Positions 1 to 64,000 of a DNA stretch of 64,000 nt are shown piece after piece. How positions within the stretch are numbered: position 1 is the first letter of the stretch; every line of letters starts with the position of its first letter. A program made the position numbers and the translations under genes. The notes below the pieces were generated by a model. That model saw only the letters and a list, made by a program, of their open reading frames with translations, was not told the origin of the DNA and ran no database searches. The stretch is from Spirochaetia bacterium (GTDB taxonomy: Bacteria > Spirochaetota > Spirochaetia > SZUA-6 > Bin103). The stretch is from positions 1,184,001 through 1,248,000 of the forward strand of contig CBDBOV010000004.1 in NCBI GenBank assembly GCA_965208575.1, written 5' to 3'.

Positions 1-1041
1 CGCGATCACGTTGCCGACCGAACCGGTCTCGTCGAGCTTGGTCACGATCACGCTCTCGTAACCGAATGGCTCGAACTGCCGCACGATCTGCAGCAGGTCG
101 GCTCCCTTCGTGGTCGCGCTTACCACGAGTTGGGTGGTGGCGCCGTGGCCCATCGCATCGAGCACGCTCCGCATCTGTGCGATGCGCGCGTAGTCGGTGG
201 GACTGCGGCCCACGGTGTCGACGAATATGACGTCGGCGTCGCTGCCGAGGGCGATCGCCTTGCGCAACTCATCGGCGGTCTCGGCGGTGGTCACCGGAAT
301 ACGCATGATGTCGCCGTACGTTTCGATCTGCGCTCGTGCCCCGATGCGGTAGTTGTCGATGGTCACGATGCGTACCGGCGGCGCCGGCACACCGTTGCCG
401 AATCCGTGCAGCGCCGCCAGCTTGGCGATCGTGGTGGTCTTGCCGACCCCGGTCGGACCGACCAGGGTGCACACGCGCGGGCCGTCGGCCGGGGCGGGAA
501 GCTGCTGCAGCGGCGGTGCGATCTTCAGCTCCGCGGCAATCTGCCGCACCACGAACCGGTGTACCGCGCCCTGATCCCGCAGGCTGGACACCGGCAGTTC
601 GGTGCGCACCGCGTCGATCAGGCGGCCGCGCATCGGCGCCGCGAAGTCGTTGGCCGCGAGCAGCGCGCGCAACTCGGCGAGGGACGGGTGATCGTCGCGC
701 CGCACGGTCACTTCCGATCCGGGCGGAAGCGATTCGTCCAACCGCTCCCGCAACGCCGCAACCTCGCCGAGCAGCCGGGCAAGACTGGGTGCCTGCTGCG
801 CCCGCGCCGCCTCGCCGGCGACCGCGCGCGGCGCGCCGTCGTCCGCGGGCGGCGTGGTGGCGTCCGGCGGCGTGCCGTCGACGTAACCGGTAATCTCCAC
901 GGCCGGACGCGCGAACAGCCCCAGCACGCCGCCGACGCGAACCGTGCGGTGGGACTGGATGCAGGCGTCGGGGCCGTACTTCCGCATCATCTCCGCCAGC
1001 GCCGCCTGCGAGTTGGCGCCGCGTACCGTGAAATAGCGCAT
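1..1041 (-). CDS. flhF: Flagellar SRP-family GTPase FlhF (runs off window start)
   Basis: Not in ORF track; translated by hand from ATG at 1041: MRYFTVRGANSQAALAEMMRKYGPDA...GGVLGLF...VEITGY; P-loop [28 protein letters not shown]; follows flhA. Confidence 0.93.
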   Translation of the reverse strand, partial: MRYFTVRGANSQAALAEMMRKYGPDACIQSHRTVRVGGVLGLFARPAVEITGYVDGTPPDATTPPADDGAPRAVAGEAARAQQAPSLARLLGEVAALRERLDESLPPGSEVTVRRDDHPSLAELRALLAANDFAAPMRGRLIDAVRTELPVSSLRDQGAVHRFVVRQIAAELKIAPPLQQLPAPADGPRVCTLVGPTGVGKTTTIAKLAALHGFGNGVPAPPVRIVTIDNYRIGARAQIETYGDIMRIPVTTAETADELRKAIALGSDADVIFVDTVGRSPTDYARIAQMRSVLDAMGHGATTQLVVSATTKGADLLQIVRQFEPFGYESVIVTKLDETGSVGNVIA

Positions 1042-1045
1042 CCCC

Positions 1046-3013
1046 TCAGCGCTCCTCTGCCCGGCCGCCCGCGGCGAGTCCCGACACCTCCGCGAGGCGG
1101 CGCACGGAGCGGGCGGCCGCCACCTCGCTGGTCGCCAGGCACACCAGGTCGGGTATGCGGCGCTCGGTACTGCGCTTCACCAGCGGCCGCACTTCCTCGG
1201 AAGCCAACACCGCCGGCCGGCAGTCCTGCCGCGCACTCTGCCCGAGGGTGGCGGCCAACTCCTCGACCCAGCGGCCGAACTCCGCCGCGGCGCCCGGCCG
1301 GAGGTCCTGCCCCGCCTGCGCGGCCAGCAGCTCCCGCTCCAGCTCCGGCGCCAGCGTGACCACGTGCAACACGCCCTGCGCGTCGCTGTGCTGCGCGCTG
1401 ATCTGGCGGCCGAGCGAGCGCCGCACCCGGCGCACCAGGTAGTCCACGTCGCGCTGCCGGCCGGCCTCGTCCGCGAGCGTCTCCAGTATGGTTACCAGGT
1501 CGCGGATCGATACCCGTTCACGCAACAGCCCCTGCAATACCGCGCGGATCTCGCCCACCGACAGCGCCGCGGTGGCCTCTTCCACCACCGTCGGACAGCT
1601 CTCGCGCAATTCGTCGATCATCGCCCGCACCTGGTCGCGGCCGAGCAGTTCCGCCGCGTGACGCATGAGGACGGCGCGGAACTGCCCCACCAGGGTATCC
1701 ACCGTGTCGGAGCAGCCGGCACCGGGACGGCAGCGTCCGCCGCCGGCTTCGACACCGCGAATCTTGAACCGGTACGCGGTGGGCGGAAGCTGCAGGTTGT
1801 CGGTAACGTGCAGCGCCGGCACCTGCAGCCCCCAGTCGCGCGCCGCCCGGTCGCGTACGCCGCGGGCGCCGCGCAGCAGCTCGGCGCCCGCATTCCCGTC
1901 GGTCGCCGCCAGCAGACCGTACCCCAGTTCCAGCGCCAACGCCGGCGGCAGCGCAGGCGCGGCCCCGCCGGCAGGGTTCGGCGCCGCCGTTGCCCCCGCG
2001 TCGGACGTCGGCGGCGCTGCTTCGGTACCAGGATTGCGCCGGCCGACCGCGCGGCCCAGCCCCGCCACCGCGCCGGCCAGCGGCAGCAACAACCAGGGCG
2101 GGAACCCGGGCAGCAGGCCGAGCAGGGCGAGAAAGCCGGCGGTGACGTAGAATGGACGGTCGTAGCGGGCGAGCTGCAGCGCGGCGTCGATCCCGAACGG
2201 CTGGTCCGAGGCGGCGCGCGTAACGATGATGCCGGTGGCGGTGGAGACGAGCAGCGCGGGAAGCTGGGTTACCAGCCCGTCGCCGATGGTCAGTGCGACG
2301 TAGTGATGCGCCGCGGATGCCAGGTCCTCGCCGTGCACGCTGACGCCGATGATGAAGCCGCCGGCGAGATTGACCGCGGTGATGAACAATGCCACCCGCA
2401 CGTTGCCGGCCACGAACTTGGAAGCACCGTCCATGGCACCGTAGAAGTCCGCCTGGCGCTGCAACTCCTGCTGCCGGAGCCGCGCCTGCGCCTCGGTGAG
2501 CCGCCCGGAGTGGTATTCCGCGTCGATCGCCATCTGCCGGCCGGGCAGGGCGTCGAGCGTGAAGCGCGCCGCCACCTCCGCCACCCGGGTCGATCCGCGC
2601 GTAATCACCACCACCTGCACGGCGATGATGATGATGAAGATGATCAGGCCGATCACCACCCCCGCGGTGCCGGAAGATCCGACCACGAAACTGCCGAACG
2701 CGCGCACGATGCGGCCGTCGAAGGCGGCCCCCTGCGACAGGATCAGCCGCGTCGAGGAGACATTGAGCGCCAGCCCGAACACGGTGGCCAACAGCAGCAA
2801 GGTAGGGAAGCTGCTGAACTCGGCGCTGTTGCGCACACTCAGCACGACCAGGATCACCAGCAGGCTGATGCCTATGTTGAGCGCCATGCCGAGGTCGAGC
2901 AGCACGGCCGGCAGCGGAATCAGCAGCATCAGCACCGCGACGCACACGAACACGGCGACCAGCGCGTCGCCGCGCTGCAGCCAGGCGCCGGAGGGATTGC
3001 CGGCCCTGCTCAT
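1046..3013 (-). CDS. flhA: Export gate protein FlhA with an internal deletion in the cytoplasmic domain
   Basis: FSSFPTLLLLATVFGLALNVSSTRLIL, RVAEVAARFTLDALPGRQMAID, FYGAMDGASKFV, LTIGDGLVTQLPALL, ERVSIRDL; start ATG 3013 overlaps flhB stop. Confidence 0.95.
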   Translation of the reverse strand: MSRAGNPSGAWLQRGDALVAVFVCVAVLMLLIPLPAVLLDLGMALNIGISLLVILVVLSVRNSAEFSSFPTLLLLATVFGLALNVSSTRLILSQGAAFDGRIVRAFGSFVVGSSGTAGVVIGLIIFIIIIAVQVVVITRGSTRVAEVAARFTLDALPGRQMAIDAEYHSGRLTEAQARLRQQELQRQADFYGAMDGASKFVAGNVRVALFITAVNLAGGFIIGVSVHGEDLASAAHHYVALTIGDGLVTQLPALLVSTATGIIVTRAASDQPFGIDAALQLARYDRPFYVTAGFLALLGLLPGFPPWLLLPLAGAVAGLGRAVGRRNPGTEAAPPTSDAGATAAPNPAGGAAPALPPALALELGYGLLAATDGNAGAELLRGARGVRDRAARDWGLQVPALHVTDNLQLPPTAYRFKIRGVEAGGGRCRPGAGCSDTVDTLVGQFRAVLMRHAAELLGRDQVRAMIDELRESCPTVVEEATAALSVGEIRAVLQGLLRERVSIRDLVTILETLADEAGRQRDVDYLVRRVRRSLGRQISAQHSDAQGVLHVVTLAPELERELLAAQAGQDLRPGAAAEFGRWVEELAATLGQSARQDCRPAVLASEEVRPLVKRSTERRIPDLVCLATSEVAAARSVRRLAEVSGLAAGGRAEER

Positions 3014-4140
3014 TGCGGCCACCGCACGCCTCCGAAACGCGCGCCGACGCCGGGCTCGCGGCGGTCGCGGCTCGCCGCGCCGTGCGCCGCCAGCATCGCG
3101 GCCACCGCCGGCTCGTACGACCGCGGGATGGGGTCGCCGAGCGCGACGCGGCGAAACAGGGCGCCGGCCAGCGCCGCGCGTTCGATCACGGCCACGCCGC
3201 TCGACTCGGCCGCCTGCCGCATCCGCGGTGCGCTGTCGGCAGCCGCCTTGGCGACCACCACCGGCGCGGTCATGGTGTCGGGGTCCCACCGCAAGGCCAC
3301 CACGGTACGCGCCGCGTCGGCGCACACCACGTCCGCGGCCGCGACCTGCTCGGCGGCCGTGCGCGCGAGCAGTGCGCGCGTGCGGGCGCGCAACCGATCG
3401 CGCACCATCGGGTCGCCCTCCTGCAGGCGCCGTTCCTCGCGCTCCCGTGCCACCGAACGGTGCGCCCGCCGGCGGGCGCGGAAATTGCGCAACAGGTAGT
3501 CGGCCGCCGCCAGCAGCAACAGGGCACCCGCCGCCTGCACGGCCAGGCGCAGCGCCGCGCCGTACGCCGCCTCGGCCATGGCTGCGCCGGCCGCGATCGC
3601 GCGCAGCGCGGCGCCGATGTTGAGCACCGCGATCACCGCCACCCCGCCCACCTTGAGCAGTTCCCGGCCGAGGCCGATCGCGGTGTCTGCCGACCACAGC
3701 CGGCGGCCGACGCGTCCCCAACTCGGGGTGATGCGGTGCCAGCGCGGCGTCACGCTTCGCAACCTGATCGGCAAACCTTGCTGGACGAGATGTCCGGCCA
3801 CGGCGCCCGCGATCGCTGCCGCCAGCAGCGGCGCCGCCAGCCGGCCCGCATGGCCGAGCGCCGCCGGCAGCAGGCCGGCCAGCGCGGCGGCGTCGCCCGC
3901 GGCCGCCACGCGACCGAAGCACAGGCGCAGCAATTCGCCGCCGGCGGCGGCGATGGCGGGGCCGGTCAGCGCCGCCGCGCCAATCCCGGCCAGCAGGATC
4001 ACCGCCGCGGTCACCTCCGGCGAGCGCACCGGCTCGGCGGAGTCGCGGGACGCACCGGCGCGCGCAGCGGACGCGCGCAGCCGATCGTCGGCGCCGGCCC
4101 GCCCGCCGCCGACGAGAGCGGACCGGAACGCGCCGCTCAC
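3010..4140 (-). CDS. flhB: FlhB-like export gate protein, divergent, no NPTH motif
   Basis: SPEV near N-terminus, ELLKV, EGDP, ADVV...VALRWD...MTAPVVVAK, LAGALFRRVALGDPIP; lies between fliR and flhA. Confidence 0.9.
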   Translation of the reverse strand: MSGAFRSALVGGGRAGADDRLRASAARAGASRDSAEPVRSPEVTAAVILLAGIGAAALTGPAIAAAGGELLRLCFGRVAAAGDAAALAGLLPAALGHAGRLAAPLLAAAIAGAVAGHLVQQGLPIRLRSVTPRWHRITPSWGRVGRRLWSADTAIGLGRELLKVGGVAVIAVLNIGAALRAIAAGAAMAEAAYGAALRLAVQAAGALLLLAAADYLLRNFRARRRAHRSVAREREERRLQEGDPMVRDRLRARTRALLARTAAEQVAAADVVCADAARTVVALRWDPDTMTAPVVVAKAAADSAPRMRQAAESSGVAVIERAALAGALFRRVALGDPIPRSYEPAVAAMLAAHGAASRDRREPGVGARFGGVRWPQ

Positions 4141-4970
4141 GGCACCGCTCCCGCGCCCGCCGGCGGCGTGGCCGTCAGCCCGTCCAGCATCCGGCGCAGC
4201 GTGGCAAAGCCGTCGTCGAGCGCCGCCGCGGCGGCGCTCAGCAGCAATGGCAGCGTGACCAGGAGGATCACCAGGCCGGCGCCGAGCGACAACGGCAGCC
4301 CCAGCATGAGCAGGTTCATGTGCGGCGCGACGCGCGCGAGCAGGGCAAGCGCGAGTGACACCAGCAGCAGTGCCGCGAATATCGGCAGCGCGATCGCCAT
4401 GGCGGTGCCGAACAGGCGCGCAAGGCTGCCCGCCACGGTGTGCAGCAGCAACCCGGCGCCGCGGCCCGTGCCGGCCGCGAAGCTCACCACCAGGTCGGCG
4501 GCGCGCAGGGCGTGAAAGGAACCCGCCACGCCGTCGAGCATCAGCCGGTGCAGTCCGCCCACCGACAGGAACGCCATCACGGCGAGCACGTGGAACAACT
4601 GGCCCAAAAGCGGAGAACGGCCCGCGGTGAACGGATCGAGCAGCTCGACCACGCCGAACCCGACGGGCAGCGAGATGAACGCGCCGGCGGTCTGCAGGGC
4701 GGTGAACCCCAGGAGCACCAGGAAGCCGAGCAGCACACCCACGAGCGCCTCGCCGAGCAGCAGCAACGCGAACTGTACCCCGGACGCCGGTACCGGGTAG
4801 CCGCCGGCGATCACCCCGGGCAGCGCTACCACGGCGATGAACAGCGCCAGCCCCAACCGCCCCGGTTGCGGAATGGCCGCCGACGAGAACAGCGGCGCCA
4901 CCTGCATCATCGCCACCACGCGCGCCAACACCAGCAGCCCGATCCCCAGGTCATCGGCAAGCAGCCGCAT
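4137..4970 (-). CDS. fliR: Export gate protein FliR
   Basis: LARVVAMMQVAPLFSS, GEALVGVLLGF, DPF, LARVAPHMNLLMLGLPL; lies between fliQ and flhB. Confidence 0.93.
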   Translation of the reverse strand: MRLLADDLGIGLLVLARVVAMMQVAPLFSSAAIPQPGRLGLALFIAVVALPGVIAGGYPVPASGVQFALLLLGEALVGVLLGFLVLLGFTALQTAGAFISLPVGFGVVELLDPFTAGRSPLLGQLFHVLAVMAFLSVGGLHRLMLDGVAGSFHALRAADLVVSFAAGTGRGAGLLLHTVAGSLARLFGTAMAIALPIFAALLLVSLALALLARVAPHMNLLMLGLPLSLGAGLVILLVTLPLLLSAAAAALDDGFATLRRMLDGLTATPPAGAGAVP

Positions 4971-5245
4971 CACGGCCTCGCCGCCATGGCCGGGATGCTC
5001 TCGAACAACCGGGTAGTGAAGTCGATCATCGACGCCCCCAGCCACGGGCCCAACAGCAGGGCGACCCCGATGACCGCAAAGATCTTCGGCACGAAGGACA
5101 GCGTCTGCTCCTGGATCGAGGTGGCAGCCTGCACGATCGACACCACGAGCCCCACCAGCACGCTCGCCACCATCAGCGGCGCCGCCAGCACGAGGAGCTG
5201 CAGCACCGCCTCGCGCGCCAGGGTCACGACGGTACCGAGCGTCAT
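4970..5245 (-). CDS. fliQ: Export gate protein FliQ
   Basis: VGLVVSIVQAATSIQEQTLSFVPKI signature. Confidence 0.96.
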   Translation of the reverse strand: MTLGTVVTLAREAVLQLLVLAAPLMVASVLVGLVVSIVQAATSIQEQTLSFVPKIFAVIGVALLLGPWLGASMIDFTTRLFESIPAMAARP

Positions 5246-5256
5246 CGCCGCCGCCA

Positions 5257-6102
5257 TCAGCGGAAACTCTCGATCAGTTGCATGACCAGCAGATCCCAGC
5301 CATCGACCAGTACGAACAGCACCAGCTTGAACGGCAGCGAAATGAGCACCGGGGGAAGTACGATGATCCCCATCGAGATCAGCGTGGTGGCCACCACCAT
5401 GTCGATGATCACGAACGGAATGAATATGAGCACGCCTATTTTGAATGCCACGGTGAGCTCATGCAGAATGAACGCCGGGATCAGGATGTAAGTGGGCACG
5501 TCGGCGCGCGTGTTCGGCTTGGGCAGATCGCGCATGCTCATGAACAGGCGGATGTTGTCGGCGTCGTTGCCGAGCTGGCGAAACATGAATTCGCGTACCG
5601 GGGCCTGGGCGCGTTGCAACAGCTCCTGCCCGTGCAGCTCGCCGCGCGAGAACGGCTGCAGGGCGTCGCGGTTGATCGCCTCGAAGGTCGGCCACATGAT
5701 GAACGCGGTCAGAAACAGGGCTACGCCCATCAACACCTGGTTGGGCGGCATGTCGGTGAGCGAAAGCGCGCGCTTCACGAACTGCAGCACGATGGCAAGG
5801 CGCAGGAACGAGGTAGTCAGGATCACGATCGACGGCGCCAGCGACAGCACCGCGAGCAGCAGCAGCAACTGCAGCGACAGCGCCAGCTCCTGATTGGTGT
5901 ACGCGTCGCGCAGGCTGAGGTCCAGGAACGGCACGCTGCTGACGGCCGGCGCCGCGGCGGCTGCGATGCCCGCGGCCGCGGCAGCCGCCGCGTCGGGCGC
6001 GGGCGCCGGCGTCTGCGCCGCCACCGGGGCGGCGATGAGCAACGCCGCGCACAAGGCCGCGCCGGCGGCAGCACGGCGGCGCAGGATGCTAGGTAGCCGC
6101 AC
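5257..6102 (-). CDS. fliP: Export gate protein FliP
   Basis: LSLAPSIVILTTSFLR, PPNQVL, IPAFILHELTVAFKIG, ISLPFKLVLFVLVDGW; probable GTG start at 6102 after GGAGGAAGAGG; signal-peptide-like N-terminus. Confidence 0.96.
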   Translation of the reverse strand: MRLPSILRRRAAAGAALCAALLIAAPVAAQTPAPAPDAAAAAAAGIAAAAAPAVSSVPFLDLSLRDAYTNQELALSLQLLLLLAVLSLAPSIVILTTSFLRLAIVLQFVKRALSLTDMPPNQVLMGVALFLTAFIMWPTFEAINRDALQPFSRGELHGQELLQRAQAPVREFMFRQLGNDADNIRLFMSMRDLPKPNTRADVPTYILIPAFILHELTVAFKIGVLIFIPFVIIDMVVATTLISMGIIVLPPVLISLPFKLVLFVLVDGWDLLVMQLIESFR

Positions 6103-7036
6103 GGACCTCTTCCTCCACCGCCGGGGTGCGGCCCAGGCGGCGCGCGCGATCCCGTTGGCGGGGCGCCCGATCACCCAGGCGGCGCGCTCGATCCCGTTGG
6201 AGGGGCGCCCGATCCCGTTGGAGGGGCGCCCGATCCCGTTGGAGGGGCGCCCGATCCCGTTGGAGGGGCGCCCGATCCCGTTGGAGGGGCGCCCGATCCC
6301 GTTGGAGGGGTGCCCGATCCCGCTGGAGGGGCGCCCGATCACCCAGGCGGCGCGCCCGCTCCCGCTGCCGGCGCAGGAACGCGGTGTGGCCGGAGTCCGC
6401 GCTGCGCGCATCGGAGGGCGTGCCGATGCCGGCCTCGGCGAGCAGGTCGGCAAACCGGCTGCGCGCGGAAGCGCCCTGCCCGGCGGGGTGCGCCGCGAGC
6501 CGATCGAGGCGCTCGGGATCGGTGATCTCGGCCACCAGGTTTACCGCCTGGTCGCCGGCTCCCACCAGGTAGTAGCCGCCGGCCGCACGCACCAGGTGCA
6601 GGCTGCGGTTGCCGCCGAGCGAACGCGAACCGAGCACGGCGATCAGCTCGCTGTTGCCGAGCCGGCCCGCGGCGCCGCGCCGGAAGAGCCGGAACAGCAG
6701 GTAGATCGCGCCGAGCACCGCGGCAAGCACCACCACCATGCGCACGAAGTCGCCGGTCGAGACCACGCCGCCGGCCGCGGCGCCGGAGGTGCGGCCGGCC
6801 TCGGGCAGCGGCGTCGCGTCGACCGGCGGCGCGCCGGCAACCGACGCCTGTGGCTGCGGTTGCGGCTGCTGCGCGGACAACGGACACACCGCGACCAGCA
6901 GCGCGCCCGCGATCAGCAGCGCCGGAGCACCGATGGCAGAGCGCCGCGCACGCTTGGTCGAAGCGCGGGCGGCTGTCGCGTTGTACAGGTCTGTTCCCCT
7001 CCCAGGAACGCAGCCTTGCGTCCTTTCCTTCGCCAT
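6089..7036 (-). CDS. fliO: FliO (spirochaete FliZ) with a C-terminal heptad repeat expansion; start uncertain
   Basis: TM segment DFVRMVVVLAAVLGAIYLLFRLFRR then VLGSRSLGGNRSLHLVRAAGGYYLVGAGDQAVNLVAEI; directly upstream of fliP. Confidence 0.85.
   Translation of the reverse strand: MAKERTQGCVPGRGTDLYNATAARASTKRARRSAIGAPALLIAGALLVAVCPLSAQQPQPQPQASVAGAPPVDATPLPEAGRTSGAAAGGVVSTGDFVRMVVVLAAVLGAIYLLFRLFRRGAAGRLGNSELIAVLGSRSLGGNRSLHLVRAAGGYYLVGAGDQAVNLVAEITDPERLDRLAAHPAGQGASARSRFADLLAEAGIGTPSDARSADSGHTAFLRRQRERARRLGDRAPLQRDRAPLQRDRAPLQRDRAPLQRDRAPLQRDRAPLQRDRAPLQRDRARRLGDRAPRQRDRARRLGRTPAVEEEVRAAT
6147..6356. repeat. Compound 21-bp tandem repeat, 10 units (7 consecutive CGATCCCGTTGGAGGGGCGCC-type units at 6189-6335)
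   Basis: Read directly; unit A encodes DRAPLQR and unit B (CGATCACCCAGGCGGCGCGCT) encodes DRARRLG on the minus strand. Confidence 0.97.
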
Positions 7037-7044
7037 CGCCGGCG

Positions 7045-7953
7045 CTATCGGTCTCTCCCCCCGGAGTCAAGAATCTCCGTGACCCGGATGCCGTAACTGT
7101 CTTCCAATGCCACGACCCGCCCGCGCGCGACCGGCTCGCGGTTCATCTCGATCGCGACCGACTGGCCGGCGAATCGACTCATGCCGATTACCATGCCCTC
7201 GTCGAGGGCGGGCGCGCCGCCGCTGCGCAGCCCGCCGGCGCCCAGTTCAACGGTCACCATGGCATCGGCGCGAGCGGCGCGCGACGGTCGCGGCGGCGCC
7301 ACTTCGCGGGCCAGCAAGCGGTGGCCGATCGCCGCCAGACTTGCCTCCGCCACCGCCAGGTACAGTTGGCCCTCCTGTCCGCCGGCGGCCGCCGCGAAGG
7401 TGGCGCACACCAGCCGGGTGTCCGGCGCCGGCAGTTCGGTGGTGTCGGCCTGCCGCTCGAGGTACTCGAGGCGCGGTACGACGCCGCACACCGGCGCCCA
7501 CGCGCGCTGCAGGTCGGGCAGCAGCGCCGCGATGCCGCGCCGCAGCACCATGCCCTCGATCTCGCTCAAGCCGCGCTCCGGCACCATGGGTACGCCGCGC
7601 CCGCCCAGCAGCCGGTCGATCAGCAGGAATGCAAGCACCCGGTCGACGGCAAACAGCGCCGCCCCCGGCAGCGGGTCGAGCGCCACGCCCGCCAGCGCCG
7701 CCGGCGCCCACCGGGCTCGCAGTTCACTGCATGACCGGCGCTCCGCCGCGGCAAGCCGAACCCGGCACGGCGTGCGCACGAGCGTGCTGAGCGACTCGGA
7801 GGCGAAGCGCGCGAATCGGCGATGTACCGCGCTCACGATGGCGACCTGCTCGCCGGCCAGCGGCCCCGCGCCGGACGGCAAACCGCCGGGGGGCATACTG
7901 CCGGACGGCATACTGCCGGACGACCAGCGGTCATGCGGCACGCCCTCACCCAT
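7045..7953 (-). CDS. fliM: C-ring protein: FliM middle domain fused to a FliN-type SpoA domain; start uncertain
   Basis: VHRRFAR...LSTLVR, DPLPG, IDRLLGGRG, RGLSEIE, AWAPV (FliM); C-terminus VTVELG...AGQSVAIEMNREPVARGRVVALEDSYGIRVTEI (FliN-like). Confidence 0.85.
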   Translation of the reverse strand: MGEGVPHDRWSSGSMPSGSMPPGGLPSGAGPLAGEQVAIVSAVHRRFARFASESLSTLVRTPCRVRLAAAERRSCSELRARWAPAALAGVALDPLPGAALFAVDRVLAFLLIDRLLGGRGVPMVPERGLSEIEGMVLRRGIAALLPDLQRAWAPVCGVVPRLEYLERQADTTELPAPDTRLVCATFAAAAGGQEGQLYLAVAEASLAAIGHRLLAREVAPPRPSRAARADAMVTVELGAGGLRSGGAPALDEGMVIGMSRFAGQSVAIEMNREPVARGRVVALEDSYGIRVTEILDSGGRDR

Positions 7954-8080
7954 CGGCGCCCCCGGCGCCCGGCCGGCAAGGCGCGACGAATGCGCACACC
8001 GGTGGTACGCGAGCGGGGAGCAACGCAGCCAGCCGGGAGGGATCGCCGCGTTCATGCAGCCGGAGTTGCGCCATCGGCTG

Positions 8081-9718
8081 CTAGTCCTCGACCAGCCACC
8101 GGCGCAGCGCGCGCGCCGCGTCTTGCGGTCGCCGGCGGGCCAGGTGCTCGGCGCTGCGGCGCATCTGCTCCTGGTCCGCCAGGCCACCCGGTCTCCCGGT
8201 CCCGAACACCCGCGTCGCGCTGCTCAAGCGCGCCGTGCCGCCGGCGGCGCGCGCCGCCCGGCGGCGGCGCTGCCGCCGGCGCACCACCACGACCAGGGCG
8301 AGCAGCAGCAGCGCGGCGGCCGCCGCGGCGGCCGCCGGCAACATGCTCAGCAGCCATGCCTCCCGGCGCAGCAGCACGTCTTCCTGCGCGAACTGACTGC
8401 TGCGGTCGAACTGCAGATGCTCCACCGTGACCGAGTCGCCACGCTGCCGGTCCCAGCCGATGGCGTCCTGAACCAGCAGCGTCGCCTTGCGCAACTCGTC
8501 GCCGGGAACCGGGGTGTACGTGCGCCGCACGCTGCCGTCCTGGTTCAGGGCGACGCCGCCGTCGGGCCGGAACTCGGTGCGCCACACGCCGTCGAGGGCC
8601 ACGCTCACCGTGATGCGGTTGATCGCCCAGGGGCTCTCCTCGCGCACCGTGTTGCGCCGGTTCACCACCTCGCTGCGGCTCGTCGAGCGGCGCTCGTAGT
8701 GCTCGCCGGCAGCGCCGTCGCCGCTGCTCCTGGTCTCCGTCTCCTCGTCCTCGGCGACCGTGATCGAGGGCACCCGCAGCGCTTCGTCGGCGTCGGTGAG
8801 CGGATCGTCCTCGCGCAAGGCGATCGGGAAATGCTCCTCCGTGGTGGTCGACTGCGAAGACAGGTCGAGGTCGATGTCGAGGCGGACGATCTGCACCCGG
8901 TCGGCGGAGAAGATATTGCCGAGGGCGGCGACGATTTCCCGCGTGTAGCGCTGCTCCAAGCCGTACTTGGTATCCAGTTGGCGCTCCACCAGGGTCATCC
9001 GGCTGCGTCCCGAAACGCCGCCCGGATCGTTCACCTGGACGCCGCGAGGATCGAGGATCACGATGTGCTCGGCGCTCAGGCCGGCCACCGCAAACTGTAC
9101 GAGCCGCTGGATGCCGTGCACCCGATGGTGGTCGTCGAGAATCCCGGAGCCCTGGCGGGGCGTTATCACGATGGAAGCGGTGGTAGGGAGTTGATCCTCC
9201 GCGAACAGTTCGCGTTCCGGCACTACCAGGGTGACGTGGGCGGCGGCGACGTCGTCGAGCGCCTCGAGGTGCTGTTCGAGGCTGCGCGTGAGGGCGCGCT
9301 GAAGGTTGACGCTGCGTTCGAAGTCGGTGACCGAGAATCGCCCGAGGTCGAATATCGAGAACGGGTCGGTTTGCGAGGGTACCAGGTCTTCGCGAATCAG
9401 GATGCCGCGCAACCGGCGCGCCGAGTCCTGGTCGGACACGAAGATGCGGTCACCGGCGCGGATTTCGTACTCCACGCCTTCCTGATCGAGCCGGCCGGCG
9501 ATGCGCAGCAGTTGCCCGGCGTCCTCGACGGGGGCATTGATCAGTGGCACCATCCGCACACCGGCGTTCAATGGCCCGCCCTCGCGTGATGCCCCGATCA
9601 ACCCAGCGGCGACCACCGCGACGGCGAGCGCGCCGCCGAGCGACCAACGCTGCGCCCCGGTCAATCTGCCCCAAAAGCCAAACGCCTGTTGCCGCATACG
9701 CGGCAGTACGTCGAGCAT
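8081..9718 (-). CDS. fliF: MS-ring protein FliF
   Basis: DPFSIFD...TDFERSVNLQRAL, HLEALDDV, FAEDQLPTTASIVITP, GIQRLVQFAVAGL, RITVSVALDG, AIGWDRQRGDSVTVEHLQFDR, C-terminal RRWLVED; RBS GGAGGGG before ATG 9718. Confidence 0.95.
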   Translation of the reverse strand: MLDVLPRMRQQAFGFWGRLTGAQRWSLGGALAVAVVAAGLIGASREGGPLNAGVRMVPLINAPVEDAGQLLRIAGRLDQEGVEYEIRAGDRIFVSDQDSARRLRGILIREDLVPSQTDPFSIFDLGRFSVTDFERSVNLQRALTRSLEQHLEALDDVAAAHVTLVVPERELFAEDQLPTTASIVITPRQGSGILDDHHRVHGIQRLVQFAVAGLSAEHIVILDPRGVQVNDPGGVSGRSRMTLVERQLDTKYGLEQRYTREIVAALGNIFSADRVQIVRLDIDLDLSSQSTTTEEHFPIALREDDPLTDADEALRVPSITVAEDEETETRSSGDGAAGEHYERRSTSRSEVVNRRNTVREESPWAINRITVSVALDGVWRTEFRPDGGVALNQDGSVRRTYTPVPGDELRKATLLVQDAIGWDRQRGDSVTVEHLQFDRSSQFAQEDVLLRREAWLLSMLPAAAAAAAALLLLALVVVVRRRQRRRRAARAAGGTARLSSATRVFGTGRPGGLADQEQMRRSAEHLARRRPQDAARALRRWLVED

Positions 9719-9795
9719 GTTCCCCTCCCACGGCACGGATCGACTTGCCGCCGCCGCAGGGTAGACGGCCGCGGACAAGCCCTTCCGGTACCATA

Positions 9796-9824
9796 GTTAT
9801 GCGTGAGCGGCGCGCTATTGTCAA
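9796..9824 (-). promoter_or_regulatory. Sigma70-like promoter upstream of fliF
   Basis: Minus strand TTGACA (9819-9824), 17 bp, CATAAC (9796-9801); -35 is perfect, -10 is weak. Confidence 0.55.
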
Positions 9825-9859
9825 CCGCGGCCGGCACGAAAAAACGCTTTTTCGTAGCG

Positions 9860-11284
9860 CTAAAGGATGAACCGCGTCAGGTCGCGATCTTCTATTATCT
9901 TGACCAACCGTTCGTCCACGTAGCCGGTCGTAATGGTAACGGTCTGGCCCTTCAGATCGGGCGCGTTGAAGGACAGATCCTCGAGCAGATGCTCCATGAT
10001 GGTGTGCAGGCGGCGCGCACCGATGTTCTCGGTGCTGCGGTTCACTTCCGCGGCCAGTTCCGACAACCGGTCGACCGCGTCATCGGTGAATACCAGGGTC
10101 ACGTCCTCGGTGGCGAGCAGCGCCTCGTACTGGGTAATCAACGCGTTGCGCGGCTGTGTGAGAATGCGTTTGAAGTCGTCGCGACCGAGATCGTCGAGCT
10201 CGACACGAATCGGAAAGCGGCCCTGCAGTTCGGGGATCAGGTCGGATGGTTTGCTCATGTGAAACGCGCCGGCGGCAATGAACAGGACGTGCGCGGTGTC
10301 GACCACTCCCCACTTGGTGGTTACCGTACTTCCTTCGACGATCGGCAGTATGTCACGCTGTACCCCTTCACGGGAAACGTCGGCGCCGCCGCGGGTGTCC
10401 TTGGCCGCCACCTTGTCGATTTCGTCGAGGAAGATTATTCCCATCTGCTCGACGCGTTCGATCGCCAGCTCCGACACACGCTCCTTGTCGACCAGCCGGT
10501 CGATCTCCTCGGCCATCAGGATCGCGCGCGCGCGGCGGATCGGCACCTTCTTCTTTTTCTTGCGGCCACCAAACAAATTGCCAAGACTGCCGAGATTGAT
10601 GTCCATCTCCTCGAAGCTCTGACCGGAGAAGATTTCGATTGCCGGTCCGCTGCTGTCGGCGACGCTCACCTCGACCAGCTTGTCCTCCAGCTCGCCCGCC
10701 CGAAGACGCTCGCGAAACCTGTTTACCGTGCCGTTTTCCGGCGCCGCGGGAGACGCGGTGGGCGGCGGCGGCGGCGGCGCAAACCCGGCCGGCGTTGCGG
10801 CCGGCGTTGCGGCCGGTGCTGCGGCCGTCTGCGGCTTCCTGGGCTGGCCCGGCGACAGACCGGGCAGCAGCAACTCGATGAGCTGCTGTTCGACGCGATT
10901 CTCGGCCTCTTCCTGAATGCCTTCCTGCAACTCGGTCTTGACCATCGACACCGCCACCGAGGCGAGATCGCGCACCATCGACTCGACGTCGCGGCCGACA
11001 TACCCGACCTCGGTGTACTTGGTGGCCTCCACCTTGACGAACGGCGCTCGGCACAGCTTCGCCAGGCGGCGCGCAATCTCGGTTTTGCCGACACCCGTGG
11101 GACCGATCAGGATGATGTTCTTCGGCGTAACCTCATCGCGCAACTCGTCCGGCAACTTGCGCCGGCGCAGGCGATTGCGGAGCGCAATCGCAACCGCTTT
11201 CTTGGCTTGTTGCTGGCCCACGATGTAGCGGTCGAGCTCGCTCACGATCTCGGTCGGGCTGAGCTTGTCCAGGTCGATGCTCAT
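9860..11284 (-). CDS. hslU: ATP-dependent protease ATPase subunit HslU
   Basis: [73 protein letters not shown]. Confidence 0.98.
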
Positions 11285-11808
11285 GACAGCTCCTCGACGG
11301 TGATTTCTCGGTTGGTGTACACGCAAATGTCGGCCGCGATCTGCAACGAACGGACCGCGATGTCGCGTGGGCCGTGGTCGGAGCTGTCCAGGAAGGCGCG
11401 CGCGGCGGCCAGGGCGTAGTTACCCCCGGAACCGATGGCGATGGCGCCGTGATCGGGCTCCAGCACATCGCCGTTGCCGGAGATGAGCAGGGTCTTGCCG
11501 GCATCGGCCGCCAGCAGCAGCGCCTCCAGGCGACGCAGCAGGCGGTCCGATCGCCACTCCCGCGCCAGCTCCACCGACGCCCGCGTCAGGTCGCCGCCAA
11601 ATTCCTTCACCTTGCCTTCGAACCGGTCGAACAGCGTGAACGCATCCGCCGTGCCACCCGCGAACCCGACCAGGATAGCACCGTCGGCGATCGCGCGCAC
11701 CTTGCGCGCGCCGCCCTTGACGATGGTCGCGTCCATGGTCACCTGACCGTCGCCGGCCATCGCCACCCGCGTGCCGCGGCGCACGGCGACGATCGTCGTA
11801 CCGTGCAT
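11281..11808 (-). CDS. hslV: ATP-dependent protease peptidase subunit HslV
   Basis: HGTTIVAV (N-terminal Thr), [31 protein letters not shown]. Confidence 0.97.
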
Positions 11809-11855
11809 TGCCGTTCCAAGCATTGAATTGCCGTACATGGAAGTACCTGCTCCCC

Positions 11856-13043
11856 TCATTGGTCTTCTGCCCGGCCCGATTGCGCAGCGCTCGCCCGGCC
11901 GGGCTTGCCCGTGTTGCGATTCTTGCCGTCGTCCGCGCCGTGGCGGGGCGGCGGCGACTCCGATTCCGCGACCGCGCGCGGATGCGCGCCGCGGTGCACC
12001 TCCCGCAGACGCGCCAGACTGGTGTGGGTATAGACCTGCGTGGTAGAGATGCTTGCGTGCCCGAGCAGCTCCTGCACGACACGCACGTTGGCCCCGGCGT
12101 CCAGCAGGTGGGTCGCGAACGAGTGGCGCAGGCTGTGCGGGGTCACGCGCTTGTCGATTCCGGCTGCCGCCGTGGCGGCGCTGACGATGCGGCGCGCGGC
12201 GCGGTCGCCAAGGCGCCCGCCGCGGCGACCCAGAAACAGTGCGTGGCGAGCCACCGGCGCGGGTGCCGAAGGCGGCTTGCTCCAGGCGCGCAACAGGGCG
12301 GCGCGCAGCGGCAGGTAGTGCTGCAGCAGCGTGCGGCACGCGGCGCCGAAGAACACGACCCGCTCCTTGTTGCCCTTGCCCAACACGCGCGCGCGGCCCG
12401 CGTCAGGCTCGACGTCCGCGACGTCGAGGCCGACCGCTTCCGACACGCGGCAGCCGCTGCCATACAGGAACTCCAGCAGAAGCACGTCGCGCAGGTTCCA
12501 GAAGTCGTCCTCTGCGCCGTCCGTGGTGTCGGTGGTGTCGGTGGTGTCGGTGGTGTCGGCGGCGCTGGCGTGCGCGCCGCCCGCGTCGATCAGTCTCTGC
12601 GCCTCGGCGGCGAACAGAAAGCCCGGCAGGCGCTTGCCGGCTTTCAGGCCGCGCTGGCCCTGCGCGGGGTTGGCGTCCGGCGCCGCCGGCGTGCCTTCCA
12701 GATAGCGATAGAAGCCGCGCACGGCCGACACCGCGCGGTTGACGCTGGCCGCGCTTTGCCCGGCGCGCGTCAAATGGCCCACGAAACCGCGAACCTGGCG
12801 CGGCGTCGCCTGTGCCGCGGGCACCCCGACGCTGGCCAGGTACCCAAGGTAGCGCGCCAGGTCGCCGCGATAGGCGCGCACGGTCTGCGCGGAGTAGCCG
12901 CGTACCACGGCAAGGTAGCTCAGGTAACGCTGCACGCCGCCGTCGGCAGGCGCGGGCGCCGCCGGCTGCGGCCGCGCCGCGGCTGCGGCGGCGTTCGGGT
13001 CGGTGGCCGCCGGCGGCTCTGTCGGTGCCCGGTAACTCTTCAT
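11856..13043 (-). CDS. xerC: Tyrosine recombinase XerC-like
   Basis: [47 protein letters not shown]; upstream of hslV. Confidence 0.88.
12523..12558. repeat. 9-bp tandem repeat GTGGTGTCG x4 inside xerC (encodes DTT repeats)
   Basis: Read directly; in frame. Confidence 0.9.
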
Positions 13044-13045
13044 CC

Positions 13046-14125
13046 TCACCTTTCGGTTCCGTCGATTCCGCGATCGTCGCCGGCAGCGGCGATGCCGCCG
13101 TGCGCCGGTGCCGCCCGCCCGGCCTGCTCGGCGGCAAACATCCTTGCCAGCCACGTTCCCGCGGCACGCTGCCGGGGCGGCGGCGCCAGCGTACGCAGCC
13201 GCCCGCCGCCGCCGAGCGGATGCGGCACGCCGGCCTCGCGCAACACGTCGCCGGCATCGGTCGCCGGCAGCGCCCCCTCCTCGACCAACTGCGCACCGCC
13301 CGCGGCACGCGGCCCGTCCAGACCGTCCGCCGCCACCAGCACGTCGCGGCCCTGGTCGGCCGCGCAACGCGCCGTGATGAGAGCCCCCGACCGGGCCGGC
13401 GCCTCGACCACGACCACCGCACGGCTCAGACCCGCCACGATGCGGTTGCGCTGGGGGAAATGGTGCGCGAGCGGCGCCACTCCGGGTGGGAACTCGCTCA
13501 CCAGACAGCCGCTCCGCAGGATCCGCATTGCCACCTCCCGGCTGCTCGCGGGGTAGATCCGGTCGATGCCGCAACCGAGCACCGCGACCGTGGCGCACCC
13601 CTCACCCCGCCAGCCGGCCAGACTGCCGCGGTGGACCTCCAGGTCGATCCCGCGCGCCAGACCCGAAACCGACGTGACCCCGGCACGCGCCAAGTCGAAA
13701 CCGAACGCATACGCGGTCCATCGGCCGCGACCGGTGGGCTGCCGCGTGCCCACCACCGACACCAGCGGCGCCGGCGGCGGCGGCAGGCGGCCGCCGCGAT
13801 GAAAGAGTACTACCGGTGGATCGAAAATCTCCCGCAGGATCCGCGGGTAGCGGGGCTCCCACAGAAAAGTGCACTGCCACACCTCTCGGGTCAAGCGTTC
13901 GGCATCGGCGCGGGCGCGCTCCAGCCATGTGGACGGCGAGAGCGTCGGCTTGCGCAGCCGCCGCCCCAGCAGCGCCGCCAGCCGCTCCGCCGACAGGTCG
14001 GCGAACTCGGCCAGCCGACAGCGGCGCAGCACCGTGCAGCGCTCGATCGGCCGCAGGAAAGACATTCTCGCCAGCGCCAGCGCAAGCAGCCGGCGCGCAC
14101 CAGGTTCTCGTTCTGCCCATCTCAC
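13046..14125 (-). CDS. dprA: DNA processing protein DprA
   Basis: [60 protein letters not shown]. Confidence 0.96.
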
Positions 14126-14157
14126 GCCTCATATAACGGAATCGGAACCGTCGCGCT

Positions 14158-15114
14158 TCATCCGCGCGGATGGTAGCGGCGGTGCTCGGCGTGCAGTTGC
14201 TCGCGCTCGACGTGCGTATAGATCTGCGTGGTAGCAAGATCGGCGTGGCCGAGCAGTTCCTGCACCGAGCGCAGATCGGCGCCGCCGGCGAGCAGGTGGG
14301 TGGCGAACGAGTGGCGCAGCGTGTGCACCTTGGCGTCGATTCCGGCACCCACGCACACCTGCTGAAAGCGTTTCCAGATGCCCTTGCGGGACAGACGCCC
14401 GCCGCGCTGGTTGAGAAATGCCGCGTCGGTGGCGGCGCCGCGGCGCACCAGGTGCGGGCGCGCTTCGGTAAGGTAGCGGCCGAGCCACGCGACCGCCGGC
14501 TCCCCGAGCGGCACGATGCGTTCGCGCGAACCCTTGCCGAACACGCGCACGCACGCCTGGGCAAGGTACAGGCGCCCGCGGTCGAGCGCCACCACCTCCC
14601 CGACCCGCAGCCCGGCGGAGTAGATCAACTCGAACAGCGCACGGTCGCGGATGCCGGCCGGGGTGCCGGTGTCGATGGCGGCCAGGAAGCGCTCCACCTG
14701 CGCCACCGACAGCACGCGGGGGATGCGCCGTCCGGAGCGCGGCGGCGCGACCCGCGCCGCCGGGTTGTCCGCTTCTCCGGCGCCATCGGCGAGGCCGGGA
14801 GCGTGCGGACGCTCCGCGCGCAGGAACCGGTACCAGGCGCGCAACGCGCTGAGCGCCTTGGCCAGCGTGCCGCTTCCGGCGCCTTCGCCCTGGCGCACCA
14901 TCAGATAGGCGACCACCTCGCCGGCGGCGCCGTCCGGCGCCGCCGGTTCCGGCGGCGGGGCGGCGGGGCGCGCCGCCAGGTGGGCGATGTAGCGGCGTGC
15001 CTCGGCGGCGTACGCCTCCACCGTCAACTCGGCAAGCCGTTCGACCGAGCGCAGGTAGTCGGCGAACTCGCCGACCAGCGCGCCGTTGGCATCGGTTGCC
15101 GGTTGTGCCGCCAC
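14158..15114 (-). CDS. xerD: Tyrosine recombinase XerD-like
   Basis: [67 protein letters not shown] end. Confidence 0.9.
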   Translation of the reverse strand: MAAQPATDANGALVGEFADYLRSVERLAELTVEAYAAEARRYIAHLAARPAAPPPEPAAPDGAAGEVVAYLMVRQGEGAGSGTLAKALSALRAWYRFLRAERPHAPGLADGAGEADNPAARVAPPRSGRRIPRVLSVAQVERFLAAIDTGTPAGIRDRALFELIYSAGLRVGEVVALDRGRLYLAQACVRVFGKGSRERIVPLGEPAVAWLGRYLTEARPHLVRRGAATDAAFLNQRGGRLSRKGIWKRFQQVCVGAGIDAKVHTLRHSFATHLLAGGADLRSVQELLGHADLATTQIYTHVEREQLHAEHRRYHPRG

Positions 15115-15155
15115 GGACGGCTACCGCGCGCGCCGCCGCGGCTCCGTGATTCGGG

Positions 15156-16328
15156 TCAGGACGAGGCCGCCTCGCCGCCGCGGCGGTTGCGCAGCACCGT
15201 CGGCACGCTCAGGTCGTCGAGCGAGGTGGCGCGCGAACTGGCCACCGGCTCGTGCTGGCTCAGCACGTCGGCGCGCTTTCCGAGCCCTTTGTTGAGCTCG
15301 ACCCACTCGTGGTACGAGATGATCTCGGGACTGGAGTCGGAGCTGTCGGCGACCGCGGCGGCGCCCTCGCGCTGGAACCCGGTGGCGATCACCGTGACGC
15401 GGATCTCGTCGTCGAGCGTATCGTTGATACTGGTTCCGCAGATGATCATGGCATCGTCCGAAGCACTGGTGGTGATGATCTGCAGCACCTCCTCGTACTC
15501 GGTCAGCGACATGCCGTCGTCGCCGGTAACGTTGACCAGGATGCCGCGCGCACCCTCGATGCGGGCGTCTTCGAGCAGCGGGTTGTTGATGGCGTTGGTC
15601 GCCGCGTCGACGGCGCGGTTGTCGCCGCCGCCGATGCCGATGCCCATCAGCGCATCGCCCTGGCCCTGCATGATGGTGCGCACGTCGGCGAAGTCGATGT
15701 TGATGACGCCGGGCACCGTGATCAGGTCGGAGATGCCTTGCACACCCTGCCGCAGCACGTCGTCGGCGAGCATGAACGCTTCCCGCAGCGGCGTGCGCCG
15801 CTCCACGATCTTCAGCAGATGCTGGTTGGGAATCACGATCAGGGTATCCACTTCCTTGCGCAGGCTCTCGATGCCCTCATCCGCGAGGCCCATCTTGCGG
15901 CGCCCCTCGAAGTCGAACGGCTTGGTCACCACGGCGACGGTAAGTATGTCGTGCTCGCGGGCGGTGCGCGCGATCACCGGGGCCGCACCGGTGCCGGTGC
16001 CGCCGCCGAGGCCGGCCGTGATGAACACCATGTCCGCACCCTTCAGGACGTTCTCGATCGAACCCTGGTCCTCAAGCGCCGCCTTTTCGCCCATCTCCGG
16101 TATGCCGCCGGCGCCGAGACCGGCGGTGAGCTTGCTGCCGATCGGCACCTTGGTCTCCGCATGGCACAGATCGAGCGCCTGCAGGTCGGTGTTCACGGCA
16201 ACGAAGTGTACGTTGCGCAGGCCCGACTCGATCATCCTGTTGGTGGCGTTGTTGCCACCGCCCCCGACGCCGATCACCTTGATGTCGGTGATCCCCGGAG
16301 TGTGCTCGTTGTGCAGTTCAAACGTCAT
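15156..16328 (-). CDS. ftsZ: Cell division protein FtsZ
   Basis: [26 protein letters not shown] tubulin motif, INIDFADV, C-terminal DLSVPTVLR. Confidence 0.99.
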
Positions 16329-16380
16329 GGTTCCCCTCCCGTTACGTTTGGCCTAGTCGTGTCTCGCCGGAGATTCCTGT

Positions 16381-17619
16381 TCAGAAGAATTCCCCGAACC
16401 ATTTCCTCATGCGGGCCCACACGCTGGTGAATCCCGCTTCGCTGGTATCCAGATTGAGTTGCTCGACCCCCAGGTGGGCGGCGCCATACTGCACCAGTCC
16501 CACTCCGGTGGCGAAAATGGGACTGTGGTATTCCTCCACCAGTCCTCCGAGGCGCGCCGGATAGCCGATGCGTGCCGGCAGGCCGAAGATCTCCGATGCC
16601 AGTTCCTCGGTGCCCGGCAGCAGCGACCCGCCGCCGGTCATCACCACGCCGCCGGCGAGGCGCGACAGGTAGCCGGCGCGCTCGATCTGCGTGCGTACGC
16701 TGCCGAGCATCTCCGACATGCGCGGTTGAATGATCTCGGTCAGTTCGCGGCGCGTGATGATGCGCGGTGGACGCCCGCCGACCCCCGGAATGCTGGTTTC
16801 CGCATCGGGCTCATCGAGCATCGGCAGAAAGCAGCAGCCGGCGTCGCGCTTGACCTGCTCCGCGGCCTCGTTGGGCGTGCGCAGCATGATCGACAGGTCG
16901 CTGGTCACGTGGTCGCCGCCGACCGCAAGCACCTCGGTGTGATAGGGAGACCCCTCGATGTGCACCAGCACGTCGGTGGTGCCGCCGCCGAGATCGACCA
17001 GCAGCACGCCCAGCTCCTTCTCGTCGTCGGTCAGCACGGAACGCGCGGAGGCGAGCGGTTCCAGCACAATGTCGCTGACCTTGAACCCCGAGCGATTGAC
17101 GCACCGGATGATGTTCTGCGCCGACGACACCGCGCCGGTCACGATGTGTACTTCCGCCTCCAGGCGCACGCCGGTCATGCCCAGCGGACTGCGGATGCCG
17201 GCCTGACCATCAACGATGTACTCCTGAGTGATGACATGCAGCACCTCGCGGTCCATCGGGATCACGATCGCGCCGGCCGCTTCCTTGACGCGGTCGATGT
17301 CGTCCTGGTCGATCTCGCGCTTCTTGCCGGTAACGGCCACCACGCCGCGCGAGTTGACGCTCTCGATGTGGCCGCCCGCAATGCCGGCGTAGACGTCCTG
17401 CACCTCGCGCCCGGACATCATCTCGGCCTCTTCCACCGCCGCCGCGATCGACTTGACCGTGGCGTCGATGTTGATCACCACGCCGCGCCGCAGCCCGCGC
17501 GACGGTGTGATGCCGACGCCGGTAATCTCGAGACTGCCCTGCTCACCGATCTGGCCGATGATGACGCACACCTTGGTCGTGCCGATGTCGAGGCCGACAA
17601 TCAGATCGTCAGTCGCCAT
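16381..17619 (-). CDS. ftsA: Cell division protein FtsA
   Basis: VGLDIGTTK, GVRLEAEVHIVT, EPLAS, DLGGGTTD, TGGGS, amphipathic C-terminus WFGEFF. Confidence 0.98.
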   Translation of the reverse strand: MATDDLIVGLDIGTTKVCVIIGQIGEQGSLEITGVGITPSRGLRRGVVINIDATVKSIAAAVEEAEMMSGREVQDVYAGIAGGHIESVNSRGVVAVTGKKREIDQDDIDRVKEAAGAIVIPMDREVLHVITQEYIVDGQAGIRSPLGMTGVRLEAEVHIVTGAVSSAQNIIRCVNRSGFKVSDIVLEPLASARSVLTDDEKELGVLLVDLGGGTTDVLVHIEGSPYHTEVLAVGGDHVTSDLSIMLRTPNEAAEQVKRDAGCCFLPMLDEPDAETSIPGVGGRPPRIITRRELTEIIQPRMSEMLGSVRTQIERAGYLSRLAGGVVMTGGGSLLPGTEELASEIFGLPARIGYPARLGGLVEEYHSPIFATGVGLVQYGAAHLGVEQLNLDTSEAGFTSVWARMRKWFGEFF

Positions 17620-18539
17620 CAGCCGCTCCCCTCGGCAACCGCCACCGGGGAGGCGCCGCGCAAGTCGAGCTCGGCGAACTGCGCCATGGCGCCCTCCGCG
17701 GACCGGGTGCGCACCAGGTCGAGCAGCACCAGTGCCTCCGCCAGGTGGCTCTCGTTCAACTCGGGGCCGAAGCGCAGCACGGTGTCGAAACCGATCGGAA
17801 ACAAGAGCAGGTCGAATCCGGCGGCGATCGCTTCGGCGCCGAGCGGGGCGGCGGTCGACGGCGCGCCGATCGGCACCAGCCGGATCTCGGAGATCAGGGT
17901 GGCGAGCACCGGATCCGACGCCGTCAGCGCGGACAGGTCTGCAAGCACGCCGCACACCGGTTCCGGAAGGTGTGCGCCCGGCTGCAGCAGTTCCGCGGCC
18001 AGTCCGCTCAGCGCCGGCACGTCGGCGGCGTCGTGGTGTCCCCACGGCGCGACGCCGGCCAGAAACACCAGGCCGTCCCGGTCGACCAGCGCCGCGCGCG
18101 AGGAGCCGTCCGGTTCCACCGCCAGCAGCACCGCCGCCGCCGTGCGCGCCGCAAGATCGAGGCGCAGCGTGTCCGGGAAGCGCATCGACACGGCGGCGTC
18201 GCGCACGAGCAGGTTCTGCTCCAGGCGCGCTTCAATGGCGGCCGCGTCCAGCGAGAAAAACTGTTCGTCGCCGGTAAGCCCGGCCATCGCCAGCACCTCC
18301 GCGTCGCTCAATGCCAGTTCGGTGGCCACGTTCACGGTAGTCAGGTGCAGGCGCGGCGCCAGCAGCAGGAGGAACACCGCCTCCAGGGCCAGCATCAGCA
18401 GCAGCGTGGCGATGACGAGTCTCAGCACGCGCCGCATGCGCGCGCGCCACGGGTGCAACCGGCGCGCCAGCCAGCCCCGCTGCGCACCGCTCAGCGTGCC
18501 GCTGCCCGGCAGATTGGCGCCTTGCGCAACGGTGCTCAC
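17619..18539 (-). CDS. ftsQ: Cell division protein FtsQ/DivIB
   Basis: Single TM then POTRA-like region ending FPDTLRL; ELDLRG near C-terminus; lies between ftsW and ftsA. Confidence 0.82.
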   Translation of the reverse strand: MSTVAQGANLPGSGTLSGAQRGWLARRLHPWRARMRRVLRLVIATLLLMLALEAVFLLLLAPRLHLTTVNVATELALSDAEVLAMAGLTGDEQFFSLDAAAIEARLEQNLLVRDAAVSMRFPDTLRLDLAARTAAAVLLAVEPDGSSRAALVDRDGLVFLAGVAPWGHHDAADVPALSGLAAELLQPGAHLPEPVCGVLADLSALTASDPVLATLISEIRLVPIGAPSTAAPLGAEAIAAGFDLLLFPIGFDTVLRFGPELNESHLAEALVLLDLVRTRSAEGAMAQFAELDLRGASPVAVAEGSG

Positions 18540-19891
18540 AGTTGCTCCACTCCCCCGCCCCGGTCGTTCTGCCGTACCGACAGGCGCTCCGCGTCCACCT
18601 CCGCCGATCGCCGCGACAGCCCCACCAGCAGCCCGCACATGACGAACGTGGTCAGCAGCGCCGACCCGCCCGACGAATAGAACGGCAGCGGCAGCCCGGT
18701 CGCGGGCACCAGGCTCGACACCACGGCCAGGTTGAGAAACGCCTGGGCGACGATGCTGGTGGTAAGCCCGAACGCCAGGTAGCGGGCGAACCGGTCGCGG
18801 TGATGGCGCACGATCAGGTAGCCGCGCCACGCCAGTACCGCGAACAGGCCCAGGATCAGGATGACGCCGACCAGGCCGAGCTCCTCTCCCGCCACCGCGA
18901 AGATGAAGTCGGAGTGCGCCTCCGGCAGGGGACCCAGCTTCATCTGTCCGCGCCCGATGCCGGTGCCCCACACGCCGCCGCGCGCCAGCGCGTCACGGGC
19001 GGCCAGCACCTGGTAGCCGCTGCCGGCGGGGTCCGCCGTCGGCTCCAGGAAGGCGATCAGGCGCAGCACGCGGTGCTCCTTGGTCAGCAGCAGCATCAGC
19101 GCGAGCGGCGTGCCGGCCATGGTCAGAGCGGCGAACAGGCCCATTCTCACCCCCGCCAGCCACAGCATGGCCATGGCCAGGAACACCAGGAAGATGGGCG
19201 TCGAAAAGTCGTTCTGCAGGTACACCAGCGCGGCGAACAGGCCCGCAACCAGCATCGGCGGAACGATCACCCGCATGGTGCGGCCGTAGCTGAGCTCGGC
19301 CAGGTTGCCCTTGCGATCGAGAATGTGGGCGAGGTACACCACCAGCGCCAGCTTGGCGAGTTCCGACGGCTGGAACGACAGTCCGCCGATCACGATCCAG
19401 CGCTGCGCCCCCATCGCCCACAGCCCGATGCCGGGCACCGACGTGAGCACGACCAGCGGCAGGCTGACCGCCACCAGCGGCAGCACCGCGCGGCGCACGT
19501 AGCGCAGCGGAACGGAGGCGGCAACGGTGGCCAGCAGCGTGCCGAGCGCGACCCACAGCACCTGGCGGCGAAAGAAGCGCAGCGGATCGTCGAACAGCCG
19601 GTCACCGTAGAAGTAGGACGCGGACAGCAGTACCGCGAGACCGCTGCCGGTGAGCACGATCAGCGCCGCCACCAGCACGCTGTCGCTCGGCATGGCCAGG
19701 GTCGGCTGCAGCGTGTCGCGCAGCCGCACCCAGCGGGTCCGCACCGTCCGCCGCCGGCCGGACGGCCGCTGCGCCAGCATGAGGCGGCGCAGGACGCGCG
19801 GCAGGTGCGTAACCTTGACGGATGGCTGCGCCATGCGCTGCGCTTGCGGACGCCCGCCGTTCACTACCGGTGCCATCGCCGATACCGTCAC
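18536..19891 (-). CDS. ftsW: SEDS protein FtsW (start approximate)
   Basis: GAQRWI, FQPSELAK, GSGYQ, LPEAHSDFIFAVAGEELG, PATGLPLPFYSSGGS. Confidence 0.95.
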   Translation of the reverse strand: MTVSAMAPVVNGGRPQAQRMAQPSVKVTHLPRVLRRLMLAQRPSGRRRTVRTRWVRLRDTLQPTLAMPSDSVLVAALIVLTGSGLAVLLSASYFYGDRLFDDPLRFFRRQVLWVALGTLLATVAASVPLRYVRRAVLPLVAVSLPLVVLTSVPGIGLWAMGAQRWIVIGGLSFQPSELAKLALVVYLAHILDRKGNLAELSYGRTMRVIVPPMLVAGLFAALVYLQNDFSTPIFLVFLAMAMLWLAGVRMGLFAALTMAGTPLALMLLLTKEHRVLRLIAFLEPTADPAGSGYQVLAARDALARGGVWGTGIGRGQMKLGPLPEAHSDFIFAVAGEELGLVGVILILGLFAVLAWRGYLIVRHHRDRFARYLAFGLTTSIVAQAFLNLAVVSSLVPATGLPLPFYSSGGSALLTTFVMCGLLVGLSRRSAEVDAERLSVRQNDRGGGVEQL

Positions 19892-21294
19892 GCCGCCTGC
19901 AGCGGCTCCACCAGCCGGTCGAGCGCGACGCCGCGCGAGCCCTTGAGCAGCACGGTGTCGCCGGGGCGCACCGATGCAACCACCGCCGCCTCCAGCTCCT
20001 CGTAGAGCGTCGTCCACAGCAGCGGCCGGCCGAAGCCGGCGGCCTGCAGGGCATCCGCGGTAGCGGCGGTTTCCGCCCCGAACAGGAACACGGCATCCGG
20101 GTCGACGGCCGTGACCACCTCGGCCAGCGCGGCGTGGGCGGCCCGCGTCGCGGTGCCGAGTTCCAGCATGCTGCCGAGCACCACCAGGACGCGCCCGCGA
20201 CCGGGCAATTCGGCGAGGAAGGTGAGCGCGGCCGCCATCGACTCCGGATTGGCGTTGTACGCATCGTTGATGATGGTCAGCCGCCCGCGGACAACCTGCG
20301 AGCGGCCCGCCACCGCCTCCACGGCCTCGATGCCGTGCTTGATAGCGGCCGCCGACACTCCCAGGGTAGACGCCACCGTGATTGCGGCCAGCACGTTGGT
20401 GACGTTGTGATTGCCAAACAGAGGGAAGTGAATCTGGAGCCCCTCCCAGTGGATGGTGGAACCATCAAGCCCCAGAGATTCACTTCCCTCGTAACCTTTC
20501 GTCTTGGTTGGGCCGAATTGGACCAGCGCAACTTCCGGTGCCAACGGCAGCCGGGAGTGCGCCAGCAACTCCTCCCCTTCCGGCACGAATGCGTGCCCGC
20601 CGCGCGGCAGGTAGGCCAGCACGCGCGCCTTCTCGGCGGCTATGGTGGGCCGCGATTCGAACGCGGCCAGGTGTGCGGTGCCGATGCCGGTGATCAGCGC
20701 GTGGTGAGGCGCCGCCAGCCGGCCCAGCTCGTCCATCTCGCCGCGGTAGTCGATGCCCAGTTCCAGCACCGCCATGCGATGGCGCCGCTCGATGCCCAGC
20801 AGCGCCAGCGGCAGCCCGATCACCGAGTTGTAGTTGCGCTGTGCCTCGTAGGTCGGCGCGCACTGTTGCAGGATCGACGCGAGGATGCGCCGCGTGGTGG
20901 TCTTGCCGCTCGATCCGGTCACCGCCACGCGCTGCGCCGCGCTGTGCGATCGATGTGCCTCGGCGAGCCGATGCAGCGCCTGCAGCGGGTCGTCCACCAC
21001 GGCCAGCGTGGCGCCGTAGCGGCTCGCTGTGGCCTGCAGCTCGGCGCCGCGCGCGTACCACTGCCGCCGCGCTATGAGGGCGGCGGCGGCGCCCGCTGCG
21101 AACGCGTCGGCCAAGTAGTCGTGGCCGTCGGCGCGGCTTCCGGCCAGGGCCACGAACAGCGCGTCGGCGGCCGCGGCGCGCGAGTCCACGACCACCCGGC
21201 GCAACGGCGCCTGCGCAGCCGCCAGCGGCCCCCGGTCGGAGCCGACAAGCCGCGCGCCGGTGAGCCCGGCGAGTGCTTCGGTGGTCACCGTCAC
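19888..21294 (-). CDS. murF: UDP-MurNAc-tripeptide D-Ala-D-Ala ligase MurF
   Basis: DSR, DGHDY, AVTGSSGKTTT, NYNSVIGLP, DAYNANPESM, GSMLELG, LLKGSRG. Confidence 0.96.
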   Translation of the reverse strand: MTVTTEALAGLTGARLVGSDRGPLAAAQAPLRRVVVDSRAAAADALFVALAGSRADGHDYLADAFAAGAAAALIARRQWYARGAELQATASRYGATLAVVDDPLQALHRLAEAHRSHSAAQRVAVTGSSGKTTTRRILASILQQCAPTYEAQRNYNSVIGLPLALLGIERRHRMAVLELGIDYRGEMDELGRLAAPHHALITGIGTAHLAAFESRPTIAAEKARVLAYLPRGGHAFVPEGEELLAHSRLPLAPEVALVQFGPTKTKGYEGSESLGLDGSTIHWEGLQIHFPLFGNHNVTNVLAAITVASTLGVSAAAIKHGIEAVEAVAGRSQVVRGRLTIINDAYNANPESMAAALTFLAELPGRGRVLVVLGSMLELGTATRAAHAALAEVVTAVDPDAVFLFGAETAATADALQAAGFGRPLLWTTLYEELEAAVVASVRPGDTVLLKGSRGVALDRLVEPLQAA

Positions 21295-21623
21295 GGTTGC
21301 TCTCCCGGGGCGGAGGGCGGTTCAGGAAGCGCGAAGCGCACCAACAGCCGGCGCCCCGGCGCCATTCGCTCCAGGCCCTGCTCGGCGGCGGCGGCGTCCA
21401 CGCGTTGCGGAGAACCGAGCGCCGCCAAGTCTGCCATCGCCTGCTTGTTGCGTTCGTGCCAGTGGCGCTGTTCCAGTTCCAGCGCGCCTACCGTGTGCAG
21501 CAGGCGCTCGTAACGATACCCTTGCCAGGCGCTGAGCATCAGCGCCGCGCCGAGCAGCGCGGCGCTCAGGAACAGCAGCATTCGTCCGCGCGCGGTGTCG
21601 CGCGTGCGCGCGCCGTCAGCCAT
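21291..21623 (-). CDS. ftsL: Cell division protein FtsL-like
   Basis: Short TM plus coiled coil, LGSPQRVDAAAAEQGL; directly after rsmH. Confidence 0.75.
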   Translation of the reverse strand: MADGARTRDTARGRMLLFLSAALLGAALMLSAWQGYRYERLLHTVGALELEQRHWHERNKQAMADLAALGSPQRVDAAAAEQGLERMAPGRRLLVRFALPEPPSAPGEQP

Positions 21624-22545
21624 GATCCGCCACCTTGCGGGCGACCCGCAGGCGCGCGCTGCGCGACCGGGGGTTGGCCTGCACCTCGGCCGGGGTCGGG
21701 CGCAACGGCCGCTTGGTACACACTTCCCAGGCCGCGCCGGCGCCGCCCGCCGGCGGCTCCTGCGCGGCACGCCGCAGGTGCTGCTTGACGATGCGGTCCT
21801 CCAGCGAGTGAAACGCGATCACCCCGATGCTGCCGCCGGCGGCCAGGCAGCGCAGCGCGGCCGCCAGGCCGGTCTCGAGACGCCGCAGTTCGTCATTGAC
21901 CGCGATTCGCAACGCCTGGAACGAGCGCGTGGCCGGGTGTATGGCGCCGCGGTGGCGCTGCGCCGGTGGATAGGCGCGCCACACCAGCTCCTCCAGCTCG
22001 CCGGTAGTGCGCAGGGGACGTTCCGCCCGCCGGCGGGCCACGGCACGCGCGATCCGCCGAGCATGGCGCTCCTCCCCGTACTGATGGAAGAGATCCGCCA
22101 ATGCCGATTCCGGCTCCTCATTGAGAATATCGGCAGCCGTGCGGGGCAACCGTTCATCGAGCCGCATGTCCAACGGCTCGGAGCCGCGAAACGAGAACCC
22201 GCGGGCGCTGCAGTCGAAGTGGTAGCTCGCCAGCCCCAGGTCGAGCAGCACCAGGTGCGCCGAGCCGCTGCGGCGCGCCATGACATCGGCAAACCAGCCG
22301 CGCTCGAACTCGACGCGGCGCCCGAAGCGGCCCAGGGTGCGGCGGGCGCGCGCCAGCATGTGCGCGTCGACGTCCACGGCCAGGAGCGACAGCGAGGGGT
22401 AGCGGTCGAGGAACCGCTGCGCATGTCCACCATCGCCGACAGTGCCGTCGATCATCAGGCCGCCGCGATCCGGCGCGGTCAGCCAGTGCAGACATTCCTG
22501 CACCATCACTGGTTCATGTACCGATACCGGTTCACGCACACCCAT
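21616..22545 (-). CDS. rsmH: 16S rRNA m4C1402 methyltransferase RsmH
   Basis: HEPVM, DGTVGDGGH, DLG, RGFSF, PLDMR, HPATRSFQALRIAVNDEL, FHSLEDRIVK, NPRSRSARLR. Confidence 0.98.
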   Translation of the reverse strand: MGVREPVSVHEPVMVQECLHWLTAPDRGGLMIDGTVGDGGHAQRFLDRYPSLSLLAVDVDAHMLARARRTLGRFGRRVEFERGWFADVMARRSGSAHLVLLDLGLASYHFDCSARGFSFRGSEPLDMRLDERLPRTAADILNEEPESALADLFHQYGEERHARRIARAVARRRAERPLRTTGELEELVWRAYPPAQRHRGAIHPATRSFQALRIAVNDELRRLETGLAAALRCLAAGGSIGVIAFHSLEDRIVKQHLRRAAQEPPAGGAGAAWEVCTKRPLRPTPAEVQANPRSRSARLRVARKVADHG

Positions 22546-22985
22546 CAGAACGTTATCGCTCCGCCGATCTCCTCGGCGGCCTCCTTGAACCTCTCCTCGT
22601 TCGCCTCCAGGTAGGCCGTGTACGTTGGCTCGTCCCAGATTTCGAGGTATTTGACCATGCCGAGGATCGTGCAGTCCTTCCTCAGCGCGGCGAACTCACG
22701 CAGCGTCGGCGGAATGGCGATGCGGCCGCTGCGGTCGATCTCCACCTCCTGCGCGGGTGCCAGGATGCGGCGCTGGATGAGACGCGCCCGCTCCGAGAAC
22801 GGCGAAGTCGCCGCTATCAGGTTCTCGGACAGCTTGCGCCACTCGTCGGAGGGGAACAGCCACAGGCAGCGATCCACGCCGCGCGTCAGGATCATCACGT
22901 TGCCGACCACCTCGGAGCGCACCTTGGCGGGCACCATCAAGCGGCCCTTCTCGTCGAGGGCGTAACGGTATTCGCCGGAAATCAT
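22545..22985 (-). CDS. mraZ: Transcriptional regulator MraZ
   Basis: LDEKGRLMVP, IDRSGRIAIPPTLR, LEIWD; first gene of the dcw cluster. Confidence 0.98.
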   Translation of the reverse strand: MISGEYRYALDEKGRLMVPAKVRSEVVGNVMILTRGVDRCLWLFPSDEWRKLSENLIAATSPFSERARLIQRRILAPAQEVEIDRSGRIAIPPTLREFAALRKDCTILGMVKYLEIWDEPTYTAYLEANEERFKEAAEEIGGAITF

Positions 22986-23070
22986 GATCGCTCCTTACGC
23001 ACGGTCTCCTGCCGCATTCCCACGGTGATGCCTGACCCTCAGGGGAATGAGGGATATTATGGGTCTATCT

Positions 23071-23105
23071 TCCACCATAGTCCAATATCTCCCACTTTCT
23101 CCCAC
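23071..23105 (-). promoter_or_regulatory. MraZ operator: four GTGGG-like boxes at 10-bp spacing
   Basis: Minus strand GTGGG-AGAAA-GTGGG-AGATA-TTGGA-CTATG-GTGGA upstream of mraZ, just downstream of a TTGACA at 23140-23145. Confidence 0.8.
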
Positions 23106-23314
23106 CACCTTGCAGATTAATCACCGTGCTTCTACCGGGTGTCAACATCGAGAATCCGGGCGGGAGCGAAATTCGGCGGCGGCCGCGGCGCCGAACACTA
23201 CATGTTTGTATAGTATTGGCGAGTAGGCGGCGATGCCGCTACATTGGCGGCCACGGTGGCGCCCGACGCGAGCGGGCTGGTGCGGGCCGCTTCTTCGGTT
23301 TTACGGGTTTACGG

Positions 23315-23647
23315 TTGTATCGGGTACATTTCAAGTGGAAGGGCAAGGAAGTACAGCTCACGGCGAAGAGCCTTGACCTTACGCATCCCTACTTCGTGTC
23401 CATCAAGGACATCGTCTTCGAGCGCGACCAGCAGATCATCATCAACCCCACCGCGGAGGACGTGCGGCGCACATTCGGACGCGCCGAGCACCTGATGATC
23501 CCGTTTCAGACCGTTGCGCTGATCGAGGAGTTCCCGGAGGCTGATTCCAACCGGATCCGGCCGTTTACGCTGGTGGAGGAAGAGGTGGACGGGGCGGCCG
23601 ACGACGGCCTCGACGACGACATCGACAGCGACGACTCTTCCCCCTGA
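23315..23647 (+). CDS. DUF1820-like small protein (start approximate)
   Basis: LYRVHF..KGK...FVSIKDIVF...IINP...F...IPFQTVALIEE pattern with acidic tail; divergent from mraZ. Confidence 0.65.
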   Translation: MYRVHFKWKGKEVQLTAKSLDLTHPYFVSIKDIVFERDQQIIINPTAEDVRRTFGRAEHLMIPFQTVALIEEFPEADSNRIRPFTLVEEEVDGAADDGLDDDIDSDDSSP

Positions 23648-23663
23648 CGCCCGCGCCCGGCGG

Positions 23664-25355
23664 TCAACGGCGTGACGGCGTGCGCATCAGCAGATCCTCG
23701 GCGTGGCGCAGCGACACGTCACGGGCATCGTGGCCCGACAACATGCGCGCCACTTCCACCACCCGCGCGCGTCCGCTGACCTCCCTTACGGCGGTGAGCG
23801 TGCGACCGGCGCGCTCTTCCTTGGACACCTGGAGGTGGGTGTGGGCACGGGCGGCCACGGTGGCGAGATGGGTGATGCACAGGATCTGCCGGCGGCGGGC
23901 GATACCGGCAAGCTTGTCGCCCACCGCGATCGCCACGTCGCCGCCGATGCCGGCGTCGACTTCGTCGAACACCAGGGTGCCTACCGGGTCGCTGGCGGCG
24001 AGGATCGACTTCAACGCCAACATGATGCGCGACACCTCACCGCCGGAAGCGCTGGAGCGGAGCGGGCGCAGCGGCTCGCCCGCGTTGGCCGAAATGAGGA
24101 ATGCCACCGCTTCGGCGCCGGCGGGGCCAATCTCCGGCACGCCGCGCTCGAGCCGCGGCTGCAGGTGCACGGCGAAGCGCGCCTTGGGCATGCCGAGTTC
24201 GTGCAGGCTGTCCTCGACCAGCCCGCGCAGGCGGCCGGCAGCCTGCCGGCGGCGCTCGCTCAGTTCGCCGGCATGCTCGCTCAGCGCGGCGGCGAGACGC
24301 TGTACCTCGGCGCCGGCGGCGGCGTGCGCCCCGGCCGCATCCTCGAGGCCGGCCAGTGTGGCGCGCGCCTGGCGCGCGTGCTCCAGCACGTGCTCCACGG
24401 TGGCGCCGTACTTGCGCTGCAAGGCGTGGATCTGCTCCAGCCGCTCGACCACGGCCGCCAGCCGCGCGCCGTCGAAATAGAGGCCGCTCTGGTAGCGGCG
24501 CACATCGGCCGCGACATCTTCCAGTTCGTAGAATGCGCTTTCGACGCGCGCGCGCAGCGGCTCGAAGGCGGCGTCGTAGGAGGCCAGCGTGCGCAGTTCG
24601 TCGAGCGCGCCGCGCACCGACGCCAGCGCGCCGCCACGCGCCTCGACAGTCAGGTCGTACACCCGGTGCGCGGCCTCCGAGATGCGCTCGAACGCGGTGA
24701 GGCGGCGCCGCTCCTGATCCAGCTCCTCCTCCTCTCCGGCGCTCAGGCGCGCCGCGTCTATCTCGTCCGCGGCGTGCCGCAACAGCTCCGCCTGCCGTTC
24801 GCGGCGCTCGCCGCCCGACTCCAGCTCCACGACCCGGGCACGCGCCGCGGCCAGTCGGCGATGCACCGCGGCCACCACGCCGGCGAGCGGCACCAGGTCC
24901 GCGAAGTGGTCGAGCAGGCGGCGGTGCTCGATCTCGCGCAGCAGGCTCTGGTGCCGGTGCTGGCCATGCAGGTCGAACAGCCGCCGGCCGAGCTCGCCGA
25001 GCTGGGCGGTGGGAACCGGTACGCCCGCTATGAAGCAGCCTGAGCGCCCAGTACGGCGCACGACGCGCCGTACGATGAGCGTGTCGTCGTCCGCCGCAAG
25101 CTCACGCTCGGCGAGCCAGTCGCGCACCTCGCCGTCCCGAGGCTGCAGGCGAACCACGCCGGAGACCTCGGCGCGATCGGCGCCGGCACGAATGTCGGCT
25201 GCCGTGGCGCGGGCGCCGAGCAGCAGACCGACGGCGCCGATGATGATCGACTTGCCGGCGCCGGTCTCGCCGCTGAGCACGTTCAGATGCGGGCCGAAGC
25301 CCACCTCGACGTGCTCGATCAGCGCGTAGTTGCGCACCGTCAGCGACTCAAGCAC
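23664..25355 (-). CDS. recN: DNA repair protein RecN
   Basis: LSGETGAGKSI, DLHGQH, ASGGEVSRIMLALK, FDEVDAGIGG, QILCITHL. Confidence 0.97.
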   Translation of the reverse strand: MLESLTVRNYALIEHVEVGFGPHLNVLSGETGAGKSIIIGAVGLLLGARATAADIRAGADRAEVSGVVRLQPRDGEVRDWLAERELAADDDTLIVRRVVRRTGRSGCFIAGVPVPTAQLGELGRRLFDLHGQHRHQSLLREIEHRRLLDHFADLVPLAGVVAAVHRRLAAARARVVELESGGERRERQAELLRHAADEIDAARLSAGEEEELDQERRRLTAFERISEAAHRVYDLTVEARGGALASVRGALDELRTLASYDAAFEPLRARVESAFYELEDVAADVRRYQSGLYFDGARLAAVVERLEQIHALQRKYGATVEHVLEHARQARATLAGLEDAAGAHAAAGAEVQRLAAALSEHAGELSERRRQAAGRLRGLVEDSLHELGMPKARFAVHLQPRLERGVPEIGPAGAEAVAFLISANAGEPLRPLRSSASGGEVSRIMLALKSILAASDPVGTLVFDEVDAGIGGDVAIAVGDKLAGIARRRQILCITHLATVAARAHTHLQVSKEERAGRTLTAVREVSGRARVVEVARMLSGHDARDVSLRHAEDLLMRTPSRR

Positions 25356-26280
25356 GCGGCTCCCCGGCCCAGTCGAGCTTGGACCTCAATACCTGGTAGA
25401 AGTTGCGCTTGCCGGAGCGCACGATGTGGGTCTGGTGGACGGAACGGGAAAAGTCGATCTGATCGCCCGGCTGCAGCGCCTCCACGTCGACGCCGTCGAC
25501 GGCGAGGCTGATCTCGGTGCGCTGGTTCATTTCGATCTCCACCCGCACCGGTTCCGCGGCCGGCACCAGCAGCGGCCGGTTGGCCAGGGTAAAGGGGCAG
25601 ATCGGGGTGATGACGAAGGCGTCCATCTCGGGATGGACGATCGGCCCGCCGGCCGCCATCGAGTACGCCGTGGATCCGGTCGGCGTCGCGAATACCATTC
25701 CGTCGGCGCGGTAGTTGGCGACCCAGGTACCCGCCAGGTGCACCCGCAAGCGCACGATCTTGGAGCGTCCGTAGCCGGCGATTACCGCATCGTTGAGGCC
25801 GTCGATGCAGGCCACCGGCCGCCCGCACCGCAGCACCTCGGCGCGCACCATGACCCGGGTGCTGATGCCGAGCGATCCGGAGGCGTAGGCGTCGTACGCC
25901 TGCCGCCACTCGCCGACCGGGATCTCGGTGATGAATCCCACGGTGCCGAGGTTGACCGGCAGGATCGGGATGTCGCTGCCCGCCAGCAGGCGCGCGCACC
26001 CGAGCAGCGTGCCGTCGCCGCCGAGCGACACCGCCAGGTCGATGCTGCCGCGCTGCGCGATGGGAGCGGCGGAGGTGGCGCCGCGCGCCATCGAGGAACT
26101 GCCCACTTCCGCCTCCACCACCTCGACCTGGCGGCGCCGGAAGAAGTCGCGCACCTCGGCGATGATCTGCGCGCTGGCTCGGGCCCGGTTGAGCAACACG
26201 AACACGCGGCGAATCGTTCGCGGTCGCGACCCACTGTCTGCAGCACCGGTCTCGGCCGGCTTCCCCGTACCGACTGTCAT
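25348..26280 (-). CDS. nadK: NAD kinase
   Basis: LGGDGTLL, VNLGTVGF, LND, ADG...TPTGSTAYSMAAGGP; adjacent to recN. Confidence 0.96.
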   Translation of the reverse strand: MTVGTGKPAETGAADSGSRPRTIRRVFVLLNRARASAQIIAEVRDFFRRRQVEVVEAEVGSSSMARGATSAAPIAQRGSIDLAVSLGGDGTLLGCARLLAGSDIPILPVNLGTVGFITEIPVGEWRQAYDAYASGSLGISTRVMVRAEVLRCGRPVACIDGLNDAVIAGYGRSKIVRLRVHLAGTWVANYRADGMVFATPTGSTAYSMAAGGPIVHPEMDAFVITPICPFTLANRPLLVPAAEPVRVEIEMNQRTEISLAVDGVDVEALQPGDQIDFSRSVHQTHIVRSGKRNFYQVLRSKLDWAGEPRA

Positions 26281-26337
26281 CGGATCGCGGGCAAGTATAG
26301 CGCGCCCCGAAGCAGCGCGGCCACAGCCGCGGTGGCG

Positions 26338-27675
26338 TTACGGCAGCGTAGCGAGCACGCGAGCCACCTGGCTGGCCTGGGCATCGCGCAGGTCGGGATA
26401 GAGCGGGAACAGCAGACAGCGGCGAGCGAGCTCCTGGGCACCGGCGAGCCGCTCCCCGGTTGCCGCGCCGCCCGACGGGTCGGGCGCCGAATCATGCGCC
26501 GTTGACGGCGGCGGGTCGGCATCGTCCTCCGCCGGAAGCAGGCCGGTGATGGCCGACCCCTCACAGGCAAGCCTGGTCTCCACGTGGTGGCGGGTGGCGT
26601 AGCGCTGTGCCGCGCGCAACCCGTCGGCGACCACGACCGGAAACAGCGGACCCGGCGTTGCGGCCGGCGCCAGCGTGCGGTGGCGGCTCCTCGCCACTGC
26701 GTCGCGAAAGCGCGCGGCAAGCTCGGCGCAGCGCACGCGCCCGGCAGCCAGGTCGTGCCACTGCGCAAGCGCGAGCGCGGCGTTCACGTCGGCCAGTTCC
26801 GCCCAGCCGAAGCGCGCGCGGTAGCCTGCGAGCGACCGGCGGCCGCGCGGGCTGCGCGCCAACACCAGGCCGCCGCCCCCGGCCGCCAGTATGCCGGGCG
26901 CTTGCAGGCCGATCACCAGCACGTCGCCGGCGGGCTCCCGAAGGGCCGGCGATGCCGGGTGACCGGGCGGCTGATCGGCCGGTGAGTCGGCCGCATCGCC
27001 GGCGGGCGCGCCGTTGGCGCGCGCTCGGCGGGCCGCGGGCACTCTGCCGGACGCGGATTGAACCCGGTCCATTTCCATTCCGAGCATCCCGGCCGAGACA
27101 TCCTCCACGATCGGCACGCCGGCGGCGCGCACCTCGTCGAGCGGCTCGTCGGCGCCGAGCACGTGACCGATCACCAATGCGCACGGCCGATGCGCGAGCA
27201 TGCGCTGTATCGACTCGCCATCGAGGCACCCCGTTTCCGGGTCGACATCGACCAGCAGCGGCTGCCGGCCGGCGGCGCGCGCCGCGTACACGTAGCGCAA
27301 CGAAGCGAGCGCCGACATCAGCACCGGCCGCGGGCCGCCGGCAGGCGAATCCTCATCGCCGGCGGCCATCTCGGTTGCCAGGTGCAGCGCGGCCGTTGCC
27401 GCGGCGCCGTAGTCGGCCAGTGCGAGGCCGCCGCGGCAGTCGAGTGCCGCCGCCGCCGCCCCGATCAACTGCTCGGCGATCGGGCCGGGGCCGACCTCCT
27501 CCGACACCAGGCACTCCAGGACCGCGTGCATCTGGCGGCGGCGAACGACAGGCCGGAACAACGGAACCCGCGCGGCCACCGGCTTGCGCGCCGGCCTGCC
27601 GGACGACGCCGGGCGGCCGCGAGCCTGCTCACGGCGCGGCGAAGGGCGGCCGTCGCCGCCGGGAGTGCGCTTCAC
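26338..27675 (-). CDS. DegT/DnrJ/EryC1/StrS-like aminotransferase-fold protein, degenerate active site
   Basis: PLLVDVDPETG, PIVED, GGGGLV, D..AALALAQ, LLFPLYPDL; the expected PLP-lysine segment reads GLQAPGILAAGGGG. Confidence 0.7.
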   Translation of the reverse strand: MKRTPGGDGRPSPRREQARGRPASSGRPARKPVAARVPLFRPVVRRRQMHAVLECLVSEEVGPGPIAEQLIGAAAAALDCRGGLALADYGAAATAALHLATEMAAGDEDSPAGGPRPVLMSALASLRYVYAARAAGRQPLLVDVDPETGCLDGESIQRMLAHRPCALVIGHVLGADEPLDEVRAAGVPIVEDVSAGMLGMEMDRVQSASGRVPAARRARANGAPAGDAADSPADQPPGHPASPALREPAGDVLVIGLQAPGILAAGGGGLVLARSPRGRRSLAGYRARFGWAELADVNAALALAQWHDLAAGRVRCAELAARFRDAVARSRHRTLAPAATPGPLFPVVVADGLRAAQRYATRHHVETRLACEGSAITGLLPAEDDADPPPSTAHDSAPDPSGGAATGERLAGAQELARRCLLFPLYPDLRDAQASQVARVLATLP

Positions 27676-27717
27676 GGAGCGTCGGTACCGGCGCGGCGAA
27701 CCGCGCCGGCGGCGCTG

Positions 27718-27933
27718 CTAGCCGGCTCGATTGGCGGCGGGGCGCAACGGAAGCGAGCCGGGGTCACGCTCGCGGGCATCCTTGAGGTGAAGTTTGGATA
27801 TCTTGTAGTTCTTGAGCAGTACGCGGATTGCGTCGTTCACCGCCTCGCTGCGGTCGCGATAAAACCCCTGCTGGATCATCTCATCGAGTCCTTCGAGCAG
27901 GAATTCCGACGTCTCCACGTATGCCTTCGACAC
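27718..27933 (-). CDS. Small ribbon-helix-helix DNA-binding protein
   Basis: LLEGLDEMIQQGFYRDRSEAVNDAIRVLL matches the CopG/Arc/MetJ RHH pattern; RBS GAGGAG. Confidence 0.75.
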   Translation of the reverse strand: MSKAYVETSEFLLEGLDEMIQQGFYRDRSEAVNDAIRVLLKNYKISKLHLKDARERDPGSLPLRPAANRAG

Positions 27934-27982
27934 TGATAGTACTCCTCAACCGCGGCCACCCGTCCAAACGCGGCCGGGTATG

Positions 27983-28056
<74 letters not shown>

Positions 28057-28079
28057 CGGGGAAACCGCGTCACACCCGA

Positions 28080-28108
28080 ATGATGGCGGTGCGAACGACT
28101 CCTGTCAA
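28080..28108 (-). promoter_or_regulatory. Sigma70-like promoter of tRNA-Ile
   Basis: TTGACA (28103-28108), 17 bp, CATCAT (28080-28085). Confidence 0.6.
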
Positions 28109-28166
28109 TGCGAACCTCGCGCCGCCGCCAGTGGCCGGCCGCGAGCCGGCACGCTCCCGCGCCGGC

Positions 28167-28520
28167 TTACGGGGTGTTGCCGTTTGCGGATCCTGCATCG
28201 TCGTGGCTGGCGAGCCGCGCGAGCGCGCTCTCCTTCTCCTCGATGCGCCGCTCGATGTCGCCGAGTTCGACGACCAGTTCCTTCACACCGACGGTGTCGC
28301 GCGCAACGCTGTTCTCATTGCGTACGCTGAACGCGTCGTAGACTTCCTGGCCGAGTCGCGACAGCACCTTCATCGACTGCCGCTCAAGCTGCATGATGTC
28401 GAACTTGAGCACACCCTTCTCGCTCAGATCCTTGGCACCCTCGCGCGCCTTGTCCAGAACCTCGCGCGATACGTCGAGCCCCTGGCCCACCGCTTTTTCG
28501 ATTCGATTCCAAAGGTTCAT
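28167..28520 (-). CDS. Hypothetical coiled-coil protein
   Basis: MNLWNRIEKAVGQGLDVSREVLDKA...LGQEVY; strong RBS GGAGG; host-like codon usage. Confidence 0.7.
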   Translation of the reverse strand: MNLWNRIEKAVGQGLDVSREVLDKAREGAKDLSEKGVLKFDIMQLERQSMKVLSRLGQEVYDAFSVRNENSVARDTVGVKELVVELGDIERRIEEKESALARLASHDDAGSANGNTP

Positions 28521-28624
28521 GCAACCCCCTCCTGCGCCACGCTTCGCGGCGTGCCGAATGATCGCTCTCGGTATGCAATGTAAGGCTTCCGTGCGGCGCG
28601 CGACCACATCAACGCGGCCACCCT

Positions 28625-28654
28625 TTGCACAAATCACGCGCCGCCCTCTATAGT
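28625..28654 (+). promoter_or_regulatory. Sigma70-like promoter of ahcY-adk
   Basis: TTGCAC, 18 bp, TATAGT just before the ahcY start. Confidence 0.5.
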
Positions 28655-28667
28655 GGCGGGCATTCCC

Positions 28668-29921
28668 GTGGCGAGACACAAGATTCGAGATCGTTCACTG
28701 GCCGATCGGGGCGCGTTGAAGATCCGCTGGGCGCAGTCGCGGATGCCGGTCCTCGCGCACCTGCAGCGCCGCTTCGAGGACAGCAAGCCGCTCGCCGGGC
28801 AGCGGATCGCTGGCTGCCTGCACGTCACCAAGGAGACCGCGGTCCTGGTCCGAGCGTTGCGCGCGGCCGGCGCCGAGGTGGCGTGGTCGGGCTGCAATCC
28901 GCTGTCCACGCAGGATGACGTGGCCGCCGCGCTCGCCGCCGACGGCATCAGCATCTTCGCCTGGCACGGATTGTCGGTGGACGAGTTCTACTGGTGCATC
29001 GACGCCACGCTGGAGAGCCTGCCGACGCTGACCCTCGACGACGGCGCGGACCTCATCTTTCGCGTCCATTCGCGGTTTCCCGAGCTGGCGGGCCAAATCC
29101 GCGGCGGCACCGAGGAAACCACCACCGGCGTACAGCGCCTGCAGGCGATGGCCGTCGACGGCAAGCTGCGGTACCCGGTGATCGCCGTGAACAACGCGGA
29201 GACCAAGTGGGACTTCGACAACGTGTACGGGACCGGACAATCCGCCCTCGACGGGCTGCTGCGCGCTACCTCGATACTGCTGGCCGGCAAGACGCTGGTG
29301 GTGGCCGGCTTCGGGCACTGCGGGCGCGGCACCGCGGCGCGCGCGCGCGGCATGGGAGCGCGCGTGGTGATCACCGAGGTGGACCCGATCGCTGCGCTCA
29401 AGGCTACCCTGGACGGGTTCGAGGTGCTGCCGATGGCGGAGGCTGCGCGGCTCGGCGAGGTATTCATTACCACCACCGGCATGCGCGACGTCATTACGCG
29501 CCGCCACTTCGCGGTGATGAAGGACGGCGCGGTAATCTGCAACGCGGGCCACTACGATTGTGAGCTGAACCTCGATGATCTGAAGGAGATGGCGGCGCCG
29601 CCGACGGAGGTCCGCGCCAACAACCAGGAGTACGTGCTCGCCGACGGACGCCGGATCTACCTGCTGGCGCAGGGACGGCTGATCAACCTGGCGGCTGCCG
29701 AGGGCCATCCGCCGGAAGTGATGGACATGTCGTTCGCAAATCAGTTCCTTAGCATGGTGTCGTTGGCGGACGGTTGCGCGCGGCACAACGGGGTATACCC
29801 GATCTCCGCGGAACAGGATCGGGAGATCGCGGCCATCAAGCTGCGCACGATGGGCATCGACATCGACGCGCTGTCGTCCACACAACAGGCCTACTTGCAG
29901 GACTACTCGCAGGGCACGTAA
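28668..29921 (+). CDS. ahcY: S-adenosylhomocysteine hydrolase
   Basis: CLHVTKET, CNPLSTQD, LDDGADL, EETTTG, FDNVYGTGQS, GFGHCGRG, GRLINL, GHPPEVMDMSF. Confidence 0.97.
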   Translation: MARHKIRDRSLADRGALKIRWAQSRMPVLAHLQRRFEDSKPLAGQRIAGCLHVTKETAVLVRALRAAGAEVAWSGCNPLSTQDDVAAALAADGISIFAWHGLSVDEFYWCIDATLESLPTLTLDDGADLIFRVHSRFPELAGQIRGGTEETTTGVQRLQAMAVDGKLRYPVIAVNNAETKWDFDNVYGTGQSALDGLLRATSILLAGKTLVVAGFGHCGRGTAARARGMGARVVITEVDPIAALKATLDGFEVLPMAEAARLGEVFITTTGMRDVITRRHFAVMKDGAVICNAGHYDCELNLDDLKEMAAPPTEVRANNQEYVLADGRRIYLLAQGRLINLAAAEGHPPEVMDMSFANQFLSMVSLADGCARHNGVYPISAEQDREIAAIKLRTMGIDIDALSSTQQAYLQDYSQGT

Positions 29922-30664
29922 TGAATTCGGCTATCGGCACACAGTCTCCAAAGGCGCCTGAGGCACCGGAGGCGGTCGCGGAAACGCCCGCCGCCGACAC
30001 CGCGGAGGGCGCTCACCACGGTCCGACCAACCTGGTTCTGTTGGGGCCGCCGGGTGCGGGCAAGGGTACGGTGGCGGAGCTGCTGAGCACGCGCCTGGGC
30101 ATTCCGCACATCTCGTCGGGGGACATGTTCCGCGCCGCCATCGGCGCCGGCACCAGGCTGGGCAGGGAGGTAGCCGCCACCATCAAGCGCGGCGAGCTGG
30201 TTGCCGACCAGGTGACCGTGGCATTGATCCGGGAGCGGCTCGCCGCCAAGGACGCAGGCAGAGGCTATCTGCTGGACGGATTCCCGCGCACCATCGCCCA
30301 GGCCGAGGCGCTGCAGGCGCTCAGCGACGTGAATGCCGTCATCAACCTCGACGTGTCGGACGATCTGGCAGTGCTGCGCATCTCCGGTCGCCGGGTATGT
30401 ACCGCCGACGGCGAAATCTACCATCTCGCCAACCGTCCGCCGCGGGTGGCCGGAACATGCGACCGGTGCGGCCGGGCGCTGATCCAACGCGACGACGACC
30501 GCCCGTCCGCGGTGCGCCACCGCCTGCAGGTGTACCAGCGCCAGACCGCGCCGCTGGTGGACTTCTACGCCAACCGCCGACTGCTGTTCGGCATCGACGG
30601 CACCCCGCCCGCGCTGCAGGTTCGCGATCAAATCCTGTTGCGCCTGCGCACCCGCGCCACCTGA
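29921..30664 (+). CDS. adk: Adenylate kinase
   Basis: LLGPPGAGKGT, HISSGDMFR, LDGFPRT, LID domain, QRDDD; start overlaps ahcY stop. Confidence 0.97.
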   Translation: MNSAIGTQSPKAPEAPEAVAETPAADTAEGAHHGPTNLVLLGPPGAGKGTVAELLSTRLGIPHISSGDMFRAAIGAGTRLGREVAATIKRGELVADQVTVALIRERLAAKDAGRGYLLDGFPRTIAQAEALQALSDVNAVINLDVSDDLAVLRISGRRVCTADGEIYHLANRPPRVAGTCDRCGRALIQRDDDRPSAVRHRLQVYQRQTAPLVDFYANRRLLFGIDGTPPALQVRDQILLRLRTRAT

Positions 30665-30700
30665 CCGCGGGCCAACGGATCCGTCTCCCGCGGGTGCCGG

Positions 30701-31690
30701 TTACTCGTCCGGCGCGCCGTGCCTGGCCAGCAGGTCCAGCACCATCGGACGGTACAGCAGGTCGTCGCGGGACAGCAGGTCCGCGAGCCGCTCCTCATCC
30801 TTGAAGCCTCTCTGCAGCGCGGTCCGGAGCGCCTCCAGCCCGGCGATCGGGTCCTCCACCGCGGTGAGCAGAATCACGGCGCGTTCGAACGCCGCCTCGC
30901 CGCGGTACGGGTCCTCCTCCTGCAGCCGCTGCTCGGCGTCGGCGTACAGTTCGAGGGCTGCGTCGTAGCGGCCCTGAATGCGCTCTACCCGCGCCAGCGC
31001 CAGCAGGGCGTCGGCGGCGTCGGGATGCTCTTCCAGGTACTGGCGCAACAGGTTGGACGCCTCCGCCGGCGCGCCCACCACGGCGTCGCCGGCGTCGGCG
31101 ATCAGCAATCCGAGGTGCAGGCGCGCATCCTGGTCGTCGGGGTGCTCGGCCAGCAGCGCGCGCAGTTGGACCGCCGCCGCCGGTTTGTCGCCCAGCGTCC
31201 ACAGCAGAATCGCCCGGTTGAAGCGCGCCGCCGCGTGACGGGGCTGCACCTCCAGCAGGCGCACGTAGGTCGCCAGCGCATCGCCCCAGCGCCCGCCGCG
31301 CCGGTGACTCTCCGCCTGCAGCTCCAGCACGCGCACGTTGTCCGGGCTGGCCGCCAGCAGCCGCTCCAGGTGGCCGCTTGCCGCCGCGGAGTCGCCGGAC
31401 TCAAGGAGCGCGGCAGCCAGGTTGAAGCGCGCGTCGGAGGCATCCGGCCGCAACGCGACGGCGCGCTCCAGGTAGCGCACGGCGCGCTCATGGTCTCCCG
31501 ACTCCAGGAAGCCGGTGCCGAGGTTGTAGTACTCGTGGGCGAACTGCTCGCGGGTCAGGTCGCTCGATGCGCACCCCGCGGCCAGCGCGGACGCCAGCAG
31601 GGCCAGGCCCGCGCCGATGCGGCGGAACCACCGCTCCGGCCGCCACGACCGGGCGCGCACTGCCAGGCGGCAATCCATACGTGCCGCCAT
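30701..31690 (-). CDS. TPR-repeat lipoprotein
   Basis: Lipobox LAAGC; repeated TPR helices (YYNLG, ARFNLA, ARFNRA, ARLHLG). Confidence 0.85.
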   Translation of the reverse strand: MAARMDCRLAVRARSWRPERWFRRIGAGLALLASALAAGCASSDLTREQFAHEYYNLGTGFLESGDHERAVRYLERAVALRPDASDARFNLAAALLESGDSAAASGHLERLLAASPDNVRVLELQAESHRRGGRWGDALATYVRLLEVQPRHAAARFNRAILLWTLGDKPAAAVQLRALLAEHPDDQDARLHLGLLIADAGDAVVGAPAEASNLLRQYLEEHPDAADALLALARVERIQGRYDAALELYADAEQRLQEEDPYRGEAAFERAVILLTAVEDPIAGLEALRTALQRGFKDEERLADLLSRDDLLYRPMVLDLLARHGAPDE

Positions 31691-31845
31691 TATGCCCTGC
31701 CCGGCAGCCGGGGGCGAAACGCCGGCCGCAGGCGGGCAGCGCCGCGTCGTGTCCGGCCGCTCCCGGTGCGACGCCGGGTTCCACCGCGCCCGCTGGTCGC
31801 GGCGGCGCGGGTGACAGCTTGCATCGCCGGCGGTAGCCTTGTGGC

Positions 31846-32142
31846 GTGACCGCCGCCACCCGACGCGACCCGCGCAAGCTGCTCGCCTGCGCCATGACCG
31901 CGGCAGTGTTGACCGTGTCCGCCGTCGCGTGCCAGCGCGGAGCCGCCGGCGAGGCGACCACCAGCCGTTACCAGGAGGCGCCGATGTTGCGCGAACGGGT
32001 GGAAGCGGGCGAGTTGCCGCCGGTCGACGAGCGGCTGCCGGATGAACCGCTGGTGGTGGACGTACCGCAGGTCGGCGAGTATGGCGGCAGTATCGGCGGG
32101 GGCCGCGTCGTGCAGAGCGATGAGTGGCGTCCGACCCGCTAA
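31846..32142 (+). pseudogene. Truncated ABC transporter (peptide/nickel type) substrate-binding lipoprotein
   Basis: Lipobox AVAC then YQEAPMLRERVEAGELPPVDERLPDEPLVV...GEYGG, the typical N-terminus of large family-5 SBPs; stops at 98 aa. Confidence 0.75.
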
Positions 32143-33209
32143 CAGCCGGGCCCGCCGCCGGAGTCCTGCGGCCCGAGGCCGGGGGCGTGCACCGGCCTCG
32201 GGCCGGGGCCGTGCACAGGCACCTGGCGCCCGGTCAACCCTGACTCCAGCAGCGCATCGAGCGTTCCGAGGACCTGCAGGTTGCCGCGCCCGCTGGTCTC
32301 CGGCTCCGGTCCGCCGTTGATCCAGTCGGCGAAGCCCGCCGCCACCTGCGCGTCGAGCGAAAGCCGGTGCGGTGCGTCGAGCGCCACCGGCTGCCAGCCG
32401 CCGTCGGCTGAGGTCGCCACCGTGATCCGCTCGACGCCGCCGAACGACAGGGAGTTCTCGTAGCGCAGCGCGCCGTGCTCGCACTCCACGCGCAACTCCA
32501 GCGTGTTGATCCGGGCATCCGAGGTGGACAGCAGCACGACACGGCAGCCGCCGGCCAGCGTGAGCTCCGCGGTTGCGGTCGACTCCCGGCGCCAGGTGGT
32601 GGCCGGCGGACGGAACGAGTGGCCGCTGACCGCCGCGATCGGCTCGCCCATCATCGCGATCAGCGAGTCCACCTCGTGCACCGTCATCTGCCAGAGTTGG
32701 GAGTGCTCGGAGTCCGGGTACTCGCCGCCGCGCGCCTTGTAGGAAACCATGTGCCCTTCCTGCGGCTGCCCCCAGCGGCGCTCGGCCAGCAGCCGGCGCA
32801 TGGTGCGCTGACCCGGCAGGTAGCGCCACTGCTGGGTCACGACGACCTTGCGGCCGCGCTCTTCGGCCACGGCCAGCAGGCGGCGGGCCGAAGCAACGGT
32901 CAGGGTGAACGGTTTTTCCACCAGCACGTGCGCATCCGCCTCGAGCGCCTGGCCGACCAGCGCCTCATGGGTGCGCGCCCAGGTGGCGACCATCACGGCG
33001 TCGCAGGTGCGGGCGGCGAGCGCCTCTTCCAGCGAGGCGAACGCCAAGTCCGGAGCCACCTGCTCCTCGGCACACACCCGCGCCAGCCGCGCGGCATCCT
33101 GGTCGACCACCCCGGCGACCTCGAAGCGTTCGCCGAGCGCGCGCACGCTGCGCAGGTGCGAGCGCCCGCGCCCGACGCCGACGATTACGATACGAACGGG
33201 ACCGGCCAC
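32139..33209 (-). CDS. Gfo/Idh/MocA family oxidoreductase
   Basis: IVGVGRGRSH Rossmann start, HVLVEKPF, QMTVHEVD. Confidence 0.9.
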   Translation of the reverse strand: MAGPVRIVIVGVGRGRSHLRSVRALGERFEVAGVVDQDAARLARVCAEEQVAPDLAFASLEEALAARTCDAVMVATWARTHEALVGQALEADAHVLVEKPFTLTVASARRLLAVAEERGRKVVVTQQWRYLPGQRTMRRLLAERRWGQPQEGHMVSYKARGGEYPDSEHSQLWQMTVHEVDSLIAMMGEPIAAVSGHSFRPPATTWRRESTATAELTLAGGCRVVLLSTSDARINTLELRVECEHGALRYENSLSFGGVERITVATSADGGWQPVALDAPHRLSLDAQVAAGFADWINGGPEPETSGRGNLQVLGTLDALLESGLTGRQVPVHGPGPRPVHAPGLGPQDSGGGPGC

Positions 33210-33217
33210 GGTCTCGG

Positions 33218-33583
33218 CTAGCGGACCGTGCTGCCCGACGGGAAGTCACCCGGCACCTCGGCCAGGGCGAGGCGGCCGGATTCGTCCTCCGCGGCCAGAA
33301 TCATTCCCTCGGACACGATGCCGCGCAGCTTGGCCGGCTTCAGGTTGGCCACCACGATCAGCTTCCGGCCGACCAGTTCCTGCGCGTCGAAATACTCGGC
33401 GATGCCGGACACCACGGTGCGCTCGCTGTCCCCGAGGCGCAGGGTCAGGCACAGCAGCTTGTCGGTCTTGGGCACCTGTTTGGCGGCGGTGACCTCCGCC
33501 ACGCGCAACTGCACGCGCGCGAACTCGTCGATGCTGATCGTATCGCCGCCGCTGGCGGCGCCGGATGCGGTTTCGTCGGACAT
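33218..33583 (-). CDS. Stand-alone tRNA-binding OB-fold protein (MetG C-terminal/Trbp111-like)
   Basis: [49 protein letters not shown]. Confidence 0.9.
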
Positions 33584-33665
33584 GTCGGCGCAGGTTACCT
33601 CATCGTGCCGGCGCCTGCCTATCCGCCCGCGCATGGCGCGCATGGCGGGCATGGCGCGTCGGAGG

Positions 33666-36600
33666 TCAGTCCCGCATTCGCGGACGGGCAGTAGCAATCA
33701 CTCCCTGCGGGCCGACCGCCGCCGGCTGCGGCGCCGCGGCCGGCGTGGCAACCGCGGTGGCAACCGGAGCCGGGGTTACGGCCGCGGCCGGAGCGGGAGC
33801 GGGAGCGGGAGATGCGGACGAGACCGCGCCGCGCTCGCGCCCGGCCACGAACACGCGCCGCGCCCAGCGATCGAGATCGTCGAACAGGGAATACATCACC
33901 GGCACCAGGAGCAAGGTCAGGAAGGTGGCGAACGCCAGCCCGCAGATCACCGCAATCGCCATCGGGCTCCACCAGGCGGCCTGCTCGCCGCCCCAGTAGA
34001 ACTCCGGATCGAGGTCGGTGTAGAGACCGAAGAAGTCGAAGTTGAGGCCGATCGCCAGCGGCACCAGGCCGAGAATGGTGGTGACCGCGGTGAGGATGAC
34101 CGGCCGGAACCGGGTCACGCCGCCACGCACGATCGCCTCGCGAGCGGTGAGGCCGTCACGCCGGCGCAGGACGTCGATGTAGTCGATCAGGACGATCGCG
34201 TTGTTCACCACCACTCCCGCGAGGCTGATCACGCCCACGCCGGTCATCACGATCACGAACGGCATCTTGAACAGCACGAGCCCGAGCAGGACACCGACGG
34301 TGGACATGATCACCGAGCTTATGATGATCAGCGGCTTGGTGACCGAGTCGAACTGCGTGATCAGGATGAACGCGATCAGGAAGGCGGCAAGCAGGAAGGC
34401 CACCAACAGGAACGACTGCGACTCCTGCTGCTCCTGCTGCTGGCCGGTGAAGCTCAGCGCGTACCCGGTCGGCAGGGCGGCGGCGAACGGCTCCATCTCG
34501 GCGCGCACCTCGGCCACCACGGCGTTGGCATTCAGGTCGACGCCATCGAGCTGGGCGCGAACGTCGGACGACACGGTCACCACCCGCTTGAGATCCTTGC
34601 GCGTCACGTCGCCGAGGCCGCGGCTGATAGACCAGGTCGCCACCGAGGAGAGCGGTATCTGTGCGCCGCTGTTGGCCACAACCACCAAGTCGCCCAGCGA
34701 GTCCAGATCTTCGCGGAACTCAGCAGCCAACCGCACGGTGATGTCGTACTCCTCCTCGCCGGCACGGAACTGGGTGGCAACGCGCCCGTTGATCGCGCTG
34801 CGAATGGTATTACCCACGTCGATGGTGCTCAGCTCGTGCAGCGCGGCGCGCTCGCGGTCCACCTCCACCACCAGCTCCGGCCTGCCCGCCGCCATGTCGC
34901 TCTTCAGGCCGTCCAGCTTCGCGAACAGCTCGGAGTCCTCGAGCAGGCGCACCACCTCATCGCCGAGCCGTTTCAAGACGGCGGGGTCGGGCCCGACGAT
35001 CTCGATGTTGAGCGCCTGCCCGGTAGGCGGGCCCGTGGCTGGCTGCTCGACCGTGATCCCGGCGCCTGCGATGCCCTCGCCGGCGACGGCGCGTACCTCC
35101 TCGATGGTGGCGAACACGTCCGCCGCCCGCTCTTCGTAGGGCACGAAGCTCACAATTATCGATGCCAGGTGCGTGCCACTGCCACCCACGGTCGCCACCA
35201 CCGACTCGACGTCCGCCCTGCCGGGCAGCGCCGCGAGCTGCTCCTCCACCCCGCGTACCACTTCGTCGGTCTCCTGCACGCGTGTACCGAGCGGCGCTTC
35301 GACGTTGACCAGCACGCGGCTCGGCGGTATGTCTTCCGGAAAGAATTCACTCCCCAATTCGCTCAGCGAGAAGAGGACACCCGATCCCACCAGCGCGGCC
35401 ACGGCCAAGGCCATCACCGCCGCGCGGTGGCGCAGCGCCCAGCGCAACACCGCCTCGTAGTGGCGCACGATCCACGGCAGCCCGCGATGGATGAGCCAGT
35501 GCCCGCCCGGCTTGCCGATCAACCGGTTGAACGCCAGTACGCCGGCACCGGTGGCTGCCAGCAGAGCGGCGGTCGTCCAGCTCACGGAGACCGACGCGGC
35601 CAGAACGCCGGCAGCGGCCAGAAGGAACACGATGCGCGCCGCCAGCGGCAGGCGCTGTCCCTTGACCCCCTCGGTCTCGACCAGCCGCGAAGCAAGCGTC
35701 GGCAGAATGACCAGCGCCACGAACAGCGACGAACTCAGGGTAATGATCAGCGTCAGCGGCAGGTACTTCATGAACTCGCCGACGATGCCGGGCCAGAACG
35801 CCAGCGGCACGAAGGCCGCCAGGGTGGTAGCCGTGGAGGCGATGATAGGCGTGGACACCTCGCCGGTCGCGAACCGAGCCGCCTCGGTACGTGCGAAGCC
35901 GCGTTCGCGGTAGCGGTAGATATTCTCGACCACCACGATGGCGTTGTCGACCAGCATGCCGAGCGCCAGGATCAGGCTGAACAGCACCACCATGTTCAGG
36001 GTGAAGCCGACAAACTGGATGATCACGAACGAGATCAGCATGGACAGCGGGATCGCCAGCCCCACGAACGGCGCGGTGCGCGTGCCCAGGAAGAACAAGA
36101 GCACACCCACCACCAGCAGCAGGCCGGAGATGATATTGTTCTCCAGGCTGCTCACCATGTCGTTGATGTCGTTCGACTGGTCCGCGGTGATCTTGGTGAC
36201 CGTACCCGGCGGCAGCGTCGGCTCCACCTCGGCGAGCACCGCGCGCACGGCGTCGGCAGTCTCCAGAATGTTGGCGCCGCTGCGCTTGACGATGCCCAGC
36301 GAGATCACCGGTAGACCGTCCAGGCGCGCGTAGCTGTCGCGCTCCTTGAAGCCGAAGTCGACGGTGGCCACGTCGCGCACGTACACCGGCCGCCCGTCGC
36401 GCGTCTCGATGACGATGTCGCCGATCGCCGACGTGGCTTCAAATTCGCCCGGCACGCGCACCAGGTACTTCAACTCGCCCACGTCGATGGAGCCGCCGGG
36501 CACCGTGACGTTCTCGTCGCGTACCGCGTCGCTGACGTCCTTGAAGGCGAGGCCGTAGAACTTGAGCTTGGCCAGGTCGACGTCGACGTACACCTCCCGT

Positions 36601-37229
36601 TCCAGGCCGCCGGAGAGCTGCGCTTCGAGCACGCTCGGAATCTGCTCGAAGCGGGTCTGGAGATCCTCCGCCACCTCGCGCAGGCGCACCTGGTTGTAGG
36701 GCCCGGCGATGTTTACCTGCATGATCGGAAACTGCGAGAAGTTGCTCTCGAATATCTGCGGTTCGTTCGCTCCGGAGGGCAGCTCCGGCTTGGCCAGATC
36801 CACCTTCTCGCGCACCCGCTGCAGCGCCTCGGTCATGTCCATGCCGGCCACGAACTCAACGTTGATACTGGCAACACCCTCGCGTGAAGTGGAGGAGATC
36901 ACCTTGACGTCGGCGATGGTGTTCAGTTCGTCCTCGAGTGGTTGCGTGACCAGGGTCTCGATGTCGCGCGGCGCCACCCCGGCGTACACGGTGGTCACGA
37001 AGATATTGGGCTGGACGATTTCCGGTATCGACTCGCGCGGCACGCGCAGATAGGACACCAGGCCGCCGGCGATCAGGATCAGCATCAGCACCACGACGCT
37101 GGTCGGGTGCCTGATCGCCAGCGAGGTAACGGCGAACTCCTTGAGCTTGCCGGTCCCGGGCACGCGGTCGCCGTTCGCGTCCACCGCGCCGGCGCTCACC
37201 GGAGGGACGATTCCCGTCGGGCTGCGCAT
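33666..37229 (-). CDS. RND efflux permease (AcrB/AcrD/AcrF family)
   Basis: [47 protein letters not shown]; 1187 aa. Confidence 0.96.
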
Positions 37230-38330
37230 CTAGCCGCCGACCAGGCTTACCACGCTGCCGTCGTCCACCTGCCGGTGGCCGGCCGTGATCAGCCGCTCGC
37301 CCGCCATCAGTCCCGAGGTCACTACCACCTCGTTGGCATACGAGGCGCCGAGGTTCACCTCGCGCGCCTCGGCGGTCAGACCGTCGGTGCCCTGTTCAGC
37401 CACGAACACCTGGAAGCCGTTTTCGGTGCGCTGCACGAGGTCCTGCGGCACCACGATCACCTGTTCCTCGCGGGTGCGCTCGACCTGTACGTTGGCCACC
37501 AGGCGCGGGCGGATCAATCCCTCGCCGTTGTCGAGCACGATCTCGATCGGCACGGTGCGGCTGCGGCGGTCCACGCTGACGCCGACGAACTCGATCTCTC
37601 CTTCGAACTCGCGTCCTTCGAGCACGTCGAACGTCACCAACGCCAGCGTTCCGGGCACGATCGTGAGCGCGTAGCGTTCCGGTATGCCGGCGACCACGCG
37701 CACCTGGTCGGTGGCCAGCACCCGCAGCAGACGGGTGCCGGGAGTCACCAGCTCACCGGTCTCGACGTACTGCTCGTCGTAGGTGCCGGAGATGGGCGAC
37801 GCGACCAGGGTACGCGCCTGCCGGGTCTCCAGCACCTTGAGACGGGCGGCGCTGGTCTGCACCTGTGACTTTGCCTCCAGCACCGCCATCTCGGTGCCGA
37901 CGCGCTGCTCTTCCCACAGGCGCCGCTGCCGTTCGTAGCGCTCGGTGGCGATGTCGAGGATGGCGCGCGCCTCCTCCGACTGAGCGTCCAGCAACTCGGA
38001 AGAGATACGCGCAACCGGCTGTCCGCGCGACAACCGCTCCCCCTTGGCGACCAGGAAGCCGGCGATGGTCCCGGTCTCCTCGGCGGACACCGTCACGTCG
38101 TGCATCGCCTCCACCTCGCCTACCACGCGGATGTATTGCACGAACGTGGTCGGTTGCACGCGGGTGACCTCGACGTTCACCACGCGCGCCCCGAACGCGG
38201 CTGCCAGCGGACCACGCTCCTCCACCGGCTCATCCGCCGCGGCGGTGTCGGTGGGAGGCGTGCAGCCGGCGCCCATCAACGCCAGCGAAGCGGCCAGCAG
38301 CACCGCCCCCGCCAGCACGCGGTTGGGCAC
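37230..38330 (-). CDS. RND periplasmic adaptor (membrane fusion) lipoprotein; start approximate
   Basis: Lipobox GAGC, VSAETGTI-like hairpin start, SPISG, VTSGLMAGERLITAG. Confidence 0.9.
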   Translation of the reverse strand: MPNRVLAGAVLLAASLALMGAGCTPPTDTAAADEPVEERGPLAAAFGARVVNVEVTRVQPTTFVQYIRVVGEVEAMHDVTVSAEETGTIAGFLVAKGERLSRGQPVARISSELLDAQSEEARAILDIATERYERQRRLWEEQRVGTEMAVLEAKSQVQTSAARLKVLETRQARTLVASPISGTYDEQYVETGELVTPGTRLLRVLATDQVRVVAGIPERYALTIVPGTLALVTFDVLEGREFEGEIEFVGVSVDRRSRTVPIEIVLDNGEGLIRPRLVANVQVERTREEQVIVVPQDLVQRTENGFQVFVAEQGTDGLTAEAREVNLGASYANEVVVTSGLMAGERLITAGHRQVDDGSVVSLVGG

Positions 38331-38469
38331 GGATGCCCGAGCGTGCCGTGAGGGAACCCCGCGTCGGCCCGAGAGCAGCCGCGCCGGGCGGCAGAGTGCG
38401 CCGAGCGATCCTGCCGGCCACAGGTGAGTTAGGAGCAACGCTGCCGGGCGGTGATGCGCCACGGGCGGC

Positions 38470-39954
38470 CTAGCCATCGGCCGCGGCTTTCGTGCCCGCC
38501 GCACGGTCCACCAGCGGCACCTGGCCGGTGGCGACTTCCAGGCGCGATGCGGTGGACAGGTAGTCGTACACCGCCTGCGCGTAGTTGAACTCCGCCTCGC
38601 GCAAGGTGGTCTCGGCGGCGACCACCTCGAACTGGCTTCCCACCCCCGCGCGGTAGCGGGCGGTGGCGATGTCGTACCCGCGCTGCGACTGCACGATCGC
38701 CACGCGCTGGCTGGCGGCGCGCGCACGCGCCTCGCGCATCGAAGCGGCCAGCGTGTGCACCTGGTTCACCATCTCGAGTTCCGCCTGGCGCAACCGGTTG
38801 GTGACGAGGCGCAGCTCCTCGCGCCGCTGCTCCAGGCGCGCACTGGGCCTGAATCCGCTGAACACCGGCATCTGGATCGACAGGCCGGCGGACGCCGACA
38901 GATCCCACTGCGTATACTCGTTTCCGGCGAACACCGAGGCACGAGTCCCGAACACATCGTCTTCGTCGTTGTCGGCGACGCGGAAGTCGACGCTGCCAAA
39001 CGCCCGGATCACCGGCAACACCTCGCGCTCCTGCACCTCCACCTGTATCTCGCCCAGCGTCACCGACGAGCGCAACTGGCGCAGATCCGAGCGCAACGTG
39101 AACGCCGCCTGGCGCAGCTCCTCTTCGGTCATGGCCGCCAGGGCAACCGCTCCCGCGGCCGCGAGCAGGTCCGCGTTGCCGGCACTGTTGGCCGCGCCGG
39201 GCGCCAGTTGCAGTTCGCTGAGCGAGCCGGTCACGGCGACCGGCTGCAGCGGGTCCACCCCGAGGGCCACCAGCAACCGCCCACGCGCCGCGGCGACCTG
39301 GTTGCGGGCCAGGATCAGGCGCGTTTCCAGGTTCGTGAACTGCACCTCGGCGCGCAGCAACTCGTCGTCGCTGGCGAATCCCTCGCTGTGGCGGGCGCGC
39401 GTCTCGCGCAGTGTCTGCCGCACGCGGGCGATGCTTTGCTCGGTGAGCGCCTCCCGCTCGGCGGCCAGCAGAACGGAGAAGTAGCTCTGCCGCACCAGGT
39501 CCACCACCTGGTGCGCCGCGCCGCGGCGCTCCTCGCCGCGCAGCGACAGCAGGTTGTCGGCGGCGGCCAACCCGGAAAACACGCGGAAGTCCATCACCGT
39601 CTGGTTCAGCTTCAGGGACGCGGTCCAGGTGTTGTCGGGCGCGCTCGAGGTGTCCGACTCGATCTCGGGATCCTCGCCCGGGACTACTCGCTGGCTCCAG
39701 GCACCGAGCGCGCGCAGGTAGGACGCCTCGGCGGACACCTGCGGCCAGACGCCCGCGTAGGCTTCGCGCACTTGCTCCTCGGCGATACGTACCGACGAGG
39801 AGGCGGCCAGAATCTGCAGGTTGCCGGTCAGAGCGACTTCGACCGCGGTGCGCAACGGCAGGGCTCCGGAACCGGGCAGGGTCTGGGAGTGGGCGCACAC
39901 ACCGGCCAAGCTGAGAAAGAACAAAATCGCCGGAGCGATCGGGTGCGTTCGCAA
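38470..39954 (-). CDS. TolC-family outer membrane efflux protein
   Basis: Signal peptide, two OEP repeats (VRQSYFSVLLA; ARYRAGVGSQFEV); first gene of the RND operon. Confidence 0.92.
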   Translation of the reverse strand: MRTHPIAPAILFFLSLAGVCAHSQTLPGSGALPLRTAVEVALTGNLQILAASSSVRIAEEQVREAYAGVWPQVSAEASYLRALGAWSQRVVPGEDPEIESDTSSAPDNTWTASLKLNQTVMDFRVFSGLAAADNLLSLRGEERRGAAHQVVDLVRQSYFSVLLAAEREALTEQSIARVRQTLRETRARHSEGFASDDELLRAEVQFTNLETRLILARNQVAAARGRLLVALGVDPLQPVAVTGSLSELQLAPGAANSAGNADLLAAAGAVALAAMTEEELRQAAFTLRSDLRQLRSSVTLGEIQVEVQEREVLPVIRAFGSVDFRVADNDEDDVFGTRASVFAGNEYTQWDLSASAGLSIQMPVFSGFRPSARLEQRREELRLVTNRLRQAELEMVNQVHTLAASMREARARAASQRVAIVQSQRGYDIATARYRAGVGSQFEVVAAETTLREAEFNYAQAVYDYLSTASRLEVATGQVPLVDRAAGTKAAADG

Positions 39955-40034
39955 GGACTATCTCGTACCGCTATTTTCGCGTCGACGGACACCGCCAACC
40001 GATGTTCGGAAGGTACCGCCCGCCCCCCGTGAAG

Positions 40035-41126
40035 TCAATTTGAGCGAGGCCCTCGCAACTCCCCGGACGGTGCGTGGTCGATGCGCGGGATCAGGCCTTC
40101 GATCTCCTCGCGGTAGGCGAACAGGGCCGGGGTGCCGCCGGTGTGGACGAACACCACCGCCTGCTCCCCTGTGTAGCGGCCGGCGCGGATGTCGGCGATC
40201 AGGGCGGCCATCGCCTTGGCGGTGTACACCGGGTCGAGCAGGATGCCCTCCAGACGCGCCGCCAGCGCCAGGGCCGCCATCGCATCCGGAGACGCCTGCC
40301 CGTATCCGGGACCGACGTGGCGGTCGTCCACCTGAACGTCGGCTGCCGTCAGATCGGGCGGCAGGCCGAGCAACTCGGCGGCCCGGTTTGCCAACTCCGC
40401 GATCGATGCCGCCTCGTCCCACGGCCAGCGGATCGGCAGCACGTTGCGCACCAGGCCGGCGGTGGCAAGGTGAGCGGCGCCGAGCGTGAGTCCCGCGCCG
40501 GTGGCGCCGGCGGCGCTCACGTACACCGCGGCGGGGGCGACCCGCCGCTCAGCGAGCTGTTCATCGAGTTCGGCCATGGCCAGGACGTAGCTCACCGCGG
40601 CGCGGCCCCACAGCGCGCGCGACTGCACGTACACGGTGCGCCCGGCGGCACGGAACTGTGCGGCGCGCTCGGCCATCAGCCTGTCCAGGTCCGGCCCCAG
40701 GGCGGCCTCGGTAAACTCGTAGCTGGCGCCGGCGATGTGGTCGAGCAGCAGGTTGCCCTGCAACTCGGTGGCGGCGTGGCCGCGGGACAGCACGAGGTGG
40801 ATGTCGAGGCCGAGTCTGGCGCAGGCGGCGGCCGTCTGGCGGCAGTTGTTGGACTGCACCCCCGCGCCCCACACGACCAGGTCGGCGCCCTGGTCGAGCG
40901 CCTCGCCGAGCAGGAATTCGTTGTGGCGCGTCTTGTTGCCGCCGAACGCGAGGCCGGTGCAGTCGTCGCGCTTGATGAACAGGCGCGGCCCGCCGAGGTG
41001 GGCCGCGAGCCGCGGCATCTCCTCCAGCGGGGTGGGCAGATGCGCCAGCGGCACGCGTGGCAGGCGGGCCGCGCGCCGGCGCAGGTCGCTACCGGCCGCC
41101 GCGCTACCCGCAGCGTGAGGGGACAT
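40035..41126 (-). CDS. D-cysteine desulfhydrase/ACC deaminase family PLP enzyme
   Basis: PTPL, IKRDDCTGLAFGGNKTR, QSNNCR, GNLLLD, LDPVYTAKA, HTGG. Confidence 0.92.
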   Translation of the reverse strand: MSPHAAGSAAAGSDLRRRAARLPRVPLAHLPTPLEEMPRLAAHLGGPRLFIKRDDCTGLAFGGNKTRHNEFLLGEALDQGADLVVWGAGVQSNNCRQTAAACARLGLDIHLVLSRGHAATELQGNLLLDHIAGASYEFTEAALGPDLDRLMAERAAQFRAAGRTVYVQSRALWGRAAVSYVLAMAELDEQLAERRVAPAAVYVSAAGATGAGLTLGAAHLATAGLVRNVLPIRWPWDEAASIAELANRAAELLGLPPDLTAADVQVDDRHVGPGYGQASPDAMAALALAARLEGILLDPVYTAKAMAALIADIRAGRYTGEQAVVFVHTGGTPALFAYREEIEGLIPRIDHAPSGELRGPRSN

Positions 41127-41974
41127 CAGCCGGACGCCGACGCGACCGGCTGCCGGTTGGGCGTGCGCTCCAACAGGCACTGCGGCCACACGATGGAGCG
41201 CCGGCGCGGCGTGAGCCGGTCCAGCAGTGCCGGCGACGGCTGGTAGCCGTGCCGGAAGTTGCCCCACGACGGCCCGTAGCGGTTCACCAGGATGCGGCGT
41301 TCGCCCGCGTTCTCGCGCCGCGCCGAGCCGTGCGTGCAGCAGTCCACGAACAGCAGCGCATCGCCGGCGCGCAGGTGCACTTCCAGGCTGCCCTCGATCC
41401 GCTCCGCCGACGGCCGCTCTTCGACGCCCATCGAGTAGGAGGTAAAGTCGGGATGCTCGAAGTTGCTCTTGTGGGAGCCGGGAATCAGCACCGTGCCGCC
41501 GTCGCCGGGGCCGATGTCGGTGAGCGCAACCAGGACGTTGATCTGGTTGCAGTGGAACTTGCCGCCGAGGTAGCGGAACTGACAGCGGCTCAGCCCCAGG
41601 TGGCCGCCGTTGTGCAGGCCGATCGCCTCGCCCGGACCGCGGAAGTTGACGAAGTTCTCGTCGATGAACAGCGGCCCGTGGTGCTCGTCGAAGCTGTGTT
41701 CGCCGCCGACGAAGTGGCGCACCTTGTCGAACCAGGAGGGATGGTCGATGAGGCGCTCGAACGGTGCGCCCGCCTCGTAGATCTGCTGATAGTTCAGCCC
41801 GTCACGGTCGCCGAAGGTGTGCGCGTGCACGTAGCCGTACCACTCGCCCACCTGCAACCGCGGCATGGCGTCGAGACAGTCGTTCAGGTCCTGCACTTCG
41901 CCGCGGGACAGGGCCCCCTGCAGGACGAGAAACCCGCGCAGATCGAAGAAGTAGATGTCGCGGTCGGTCACCAT
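41126..41974 (-). CDS. Phytanoyl-CoA dioxygenase (PhyH) family protein
   Basis: FFDLRGFLVL, ALTDIGPGDGGTVLIPGSHKS, AGDALLF...HGS. Confidence 0.88.
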   Translation of the reverse strand: MVTDRDIYFFDLRGFLVLQGALSRGEVQDLNDCLDAMPRLQVGEWYGYVHAHTFGDRDGLNYQQIYEAGAPFERLIDHPSWFDKVRHFVGGEHSFDEHHGPLFIDENFVNFRGPGEAIGLHNGGHLGLSRCQFRYLGGKFHCNQINVLVALTDIGPGDGGTVLIPGSHKSNFEHPDFTSYSMGVEERPSAERIEGSLEVHLRAGDALLFVDCCTHGSARRENAGERRILVNRYGPSWGNFRHGYQPSPALLDRLTPRRRSIVWPQCLLERTPNRQPVASASG

Positions 41975-42111
41975 ACGCCGACGGATGGTAGGGACAGCCT
42001 CCGCGCGCCGTCAAGGGCGCCCAACCTGGCAGTGACTCGCCATGCCGCACGCTGCTGCGCTGGAATCCGAGCCGGGCAGCGGCGGCGCTTCCAACACGGC
42101 CATCGATGCCG

Positions 42112-42774
42112 CTACACCGGAGTTGCCCGGTCCAGCAGCGAGGTGACGATGCGGTAGGTCATGCCCCAGATCAGGTGGCGCCCGAAGCGCACCGCCGGCA
42201 GCCGCCGGGTGCCGCCGTTCCGGGTCAACGGCAACACCGTGCGCTGACCCGGGTCGCGCAGGTGGCGCACGGCGATCCAGTAGGCGGCGGCGACCTCCGC
42301 GGGGTCGACGGTCAACTCCGGCGGCTCGCCTTCGAGGTGGAACGCGAACGGCGCTACCGAGCCGCCGATCGGATGTCCGCCCCGGACCATGGGAATCGGC
42401 GGCAGCGCGCCGAGGTAGCGGGCGCGTGCCAGGGCGAGGCCCACCTCTTCACGCGTCTCGCGCACCGCCGCCGCGCACAGGCTGGCGTCGACCGGCGCGG
42501 CCCGGCCGCCGGGAAGCGCCATCTGCCCGGACCAGGGGTCGCGCGGATGGGTGGCGCGGCGAATGAAGCACAGCCGCAGGTCGGTGTCGCTGCCGGCGAA
42601 CACCAGCGCCACCGCGGCTTGATCCGCGGGCGAGCGGCGCGCGCGCCGACCCTCAGGGCCTGTTGACCGCGGTTGCGGCGTTACGTCCACGGTCGGCGGG
42701 GCGGAGCCGCCGGACAGGCGCACGTCGTGGGTGCCCGCCTCGGCGATTGCAGCTTCGATGGCGGCAATGGTCAT
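42112..42774 (-). CDS. NUDIX hydrolase, CoA pyrophosphatase type
   Basis: AAVAL, WSGQMALPGG, AAVRETREEVGL Nudix box, IWGMTYRI. Confidence 0.9.
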   Translation of the reverse strand: MTIAAIEAAIAEAGTHDVRLSGGSAPPTVDVTPQPRSTGPEGRRARRSPADQAAVALVFAGSDTDLRLCFIRRATHPRDPWSGQMALPGGRAAPVDASLCAAAVRETREEVGLALARARYLGALPPIPMVRGGHPIGGSVAPFAFHLEGEPPELTVDPAEVAAAYWIAVRHLRDPGQRTVLPLTRNGGTRRLPAVRFGRHLIWGMTYRIVTSLLDRATPV

Positions 42775-43331
42775 CGCCGTAGCGTACCGCGCCGCGCCGG
42801 GACGGTCATCAATCACGGCGTGTGACTGGTCGGACTCGGCGCGAAGTTGACTGCACGCCGTCAGGGCATGTTCATGACGCGCGGCGCCGTGGCGAGGCCG
42901 GACGGCGAGGCCGGTCATGCCGGGCAACGCAAGGGCGCGCGCGCCGAGGATGCCCTGCTCGGCCTGGGAATGGGCTGGTGCACGTGGAGGGGTTGAGCTA
43001 CCGCAGCGTGCCGGCTGCCGGTCCCTCACGCTGCCTATTGCCTCACGTAAAAATCTAACCTTACGGTGAGCGTGCCTCACGTAAGAATCTAACCGAAAGG
43101 GAGGCGGAGAACGAGGGGGGAGCGCGAGGGGGGAGACTCATAAATTGTGGATAAGTGGATAGGCTGCTGGGCGACCGGCCGGGTTGATTCAAGCACACCA
43201 ACGCGACCGGGGGCGTATCTGGTTGGTCGGCGCGGATGAGGAGGCGTCAACGGCAGGGAGGTGGTCGGTGCCGTGTCGTGTCGCTGACCGAAGAGGGGGC
43301 GGACGGGTCTGGAGGCGACTTCGGTGCTGGT

Positions 43332-43395
43332 GACACGGGGATGTCCAGACACCACCTCGTGTCGCGGAGAGGCCTTACAGCGCGGCTGAGGCGAC
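43332..43395. repeat. Copy A of a 64-bp structured direct repeat
   Basis: 60/64 identical to 45304-45367 by hand alignment; weaker similarity continues about 65 bp further. Confidence 0.92.
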
Positions 43396-43740
43396 ATTTC
43401 TTGACGCCGACCGTCTGGCTCACGGATATACGGGCGTCAGAGACGCTCAGAAGTCATTTGCCGAGCCGGGTGATGCCGCCCACGCCGCGAGCGGCGCGCA
43501 GGTTGCTGCGGAGCGCACGGAGCGAGGCGCCCCGGACAACTGCACCGAGGTGCGTTGCCCGGGGCAGGGTCATGACAATTCCCCACCGCCGGGACGGGGT
43601 AGGCGACGAGGTTGCGACACCGGAGCCGTCGGGATCGAACGGGGCGGAGGAGATGCTGTACCCCGCTGACGGACGGAGGGCGTAGCCCGACCGGAGTCAG
43701 CCGGCGCGGTGCCGTGGAGGCCACCGTGGACGACGCCGAG

Positions 43741-45285
43741 ATGGCGGACCAGGCAGCCAAGCTGCTCGCTTCCGGGATGAGCGGCTCAGCCTGCGCTCGC
43801 GAACTCGGCATCCCGGTGAGCACCTTCAACGAGAACCGCCGCGCCGGCGTCATCACAGATCCCACCCGGGAGCCCGCCGCCAGCGCCGAGGTTGCGCCGG
43901 CGGCCACCACCACTGATCACCCGGTCAGCACCGCCGCCGCGGTCAGCGACCCGGCGGTCGCCACTGAGCGCGCCAGCCGCGACGCCCGCGACAAGCACGC
44001 GCCCATGGGCCGCGCGGCGCGCGACGTGGAACGCCGCACGCTCGCCAGAGCCGGCCTGCTGACCGAGGCCACACCAGCGTTCGTCGAGCCCGCCCACGCG
44101 GTCGCTGGCGGCGGCGTGCTGGCCGCACTGGCGATGCTGCTGCGCGAGGGCCTGCTCACCGCCGCCAACCGCCTGTTCCGCCTGCCGGCCGGATTCTACG
44201 GCCTGACCACCATCCTCCTGTTCGTCGCCTGCATGACCCTGGCCCGGGTGCGCAACCCCGAGAGCCTGCGCTACCAGGCACCCGGCGAGTGGGGCGCCAT
44301 CCTCGGCCTCGACCGCTGTCCGGAGACCAAGACGCTGCGCCGCAAGATCAGGCTGCTGGCCAGCGCCGAGCACACCGTGCGCGATTGGCAATCGGTACTG
44401 GCGCGTACCTGGGCCAGCGAGCACGACGACGACTGGACGACGCTGGCCGTGGATGGCCACGTGAAGGTGTACACCGGGCGCAACGGGCGGTTGCCGAAAC
44501 ACTTCGTCGCACGCCAGAAGCTGTGTCTGCCGGCGTCGGTGAGCTACTGGATCAACGCCCTCGGCGGCGCACCGCTGCTGTGCCTGCACAAGGCGCTGGA
44601 CCCGAAGCCGGTGAATGCGATCAAGCACGACGTGGTGCCGCAGTTGCAGCACCTGGGGGTGGTGACCGAAGCGGCCCCCGACCTGACCGGAGCACCGGCC
44701 GGTACCCCGCAGCTGACCCTGGTGTTCGACCGCGAGGGCTGGAGCCCGGACCTGTTCAAGCGCCTGGCCCGGCGTGGCATCGCCTGCATCACCTGGCACA
44801 AGAACTTCAACGGCGCGGACTGGCTGCCGGAAGACTTCCACACCTTCGAGGTACCGATCCATGGTCCCGCCGGCACCAGCACGACTGCGGTTGATCTGGC
44901 CGAGCAGCCGATCATGCTGCGCAACGGGCTGGTGGTGCGCCAGATCCGGCGGCGTCTGGCCAACGGTCGTCAGGTGGCGGTGATCACCACGCACCCGCAG
45001 ATGCCGTTGGCGCAGGTCGCCGGCGCCATGTTCTCGCGCTGGTCGCAGGAGAACTTCTTCAAGTACCTGCGCGAGCAGTTCAACCTTGACGCGCTGCCGA
45101 GCCATGACCTTGCGCCGCCGGAGCCCGACGCACGGGTCGTGAACCGGTGCGCCGGGCCCTGGAAAAGAGCATCAGGCGGGTACGCAGCCGGCTGGCAGCG
45201 GTCCGCAATCGCCTCGCCGAGGCACTGCAGGGACGGCACCGGGACTCCGCCACCCGGCTTACGGTCGCGGATAAAGTTGCACTGA
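43741..45285 (+). pseudogene. Broken DDE transposase of a second family (frameshifted and truncated)
   Basis: HTH (ARELGIPVST), PGEWGAILGLDRCPETKTLRRK, VDGHVKVY, VFDREGWS, FSRWSQENFFKY; frame breaks near 45145 (continues RRALEKSIRR in another frame) and ends near 45270. Confidence 0.8.
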
Positions 45286-45303
45286 ATTGCATGGTTATGC
45301 ATA

Positions 45304-45367
45304 GACACGGGGGTATCCAGACACCACCTCGTGTCGTGGAGGGGCCTTACAGCGCGGCTGAGGCGAC
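45304..45367. repeat. Copy B of the 64-bp structured direct repeat, just 3' of the intact transposase
   Basis: GACACGGGGGTATCCAGACACCACCTCGTGTCGTGGAGGGGCCTTACAGCGCGGCTGAGGCGAC. Confidence 0.92.
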
Positions 45368-45427
45368 GTTTTCTCATCGCTGACCGCCCATTCTCCGATT
45401 ATCGACCGTCAGACCCGCCTGAGAGGG

Positions 45428-46702
45428 TCATTTTGCCGTGCGACCGCTGCCACCACGCTCCTCGCTCGGTGTTTGCACCGTGCTTGGTGCGGCCTTGGCG
45501 GTCTTGCTGACGTTCAGCTGCAGCAGATCCTCGGTCAACCTGGTCAGCTCGCGCTTGAGGGCGACCGGATTCAACGTCGCGTACTGCTGCTTGAGGCGGT
45601 TCTTCACCTTCTCGCTCACCGACTCGGAGGCCAGCATGCGGTGATACGGCGTCTGCGGGTCGTCATAGATGCGGCGCACCTTGCTGCCGGTGCGGGTTTT
45701 CTTCACCAGCTTCACCGAGGGATAGAAGAAGTTCACCAGCAGGCACAGCGGGCGGTATATCGCGTTGAGGGCAGCCAGTTCCCGGTCGGTGTCGTAACGC
45801 AGGTGGCCGACCGCCCGTCGCACCACGTGGCCATTCTTCTGCTCGACGTAGCAGGTGTCGTTCTTGCGATGCGGGCGACCCCGAGTGAACGTGATGCCGT
45901 GCGCTTCGCAATAGCGCAGCAAATGATGATTGATGAACTCGCTGCCGTTGTCGGTGTCGATCCCCCGCATCACGATCGGCAGGCTCTGCCGGGCAGCGTC
46001 GATCGCCTCGTGGGTCCAGCGCTGCGCCTTGTTCTGCACGCCGTACAGGTCGACCCAGCCGGTGTCAACGTCGGTGATGGTGAGCGTGTGGCAGAAGTCG
46101 CCTGACGCGTTGCCGCCTTCATGGCCCACCAAGTCGATCTCGAAGAAGCCCGGCTCCTGCTCGTCCCAGTCAGCGAAGGTTCGGATCGCGATCTGATCCT
46201 TCAGGAGGGTGCCCGGCTTGGTGTGCGTGCGACCCTTCAGGCGCAGCCGTGCGCGCTCCTGCTGCAGCAGCCGGTCGATGGTCGCGGCGCTGATGGTCTG
46301 CAGCTTGCCGCGCACCGCTGCGGTCAGCTCGATCTCGCCGAACGACTCCAGCGTCGGCAGCATGGTGCGCAGCACGACCACCAGGCGCTTGCCGCACATG
46401 CAGTCGAACACGTACCAGATCAGCTTCAGAGCGACCAGCACCTCCTGGTCGTAGCGCCGCGGTCGCACGCGGCGCTGGGCAGGCCGCGGACGCCCGACCA
46501 CCAGCTTCACCAGTGTGCCGTCGACTCGCACCATGCGGGTCCGTCCCCACCAGGTCAACAGATGGATCGCGTACTTGCGCTGGTACCCGGTCGACTCGAC
46601 GAACTCGTCGAGTATGCGCCCCTTCTCCTTCTTGCCCGCCCGACGATACCGCTGCGCGTGCTGCTCGGTGAGCTCTCGCCTTGAACTCATCTTCAACCCC
46701 AT
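45428..46702 (-). CDS. DDE transposase with integrase core (ISNCY-like), intact
   Basis: RYRRAGKKEKGRILDEF, CGKRL, ISAATIDRLL, PGFFEIDLVGH, DTDNGSEFIN, RKND.CYVEQKN. Confidence 0.92.
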   Translation of the reverse strand: MGLKMSSRRELTEQHAQRYRRAGKKEKGRILDEFVESTGYQRKYAIHLLTWWGRTRMVRVDGTLVKLVVGRPRPAQRRVRPRRYDQEVLVALKLIWYVFDCMCGKRLVVVLRTMLPTLESFGEIELTAAVRGKLQTISAATIDRLLQQERARLRLKGRTHTKPGTLLKDQIAIRTFADWDEQEPGFFEIDLVGHEGGNASGDFCHTLTITDVDTGWVDLYGVQNKAQRWTHEAIDAARQSLPIVMRGIDTDNGSEFINHHLLRYCEAHGITFTRGRPHRKNDTCYVEQKNGHVVRRAVGHLRYDTDRELAALNAIYRPLCLLVNFFYPSVKLVKKTRTGSKVRRIYDDPQTPYHRMLASESVSEKVKNRLKQQYATLNPVALKRELTRLTEDLLQLNVSKTAKAAPSTVQTPSEERGGSGRTAK

Positions 46703-46878
46703 CTCCTCCGGAACCTCCTCACGTCCCTCGGAGAGGCTCCAACCGGACCCGGAAGGTCCAGCCCGTTCGGTTAGATTTTTAGATGAGGCATGCTTTCGCT
46801 ACGGTTAGATTTTCGATGAGTCAATGCGCGCTGTTGACGCGGGCGGCGCTCGGCGCGATGCTGGACGGCGAGACCGAC

Positions 46879-47739
46879 ATGTTGACTGCAAAGCAGGTAC
46901 GGCAGTACCACGACGACGGCTACCTGGCGGTACCGGATGTTCTCAGCGGCGACGAGGTCGCGGAACTGCAGCGTGTGACCGACGAGCTGGTGGAAGCCAG
47001 CCGGAACGTCGGCGCGCACACCGAACTATACGACCTGGAACCGAGCCACTCACCCGCCGAGCCGCGTGTGCGGCGCCTCAAGAGTCCCAACCTTCACCAC
47101 GACGTATACGACCGCACGCTGCGCCACGCCGCCATCGTCGCGATCGTGGATCAACTCATCGGCCCCGGCGTGCGCTACCAGTCCACCAAGCTGAACATGA
47201 AGTCGGCCGGTTACGGGAGCCCGGTGGAGTGGCACCAGGACTGGGCGTTCTACCCGCACACCAACGACGACATCCTGGCGGTGGGCGTGGCCATCGACGC
47301 CATGACCGAGGACAACGGCGCCATGATGGTGGTGCCGGGCAGCCACCGCGGGCCGCTGTACGATCACCACCAGGACGGCTACTTCGTGGGCGCCGTGACC
47401 GACCGCGACGTGGACCCGGGGGAGGCGGTGCTGCTGGAGGTTCCGGCCGGCGGCATCTCCCTGCACCACGTGCGCACCCTGCACGGCTCGGCCCCCAACC
47501 GGTCGTCGCGGCCGCGACGGCTGCTGCTGCTGGAAATGTGCGCCGTCGATGCCTGGCCGCTGGCGAGGCCGGTGGAGTGGGAGTCGTTCAACGGCCGCAT
47601 TCTGCGCGGCGCGCCGACCAACACGCCGCGGGTCACGCCGGTGCCGGTGCGCATCCCCCTGCCCAACCATGAGCGCCAGGGATCGATCTACGAGGTGCAG
47701 AGCAAGCTGGCCGACCCGGTCCTCGCGGGAGCCGGATAG
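46879..47739 (+). CDS. PhyH family dioxygenase
   Basis: YHDDGYL, KLNMK, WHQD (HxD), VVPGSH, LHGSAPNRS. Confidence 0.93.
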   Translation: MLTAKQVRQYHDDGYLAVPDVLSGDEVAELQRVTDELVEASRNVGAHTELYDLEPSHSPAEPRVRRLKSPNLHHDVYDRTLRHAAIVAIVDQLIGPGVRYQSTKLNMKSAGYGSPVEWHQDWAFYPHTNDDILAVGVAIDAMTEDNGAMMVVPGSHRGPLYDHHQDGYFVGAVTDRDVDPGEAVLLEVPAGGISLHHVRTLHGSAPNRSSRPRRLLLLEMCAVDAWPLARPVEWESFNGRILRGAPTNTPRVTPVPVRIPLPNHERQGSIYEVQSKLADPVLAGAG

Positions 47740-47746
47740 CAGCCGC

Positions 47747-49825
47747 TCAGCCCGCGACGGCGCAATTCACGTCCACCGTCACCGGGGCGGCGACGGTGCG
47801 GCGCAGTTGCACCAGCATGCCGGCCGGGGCCGGCCACCGCTGCCAACGGAACTCCGTGCCCACCGTCAGCGGGGCGCCGTCCACCATGCACGCGACGGCC
47901 TCCGGCCTGCCGACGGCCGCTGCCGCCGCGCACGTGTCGCCGGCAATCGCGGCATCCTGGTCGCGCCCGGCGCCCGGACCGCTGATCAGGAATACCGGCT
48001 GCGCGCGCGCGACCGGCCCGGGGTCGAAGGTGAAGCGGGATTGCCCGGCCACCGCCTGCAGGCGGTAGGCGCCGATGGCGCGGTCGAAACCGCCGGCGAG
48101 CGCGGCCCGGTCGGCCGGCTGCTCGCGTTCCGCGTCCGCGTCGAGCAGTGCGCCGCGGTGGGCGGTCAGCCGCGCTGGCACCTGGAACTGGTCGCGCAAC
48201 AGCAGGGCGGCGGCCTCCGCGGCAGCCGTGTGCGCGGTCGCCAGCCAGCTTACCGCGATCCAGAAGCCGTACTCGACGCCGGGTACGGTGGGTGCGACGC
48301 GCAGGCCGTAGCTGGCGGTGAGGCCGCGCGGGCAACGCCAGCCGAGTACCCGTCCCGGCGCAGCGCCGCCGACGTGGCTGAGCCCGCCGAGCGCGGCAAC
48401 CAGGTGCCAGGCAGCGCCAGCCACCCGCAACGGGAACACCAGCGCCGCGGGGTAGAGACGTGCGCAGGCGCCGGCGGCGAGCGTTGCCGTCAGGCCGCCC
48501 GCCGGCAGCTCCCAGGCGGCAAAGGAGCGCTCTTCGGCGGCGGCGATCCGCGCCGGCCCGCTCATGGCGCGCCCGAGCAGGTCGAAATCGGGCCCCACGC
48601 TGCGCCGCACCCGCACCGCCGCCCAGTCCGCCACCACCAGGCGGTCGTCGTAGCACACCGCGTGGCCGCGCGCGTAGCCGCGCACGTCGGCGTCCTGGTC
48701 GACGAAGCGCGGCATCGGTCCGCGCCAGCGCACCAGGTCGGCCACCGCGCCGCGCGCGAGCAGATCGAGCGCCGCCCCCTGCGTGAACTTGATCTCGGAG
48801 CCGCCGATGTGCCCCACCTGCAGGCCGCTCTCCCAGAACACGTTGTTGCGTGGATCGAGGCGCGCCGGCTGCTGCCCGGGGTCGGCGCACAGGTGGAGTT
48901 GGTGGACGTTGCCGGGCCGCACCACCGCCGCGTAGGCGCCGCGCCGCACCTCGTGGCGCGCCACCCACTGGCTGGACACCACGCCGAACGAGTGCCACAC
49001 CGCCGCCGCGGGACCGGCCTCGGCAAACAGGCCGACGATCTCCACGCCGGCCATGAAGCCGTCCTCGGCGCCCAGCAGCACGGCGCCGTCCAGCAGCACC
49101 TCGTGGCGCGTACCGTTGAAGTGCCAGCGCAACTCGCGCGGCGCCGCGGGCTCCGCGGCGGCCCGGGCCTGCGCCAGCGTACGCGGGCCGTGTTCGGGAT
49201 CGGCATCCGCGGCGCGCCGCAGCAGGCGCACGGCCAGGTGGCCGCGGCGGCTGCACAACTCCAGGCGCAGGTGGTGGGCGTCGTTGTAGTGGCGCGCGAT
49301 CAGCCCCCAGCGTTGCGGTGCCGGCGCAGCCGGCGCCGTGAAGCACGCCGTCACCGTGGCGTGCATGGCCGCGTCCACGAACAGGTAGGAGCACTCGCCC
49401 GGCCGGTCCGCCGCACCGCGCTCCGCGCCGTCGCGTCCCCGCCCGCCGGCTGCGCCGTCCGGCGCGATGCCGGCGGGCCCGCCGTCGCTTGCGCGCCACG
49501 CGCCGTCCCGGTGCCAGGCGGTGCCCGGCGGCATCCAGTCCGCCGGGGCCGCGTCGAAACGCGCCTCGATGCGGCGCCGTGCGACCACCTCGACCGCGCC
49601 GTCGGCGCCGGGTGCGCGGTAATGACCGGGCGGCAGTACGCTCCAGCCCCGGCCCGGTCCGCCGAAGCGGCCGTCGCGCACGTCCACGCACACCGCCGCG
49701 CGTCCGGCCGCGAGCGGATGGCTGCGCCACACCGCGCGGCCGGCGCCATCCGACACCACCACCACCTGTCCAGGCGTCGCCCCGCCGGGCAGCAGCAGCG
49801 TGGGGTTGCCGTGGCCGCTCGTCAT
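47747..49825 (-). CDS. Large hypothetical protein
   Basis: 692-aa ORF with globular Trp/Phe/His-rich composition; no family recognised. Confidence 0.6.
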   Translation of the reverse strand: MTSGHGNPTLLLPGGATPGQVVVVSDGAGRAVWRSHPLAAGRAAVCVDVRDGRFGGPGRGWSVLPPGHYRAPGADGAVEVVARRRIEARFDAAPADWMPPGTAWHRDGAWRASDGGPAGIAPDGAAGGRGRDGAERGAADRPGECSYLFVDAAMHATVTACFTAPAAPAPQRWGLIARHYNDAHHLRLELCSRRGHLAVRLLRRAADADPEHGPRTLAQARAAAEPAAPRELRWHFNGTRHEVLLDGAVLLGAEDGFMAGVEIVGLFAEAGPAAAVWHSFGVVSSQWVARHEVRRGAYAAVVRPGNVHQLHLCADPGQQPARLDPRNNVFWESGLQVGHIGGSEIKFTQGAALDLLARGAVADLVRWRGPMPRFVDQDADVRGYARGHAVCYDDRLVVADWAAVRVRRSVGPDFDLLGRAMSGPARIAAAEERSFAAWELPAGGLTATLAAGACARLYPAALVFPLRVAGAAWHLVAALGGLSHVGGAAPGRVLGWRCPRGLTASYGLRVAPTVPGVEYGFWIAVSWLATAHTAAAEAAALLLRDQFQVPARLTAHRGALLDADAEREQPADRAALAGGFDRAIGAYRLQAVAGQSRFTFDPGPVARAQPVFLISGPGAGRDQDAAIAGDTCAAAAAVGRPEAVACMVDGAPLTVGTEFRWQRWPAPAGMLVQLRRTVAAPVTVDVNCAVAG

Positions 49826-49976
49826 CCGCCGGCTCCGTCACGGCGGCCGATCCGGGCGCTCCGTCCGGTGCGGTTGCTTCGGCCGCCGCGGGCGCACCGG
49901 GCGTGATTTGCACAGCGCGCCGGAATCGCGTAACGTGCTTTCATATCGCTTGATCGGAACGACGGGAGGTCGCAAA

Positions 49977-64000: not shown

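Follow-up and report, generated by a model that had tools for sequence, protein, structure and literature searches.

The window, a 64-kb stretch from the genome of an uncultured and probably sponge-dwelling spirochaete, opens with a reduced flagellar locus. All genes of the locus lie on the minus strand, in the order xerC-hslV-hslU, then fliF, then fliM/N-fliO-P-Q-R-flhB-flhA-flhF. Pfam assigned the minus-strand reading frames to SRP54/FlhF, FHIPEP, Bac_export_2, Bac_export_1, FliP, FliO, FliM with FliMN_C, YscJ_FliF with its C-terminal domain, HslU, HslV and XerC, and none of the 12 plus-strand frames gave a Pfam match. The features are listed below.

1..1041, minus: flhF, 5' part; the full gene of 412 aa passes the window start to G000:C4:1183803
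1046..3013, minus: flhA, 655 aa (Pfam FHIPEP)
3010..4140, minus: flhB, 376 aa (Pfam Bac_export_2)
4137..4970, minus: fliR, 277 aa (Pfam Bac_export_1, PDB FliR alignment)
4970..5257, minus: fliQ, 95 aa (57% identical to FliQ of the relative G037)
5257..6102, minus: fliP, 281 aa, N-terminus signal-peptide-like (Pfam FliP, PDB alignment)
6089..7036, minus: fliO, 315 aa (Pfam FliO)
7045..7953, minus: fliM/N fusion, about 302 aa, start uncertain with alternatives at 8055 and 7911 (Pfam FliM and FliMN_C)
8081..9718, minus: fliF, MS-ring protein with C-terminal tail, 545 aa (Pfam YscJ_FliF and YscJ_FliF_C)
9796..9824, minus: promoter-like TTGACA-N17-CATAAC in the hslU-fliF spacer (from sequence)
9843..9861, minus: terminator-like hairpin (consensus match only)
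9860..11284, minus: hslU, upstream neighbour and synteny anchor (Pfam AAA_2; 66% identical to G037 HslU)
11281..11829, minus: hslV, synteny anchor (Pfam Proteasome; 68% identical to G037 HslV)
11973..12935, minus: xerC/codV-like recombinase, synteny anchor (Pfam Phage_integrase, tblastn)
13046-14125: dprA, next after xerC (Pfam)

An earlier note on this DNA had given the gene order from hslU to flhF, which Pfam and tblastn confirm, but on the minus strand. Start-codon assignment leaves 141 bp between hslU and fliF and 127 bp between fliF and fliM, close to the 140 and 130 bp it had estimated. As it had also described, no frame at the locus is interrupted, and the stop codon of one gene overlaps the start of the next at fliO/fliP, fliP/fliQ, fliQ/fliR, fliR/flhB and flhB/flhA. 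The block from fliF to flhF stands as described, but it is not the whole unit, which runs past the window's edge into a FliA/WhiG sigma-factor gene, directly 3' of flhF on the same strand, and a DUF6115-like gene.

The TTGACA promoter claimed for fliF was found at 9824-9819 (minus strand), followed by 17 nt and CATAAC; a generic promoter scanner missed it because of the weak -10. All seven core-genus loci examined carry GTTGACA, a spacer of 17 or 18 nt and an A/T-rich CATAAC-like hexamer before fliF (exactly CATAAC or CATAAA in six, GTTAAC in G010), and this holds even for one locus with a 4.7-kb insertion upstream. Transcription of the fliF unit appears to start from a sigma-70-like promoter of its own. 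Directly 3' of the hslU stop codon there is a hairpin, and the number of such sites in the region is at chance level.

Genes missing from the locus and the genome

A flagellated relative of the same order, G037, has the full spirochaete superoperon, laid out as hslU-flgB-flgC-fliE-fliF-fliG-fliH-fliI-fliJ-?-fliK-flgD-flgE-motA-motB-fliM-fliN/Y-fliO and onwards. This verifies the genes said to lie normally between hslU and fliF and between fliF and fliM; fliL, named among them, is not annotated in G037. Comparison with G037 and the congeners shows that both gaps are real deletions, and misassembly does not account for them, as the same layout occurs in seven assemblies and contigs from a separate study's run (X3 records 14 and 15) span both junctions.

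The genome is 6.5 Mb in size, 95% complete and not closed. Family and tblastn searches of it found no rod, hook, filament, FliH/I/J, MotAB or CheA/W genes, and the rod/hook N-domain family had no match anywhere in it. When the 38 superoperon proteins of G037 were used as tblastn queries against the whole genome, matches were obtained for fliF, G, M(N), O, P, Q, R, flhB, A, F, fliA and the DUF6115-like gene, and none for flgB, C, fliE, H, I, J, K, flgD, E, motA, B, fapA, cheW or cheA; flhG gave weak ParA-like matches only. Two MotA_ExbB matches were rejected as stator genes, being TolQ/ExbB with TolR and TonB partners. The genome holds no second flhA, a check that the earlier note had proposed, and it encodes a homologue of the anti-sigma factor FlgM at G000:C2:30741-31034. 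The missing genes other than fliG are absent from the genome, so that the proposed removal of rod, hook, stator and ATPase genes extends genome-wide, but the loss of fliG does not stand, the gene having been relocated.

Pruned and retained parts of the C ring and export gate

A full three-domain canonical fliG lies at a separate locus (G000:C5). Its product passes the NCBIfam fliG equivalog cut-off and is 47-62% identical to the operon FliG of G037 and 25-30% to the paralogue. Because fliG has been relocated rather than lost, the C ring consists of FliG plus a FliM-FliN fusion, which refutes the idea of a one-gene C ring. In the fusion the FliM middle domain runs straight into a FliN-type SpoA domain: residues 67-249 match FliM and 266-333 match FliN structures in the PDB, and with NCBIfam the fliM model falls below its cut-off and the fliN domain is matched. 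The CheY-binding peptides of FliM and FliN are lost, including the N-terminal one of the fusion. The FliG EHPQ motif, the FliM GGXG motif and the FliF C-tail are retained, and FliF is 41% identical to its G037 counterpart over its full length. The fusion occurs in the window's subclade, and there are congeners with separate fliM and fliN. FliM is 32% identical to that of G037, against 78% for flagellated relatives, which we count against a working export gate.

What has been pruned is regulatory and docking apparatus: the FlhB NPTH switch, the FliM CheY-binding peptide, subdomain 2 (SD2) of FlhA and the FliP methionine loop. In FlhB, DAAR stands in place of the NPTH autocleavage/switch motif (NPEH/NPTH in the same register of the PDB alignment), and the motif is lost in all ten core congeners and present in G037. 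The AP and LA.AL columns of FlhB_C, which we take to be the early-substrate pocket, are conserved in all congeners. FlhA matches FHIPEP in two pieces, 2-405 and 450-654, since its cytoplasmic domain lacks the roughly 42-46 residues of SD2 (residues ~437-490 or ~448-493 of the PDB references); its transmembrane (TM) domain is conserved, with the charged motifs kept. Alignments with PDB references and congeners thus bear out the motif losses claimed for FlhB, the FliM N-terminus and FlhA.

The membrane cores of FliP, FliQ and FlhA had been called conserved, which is right for FlhA TM and for FliQ, where the E and K aligned with the FliQ salt bridge are both retained, but not for FliP, whose methionine loop reads I-I-V instead of M-I/M-M in an alignment with 11 flagellated relatives. 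The same I-I-V loop is found in 9/9 congeners and 3/3 sister-genus loci, a second point against a working export gate. According to a preprint, the first and last Met of this loop are reportedly 99% conserved, and its triple replacement nearly abolishes export in Salmonella (bioRxiv 10.1101/2020.11.25.397760). FliO ends in a C-terminal tail encoded by a 21-bp tandem repeat of 9.5 copies at 6142-6340 (TRF), giving the heptad DRAPLQR. FlhF is an SRP-type GTPase with P-loop, DTVGR and TKLDE motifs; it is 39% identical to G037 FlhF and scores 168.5 bits against the NCBIfam FlhF models, for which the cut-off is 174.

Conservation and selection among relatives

We compared 41 genomes from the core genus, a sister genus and other families. 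FHIPEP occurs in 9/10 congeners, 3/13 sister-genus genomes and 17/17 genomes from other families, while the rod, flagellin and T3SS-ATPase families occur in 1/10, 0/13 and 17/17. The sole congener with rod and flagellin is the outlier G002, which has the full set; the sole ATPase match among congeners is one of 22 bits in G010, resembling weak second matches in flagellated genomes. CheW is found in none of 23 genomes within the family and in 15/17 others. The same two deletion junctions are present in all seven congeners whose examined locus spans hslU to fliA, and FliF was also found in the three remaining congeners. G009 and G010 have a shortened FlhA C domain.

None of 120 orthologue segments carries a premature stop. 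Pairwise dN/dS over eight pairs (dS 0.1-0.8) was 0.10-0.18 for fliP, 0.14-0.29 for fliQ, 0.18-0.28 for fliR, 0.13-0.29 for flhA, 0.21-0.28 for fliF, 0.12-0.27 for fliG and 0.15-0.28 for flhF, with 0.06-0.16 for the reference hslU. Within flhA the values were 0.15-0.27 for the TM and 0.24-0.33 for the C domain, and all three FliG domains are constrained, as is the FliN SpoA domain. The dN/dS check proposed earlier therefore points to purifying selection on the retained genes, intact across congeners. flhB, fliO and fliM are relaxed (0.26-0.54), which again counts against a working export gate. Identity to G037, compared with that of 10 flagellated spirochaetes, was 67 v 64% for FliP, 59 v 59% for FliQ and 40 v 42% for FlhF.

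In the three sister-genus species with a gate the gene set is even smaller. FlhF and FliM/N are absent from this version, FlhB_C is deleted with the flhA overlap kept, and in exactly these 3/13 genomes FliG is cut to its N and M domains. The locus tree suggests that this reduction was independent. The other 10/13 species have lost the whole gate and kept fliA and FlgM, so this lineage can do without the gate, as can FlgM and sigma-28. Common to both reduced lineages are FliF, FliG_N(M), FliO/P/Q/R, FlhB_TM and FlhA_TM, almost wholly membrane-embedded. Unlinked genes are co-retained: fliG and, in G005, also fliF.

A flagellum-derived membrane complex and its counterparts

From what was observed directly (gene content, synteny, absences, intactness, purifying selection, a conserved promoter and domain-precise pruning), the locus encodes a membrane complex of flagellar origin that is non-motile and maintained by selection, and an export function is predicted for it. 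Such a complex can neither rotate nor assemble an axial structure, since it lacks rod, hook, filament, stators, FliH/I/J ATPase and chemotaxis input. Since the external and moving parts are lost and the ring and gate are under selection, the leftover membrane core probably has a new job. We give a probability of about 0.5 to its being a maintained derivative of the spirochaete periplasmic flagellum that acts as a single-class periplasmic export gate, and beyond the gene content we infer assembly, energisation, export and cargo. A FliF MS ring, a reduced C ring of FliG and FliM-FliN fusion, a FliO-assisted gate of FliPQR, FlhB and FlhA, and the placement GTPase FlhF would still assemble in the inner membrane. 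The gate would be driven by proton-motive force, independently of an ATPase, would be unable to switch substrate class, and would open to the periplasm alone, which is where spirochaetes normally build their flagella. Its non-flagellar cargo would form a single small class. The only candidate that could be named is the retained FlgM, against which it counts that Salmonella with uncleavable FlhB exports early substrates and not late ones such as FlgM. Against a working gate it also counts that the parts classically used for docking and sorting are being lost differently by lineage and that there is no ATPase.

Those lineage-specific losses of substrate-docking parts could also belong to a complex kept for a job other than export, its pore shut, whether as a landmark or scaffold embedded in the membrane, as an ion path through FlhA or as a platform for membrane remodelling, for which the FliOPQR-FlhBA 'CORE', a proposed nanotube seed in Bacillus, would be the model. 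The parts shared by both reduced lineages are almost wholly membrane-embedded, the FliP loop has lost both highly conserved Met and yet is hydrophobic, which could suit a sealed pore, and the window's genus still has FlhF and a full C ring. However, FlhB_C and FlhA_C are still under purifying selection where kept, the constraint on FliP and FliQ equals that of working flagella and fits a working pore at least equally, and the common function cannot be that of a landmark, as the sister genus's version lacks FlhF and FliM/N. To our knowledge the nanotube role comes from Bacillus and E. coli work only and is disputed, and we know of no nanotube evidence in spirochaetes. Both CORE-only genomes and such a role have been put forward in print (PMC6456723; bioRxiv 10.64898/2026.07.27.740770), and overall we regard a non-export job as rather unlikely.

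The graded series from the full set in G002 through the reduced core genus to the smaller set in 3/13 sister-genus species and nothing in ten, together with signs of ongoing erosion (the fusion in the window's subclade, the FlhA truncation in G009 and G010, the relaxed flhB, fliO and fliM), might instead suggest a relic in slow decay after a shift to host-associated life, its remaining genes merely the last to go and without present function. We consider this improbable: every gene has a dN/dS well under 1 in all eight pairs, the 120 segments are free of premature stops, the non-coding promoter is conserved, unlinked fliG and, in G005, unlinked fliF are co-retained, and FliP and FliQ evolve no more quickly than they do in flagellated lineages. 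All losses are moreover in-frame and at domain borders, as when FlhB_C is deleted but the overlap with flhA preserved, FliG ends exactly behind its M domain, or FliM_M is fused to FliN. An operon split, with the missing genes elsewhere, or chimeric junctions might be suspected because fliG does sit elsewhere and the genome is incomplete. This is scarcely credible and for practical purposes already refuted, as none of the other missing genes was found in the whole genome, they are also missing in nine congeners besides G002 (four of these are 95-98% complete chromosomes in one contig), and the junctions are identical between assemblies and independently bridged.

The maintained export gate that we favour has counterparts. 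Its retained genes are orthologous to and collinear with the spirochaete flgB/fla superoperon (G037; Borrelia/Treponema), with xerC-hslV-hslU upstream and flhF...fliA downstream. It differs in that flgB-flgC-fliE and fliG...motB are gone from the locus (13 genes in G037), as are flhG, fapA and the che genes, and in having lost the FlhB switch, the FliM/FliN CheY-binding peptides, FlhA SD2 and the FliP Met loop.

Publications already describe flagellar remnants in bacteria without flagella (Buchnera, Lysobacter, "CORE-only" genomes), which makes the idea of repurposing less new. In Buchnera the genes for rod, hook and export ATPase are retained and hook-basal bodies are made, whereas the locus here is without any axial parts or ATPase. 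The likeness is that of a non-motile, host-associated bacterium keeping basal-body and type III export genes without flagellin, for which a transport role is described as suspected and unproven in Buchnera aphidicola (PMC8109811). 'CORE-only' genomes are described as keeping FliO/P/Q/R, FlhB and FlhA without the rest of the organelle (PMC6456723); the sister genus's set comes close, but FliF and FliG_N always accompany the gate here, and the window's genus adds the C ring and FlhF. Among the sources consulted, the best experimental precedent for repurposing is the FT3SS-like system of a bacterium without flagella, Lysobacter enzymogenes OH11, in which FlhA, FlhB and FliP/Q/R are reported to be expressed and needed for non-flagellar protein secretion and twitching (PMC7688988). 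OH11 is there described as retaining FliI, rod (flgC, flgG), hook (flgE, flgD) and L/P rings (PMC7688988), all of which are missing from the present system, along with the FlhB NPTH motif. Finally, the locus matches the first step proposed for the route to the ancestral non-flagellar T3SS, the Myxococcales intermediate, as outlined by Abby & Rocha (PMC3459982), in which motility genes were lost and the translocation core was kept; here the origin is independent and recent, within a spirochaete family, there is no ATPase, and the genes are orthologous to flagellar rather than Sct genes.

Gene order and missing parts

The flagellar genes lie on the minus strand of the window, which has a G+C content of 70% and comes from contig C4 (1184001–1248000) of a 6.5 Mb genome in 6 contigs that is 95% complete. 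At this G+C content gene calling based on GC3 is too noisy, so gene identity rests on family matches; plus-strand ORFs were rejected as genes of the locus, a Pfam family being found in 0 of 12 tried. In the direction of transcription the order is dprA, a xerC/codV-like recombinase, hslV, hslU, fliF, a gene with FliM and FliN domains, fliO, fliP, fliQ, fliR, flhB, flhA and flhF. Measured from start codons, 141 bp separate hslU from fliF and 127 bp separate fliF from fliM, while most other borders overlap. Beyond the window, flhF (412 aa) is followed by the gene of a 270-aa FliA/WhiG sigma factor, then by one for a small membrane protein with weak likeness to DUF6115 and two for M23/LysM peptidases.

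The textbook spirochaete superoperon described in the earlier note is the right reference for this order, as seen in G037, a flagellated relative with 42% G+C. Its locus reads dprA-topA-xerC-hslV-hslU-flgB-flgC-fliE-fliF-fliG-fliH-fliI-fliJ-?-fliK-flgD-flgE-motA-motB-fliM-fliN/Y-fliO-P-Q-R-flhB-flhA-flhF-flhG-?-fliA-fapA-...-cheW-cheA-cheY. The export gate is complete in the window, with FliP, FliR, FlhB, FlhA and FliO above the Pfam cut-off and FliQ 57% identical to that of G037. The MS ring and C ring set is also present in the genome by Pfam and NCBIfam, as FliF, FliG (318.7 bits against an equivalog cut-off of 226.7) and a FliM_M domain fused to a FliN SpoA domain, the fused FliM scoring 81, below its equivalog cut-off of 219.6. 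On gene order and on PDB and NCBIfam comparison an injectisome identity was rejected: the genes are orthologous to those of the order's flagellar superoperon and collinear with them, and the top matches in both databases are to flagellar proteins.

To find the missing parts we compared 38 G037 proteins with the whole genome by tblastn and added family searches. Matches were obtained for fliF, fliG, fliM (with fliN), fliO, fliP, fliQ, fliR, flhB, flhA, flhF, fliA and the DUF6115-like gene. None were found in the genome for flgB, flgC, fliE, fliH, fliJ, fliK, flgD, flgE, motA, motB, fapA, cheW or cheA, and flhG gave only weak ParA-like matches. Family searches of the same genome gave 0 matches to the rod/hook N-domain (PF00460), flagellin (PF00669), the T3SS ATPase C-domain (PF18269) and the CheW family, and FHIPEP matched a single gene, so there is no second flhA. 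Two sets of candidates were set aside. The fliI matches are V/F-type ATPase subunits of about 30% identity, one set adjoining a V-ATPase subunit I gene, and two PF01618 (MotA_ExbB) matches, considered as stator MotA/MotB, belong to TolQ/ExbB proteins, whose partners are TolR and TonB. The absence of axial, stator and ATPase genes claimed from the locus thus extends to the whole genome. The accompanying claim of a one-gene C ring without fliG is refuted, as a full three-domain fliG stands alone on contig C5. It was considered as the spirochaete paralogue and rejected on identity (25–30% to the paralogue, 47–62% to the G037 operon FliG), and on this sequence comparison it is the canonical motor FliG.

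Selection and domain-level losses

We found 0 premature stops in 120 orthologue segments; at three apparent internal stops the alignment had run on past the natural end of the gene. dN/dS was calculated by the Nei-Gojobori method for 8 species pairs with dS of 0.1–0.8, a few gene-pair values of dS lying above 1. The ratios are 0.10–0.18 for fliP, 0.14–0.29 for fliQ, 0.18–0.28 for fliR, 0.13–0.29 for flhA, 0.21–0.28 for fliF, 0.12–0.27 for fliG, 0.15–0.28 for flhF and 0.03–0.13 for fliA, beside 0.06–0.16 and 0.07–0.13 for the controls hslU and hslV. Relaxed yet non-neutral values were obtained for flhB (0.26–0.54), fliO (0.35–0.48) and fliM/N (0.29–0.50), and by domain the remaining cytoplasmic parts are likewise constrained. 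The earlier note had read the locus as more like repurposing than random decay, and purifying selection on genes that are intact across congeners agrees with this. When similarity to G037 is compared between the window's lineage and 10 flagellated spirochaetes, FliP (67 v 64%), FliQ (59 v 59%), FlhF (40 v 42%) and FliA (74 v 74%) are alike, while FliM (32 v 78%), FlhB (36 v 52%) and FlhA (49 v 65%) evolve faster.

The losses are confined to particular motifs and domains. The NPTH autocleavage motif of FlhB is gone from 10/10 core congeners with the C domain kept, and three PDB alignments of the window's protein show DAAR at the position of NP(T/E)H. The CheY-binding LSQDEID peptide of G037 FliM and FliN/Y is absent from every congener. 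In four congener species fliM and a short fliN are still two genes; in the window's subclade (G000, the window's genome, with G001, G006 and G007) the FliM middle domain is joined straight to the FliN SpoA domain. Window FlhA lacks about 42–46 residues of subdomain 2, corresponding in PDB alignments to reference positions ~437–490 or ~448–493, and its C domain is cut short in the congeners G009 and G010. Subdomain 2 is the part of FlhA concerned with chaperone docking. Among retained motifs are FliG EHPQ, four of five FliG torque-helix charges, FliM GGXG, the FlhA transmembrane motifs, the FliF C-tail, and the FliQ E and K residues aligned with the FliQ salt bridge.

The methionine loop of FliP reads I-I-V in 9/9 congeners and in 3/3 sister-genus loci, against M-I-M or M-M-M in 11/11 flagellated relatives. 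According to bioRxiv 10.1101/2020.11.25.397760, on Salmonella FliP, conservation of the first and last methionines is 99% and export is almost lost after triple replacements. The fliP of G002, the flagellated outlier of the window's genus, was sought to date the change and was not found in its 81%-complete assembly.

The fliO gene contains a tandem repeat (window 6142–6340, minus strand; 21 bp x 9.5 copies). It gives the C-terminal tail of FliO an array of DRAPLQR heptads, and in the fliP frame, which overlaps upstream, it reads GRPSNGI. In public contigs the array is thinly covered, with small indels just outside it at 6034 and 6426.

Distribution among relatives and neighbouring genes

A survey of 41 genomes places the reduction within one family. 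FlhA, rod, flagellin, FliG and ATPase occur in 17/17 genomes from the order's remaining families, and CheW in 15/17. The other species of the window's genus have a divergent FlhA (9/10) and a FliG_C match (10/10), and one of the ten has rod and flagellin. This exception is G002 (510 contigs), which carries hslU-flgB-flgC on a contig of 66% G+C and therefore keeps the ancestral state. Both deletion junctions are alike in all seven congeners whose fetched locus covers hslU to fliA; in the remaining three FliF lies apart, some 120 kb away in G005 and on different contigs in the others. Misassembly, raised as a risk in the earlier note, finds no support, both junctions being bridged by contigs of another study's run (X3 records 14 and 15).

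Before fliF a GTTGACA-N17/18 element with a CATAAC-like hexamer (GTTAAC in G010) is kept in 7/7 loci, including that of G009, whose hslU–fliF spacer carries a 4.7-kb insertion. This insertion (locus L026, G009:C1) is unannotated and lies upstream of the promoter, with promoter and fliF intact behind it. In locus L075 (G002:C79) of the flagellated outlier a GCCGATA motif resembling a sigma-28 -10 element precedes flgB, and the TTGACA-type element before fliF in reduced species suggests promoter replacement alongside the deletion.

FlhA occurs in 3/13 species of the sister genus, and rod, flagellin, FliG_C, ATPase and CheW in 0/13. The three gate-bearing species (G011, G012 and G015) have the order hslU-fliF-fliO-P-Q-R-flhB-flhA-fliA, with a full-length FlhA, and neither FliM/N nor an FlhF orthologue was found in them, SRP-GTPase matches being sub-cut-off only. 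Their FliF lacks an internal segment of about 50–110 residues (least in G011) and keeps its C-tail. In G011 and G012 FlhB stops short of the NPTH site, as does the G015 match, at position 284 of 393; the flhA junction is preserved. Their FliG is unlinked, ends exactly after the M domain and has lost EHPQ. This truncated FliG is present in exactly the 3/13 species with a gate, which are kin, so the co-occurrence does not represent three independent events.

A maximum likelihood tree of dprA, xerC, hslV and hslU (1427 columns, from junction-carrying contigs) groups G002 with the core genus at a bootstrap of 100 and leaves the sister genus outside. An AU test (LG+F+G4) rejects a clade of core and sister genus without G002 (p = 5e-5). 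The tree topology and the AU rejection suggest that the flagellum was reduced to this core twice, independently, with the caveats that only one outgroup was used, that the sister genus sits on a long branch, that the model was site-homogeneous and that G002 fliP is not assembled.

The sigma factor has a wider range than the gate. It matches the WhiG equivalog at 399 bits (cut-off 343), and an FlgM homologue (E 5e-16) completes a predicted sigma-28-type/anti-sigma pair. Both fliA and FlgM are kept in nearly all 13 sister-genus species, and FliA/WhiG occurs in 22/23 family genomes, including 10 sister-genus genomes in which no flagellar gene was found; judged by this distribution, its target must be a non-flagellar one. 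A genome-wide scan with a sigma-28-type promoter consensus gave 4 matches, about the level of chance, and 0 on the window's contig against 0–1 in shuffles. Conservation within the cluster is highest for FliA/WhiG (G000:C4:1182798–1183610), which is 73% identical to its counterpart in a relative of 42% G+C and has a dN/dS of 0.03–0.13.

The gene after fliA has no match to the DUF6115 Pfam model, whose sole match in the genome (21.5 bits) lies elsewhere, on C5, and no mention of DUF6115 was found in the literature searched. A possible link to Bacillus SwrB is a resemblance of position only. SwrB is a gate activator encoded after sigD, as described in PMC4526659. The two M23 peptidase/LysM genes that follow (G000:C4 ~1180000–1182300; 12006–14313 of locus L018, minus) are on the strand of the cluster and may have a part in cell division or in remodelling of the envelope.

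Runs containing the stretch bear sponge or marine metagenome labels, and among 22 runs none was of RNA. Other genes of the window include:

60560–62005, plus strand, ankyrin-repeat protein, 481 aa
50213–51760, minus strand, sulfatase
56820–58301, plus strand, sulfatase
41126–41974, 46783–47739 and 58434–59069, three PhyH-family dioxygenases
43612–45285, plus strand, Transposase_29 gene, between metabolic genes
45428–46702, minus strand, rve transposase/integrase gene, between metabolic genes

Ankyrin-repeat, sulfatase and PhyH content is typical of sponge symbionts and agrees with the run labels.

Function and comparison with known systems

We conclude firmly that these genes encode a predicted non-motile, flagellum-derived inner-membrane complex maintained by selection. 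Whether the gate exports protein is more evenly balanced, and we place the probability at about 0.5. Constraint on the pore proteins equals that in functioning flagella, and the C domains of FlhB and FlhA are constrained wherever retained. The proton motive force can drive export without the ATPase, according to PMC4230889, and Lysobacter provides a precedent. Against export stand the lost methionine loop, the eroding docking parts and the dispensability of the system in 10/13 sister-genus species. A membrane role other than export we consider possible, if on the unlikely side. Functionless decay, for which the relaxed flhB, fliO and fliM/N would speak, is quite improbable, the orthologue segments being free of premature stops. 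A split operon would need the missing genes elsewhere, and fliG alone was found so placed; that or an assembly artefact, given the bridged junctions, is hardly credible.

More tentatively, and in our view doubtfully, the periplasmic flagellum would have been cut to the same core in each of two sister lineages of spirochaetes living with sponges, independently of one another, which would point to a new class of inner-membrane machine whose selected activity is not fast hierarchical export. This core would comprise the MS ring, that part of FliG which binds FliF, and FliOPQR-FlhB(TM)-FlhA. The FlhB switch would have been lost by substitution in one lineage and by deletion in the other, with the FliP gasket changed to I-I-V in both. 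In host-associated life such a core could serve as a gated channel, translocate a single cargo slowly or act as an organelle that shapes membranes.

Within one family these genomes form a natural dissection series, from a full flagellum through ring, C ring and gate to ring and gate and then nothing, in which domain-precise deletions reveal the parts still protected by selection. This is the most extreme documented case we found of a gate without ATPase, rod or switch, and so could be a test bed for export driven by the proton motive force only, for the role of the FliP methionine loop and for what FliF and FliG may do apart from motility. Should the gate prove to export proteins in a sponge symbiont, envelope factors or those for interaction with the host would have a new route.

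Remnants of flagella in bacteria that have none have been published before, in Buchnera (PMC8109811), in Lysobacter (PMC7688988), in CORE-only genomes (PMC6456723), in "a dozen species" (PMC3459982) and in a further case termed "half a motor". PMC3459982 also proposes such loss with retention of the translocation core as the first step in the origin of the injectisome. Our searches found no paper on this spirochaete lineage or on a gate without rod, ATPase and switch; supplementary tables of the remnant papers may list similar genomes. Compared with a functional flagellum, the window's system has the MS and C ring genes but is without axial rod, hook and filament proteins and MotA/MotB. Compared with the flagellar export apparatus its gate is complete, but it lacks NPTH, the methionine loop, FliH/FliI/FliJ and an intact FlhA subdomain 2. 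Reduced systems of the Buchnera and Lysobacter type keep rod/hook and the FliI ATPase beside the gate, whereas the window's system has neither.

Follow-up and report, generated by a model that had tools for sequence, protein, structure and literature searches.

In-frame loss of subdomain D2 from FlhA in a probable relic flagellar export core of non-flagellated, sponge-associated spirochaetes

The export operon and the gap in FlhA

The window, here meaning the whole stretch of 64,000 nucleotides that was analysed, belongs to the genome of a sponge-associated, non-flagellated spirochaete. Its beginning carries a reduced set of flagellar export genes, all on the minus strand. The genes and the features within them are as follows.

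1..1041, minus strand: 5' part of flhF (Pfam SRP54; 39% identity in tblastn to FlhF of the flagellated relative G037); the gene runs past the window start
1046..3013, minus strand: flhA, 655 aa plus stop (Pfam FHIPEP, E 3.5e-191; GC3 0.90 in frame)
1049..1996, minus strand: end of the linker and FlhA cytoplasmic domain (FlhAc), aa 340-655, with D1 (continuous, without the D2 insertion), D3 and D4
1709..1720, minus strand: junction AGCS in place of D2, FlhA aa 432-435 (alignments; contigs bridging it without a gap)
2039..3013, minus strand: FlhA transmembrane domain, about aa 1-325, carrying the conserved FTLDALPGRQMAID and FYGAMDGASKFV
3010..4140, minus strand: flhB, diverged, 376 aa (Pfam Bac_export_2, 186.5 bits versus 386.1 in G037)
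3307..3321, minus strand: ADAAR at the NPTH self-cleavage site, FlhB aa 274-278 (alignment to relatives)
4137..5045, minus strand: fliR (Pfam Bac_export_1)
4970..5257, minus strand: fliQ (Pfam Bac_export_3)
5257..6453, minus strand: fliP (Pfam FliP, 238 bits; conserved part about 5260-5940)
6089..7066, minus strand: fliO/fliZ-like ORF (Pfam FliO, E 2.8e-12), given stop to stop, true start uncertain
7045..8223, minus strand: fliM, diverged, given stop to stop, with FliM middle and FliN-like C-terminal domains
8081..9796, minus strand: fliF, given stop to stop (Pfam YscJ_FliF and YscJ_FliF_C; synteny with G037)

The start of flhA was set at MSRAGN, as GTG or ATG extensions upstream would overlap flhB, and the true start of fliP is uncertain owing to a repeat upstream. 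The gene fliF stands directly after hslU, with flgB-flgC-fliE missing from between them. A fliG gene is kept, but it is located elsewhere than in the reduced operon. FliM reaches only 85 bits against its Pfam profile, compared with 287 bits in G037.

The identity of FlhA is clear. The protein scores 637.5 bits against the FHIPEP profile (curated cut-off 29.1), its best solved relatives in phmmer are flagellar FlhA chains, and the gene lies in the flagellar neighbourhood fliPQR-flhB-flhA-flhF. Its N-terminal polytopic membrane domain aligns end to end with solved FlhA chains, is 56-58% identical to canonical relatives and conserves the equivalents of R147, R154, D158 and K203 (numbering counted from the alignment to solved chains). 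The original prediction, made from the DNA letters, held that the transmembrane region and the later cytoplasmic subdomains were retained, and this is the case: FTLDALPGRQMAID (aa 151-164) and FYGAMDGASKFV (aa 190-201) are found, and D1, D3 and D4 are present. The remaining one of the four cytoplasmic subdomains, D2, is missing.

D2 is an insertion within D1, and passages of PMC9431611 describe its role in FlhA together with that of Phe-459. In the window FlhA about 43 residues corresponding to it are lacking, and the relatives have about 47 residues where AGCS stands. The segment FKIRGVEAGGGRCRPG (aa 416-431, window 1721-1768, minus strand) is joined through these four residues to DTVDTLVGQFRAVLMRHAAELLGR (aa 436-459, window 1637-1708, minus strand). 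Several lines of evidence agree on this gap. The Pfam FHIPEP match is split into profile positions 2-405 and 450-654 with only 6 nt between the two parts in the DNA. In phmmer, residues 431 to 444 of the query correspond to residues 436 to 491 of chain 12dv_B, and the alignments to 36hw (a 692-aa chain) and 7amy are broken at the identical place. A MAFFT alignment with the FlhA of 19 relatives places a gap of 43-49 columns in all nine same-genus sequences, while D2 with DP(A/T)FGL...W and GYTVVD is present in all ten FlhA from other families of the order. The original prediction of an in-frame deletion leaving AGCS alone, with the DPxFGLPAxWI and GYTVVD motifs absent and the late-substrate docking site cleanly removed, is therefore confirmed, since the missing segment is D2 and both of its motifs have gone with it.

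Could the gap be an assembly or binning artefact? The source genome is of the metagenome type (95.2% complete, 5.75% contamination), where mis-assembly is conceivable. Against this, nine other genomes have the gap too, among them several single-contig chromosomes, and the junction is bridged by contigs from independent studies. In the Logan data, a 1616-nt contig from run X4, a different study, covers window 1300-2200 with 7 substitutions and 0 gaps, and a 506-nt contig from run X1 is identical across window 1332-1837. Neither an indel nor a joint was reported for these contigs. An artefact thus has practically no chance of being the explanation, and the loss of D2 is real, old, in-frame and shared within the genus. 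Short contigs from one metatranscriptome (X19), about 93% identical, also lie over the junction, but they may stem from DNA carry-over.

The shortened cytoplasmic domain is predicted to fold confidently as D1-D3-D4. The AF2 model of aa 340-655 has a pLDDT of 86.2 and a pTM of 0.83, with the junction as a short loop, and its best Foldseek matches are crystal structures of the FlhA cytoplasmic domain (TM 0.73-0.78). Of the outcome anticipated in the original prediction, a missing D2 subdomain with an intact ring, alignment and model bear out the first part. FlhAc has diverged at the sequence level, with a median identity of 40% to canonical relatives compared with 65% among the canonical ones.

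Gene content and selection across the family

We searched the window's own genome by tblastn with 29 operon proteins of G037. The genes hslVU, fliF, fliG, fliM, fliO, fliPQR, flhB, flhA, flhF and a sigma-factor gene are kept, while flgB, flgC, fliE, fliH, fliJ, fliK, flgD, flgE, motA, motB and fliL gave no match. For fliI there were ATP-synthase-like matches only, and for flhG weak matches only, at a different locus (E about 1e-5, 25-29% identity). The own genome also has no flagellin, no Flagellin_N or FliD_C domain and no member of the rod family PF00460. The last was found in none of eight reduced same-genus genomes, FliN is lacking in the reduced genomes, FliD_C was found in 0/3 genomes versus 2/2, and neither FliI above the cut-off nor MCP chemoreceptors were found in five genomes.

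Among 23 further family genomes, flagellin occurs in G002 alone, versus 17/17 genomes in other families. The chaperone FliS, also absent from the own genome, shows exactly the same counts, and FlgN is found in 0/24 family genomes versus 17/17 in other families; a lack of these chaperones had been suspected from the sequence. FliT gave no match above the cut-off even in flagellated relatives, and is hence uninformative. The filament and its cap, the rod, hook and FliE, the MotA/MotB stator and FliH/I/J, which together mark a working flagellum, are all missing. The remaining set corresponds to the type called 'CORE-only', in which FliP, FliQ, FliR, FlhB and FlhA are kept without filament, hook and rod genes. 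As the losses extend to the early substrates, the ATPase and the motor, the locus represents a relic core rather than a flagellum locked in an early mode. The change in FlhB to which the original prediction related the FlhA deletion is real: all canonical relatives in the alignment have kept NPTH, but the sequence here has ADAAR in its place, and every same-genus FlhB has some other string there.

The reduced cluster is shared with G001, G007, G009 and G010. Two of these, the same-genus genomes G009 and G010, have an FlhA without D3-D4 as well, and truncation is also seen in G012. The sister genus has been cut to a similar core (fliF, fliO, fliPQR, the transmembrane part of flhB, and flhA), with FlhA kept in only 3 of 13 genomes. 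Part of the family can therefore do without the system, which may be slowly decaying. G002 is assigned to the same genus as the window and looks flagellated, with flagellin and FliS present, and FlhA was not found in it. Judging from this genome, the reductions in the genus and in the sister genus may be independent.

We then calculated pairwise dN/dS ratios by the Nei-Gojobori method. The values are 0.22-0.31 for flhA (0.15-0.26 for the transmembrane domain, and 0.10-0.26 for that domain in the closer pairs), 0.12-0.14 for fliP, 0.20-0.24 for fliQ/R, 0.22-0.26 for flhF, 0.21-0.26 for fliF, 0.31-0.42 for fliM, about 0.4 for fliO and 0.43-0.54 for flhB. The housekeeping controls hslU, hslV and sigma have 0.05-0.09, and two non-flagellar neighbours 0.17-0.38. 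These ratios indicate that the retained export genes (0.12-0.54) are under purifying yet relaxed selection.

Two further explanations have to be weighed at this point. According to the first, the locus is a functionless remnant whose decaying genes are still free of stops, with the loss of D2 as one lesion among many. The relaxation of selection, strongest in flhB, fliM and fliO, would fit such decay, as would the fast divergence of FlhAc, the additional truncations in G009/G010 and G012, and the patchy retention in the sister genus. However, ten genes have stayed open, in frame and syntenic within the genus, although FlhA falls to 58% protein identity and dS reaches 0.4-0.9. The low ratios of fliP, and of the FlhA transmembrane domain in closer pairs, speak against it too, as do the 33 family-invariant FlhAc columns, all preserved (they are invariant among 33 sequences, D2-less ones included). 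We consider a mere remnant very improbable.

According to the second, positive selection removed D2 and the FlhB switch, and produced a constitutively open, chaperone-independent exporter or a nanotube/'CORE' platform, which would serve the sponge symbiosis with new cargo of a non-flagellar kind. The core does occupy the same locus in at least five closed or near-closed genomes with dN/dS < 1, and the Pfam scores of FliP, FliQ and FliR are almost equal to those of flagellated kin. The sister genus arrived at a similar core, possibly by independent reduction, and CORE-only genomes and non-flagellar roles of flagellar type III cores have been proposed in parts of PMC6456723, PMC9380563 and PMC7688988. 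But neither a cargo nor new partner genes in the cluster have come to light, the FlhAc loss in G009 and G010 speaks against a docking platform, and FlhA is missing from 10 of the 13 sister-genus genomes. Adaptive re-tooling of this kind is therefore unlikely.

Interpretation and known systems

The explanation we favour, and hold to be probably right, is an old in-frame loss of D2 from the FlhA of a relic type III export core, flagellar in origin, in non-flagellated, sponge-associated spirochaetes. We infer that D2 and D1 together make up the hydrophobic dimple that receives the FliS/FlgN/FliT-substrate complexes, and that D2 also helps the FlhA ring to switch between its open and closed states. 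Late substrates and their chaperones may have been lost first; D2 would then have been without a job and been deleted, and the FlhB cleavage switch (NPTH) may have been lost by the same logic. D2 would thus be dispensable because the late substrates and their chaperones are gone. Speculatively, the remnant of the MS ring and C ring may still assemble with the export gate in the inner membrane, and be useful without docking chaperones. Its most likely job would be to export non-flagellar proteins into the periplasm, driven by the proton motive force and independently of chaperones, or else it could act as a 'CORE'-type membrane platform. A selected minimal exporter made of the MS ring, FliG/FliM, FliOPQR, an uncleavable FlhB, the D2-less FlhA and FlhF, lacking ATPase, rod and chaperones, and either exporting into the periplasm in a proton-driven, chaperone-independent way or acting as a membrane or nanotube platform, is a tentative proposal that we rate as rather doubtful. 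The relaxed selection, the median FlhAc identity of 40% and the loss of D3-D4 in G009/G010 are points weighing against our best explanation, as are the patchy retention of FlhA in the sister genus, the FlhB motif of locus L069 (see below) and the flagellated look of G002.

Compared with canonical FlhA (Salmonella, Bacillus, Borrelia; FHIPEP), the window protein has the same eight-helix transmembrane domain with its motifs, the same linker, D1, D3 and D4 and the same place between flhB and flhF, and its best sequence and fold matches are flagellar. Unlike canonical FlhA, it lacks the half of the D1-D2 hydrophobic dimple that D2 contributes (around Asp-456/Phe-459, Salmonella numbering), and its genome is without the partner ATPase complex, the chaperones and all known substrates. 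The injectisome proteins SctV (InvA, MxiA, YscV, EscV, CdsV) share the family and the overall cytoplasmic fold, but they are far weaker matches than FlhA (E 3.3e-83 versus 6.5e-155), and the synteny of the window locus is flagellar. In the abstracts of SctV papers, SD2 counts as a normal part of the protein.

Buchnera retains hook and rod genes. Reduced flagellar sets of non-motile bacteria are described in parts of PMC8109811 and PMC7688988, which cover the basal bodies of Buchnera aphidicola and the FT3SS of Lysobacter enzymogenes, and section 12 of PMC6456723 gives 'CORE-only' genomes such as Myxococci, Chloracidobacterium and Succinatimonas. In these accounts the export-gate genes outlast the filament and are suspected of having a function other than motility, likewise here. 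Unlike in those sets, the present case lies in Spirochaetota, the classic flgB-to-flhF operon has been pared down in place, there is no FliI/H/J, rod or hook, and FlhA itself is remodelled. In the literature searched we found no report of D2 loss in reduced non-motile flagellar systems and no prior description of a natural D2-less FlhA, although export-core relics themselves are already known; PMC10746217, on the flagella of Actinobacteria, contains nothing on relic export cores.

Current models of late-substrate recognition and specificity switching give D2 and the D1-D2 dimple a central place. A long-lived D2-less FlhA together with a non-self-cleaving FlhB and no ATPase amounts to a natural experiment, which shows the gate parts that are still selected once ordered flagellar assembly is unneeded. 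It also brings in a host-associated spirochaete as a further case for asking which role flagellar export cores play in bacteria without flagella. If the minimal exporter were real, it would represent, in living cells, the pared-down stage that has been postulated to lie between flagella and other type III machines, and recurrent D2 loss elsewhere would be a sign of this transition there too.

D2 loss in other lineages

A screen of 401 Spirochaetota genomes for FHIPEP was positive in 397, and 19 of these had a weak or split best match according to the result table, in which individual matches are given for the best 150. Fifteen of the 19 were searched again (G432, G087, G180 and G401 were left out), and they proved to be contig-end splits or frameshifts, none of them without profile positions 405-450. 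The soluble FlhB-C/FlhAc fusion P0150 was also searched for in 151 Spirochaetota genomes, and the sole match, in one of the 151, was a canonical FlhA.

Metagenomes contain further D2-less FHIPEP proteins, namely P0020, P0076, P0145 and a clade of P0035/P0151 (loci L064-L070, L073, L090 and L095), as well as the soluble forms P0007, P0040, P0058 and P0078. Between intact flanks, they retain 4-16 residues over the 52 profile states of D2, and they are 29-36% identical to the window FlhA. Some of them are soluble FlhAc-only proteins or FlhB-C-like fusions, unlike the membrane protein FlhA. In a tree of FlhAc the D2-less proteins stand at separate places, adjoining D2-bearing ones. Their occurrence in several unrelated metagenomic lineages means that D2 loss is recurrent, which fits what is expected of a separable insertion domain. 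L069 is the only D2-less locus of another lineage with a visible FlhB, which has NPSQ where its kin have NPTE. As this motif is altered and not lost, the loss of D2 and the loss of NPTH may not be obligatorily coupled.

FlhA and its D2 junction

The flhA gene has a codon-position GC content of 0.75/0.51/0.90, as expected of a normal gene in a 70%-GC genome. Pfam FHIPEP matches the protein (E 3.5e-191) in two stretches, profile positions 2-405 and 450-654, which are 6 nt apart in the DNA. The original prediction was that the chaperone-docking subdomain D2 had been lost in frame, and every FlhA peptide it quoted was located in the ORF:

window 1046-3013, minus strand: flhA, 655 aa
FlhA aa 416-431: FKIRGVEAGGGRCRPG, directly before the junction
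window 1709-1720, minus strand: AGCS junction, FlhA aa 432-435
FlhA aa 436-459: DTVDTLVGQFRAVLMRHAAELLGR, directly after the junction

In the alignment with the best solved chain, 12dv_B (E 6.5e-155), residues 431 to 444 correspond to residues 436 to 491 of the chain, and alignments to the 692-aa chain 36hw and to 7amy are interrupted at the same site. Counted along the alignment, AGCS (4 residues) stands in place of roughly residues 436-482 of the 692-aa FlhA chain. The replaced segment is D2, the published limits of which are 435-483. Passages of PMC9431611 divide the cytoplasmic domain of FlhA (FlhAc) into D1-D4, place a conserved hydrophobic dimple for chaperone-substrate complexes at the D1-D2 interface, assign Phe-459 to D2, and describe the linker as binding D1 and D2 of the adjacent subunit during filament assembly.

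We then searched for FlhA in 41 genomes (our own, 10 of its genus g1, 13 of the sister genus g2, and 17 from seven other families of the order), and 30 gave matches. Nine of the 10 g1 genomes had a match, seven as a single co-linear piece, and all 17 genomes of the other families had one, always as two pieces separated by about 160 nt of additional DNA. As a result of MAFFT alignment, a gap of 43-49 columns was found in 9/9 g1 proteins, and D2 with DP(A/T)FGL..W and GYTVVD in 10/10 from other families. The FlhA of two g2 genomes (G012 and G015) matches the whole profile (2-656) and therefore keeps D2. Moreover, this stretch occurs in public runs from 12 studies, mostly sponge, coral-reef and marine metagenomes. 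A 1616-nt contig from another study (run X4) covers window 1300-2200 ungapped, with 7 substitutions; a contig of 506 nt (X1) is identical over the junction; and a sponge metatranscriptome (X19) contributes two short contigs that cross it ungapped at about 93% identity. None of the public-run contigs placed on the window has a listed indel or joint. The loss of D2 is confirmed: the split profile match, the solved-chain alignments and the alignment of relatives bear it out, and the deletion is found both in relatives and in independent sequence.

FlhB and the reduced flagellar gene set

The change suspected in FlhB is also present, as seen by alignment:

window 3307-3321, minus strand: ADAAR replacing the self-cleavage site NPTH, FlhB aa 274-278

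NPTH is replaced in every g1 FlhB (by ADAAR, ADPAR, AAAAR, AHGER, THGGR, TGGAR or ADGRR) and kept in all canonical relatives of the alignment. With FlhA D2 and FlhB NPTH both lost, neither device of the late-export switch remains.

By Pfam, the gene order of the flagellated relative G037 is the classic one of spirochaetes, ftsZ-xerC-...-dprA-topA-xerD-hslV-hslU-flgB-flgC-fliE-fliF-fliG-fliH-fliI-fliJ-orf-fliK, followed by flgD-flgE-motA-motB-fliL-fliM-fliN/Y-fliO-fliP-fliQ-fliR-flhB-flhA-flhF-flhG-orf-fliA. In the window, ftsZ, xerC, dprA and hslU are followed at once by fliF, fliM, fliO, fliP, fliQ, fliR, flhB, flhA and flhF, in the same order and orientation. When 29 G037 proteins were searched against the entire own genome by tblastn, matches were obtained for hslV, hslU, fliF, fliM, fliO, fliP, fliQ, fliR, flhA, flhF, flhB (31% identity), the sigma factor (73%) and, on another contig, fliG, and none for flgB, flgC, fliE, fliH, fliJ, fliK, flgD, flgE, motA, motB or fliL. 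The matches of flhG were weak (E about 1e-5, 25-29% identity) and on a different contig, those of fliI were only to ATP-synthase-type genes, and that of fliN/Y only to the FliM C-terminus. The same ten-gene cluster, then sigma-orf145-M23 peptidase, is also present in G001, G007, G009 and G010.

The chaperone genes fliS and flgN, whose presence bears on the original prediction, follow the same pattern. Flagellin_N and FliS are each absent from the own genome, found in 1/23 other genomes of the family formed by g1 and g2 (G002), and found in 17/17 from other families; FlgN is found in 0/24 and 17/17 (11 over cut-off). FliD_C is found in 0/3 genomes of this family and 2/2 canonical kin, the rod/hook N-terminal family in 0/8 reduced g1 genomes and 0/1 g2 genome, and FliI over cut-off and the chemoreceptor signalling domain each in 0/5 genomes of the family. 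Because early substrates, ATPase and motor are gone as well, what remains is a relic core rather than a flagellum arrested at the early stage of export. Two genes lie outside the window:

L062:8640-9683 (G000:C5): stand-alone fliG, full length, with N, M and C domains
G000:C4:1182801-1183610 (L063:12801-13610): FliA-like sigma factor gene, past flhF on its downstream side and just beyond the window

The fliG gene has unrelated neighbours (RRM protein, DUF1223) far from the cluster; it was found in 4/5 genomes tested and is missing from G011 of g2. The sigma factor gene, located behind the flagellar operon in kin with flagella, has been kept under strong constraint (dN/dS 0.05-0.07) despite the loss of flhG and the majority of flagellar genes; the set of genes it controls must have changed. 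A tandem repeat at window 6142-6340 (21-nt unit, 9.5 copies, 90% matches) falls within the fliO-like ORF, towards its 3' end, and encodes DRAPLQR repeats there; in the frame of the fliP ORF, extended upstream, it gives GIGRPSN repeats.

The interpretation originally given to the D2 loss is supported. The data are best explained by a relic flagellar export core in a host-associated spirochaete without flagella. Late substrates and chaperones would have been lost first, making D2 and the FlhB cleavage switch dispensable, and the membrane core would still be maintained for some job. Reduced export cores of non-flagellated bacteria, and roles other than motility proposed for them, have been published (PMC6456723, section 12; PMC9380563; PMC8109811; PMC7688988; PMC9927559; PMC3459982). 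Such reduced cores are known already; the present one has a structurally remodelled FlhA.

Selection, fold and signs of continuing decay

Table. Nei-Gojobori dN/dS of own genes against two same-genus genomes.
Gene	dN/dS
fliP	0.12-0.14
fliQ, fliR	0.20-0.24
fliF	0.21-0.26
flhF	0.22-0.26
flhA	0.22-0.31 (TM part 0.15-0.26, cytoplasmic part 0.27-0.29)
fliM	0.31-0.42
fliO	about 0.4
flhB	0.43-0.54
hslU, hslV, sigma (controls)	0.05-0.09
two non-flagellar neighbours	0.17-0.38

The ORFs remain open even between genomes whose FlhA is just 58% identical, and all 33 invariant columns of a 33-sequence FlhAc alignment are retained in the D2-less members. Together with the dN/dS pattern, this indicates purifying but relaxed selection. 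Judged by sequence, the cytoplasmic domain is fast-evolving: canonical FlhAc proteins share a median identity of 65% with one another and 40% with D2-less ones; inside the D2-less genus the median is 53%. AlphaFold2 on the FlhAc alignment (pLDDT 86.2, pTM 0.83) predicts D1 strands and helices leading straight to the post-D2 helix via a short loop (10-residue block, pLDDT 72). The top Foldseek matches are the FlhAc crystal structures 3mix, 6ch2, 6ai0, 6ch1 and 3a5i (TM 0.73-0.78), ranking above SctV structures, and the fold is therefore predicted to be intact except for D2, in agreement with the original prediction.

There are also signs of continuing decay. The FlhA of G009 (L012/L039) and G010 (L011/L034) retains profile positions 2-406 only, that is, the TM domain, the beginning of D1 and a short post-junction helix, with D3-D4 lost and the remainder of the reduced cluster kept. 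In g2, FlhA is patchy (3/13 genomes), and G012 is without fliM, flhF and the C-terminal domain of FlhB.

G002, labelled as the same genus as our genome (81% complete, 510 contigs), looks like a flagellated sister lineage. It has three flagellins, FliS and hslV-hslU-flgB-flgC at a contig end (loci L151, on G002:C79, and L145-L148); no FlhA match was found in this incomplete assembly. Its flagellar contigs have a GC of 62-66%, equal to its largest contigs, and the HslU of the window shares 74% identity with that of G002, 83-91% with those of reduced g1 genomes and 67% with those of g2 and G037. If G002 is flagellated and its genus label is correct, g1 and g2 arrived at a similar core by separate flagellar reductions.

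D2-less proteins in other lineages

The open-access literature searched gave no report of a natural D2-less FlhA, only structural and genetic work on D2/SD2. HMMER with the FlhAc part gave 4382 matches at E<=1e-3 among 1.84 billion representatives, and the best 150, five cluster members and the query (156 in all) were surveyed, 147 of them covering both D2 flanks. In this set, 130/147 have 50-83 residues in the D2 span (52 states) and 17/147 have 4-16 (the query plus 11 representatives and the five members of a single cluster), which is not a frequency, since the search is biased towards proteins without D2. A FastTree of 152 sequences puts the D2-less forms at five or more separate positions next to proteins that have D2, and the query belongs to a clade of four whose sister is D2-bearing (support 0.91).

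One D2-less lineage was followed in metagenome contigs, where 75/80 loci cover both flanks, 10 without and 65 with D2. The ten (L064-L070, L073, L090 and L095, on contigs of about 62% GC) encode full-length membrane-bound FlhA, unrelated to our own and nested among the 65 D2-bearing relatives; their sole visible FlhB has NPSQ, vs NPTE in its kin. The metagenomic proteins P0007, P0150, P0040, P0058 and P0078 are soluble FlhAc-like proteins without D2, or FlhB-C-like fusions without NPTH to which one or two D2-less FlhAc-like domains are attached; no P0150 orthologue was found among 151 Spirochaetota genomes. FHIPEP itself is present in 397/401 sampled Spirochaetota genomes, and profile positions 405-450 were missing in 0/15 weak or split cases re-searched (15 of 19 such).

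The window carries further genes away from the flagellar cluster:

window 41129-42010, 46783-47736 and 58437-59192: three PhyH-family dioxygenase genes
window 43603-46798: two transposase/integrase genes
window 60551-62002, plus strand: ankyrin protein, 484 aa, repeats nearly throughout

Sponge symbionts commonly encode ankyrin-repeat proteins, and the one in the window fits the sponge metagenome runs in which this stretch occurs.

Follow-up and report, generated by a model that had tools for sequence, protein, structure and literature searches.

A remnant of the flagellar export gate with an FlhB lacking the Asn-Pro autocleavage site in a spirochaete lineage from sponge metagenomes

Known FlhB/SctU cleavage is an Asn-cyclisation for which the Asn-Pro of the NPTH motif is essential, and FlhB N269A is a non-cleaving mutant that remains in the early mode. 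A spirochaete flhB gene in which this motif is replaced raises the question of what an export gate can still do with such an FlhB, and whether any flagellum is left for it to build. In this study, the window, that is, the whole stretch of 64,000 nucleotides from a Spirochaetia bacterium (GCA_965208575.1, contig CBDBOV010000004.1, positions 1,184,001 to 1,248,000), was analysed together with its genome (G000; 95% complete) and with genomes of the same genus (g1), a sister genus (g2), the same family (f1) and further families (f2-f8).

The FlhB site in place of NPTH

The flhB gene lies between fliR and flhA. Its start, GTG, shares bases with the fliR stop (GTGA), and its stop shares bases with the flhA start (ATGA). 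Translation of the minus strand at 3010-4140 gave 376 aa, including ...EGDPMVRDRLRARTRALLARTAAEQVAAADVVCADAARTVVALRWDPDTMTAPVVVAKAA..., and the following features were located:

3010..4140, minus strand: flhB, 376 aa, putatively uncleavable variant (PF01312, 1e-54; translation)
3307..3318, minus strand: DAAR, residues 275-278, at the position of the NPTH autocleavage loop (translation, alignments, strain variants)
3283..3336, minus strand: the stretch read in the first-pass annotation as ADVVCA, DAAR and TVVALRWD, that is, ADVVCADAARTVVALRWD (translation)

The first-pass annotation had reported DAAR in the place of NPTH, without gaps and with the flanks kept, and both the translation and HMMER alignments to solved FlhB chains agreed with this reading, in which DAAR stands ungapped opposite NPEH (12du_A) and NPTH (36hu_K1). 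Bac_export_2 (PF01312, the FlhB/YscU family) matched residues 23-351 at profile positions 7-333 of 335 in one stretch (E 1e-54, 186.5 bits against a cut-off of 24.4), and the gene is therefore an flhB without frameshift. Across the 139 cluster representatives closest to this protein, Asn was kept at its column in 94% and Pro in 96%. N-P was present in 140 of 151 FlhB sequences, the query being one of the 151, and six representatives without it came from other lineages. A pattern scan of a genome collection with FlhB returned just two loci, both distant, proteobacterial and NPTH-bearing.

The site was also read in contigs of other sequencing runs. Run X1, possibly the sample from which the window derives, gave a contig identical across 2900-4044, while three other runs carried DASR (3312 C>A; X3 and X4) or DSAR (3315 C>A; X6), and N-P was absent from the contigs of all four runs. 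The annotation had excluded a single sequencing error; a frameshift or mis-assembly at the motif was ruled out by the one-stretch PF01312 match and the contigs of the other runs.

The AlphaFold2 model of FlhB had a mean pLDDT of 87.9 (93-97 in the C-domain) and, with Foldseek, gave a plan of an N-terminal helical membrane domain and a C-terminal alpha/beta cytoplasmic domain. By DSSP, 3283..3336 comprised beta-1 (E271-275), a loop (276-278) and beta-2 (E279-284) of the C-domain in the model. Foldseek matches were the C-domains of YscU, EscU and FlhB and the FliPQR-FlhB entry 6s3l, and the top structural matches were uncleaved YscU/EscU mutants (TM 0.73-0.93 on target). Among 49 highly conserved columns 39 were kept, with changes concentrated at T274A, N275D and P276A; the subclade of G000 also has a degenerate cytoplasmic motif at the N-terminus. 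Work by Evans et al. in 2013 reportedly placed the early-subunit docking pocket of Salmonella FlhB at A286, P287, A341 and L344, which align with A292, P293, A347 and L350 here, all four kept. A pocket on FlhBc is described as binding the gate recognition motif in the available text of one study (PMC8983047). As judged from the model and the alignment, the C-domain fold and the substrate-docking pocket residues are retained.

With Asp in the place of Asn and Ala in the place of Pro, cleavage by the known Asn-cyclisation should be impossible, and from mutant studies of homologues FlhB with DAAR should be one uncleaved chain. In EscU, according to the accessible text of the study, N262A abolished cleavage and P263A left it partial, and the uncleaved forms still folded and allowed apparatus assembly and low-level secretion (PMC3189125).

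Operon remnant and missing flagellar parts

The genes around flhB in the window were identified by profile search and by comparison with a flagellated relative (G037):

1..1041, minus strand: flhF, SRP-type GTPase, first 347 of 412 codons, continuing beyond the window start (Pfam SRP54)
1046..3013, minus strand: flhA, 655 aa (Pfam FHIPEP 1.8e-190; PDB 12dv_B, E 6.5e-155)
4137..5045, minus strand: fliR (Pfam Bac_export_1 1.3e-51)
4970..5257, minus strand: fliQ (Pfam Bac_export_3 2.5e-27)
5257..6453, minus strand: fliP, open frame (Pfam FliP 7.3e-71; 65% identity to G037 FliP)
6089..7036, minus strand: fliO, open frame, start uncertain (Pfam FliO 2.7e-12)
7045..8187, minus strand: fliM with FliN-like C-terminal domain, open frame (FliM 7.4e-24, FliMN_C 5.1e-08)
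8081..9778, minus strand: fliF, MS-ring protein (Pfam YscJ_FliF, YscJ_FliF_C)

The order is fliF-fliM-fliOPQR-flhB-flhA-flhF-fliA, with fliF as the first gene directly downstream of hslU, fliO-P-Q-R-flhB-flhA joined by overlapping stop and start codons, and fliG unlinked elsewhere in the genome. The operon adjoins cell-division (ftsZ/A/Q/W) and M23 peptidase genes. FliF was 41% identical to G037 FliF over its full length and FlhF 39% identical to its G037 counterpart; resemblance of the FliM frame to relatives starts near residue 100, and the true start of fliP is probably further downstream, the FliP domain being residues 199-393. The membrane domain of FlhA is highly conserved and its C-domain is about 45 residues shorter than in the solved homologue (query 431/444 aligned to 436/491 in chain 12dv_B). 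What is left of a spirochaete flagellar operon here is limited to components of, or attached to, the cytoplasmic membrane: the MS ring FliF, C-ring pieces (FliM in the window, FliG elsewhere in the genome), the gate FliO/P/Q/R, FlhB and FlhA, the placement GTPase FlhF and the sigma factor FliA.

When 38 operon proteins of G037 were searched by tblastn against the whole genome, matches were obtained only for fliF, fliG, fliM, fliO, fliP, fliQ, fliR, flhB, flhA, flhF, fliA and DUF6115. None was found for FlgB, FlgC, FliE, FlgD, FlgE, FliH, FliJ, MotA or MotB, and the profiles for flagellin, rod and hook, and FliE (PF00669, PF00460, PF02049) were each without a match. FliK was missing by both PF02120 and tblastn. 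No FliI reached the cut-off of TIGR01026 (best 225.9 bits against 379.5), and the two sub-cut-off matches with scanned surroundings sit in a V-type ATPase operon. Candidates for a MotA stator were rejected, both PF01618 (MotA_ExbB) matches preceding ExbD and one also TonB_C. The chemotaxis genes CheA/W were not found in this genome or its genus, and the genus, the outlier G002 apart, likewise lacks flagellin, rod, hook, FliE, FliK, FliH/I/J and MotAB. A scan for sigma-28 promoters gave 1 match with a strict pattern in 6.5 Mb and 19 with a loose one, from which no regulon could be read. A flagellum is not encoded in this genome, the exported and force-generating parts all being not found. As a separate observation, FliE is an imperfect marker in spirochaetes: of 300 further genomes from this phylum, four (G150, G185, G285 and G288) have FliP without a FliE match.

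An injectisome was rejected as well: the secretin profile PF00263 gave no match in the genome, the C-terminal domain of the ring protein is of the flagellar M-ring type, the genome has FliM, FliO and FlhF, and orthology and synteny tie the operon to the flagellar one of relatives. With no rod or secretin found, there is no outer-membrane route past the periplasm.

The annotation had inferred a gate without specificity switch that cannot build a filament, and had proposed to search the genome for fliK and a second flhB. Neither was found (PF02120, PF01312, tblastn), FlhB being the sole PF01312 match in the genome; with the motif, a second FlhB, FliK and flagellin all absent, the gate has no switch and no filament is built. 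A further part of its reading, in which the gate stays in rod/hook mode, did not hold. A working basal body and hook with the gate fixed in that mode, amounting to a natural polyhook mutant, would fit the kept docking-pocket residues and the early mode of non-cleaving FlhB/SctU mutants such as EscU N262A, as far as the available text of PMC3189125 describes it. It is nevertheless hardly to be expected here, given that the searches of G000 gave no gene for rod, hook, FliE, FlgD or FliK and that rod/hook family matches are missing from 22 of the 23 other f1 genomes. Without rod and hook genes the gate has no early substrates of a flagellum to export, and where no flagellum is encoded none can be stuck in hook mode.

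Spread and selection in related genomes

N-P was absent from FlhB in 10 of 10 g1 genomes that have the protein, G000 among them, with the loop reading DAAR, DPAR, AAAR, DGRR, HGER, HGGR or GGAR; it was also missing in 28 of 29 further FlhB clusters at 90% identity. The flagellated families f2-f8 kept it in all 17 genomes (NPTH in 16, NPVH in one). The NPTH-less homologues in the same gene context for which the annotation had suggested looking are thus present, in all ten g1 FlhBs and with eight g1 loci collinear. The loop readings also bear on the idea that FlhB cleaves by another chemistry, for example at Asp, so that the switch persists. Many g1 loops do begin with Asp, and G007 has Asp-Pro, but position 1 is also Ala, Gly or His within the genus, positions 1-3 differ even among strains, unlike a catalytic site, and neither FliK nor a late substrate that would make use of a switch was found; we consider such cleavage very improbable.

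Flagellin and rod/hook families were matched in 17 of 17 f2-f8 genomes versus 0 of 22 f1 genomes, the outlier G002 apart, which is labelled as the same genus as G000 and has flagellin, flgB and flgC. Four of the g1 genomes without flagellin and rod/hook genes are single contigs (G001, G007, G009 and G010). The order xerC-hslVU-fliF-fliM-fliOPQR-flhBA-flhF-fliA-DUF6115-M23-M23 was the same in each of the five g1 loci that cover it from end to end, and three more were collinear across the DNA examined. Across these eight loci, with synonymous distances reaching about 1, neither stops nor frame breaks were noted in the relic genes, with the exceptions of a separate FliN-like frame (G003, G005) and a shortened flhA (G009, G010, FlhA cut to about 460 aa).

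Selection was estimated as omega by the Nei-Gojobori method; absolute values are rough at a genome GC3 of about 88%. In four independent sister pairs FlhB gave 0.26-0.47 (bootstrap upper bounds at most 0.76), 3-4 times the 0.10-0.16 of flagellated pairs, and the core of its C-domain gave 0.20-0.39 (upper bounds at most 0.75), about 4-8 times the 0.04-0.075 of flagellated pairs. Values were about 0.16-0.33 for FliF, FliQ, FliR, FlhA and FlhF and reached 0.43-0.70 for FliM and FliO. FliP was about 85% identical across g1, with Pfam scores of 1e-70 to 1e-72 versus 1e-70 to 1e-75 in flagellated kin. As far as their sequences tell, the relic genes have stayed intact under purifying selection; the constraint is relaxed relative to flagellated pairs, and part of the system may be on its way to loss. 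Open frames could also be maintained for their own sake, since the overlaps of stop and start codons keep flhA translated; frames would then persist without a function of the protein, but the conserved residues would not be accounted for.

In the sister genus g2, three of 13 genomes hold a smaller relic. FlhB there stops after the linker (261-280 aa), with its C-domain gone and the flhA overlap kept, FliG is reduced to residues 11-189 without its C-domain, and fliM and flhF were not found in these loci; the deletions are clean, in frame and by domain. The other ten genomes keep fliA alone, with FliP, FlhB and FliG absent. Genus g2 appears to show the next trimming steps, with deletion of the C-domains of FlhB and FliG and of FliM and FlhF, followed by total loss. 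FliA was present in all 13 g2 genomes, including the ten without any gate gene; it therefore has another job, and it was rejected as support for a function of the relic.

These data weigh on neutral decay, in which the operon is a functionless leftover awaiting erasure and the NPTH loss is one among random hits. Omega values 2-8 fold above those of flagellated kin, the truncated FlhA of G009 and G010, the domain deletions in three g2 genomes with all but fliA gone in ten of 13, and the degenerate N-terminal motif of FlhB in the G000 subclade would all suit it. Set against them are frames unbroken in eight g1 loci save the exceptions given above, omega bootstrap upper bounds below 1 in four independent pairs, a FliP that scores like that of working flagella at about 85% identity across g1, and the clean, domain-wise nature of the g2 deletions, so that we judge decay of this kind unlikely. 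A ring-and-gate complex that secretes nothing and serves as a scaffold, such as a polar or division landmark with FlhF, FliF and FliG, in which FlhB is purely structural, is rather doubtful but deserves more weight. FlhF, FliF, FliG and FliM are kept in g1, the operon adjoins the cell-division and M23 peptidase genes, and g2 keeps only the assembly-relevant parts of two proteins, from FliG the FliF-binding N-terminal and middle domains and from FlhB the membrane domain; however, the C-domain of FlhB and the cytoplasmic domain of FlhA, needless for a mere scaffold, are constrained in g1.

Possible role and comparison with known systems

The loss of the motif is one symptom of a genus-wide reduction to a membrane export core, and not the cause of a filament-less flagellum. 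We consider it probable that the locus is a conserved remnant of a flagellar type III export gate, without ATPase, rod or switch, in a role other than motility. Intact and syntenic under purifying selection across the genus, the remnant would probably still assemble and act. In the mechanism that we prefer, a gate driven by the proton-motive force without ATPase would stay permanently in an 'early-type' docking state and may deliver one or a few non-flagellar proteins to the periplasm. That the ring-and-gate complex acts as a structure or as a polar landmark would be nearly as likely. The hook-to-filament switch would be gone because nothing remains to switch between. A fuller version, in which MS ring, FliG/FliM, FliOPQR, uncleaved FlhB and FlhA form a working minimal type III exporter for non-flagellar periplasmic cargo, run by the proton-motive force alone in a sponge symbiont, is tentative and has less than an even chance.

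Canonical FlhB (Salmonella; spirochaete PDB 12du; PF01312) is of the same family and length as the relic protein and shares with it the EGDP linker, the beta-1/loop/beta-2 opening of the C-domain, the docking-pocket residues and the operon place between fliR and flhA. In contrast to it, the relic FlhB lacks Asn-Pro, is under C-domain selection about 4-8 times weaker and has a degenerate N-terminal cytoplasmic motif, in a genome without FliK, hook and filament genes to act on. The engineered mutants EscU N262A/P263A and YscU N263A, P264A and N263D are changed at the same two positions, and the predicted fold of the relic protein is closest to the crystal structures of such uncleaved mutants. 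The relic change differs from theirs in being natural and genus-fixed, across hundreds of strains' worth of divergence, and in sitting in a system without known substrates.

Among relics of flagella, Buchnera aphidicola resembles this lineage in having no flagellin and keeping flagellar export genes. Buchnera retains rod, rings, part of the hook and FliI, and against that gene set, as commonly described, no rod, hook or ATPase was found here. In the available part of the source, this flagellin-less symbiont is described as keeping basal-body and export genes, for which a role in protein export is proposed (PMC8109811). [quoted passage not shown] The present relic has the same conserved gate without flagellin as these two and is more reduced, hook-basal body and FliI being missing. 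Sphaerochaeta, as described in the available text, are non-motile spirochaetes without periplasmic flagella, motility genes or penicillin-binding proteins (PMC3372971). Unlike them, the relic lineage keeps an export core and has three transpeptidase matches, which rule out a parallel with the loss of penicillin-binding proteins. The lineage thus adds non-flagellated spirochaetes from sponge metagenomes that are separate from the total loss in Sphaerochaeta.

Neither a natural NPTH-less FlhB nor such a relic was reported among the papers listed by full-text literature searches, and the octocoral paper PMC12522431 concerns flagella of Vibrionales only. As far as searched, loss of FlhB/SctU autocleavage has so far been studied in engineered mutants only; a mutation of the bench type is now found in nature, fixed across a genus. 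A gate that outlasts every known substrate under selection points to a second job. The related genomes form a graded series, from a full flagellum to a core with putatively uncleavable FlhB, to a core without the FlhB C-domain, to nothing, which reveals the parts of the export gate that stand or fall together and argues that FlhB contributes to the structure of the gate through its membrane domain and to substrate ordering through its C-domain. If the minimal exporter is real, it would come close, in nature, to the simple gate thought ancestral to flagella and injectisomes, and g1 and g2 would form a stepwise natural deletion series of what the gate can spare, namely the C-domains of FlhB and FliG together with FliM and FlhF.

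Loss of the Asn-Pro cleavage site in FlhB

The flagellar genes of the window lie on one strand, and the sigma factor gene associated with them lies just beyond the window edge.

Flagellar genes of the window and its edge (window coordinates unless a locus is named)
8081-9778, minus strand (same as flhB): fliF
7045-8187, minus strand: fliM with a FliN-like end
Between fliM and flhB, minus strand: fliO, fliP, fliQ, fliR
3010-4140, minus strand: flhB, open frame of 376 codons
3307-3318, minus strand: DAAR, FlhB residues 275-278
1046-3013, minus strand: flhA
Extending past the window start, minus strand: flhF
L002:18798-19610 (locus coordinates): FliA-type sigma factor, beyond the window edge on the downstream side of flhF

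The FlhB product includes EGDPMVRDRLRARTRALLARTAAEQVAAADVVCADAARTVVALRWDPDTMTAPVVVAKAA (translation of 3010-4140) and matches the Pfam FlhB/YscU family in one stretch along nearly its entire length (E 1e-54). The first-pass annotation had reported that the autocleavage motif NPTH was replaced by DAAR. Its coordinates and flanks were exact in the translation, and HMMER alignments to solved FlhB chains placed DAAR opposite NPEH or NPTH without gaps. Contigs of four sequencing runs confirmed the replacement: a contig of the public run X1, possibly the source sample of the window itself, was identical to the window over 2900-4044, and three further runs spanned the motif with the strain variants DASR or DSAR, Asn-Pro occurring in none. 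The motif loss is a real feature.

The whole of NPTH had been described as near-invariant, which held for its first half only. Among 151 sequences (the query and the best 150 representatives out of 1.84 billion proteins), Asn-Pro occupied the first two positions in 140, and the motif read NPTH in 86, NPVH in 12, NPTE in 11, NPTR in 5 and other forms in the rest. Positions 3 and 4 are naturally variable, and thus the near-invariant part is Asn-Pro rather than all four letters; both Asn and Pro are substituted in the window FlhB. Six representatives from other lineages also lack the Asn (P0014, GASG; P0088, GPSG; P0122, DATE; P0132, DGTR; P0135, SPRE; P0145, DGGS), and these sequences suggest that the motif may have been lost elsewhere too.

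The AlphaFold2 model of FlhB, built from 140 sequences, had a mean pLDDT of 87.9 (93-97 in the C-domain) and placed a strand at 271-275, a loop at 276-278 and a strand at 279-284. By Foldseek, it most resembled YscU, EscU and the chlamydial homologue in their uncleaved single-chain mutant forms (TM-score on the target 0.73-0.93, rmsd ~1 Å over ~92 residues). FlhB retained 39 of the 49 alignment columns conserved at a level of at least 85%, and the ten changed columns included T274A, N275D and P276A of the loop and M228R and E232R of the linker. FlhB has the same residues as Salmonella at the positions of A286, P287, A341 and L344; Evans et al. are said to have described these four in 2013 as lining the pocket in which rod and hook subunits dock by their gate-recognition motif. 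Binding of that motif to a surface hydrophobic pocket on FlhBc is described in a further report (PMC8983047). For EscU, another (PMC3189125) describes no cleavage in N262A, partial cleavage in P263A, and uncleaved forms that fold, permit apparatus assembly and allow low-level secretion.

Gene content of the relic and its flagellated relatives

In the genome carrying the window (G000; 95% complete, 6 contigs), only one FlhB family match was found, so there is no sign of a second flhB, and FliK was not found either; both had been proposed as checks. Searches of this genome did not find secretin, FliE, flagellin or the rod/hook N-terminal family, and no FliI passed the cut-off (best 225.9 bits vs 379.5). 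The missing flagellin agrees with the predicted lack of a filament; the accompanying idea of a gate held in hook mode fails, as no rod/hook family or FliE was found. Two MotA_ExbB-family genes adjoin ExbD and TonB genes and were rejected as a MotA stator.

The 38 operon proteins of a flagellated relative, G037, were compared with the whole genome using tblastn.

Proteins matched in G000 (identity to G037)
FliF: 41%
FliG: 47%
FliM: 30%
FliO: 33%
FliP: 65%
FliQ: 57%
FliR: 43%
FlhB: 31%
FlhA: 48%
FlhF: 39%
FliA: 73%
DUF6115 protein: 25%

The housekeeping neighbours of the G037 operon were also matched, FliN/Y had its sole match in 47 residues within the fliM frame, and FlhG gave weak ParA-like matches only. 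No match was obtained in G000 with G037 FlgB, FlgC, FliE, FliH, FliJ, FliK, FlgD, FlgE, MotA, MotB, FliL, FapA, CheA or CheW. FliG, with all three domains, lies on a separate contig among unrelated neighbours, and is the orthologue of the relatives' operon-encoded FliG (~49% identity; their second copies, 25-30%). At its locus (L050, C5:1149001-1169000), fliG adjoins a gene for an IS-type DDE transposase, and a V-type ATPase operon lies ~3 kb away; topA has likewise moved to contig C5 from the place between dprA and xerC that it occupies in relatives.

As read from coordinates, fliR and flhB overlap at GTGA and flhB and flhA at ATGA. Past the window, flhF is followed by the FliA-type sigma factor, the DUF6115 protein and two LysM-M23 peptidases, and upstream of fliF are hslU, hslV, xerC, dprA, a second integrase-family recombinase and a cell-division cluster. 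This cluster (15156-22985) reads mraZ-mraW-(one Mur ligase)-ftsW-ftsQ-ftsA-ftsZ, with ftsI, mraY and murG absent from within it; three transpeptidase-family genes occur elsewhere in the genome. In two loci of other genomes (L041, G003; L044, G005) the FliN-like domain lies in another frame, ~300-380 bases past the FliM domain, and may be a separate gene, whereas in G000 it shares a frame with FliM.

FlhB was matched in nine of the ten other genomes of the genus, g1, and none of the nine has Asn-Pro (DAAR, DPAR, DAAR, AAAR, HGER, HGGR, DGRR, HGER, GGAR). Gene order from xerC to M23 was identical in the five g1 loci spanning it whole, and the loci of G009, G005 and G008 were collinear over the part of them that was retrieved; the proposed search for NPTH-less homologues in the same gene context was positive. 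In a collection of 5.8 billion proteins, 28 of 29 further clusters akin to the window FlhB lacked Asn-Pro, 27 of them with Arg at the fourth position. Asn-Pro was kept in all 17 genomes of families f2-f8 of the same order (NPTH 16, NPVH 1).

Relatives in these seven families carry a full flagellar operon, which in G037 reads dprA-topA-xerC-hslV-hslU-flgB-flgC-fliE-fliF-fliG-fliH-fliI-fliJ-orf-fliK-flgD-flgE-motA-motB-fliL-fliM-fliN/Y-fliO-P-Q-R-flhB-flhA-flhF-flhG-orf-fliA-fapA-...-cheW-cheA-cheY, where fliL is our reading of an unscanned ORF spanning two loci. The FlaA sheath family was present in 5/5 flagellated relatives checked and 0/14 control genomes, which identifies the lineage as a spirochaete. 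All 17 genomes of the other families gave matches to flagellin and rod/hook genes, as did 0/22 genomes of the window's family, f1, other than G002; incompleteness does not explain the missing axial genes, because four such g1 genomes are single contigs. Flagellin, flgB and flgC do occur in G002 (L051-L054), a genome labelled g1 that is 81% complete and split over 510 contigs. The genes follow the ancestral order dprA-topA-xerC-hslVU-flgB, and G002 gave no match to FlhB, FliP or FliA. Its HslU is 72% identical to that of G000 (other g1 members, 81-94%); G002 is a flagellated member at the base of the group or, alternatively, a mixed bin.

In a phylum sample, FliP and FliE were each present in 296/301 genomes, so an export core without axial parts is unusual. 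Four sampled genomes (G150, G185, G285, G288) have FliP and no FliE family match, and may hold a divergent FliE or further reduced systems.

Domain-by-domain trimming and selection

Three of 13 genomes of the sister genus g2 (G011, G012, G015) retain xerC-hslVU-fliF-fliO-P-Q-R-flhB'-flhA-fliA. Their FlhB (261-280 aa) ends just past the linker, ~15 residues short of the NPTH position, and keeps its last few residues (WP and one more) and the flhA junction. Their FliG, an open frame of ~194-221 codons, spans residues 11-189: it retains the N and middle domains, which bind the ring, and has lost the C-domain that generates torque; fliM and flhF were not found in the three, and the other ten have no FliP, FlhB or FliG. 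FlhA in the complete genomes G009 (L043) and G010 (L042) is ~460 aa vs 655, its cytoplasmic domain being cut short at the C-terminal end, with flhF directly after; G000 FlhA has ~45 cytoplasmic-domain residues fewer than a solved spirochaete-like FlhA. The order of loss is cytoplasmic sorting and torque parts first, membrane core last.

Nei-Gojobori omega, G000 vs G006, G007, G001, G008 and G003 (not every gene in every fetched locus)
fliF, fliQ, fliR, flhA, flhF: about 0.16-0.33
fliP: 0.16-0.46
flhB: 0.43-0.73
fliM, fliO: 0.43-0.70
hslU (neighbour): 0.06-0.12
fliA (neighbour): 0.03-0.08, the strongest constraint in the region

Four sister pairs that are phylogenetically independent gave omega values of 0.26-0.47 for FlhB (bootstrap 95% upper bounds 0.36-0.76) and of 0.20-0.39 for the C-domain core, residues 262-352 (upper bounds 0.63-0.75). 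For three flagellated-relative pairs, the ranges were 0.10-0.16 (FlhB), 0.04-0.075 (C-domain of FlhB) and 0.04-0.11 (FlhA). Since omega exceeds that of the flagellated pairs and the upper bounds stay below 1, constraint on the C-domain has fallen several-fold and has not vanished; formerly the most constrained part, it is now averagely constrained, as estimated by approximate methods under strong codon bias.

FliA of G000 shares 73% identity with its counterpart in a flagellated relative of 42% GC and 67-69% with FliA in 13/13 g2 genomes. Because it is kept in the ten without FliP, FlhB and FliG, it must control something non-flagellar.

Proposed function and known systems

We regard the g1 locus as very likely a relic export core with an uncleavable FlhB, and it is probably still functional. 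The gene content, motif loss, predicted fold, pattern of conservation and trimming series are observations; the mechanism is inferred from them. FlhB would stay uncleaved, and an MS ring, FliG, FliM and the FliPQR-FlhB-FlhA gate would assemble into a complex powered by proton-motive force alone, as established work on ATPase-less Salmonella mutants permits. The complex could pass non-flagellar cargo into the periplasm at low throughput, a role that we hold only tentatively and as less likely than not, or be a structural landmark.

Buchnera keeps rod, rings and FliI, more than the g1 relic. Its retention of flagellar export genes without flagellin is described in one report (PMC8109811). In the flagellin-less Lysobacter enzymogenes OH11, according to another (PMC7688988), the remaining gate exports non-flagellar proteins; OH11 differs in keeping more than the relic, namely FliI, FlgD and probably the hook-basal body. 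The non-motile spirochaetes of Sphaerochaeta lost everything, as a third indicates (PMC3372971), whereas g1 keeps the export core. The extent of the reduction, an autocleavage motif lost in nature across a whole clade, and the domain-by-domain series in g2 are new; no report of such a relic or natural motif loss was found in the literature, where the Buchnera and Lysobacter supplements may hold FlhB gene tables that bear on this. The finding is relevant to specialists in flagella and type III secretion.

The window stretch was present in sponge-metagenome-labelled runs from two studies (word shares 0.65, 0.29 and 0.20). The window is G+C-rich (0.66-0.76). Around flhB, G+C spans 0.42-0.72 across the families of the order (loci L014-L037), the flagellum-less family being at the high end and some flagellated families reaching 0.63-0.67.

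Follow-up and report, generated by a model that had tools for sequence, protein, structure and literature searches.

A probable natural FliM–FliN chimera in the stripped flagellar operon of an uncultured spirochaete genus

Our analysis indicates that a single gene in a genus of uncultured, high-GC Spirochaetia is very probably a natural chimera, in which the middle domain of FliM is joined to the SpoA domain of FliN. The gene lies near one end of a 64,000-nucleotide stretch of DNA (hereafter the window; 66–76% G+C). We assign a probability of roughly 80% to the reading as a whole, namely that the chimera arose by deletion within a stripped flagellar operon and has been kept under purifying selection. 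Neither the chimera nor the reduced gene set is described in the main texts that we searched on FliM–FliN fusions, spirochaete flagellar loss, retained export genes and Spirochaetia metagenome-assembled genomes; the papers listed on such fusions deal with SctQ or with a laboratory fusion mutant.

Results

Domain organization of the gene product

The chimeric fliM-fliN gene occupies positions 7045..7953 of the minus strand, as do all its parts described below. It comprises 302 codons and a stop codon, from the conserved start (MGE...) at 7953 to the end of the open reading frame at 7045; a longer frame of 380 amino acids is also open at this locus, but its upstream extension, unlike the MGE... 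start, is not conserved in relatives. The N-terminal tail of 33 residues (7855..7953) corresponds to a gap in relatives, includes a 15-nt tandem repeat of 3.6 copies (7869–7922), and has neither an LSQxEID/EIDAL peptide nor a YDF motif. It is followed by the CheC-like FliM middle domain (residues 34–217; 7303..7854), whose FliM descent is supported by PF02154, an AF2 model, Foldseek and a rooted tree. Within this domain, the IDRLLGGRG stretch with its DRLLGGRG core covers residues 112–120 and ends in GGRG (residues 117–120; 7594..7605), a GGxG motif kept in 27/27 homologues, all of which align with the pattern D[RL][LM]LGGxG. Binding of FliG by GGxG is known from published work on other motors; our result for the chimera concerns the presence of the motif. 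A linker of 14 residues (7261..7302), which evolves nearly neutrally, ends at the fusion junction. The SpoA domain (7063..7260) then begins with MVTVELG at Met232, and its FliN/FliY descent is supported by the fliN profile, alignment, tree and a PDB search.

The profile searches separated the two halves of the protein. Pfam recognized PF02154 (FliM) with 85.1 bits (cut-off 27) and PF01052 (FliMN_C) with 33.2 bits. The NCBIfam fliM model TIGR01397 scored 80.4 bits (cut-off 219.6) and matched over model positions 47–229 of 320 only, and the C-terminus scored 44 bits against the fliN model TIGR02480 (cut-off 84.05). In the PDB sequence search, residues 33–215 matched FliM middle domains and residues 231–299 matched FliN chains, and the full-length Salmonella FliM (8umd_C) aligned over the middle domain only. 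Pfam, NCBIfam and the PDB search thus agree with a first-pass annotation of this DNA, which had read the gene as a GGxG-bearing FliM middle domain joined to a FliN-like SpoA domain.

In the AF2 model, built from 27 homologues, the middle domain had a pLDDT of about 90, and Foldseek matched it to crystal structures of FliM middle domains with TM scores of 0.88–0.92 and an rmsd of 1.4–1.9 Å. The first half of the fused SpoA domain is degenerate: GAGGLRSGGAPAL replaces STTRTIREVL, and the pLDDT is below 50. The PF01052 score of fused SpoA domains is 34–55 bits, versus 86–89 bits for the free FliN of congeners. Complex prediction with two copies of the SpoA part (residues 255–336 of P0001) scored 0.25 and 0.28, where the mark is 0.42, and counts neither for nor against pairing.

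The annotation had also noted that no LSQxEIDALL motif precedes the gene, and this observation held well beyond the upstream frame. The peptide [LIVM]SQxE[IVL]D was found in none of the six frames of positions 6900–8400 or of the whole window, and the strict form LSQxEIDxLL occurs nowhere in the 6.5-Mb genome. This CheY-binding peptide is missing from 9/9 loci of the genus, including the unfused FliM and FliN of congeners, and is present in two copies per locus (one on FliM and one on FliY) in 2/2 flagellated outgroup loci. Furthermore, PF01052 and PF02154 each gave exactly one match in the 6.5-Mb genome, which is 95% complete, and both matches are in the chimera. The stop codon of the chimera is separated from the start of fliO by 8 nt with no fliN or fliY between them, as had been annotated.

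Ancestry of the SpoA domain

The chimera protein was searched against 41 related genomes; 11 genomes represent the genus in all, including the source genome (G000). Matches ran end to end in four congeners, with identities of 85% (G006), 75% (G001), 73% (G007) and 53% (G008). In G003, G010, G009 and G005 the match came in two pieces, the middle domain in one frame and the SpoA part about 400 nt onward, in a separate frame of 150–290 amino acids. G004 (76% complete) gave no match, and the match in G002 lay in a different gene order. At the unfused locus of G003, G005, G009 and G010, fliF is followed by a fliM with its own SpoA domain (signature V.ISAEIG...AVQV), a fliN of 135–150 amino acids (...DIGLLLDVDLRxTVELG...GVRVTEI) and fliO, and a single fused gene stands in G000, G001, G006, G007 and G008. 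The count of PF01052 matches is two per unfused genome and one per fused genome. When the fused proteins were aligned to FliM and FliN, FliM's own SpoA domain and the N-terminal segment of FliN were the parts that were absent. Comparison with FliY of a flagellated member of the same order (G031) showed that the "FliN" of the genus is a FliY without the CheC-like part and without the N-terminal peptide.

A tree of 17 SpoA domains (five fused, four FliN, four FliM_C, and two of each of the latter types from flagellated relatives of the same order) placed the six FliM_C domains apart from the 11 FliN/FliY and fused domains with support of 100/100. Forcing the fused domains together with the FliM_C of the genus cost 39 lnL units and was rejected by the AU test (p=0.0007), whereas holding them with the FliN of the genus was not rejected (p=0.35). 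A broader AU test (fused and all FliM_C versus FliN/Y) gave p=0.24; this grouping is ill-posed on an unrooted tree, and the genus-specific tests replaced it. Identity of the fused SpoA domain was 35–58% to FliN/Y and 15–26% to FliM_C. The SpoA domain therefore groups as the annotation had expected, and the genome holds no other fliN.

With three flagellated relatives as outgroup, the tree of the middle domain had the topology (G005,((G003,G010,G009),(G008,(G001,G007,(G000,G006))))). The fused genes formed one clade (100/99) nested within a grade of unfused genes, which indicates a single derived fusion event.

Deletion and fusion junction

The annotation had inferred that an in-frame deletion fused adjacent fliM and fliN genes, and the congeners that keep both genes at this locus, together with the FliN/FliY descent of the SpoA domain, bear this out. 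The homologous β1 codons of the two SpoA domains lie 326, 353, 356 and 377 nt apart in the unfused genomes. These spacings are always 2 mod 3, so that a deletion in register would join fliM and fliN in frame. A direct repeat of 29 nt, 79% identical, lies exactly at both β1 sites in G005; it was not seen in the other three of the four unfused genomes. This repeat is suggestive of a repeat-mediated deletion but falls short of showing one. The fusion junction cannot be placed to the nucleotide.

We propose three steps. In the ancestor of the genus, the canonical operon would already have been reduced to hslVU-fliF-fliM-fliN-fliOPQR-flhBA-flhF, with fliG elsewhere in the genome. In one sub-lineage, a single deletion of about 326–377 nt would then have removed the C-terminal SpoA domain of FliM and the N-terminal segment of FliN. 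Its endpoints would lie in the homologous first β-strands (xTVELG) of both SpoA domains, bringing the fliN frame into the phase of fliM. The resulting chimera would finally have been retained under purifying selection through speciation.

Flagellar context of the gene

The first 12 kb of the window form one minus-strand row: hslV, hslU, fliF, the chimera, fliO, fliP, fliQ, fliR, flhB, flhA and flhF. The hslU and hslV genes (9860..11808), which in spirochaetes are conserved upstream of the flgB operon, are followed by fliF (8081..9778), which encodes the MS ring, and flgB-flgC-fliE are absent between hslU and fliF. The fliF gene is directly upstream of the chimera, with fliG to fliL absent between them. 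Downstream, fliO (6089..7036) is followed by the genes for the export gate, fliP (5257–about 6000), fliQ (4970–5257), fliR (4137–5045), flhB (3010–4140) and flhA (1046–about 3000), and by flhF (1–1041), which extends past the edge of the window.

The operon of the flagellated G031 has the order hslVU-flgB-flgC-fliE-fliF-fliG-fliH-fliI-fliJ-...-flgD-flgE-flbD-motA-motB-fliL-fliM-fliY-fliO/P-fliQ-fliR-flhB-flhA-flhF-flhG-...-fliA, and both its FliM and its FliY carry LSQDEID. When the proteins of G031 were searched against the source genome with tblastn, matches were found for FliF, FliG (on another contig), the FliM middle domain, SpoA, FliQ, FliR/FlhB, FlhA and FlhF, and for the sigma-28 factor FliA, which is 75% identical and adjoins flhF. 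No match in the source genome was found for FlgB, FlgC, FliE, FliH, FliJ, FlgD, FlgE or FlbD. The stators MotA/MotB, FliL and FlhG were sought in the source genome only and gave no tblastn match, and FliI matched only genes resembling ATP synthase. The flagellar genes that remain are only fliF, fliG, fliM/N, fliOPQR, flhBA, flhF and fliA.

Profile searches extended this picture to the genus. The rod/hook family PF00460 and the flagellin family PF00669 were each found in 0/10 genomes, leaving aside the fragmented outlier G002, which was positive. FliI (TIGR01026) was above its cut-off in 0/11 genomes, CheW was found in 0/11, and the source genome had no MCP. FlgM (PF04316) had no match in the source genome, which is a weak test for such a small, divergent family. 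The absence of CheW and MCP makes the annotation's description of the protein as chemotaxis-blind true but trivial, the more so as the FliM and FliN of the unfused congeners already lack the peptide.

In contrast to these losses, FliG was detected by HMM in 11/11 genomes of the genus. It is the orthologue of the in-operon FliG, with 49% identity versus 25–30% to the paralogue. FliG retains its EHPQ motif in 7/7 loci of the genus, and FliF retains its C-terminal peptide in 6/6. The NPTH autocleavage site of FlhB, present in G031, is replaced (by ADAAR, ADPAR, AHGER, ADGRR or GGAR) in 9/9 members of the genus. The reduced row dprA-xerC-hslVU-fliF-fliM(N)-fliO...flhF is common to fused and unfused members, although the tblastn matches for hslV, flhA and xerC in this comparison show conserved DNA only. 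Since both kinds of members share it, the stripping of the operon preceded the fusion.

Selection on the chimeric gene

Selection was estimated as dN/dS by the method of Nei and Gojobori within the fused clade, the core being the tblastn-aligned part of the gene. For the chimera, dN/dS was 0.31–0.50 in the core and 0.31–0.59 over the whole alignment with tails. The middle domain gave 0.24–0.43, the SpoA domain 0.24–0.57 and the linker a value near 1, and the control, in which the reading frame of the same DNA was shifted by one or two bases, gave 0.74–2.05. A genome of 70% G+C keeps reading frames open by chance, and intactness alone is therefore weak evidence. The dN/dS values demonstrate that the chimera is under purifying selection, and these substitution patterns suggest that the gene is probably still functional.

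The other genes of the row served as benchmarks in comparisons against G006, G001 and G007. The values were 0.03–0.09 for hslV and 0.06–0.11 for hslU; 0.13–0.15 for fliP, 0.16–0.24 for fliQ, 0.21–0.25 for fliR and 0.22–0.30 for flhA; and 0.21–0.28 for fliF, 0.22–0.29 for flhF, 0.35–0.54 for flhB and 0.39–0.48 for fliO. The components of the export core (FliPQR, FlhA, FlhB and FliF), all present by Pfam, thus fall within 0.13–0.30, flhB excepted. By these benchmarks the chimera is constrained, yet it belongs with flhB and fliO to the least constrained genes of the row.

This looseness bears on the possibility that the gene is a functionless remnant heading for loss, the deletion having been tolerated as the C-ring no longer matters. 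The core dN/dS is relatively high, but it is well under that of the frame-shifted controls and resembles that of flhB and fliO. The partners in motility, ATP hydrolysis and chemotaxis are all gone, whereas the adjoining gate genes are under strong constraint, most clearly fliP. The drop in the SpoA profile score, the degenerate first half of the domain and the sister genus g2, in which 0/13 genomes have any FliM or SpoA match, would fit decay; the reading frame and the GGxG motif have nevertheless been retained to a dS of about 1 (G008) and in 25/25 protein clusters. We consider decay unlikely, and favor a chimera that is maintained by selection.

Internal start and other alternatives

The annotation had further suggested that the gene converges on SctQ and the sorting platform of injectisomes, and had pointed to the Met in DAMVTVELG as a candidate internal start. 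Translation from this start would yield a free SpoA chain beside the full-length one, and the two would then rebuild a rim with multiple SpoA domains. As in injectisomes, one gene covers the FliM/FliN function, and SctQ has been interpreted as a FliM–FliN fusion (PMC4832279); the chimera, however, has a single SpoA domain where SctQ has two. Met occupies the junction position in 17/25 clusters, and one further cluster has a Met one position later, but the junction residue is Arg in four of the 25, Val in two, Leu in one and Thr in one. G008 has GGGAG 4 nt upstream of the junction Met, whereas no Shine-Dalgarno-like sequence precedes it in 4/5 genomes. Furthermore, FliI/SctN was above cut-off in 0/11 genomes of the genus, and tblastn revealed neither FliH nor FliJ in the source genome. 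Neither the convergence nor the internal start was upheld by these results, and we regard an SctQ-like arrangement as improbable.

It is still less probable that the gene is an ordinary FliM whose own SpoA domain merely resembles that of FliN, with fliN lost separately. A middle domain with one SpoA domain is the normal architecture of FliM, the length is also normal, and sequence sources label the protein FliM or FliM/FliN family. Against this stand the SpoA tree and the AU test, which reject a FliM_C origin (p=0.0007), the higher identity to FliN/Y, the fliM equivalog model, which ends at position 229 of 320 and leaves a C-terminus fitted by the fliN model, and the congeners, in which fliM and fliN both stand at this locus. 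That two genes were merged artificially during assembly or binning, conceivable for a metagenome-type assembly of six contigs with 5.75% contamination, is refuted by the recurrence of the same junction in independent assemblies, that is, in five genomes, including the single-contig chromosomes G001 and G007, and in 25 protein clusters.

Distribution of the chimera

In a protein database, the fused protein formed 25 clusters at 90% identity, with lengths of 281–338 amino acids, 53–100% identity to the query and the same junction. These clusters were drawn from ENA, JGI, NCBI and Logan, and two unfused FliM proteins were found alongside them. The source names were [quoted passage not shown] or "FliM". 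Among 301 Spirochaetia genomes at least 90% complete, 253 had a SpoA match and only eight had a single one: the four of the fused clade that this search covered, two fragmented assemblies (G036 and G144) and two small genomes of another genus (G055 and G126).

Three sequencing runs, none of them RNA, contain at least half of the sampled words of positions 6000–9800 of the window; the organism label is a code for two of them and sponge metagenome for the third. The best-matching run may be the source itself, and the habitat is therefore a lead only. The genus consists of large-genome spirochaetes, possibly sponge- or marine-associated. A 2026 preprint on the phylum regards a single clade, the Sphaerochaeta group, as non-spiral.

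Discussion

Our study reveals a natural case, recurring across species, in which the SpoA domain of FliM has probably been replaced by that of FliN with no free FliN left. The flagella of spirochaetes are periplasmic, and the rim of a normal C-ring consists of FliM_C:FliN heterodimers and FliN homodimers. The stoichiometry of this rim is FliM1:FliN3, and the SpoA domains of FliM and of FliN/Y form separate groups (PMC6946799). FliG and FliM are in contact through EHPQ and GGxG, and the SpoA domains are intertwined dimers that form the rim (PMC6946799 and PMC4832279). On this basis, the middle domain of the chimera may dock under FliG through GGxG and EHPQ, and its single FliN-type SpoA domain may pair with the SpoA domain of a second chimera; we propose this pairing because SpoA domains are obligate intertwined dimers. 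The FliM1:FliN3 lower rim would thereby become a 1:1 rim of a single polypeptide without free FliN.

Such a ring would sit on an MS ring and export gate deprived of the ATPase, the rod, hook and filament, the stators and any chemotaxis input. FliN normally offers a docking site for FliH, a role that no longer matters once FliH and FliI have been lost. The CheY-binding peptide also binds FlhG in other species (PMC12826062), and in the source genome it has gone together with CheW, the MCPs and FlhG.

Since spirochaete flagella are periplasmic, a gate without a rod would deliver into the periplasm. This, together with the working export system of Lysobacter (PMC7277350), makes a role in export or as a scaffold plausible. 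The chimera may tentatively be assigned to the C-ring of an export core that is driven by the proton motive force and directed to the periplasm, or to a polar scaffold. A bolder reading, in which we place slightly less confidence, is that the genus runs a four-part machine, whose parts are the MS ring, FliG, a FliM/N rim made of one polypeptide and a PMF-driven gate with an uncleavable FlhB, and which lacks ATPase, rod, hook, filament and stators. This machine might have been repurposed as a periplasm-directed exporter or as a polar scaffold positioned by FlhF, and the fusion would then have simplified the C-ring adaptively, replacing FliM1:FliN3 by a 1:1 homodimer. If this reading is true, the genus offers a natural counterpart to the loss of genes that has been proposed as a step in the origin of the non-flagellar T3SS.

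The chimera, the loss of the FlhB cleavage site and the loss of the ATPase together define a minimal flagellum-derived core that is kept under selection. This core is kept in genomes of 4.6–8 Mb rather than in tiny endosymbionts, which makes it a useful test case for models of T3SS simplification and repurposing. Our findings raise two questions: can SpoA homodimers suffice to form a ring, and what purpose does a C-ring serve without torque, switching or ATPase docking? They also carry a warning for annotation, since the gene is automatically called FliM or FliM/FliN family and the genome could be scored as motile.

Retained flagellar export genes and fused switch proteins are found in other bacteria. 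Buchnera is non-flagellated and retains flagellar T3SS genes. The non-flagellated Lysobacter enzymogenes OH11 keeps its flagellar export system, which exports a heterologous flagellin, and resembles the genus in having an export core without a filament (PMC7277350). In contrast, OH11 keeps FliI, whereas the source genome lacks the ATPase, rod, hook, stators and the NPTH site of FlhB, and FliM and FliN are fused in the chimera. A laboratory FliM–FliN fusion mutant of Salmonella (Kihara et al. 1996, as cited in PMC4832279) is likewise an in-frame fusion of adjacent fliM and fliN; it behaves as FliM and FliN joined and needs extra free FliN, whereas the natural chimera has lost FliM_C and has no free FliN beside it.

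SctQ (Spa33/YscQ/SsaQ) has been interpreted as a FliM–FliN fusion that retains the SpoA domains of both and also yields a free SpoA chain by internal initiation (PMC4832279). Like the chimera, it spans the roles of FliM and FliN with one gene. However, its two SpoA domains form an internal pseudodimer, it is accompanied by a free SpoA2 chain and it docks the ATPase complex, whereas the chimera has one SpoA domain and no ATPase; the resemblance is one of gene count only. The chimera shares its SpoA clade with FliN and the spirochaete FliY (TVELG...AGE.V.I.VN...ARGEVV...GVRVTEI). These are free proteins, whereas the SpoA domain of the chimera is fused, has lost the N-terminal segment (VxPVxL...DIGLLLDVDL) and has a degenerate first helix region. 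Canonical FliM resembles the chimera in overall length, in lying upstream of fliO/fliP and in combining a GGxG-bearing, CheC-like middle domain with a single SpoA domain at the C-terminus, but it carries the EIDAL/LSQxEID peptide and a SpoA domain of the FliM clade, whereas the chimera has no such peptide and its SpoA domain very probably comes from FliN/FliY. Since a middle domain followed by a SpoA domain is already the ordinary architecture of FliM, the unusual features here are where the SpoA domain came from and how stripped the surrounding system is.

The NPTH autocleavage motif of FlhB was replaced in nine of nine genome-sequenced members compared from the genus of the analyzed genome (G000), but it was intact in G031, a flagellated relative from the same order. 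In G000, the former autocleavage site of flhB (window 3307-3336, minus strand) reads ADAAR in place of NPTH. At the level of sequence, the replacement of this motif implies that the export gate of the genus would be without the substrate-specificity switch. The profile match of flhA to FHIPEP (window 1115-2935) is split into two pieces, covering model positions 2-405 and 450-654, and this split, with approximately 45 model positions around the linker missing, is found in most genus members. In G009 and G010, two members with unfused fliM and fliN, only the first part of the match was found at E<=1e-10.

The fliG gene of G000 has moved out of the flagellar operon and stands alone on contig C5:1154669-1155631 (locus L003:1465-2511). 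This copy is orthologous to the FliG that relatives encode within the operon, with 49% identity as compared with 25-30% to the paralogue. Its EHPQ motif is kept. The acidic pair following MSKR, which may map to the torque helix, is ED in the flagellated outgroups. The pattern was located in five genus members; four of them have DA at this pair, and G008 has EE.

Searches by tblastn with the G031 proteins revealed a homologue of the sigma-28 factor FliA, 75% identical to that of G031, on G000 contig C4:1182804-1183559, where it adjoins flhF just left of the window. The same searches gave no match in G000 for FlhG or for the gene between them.

Two genes of the operon contain tandem repeats. The 3' part of fliO carries a 21-nt repeat (9.5 copies, 90% matches; window 6142-6340) encoding DRAPLQR repeats, and the overlapping long “fliP” open frame gives GIGRPSN repeats at the same place. 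The N-terminal tail of the fused fliM-fliN gene carries a 15-nt repeat (3.6 copies; window 7869-7922) encoding SGSMP repeats, and the relatives have a gap at that position. The G+C content is approximately 70% across the window, and long open frames also occur in wrong frames and on either strand, as exemplified by a plus-strand frame of 711 aa (window 1364-3499). Strong tblastn matches were obtained even for pieces cut in the wrong frame. Therefore, either kind of evidence alone is unsafe here.

G002 stands apart within the same genus as an outlier: it yielded two rod, three flagellin, and three FliG matches, with the gene order fliN then fliM; the profile search gave no FHIPEP match in this assembly of 510 contigs, which is 81% complete. 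G002 is either a flagellated member of the genus or else a mixed bin.

Other lineages of Spirochaetia were also surveyed. Genus g37 of family f23 (G055, G126, and others), with genomes of 1.5-1.8 Mb, matched SpoA only weakly, at E values from 1e-6 to 1e-17, and the number of matches was 0, 1, 2, or 3 depending on the member. In the sister genus g2, FliM was matched in none of the 13 genomes and SpoA in none of the four members searched. Full-length FHIPEP matches above 700 bits were present in three of the 13 (G011, G012, and G015), and the FHIPEP protein of these three may belong to a different type III system.
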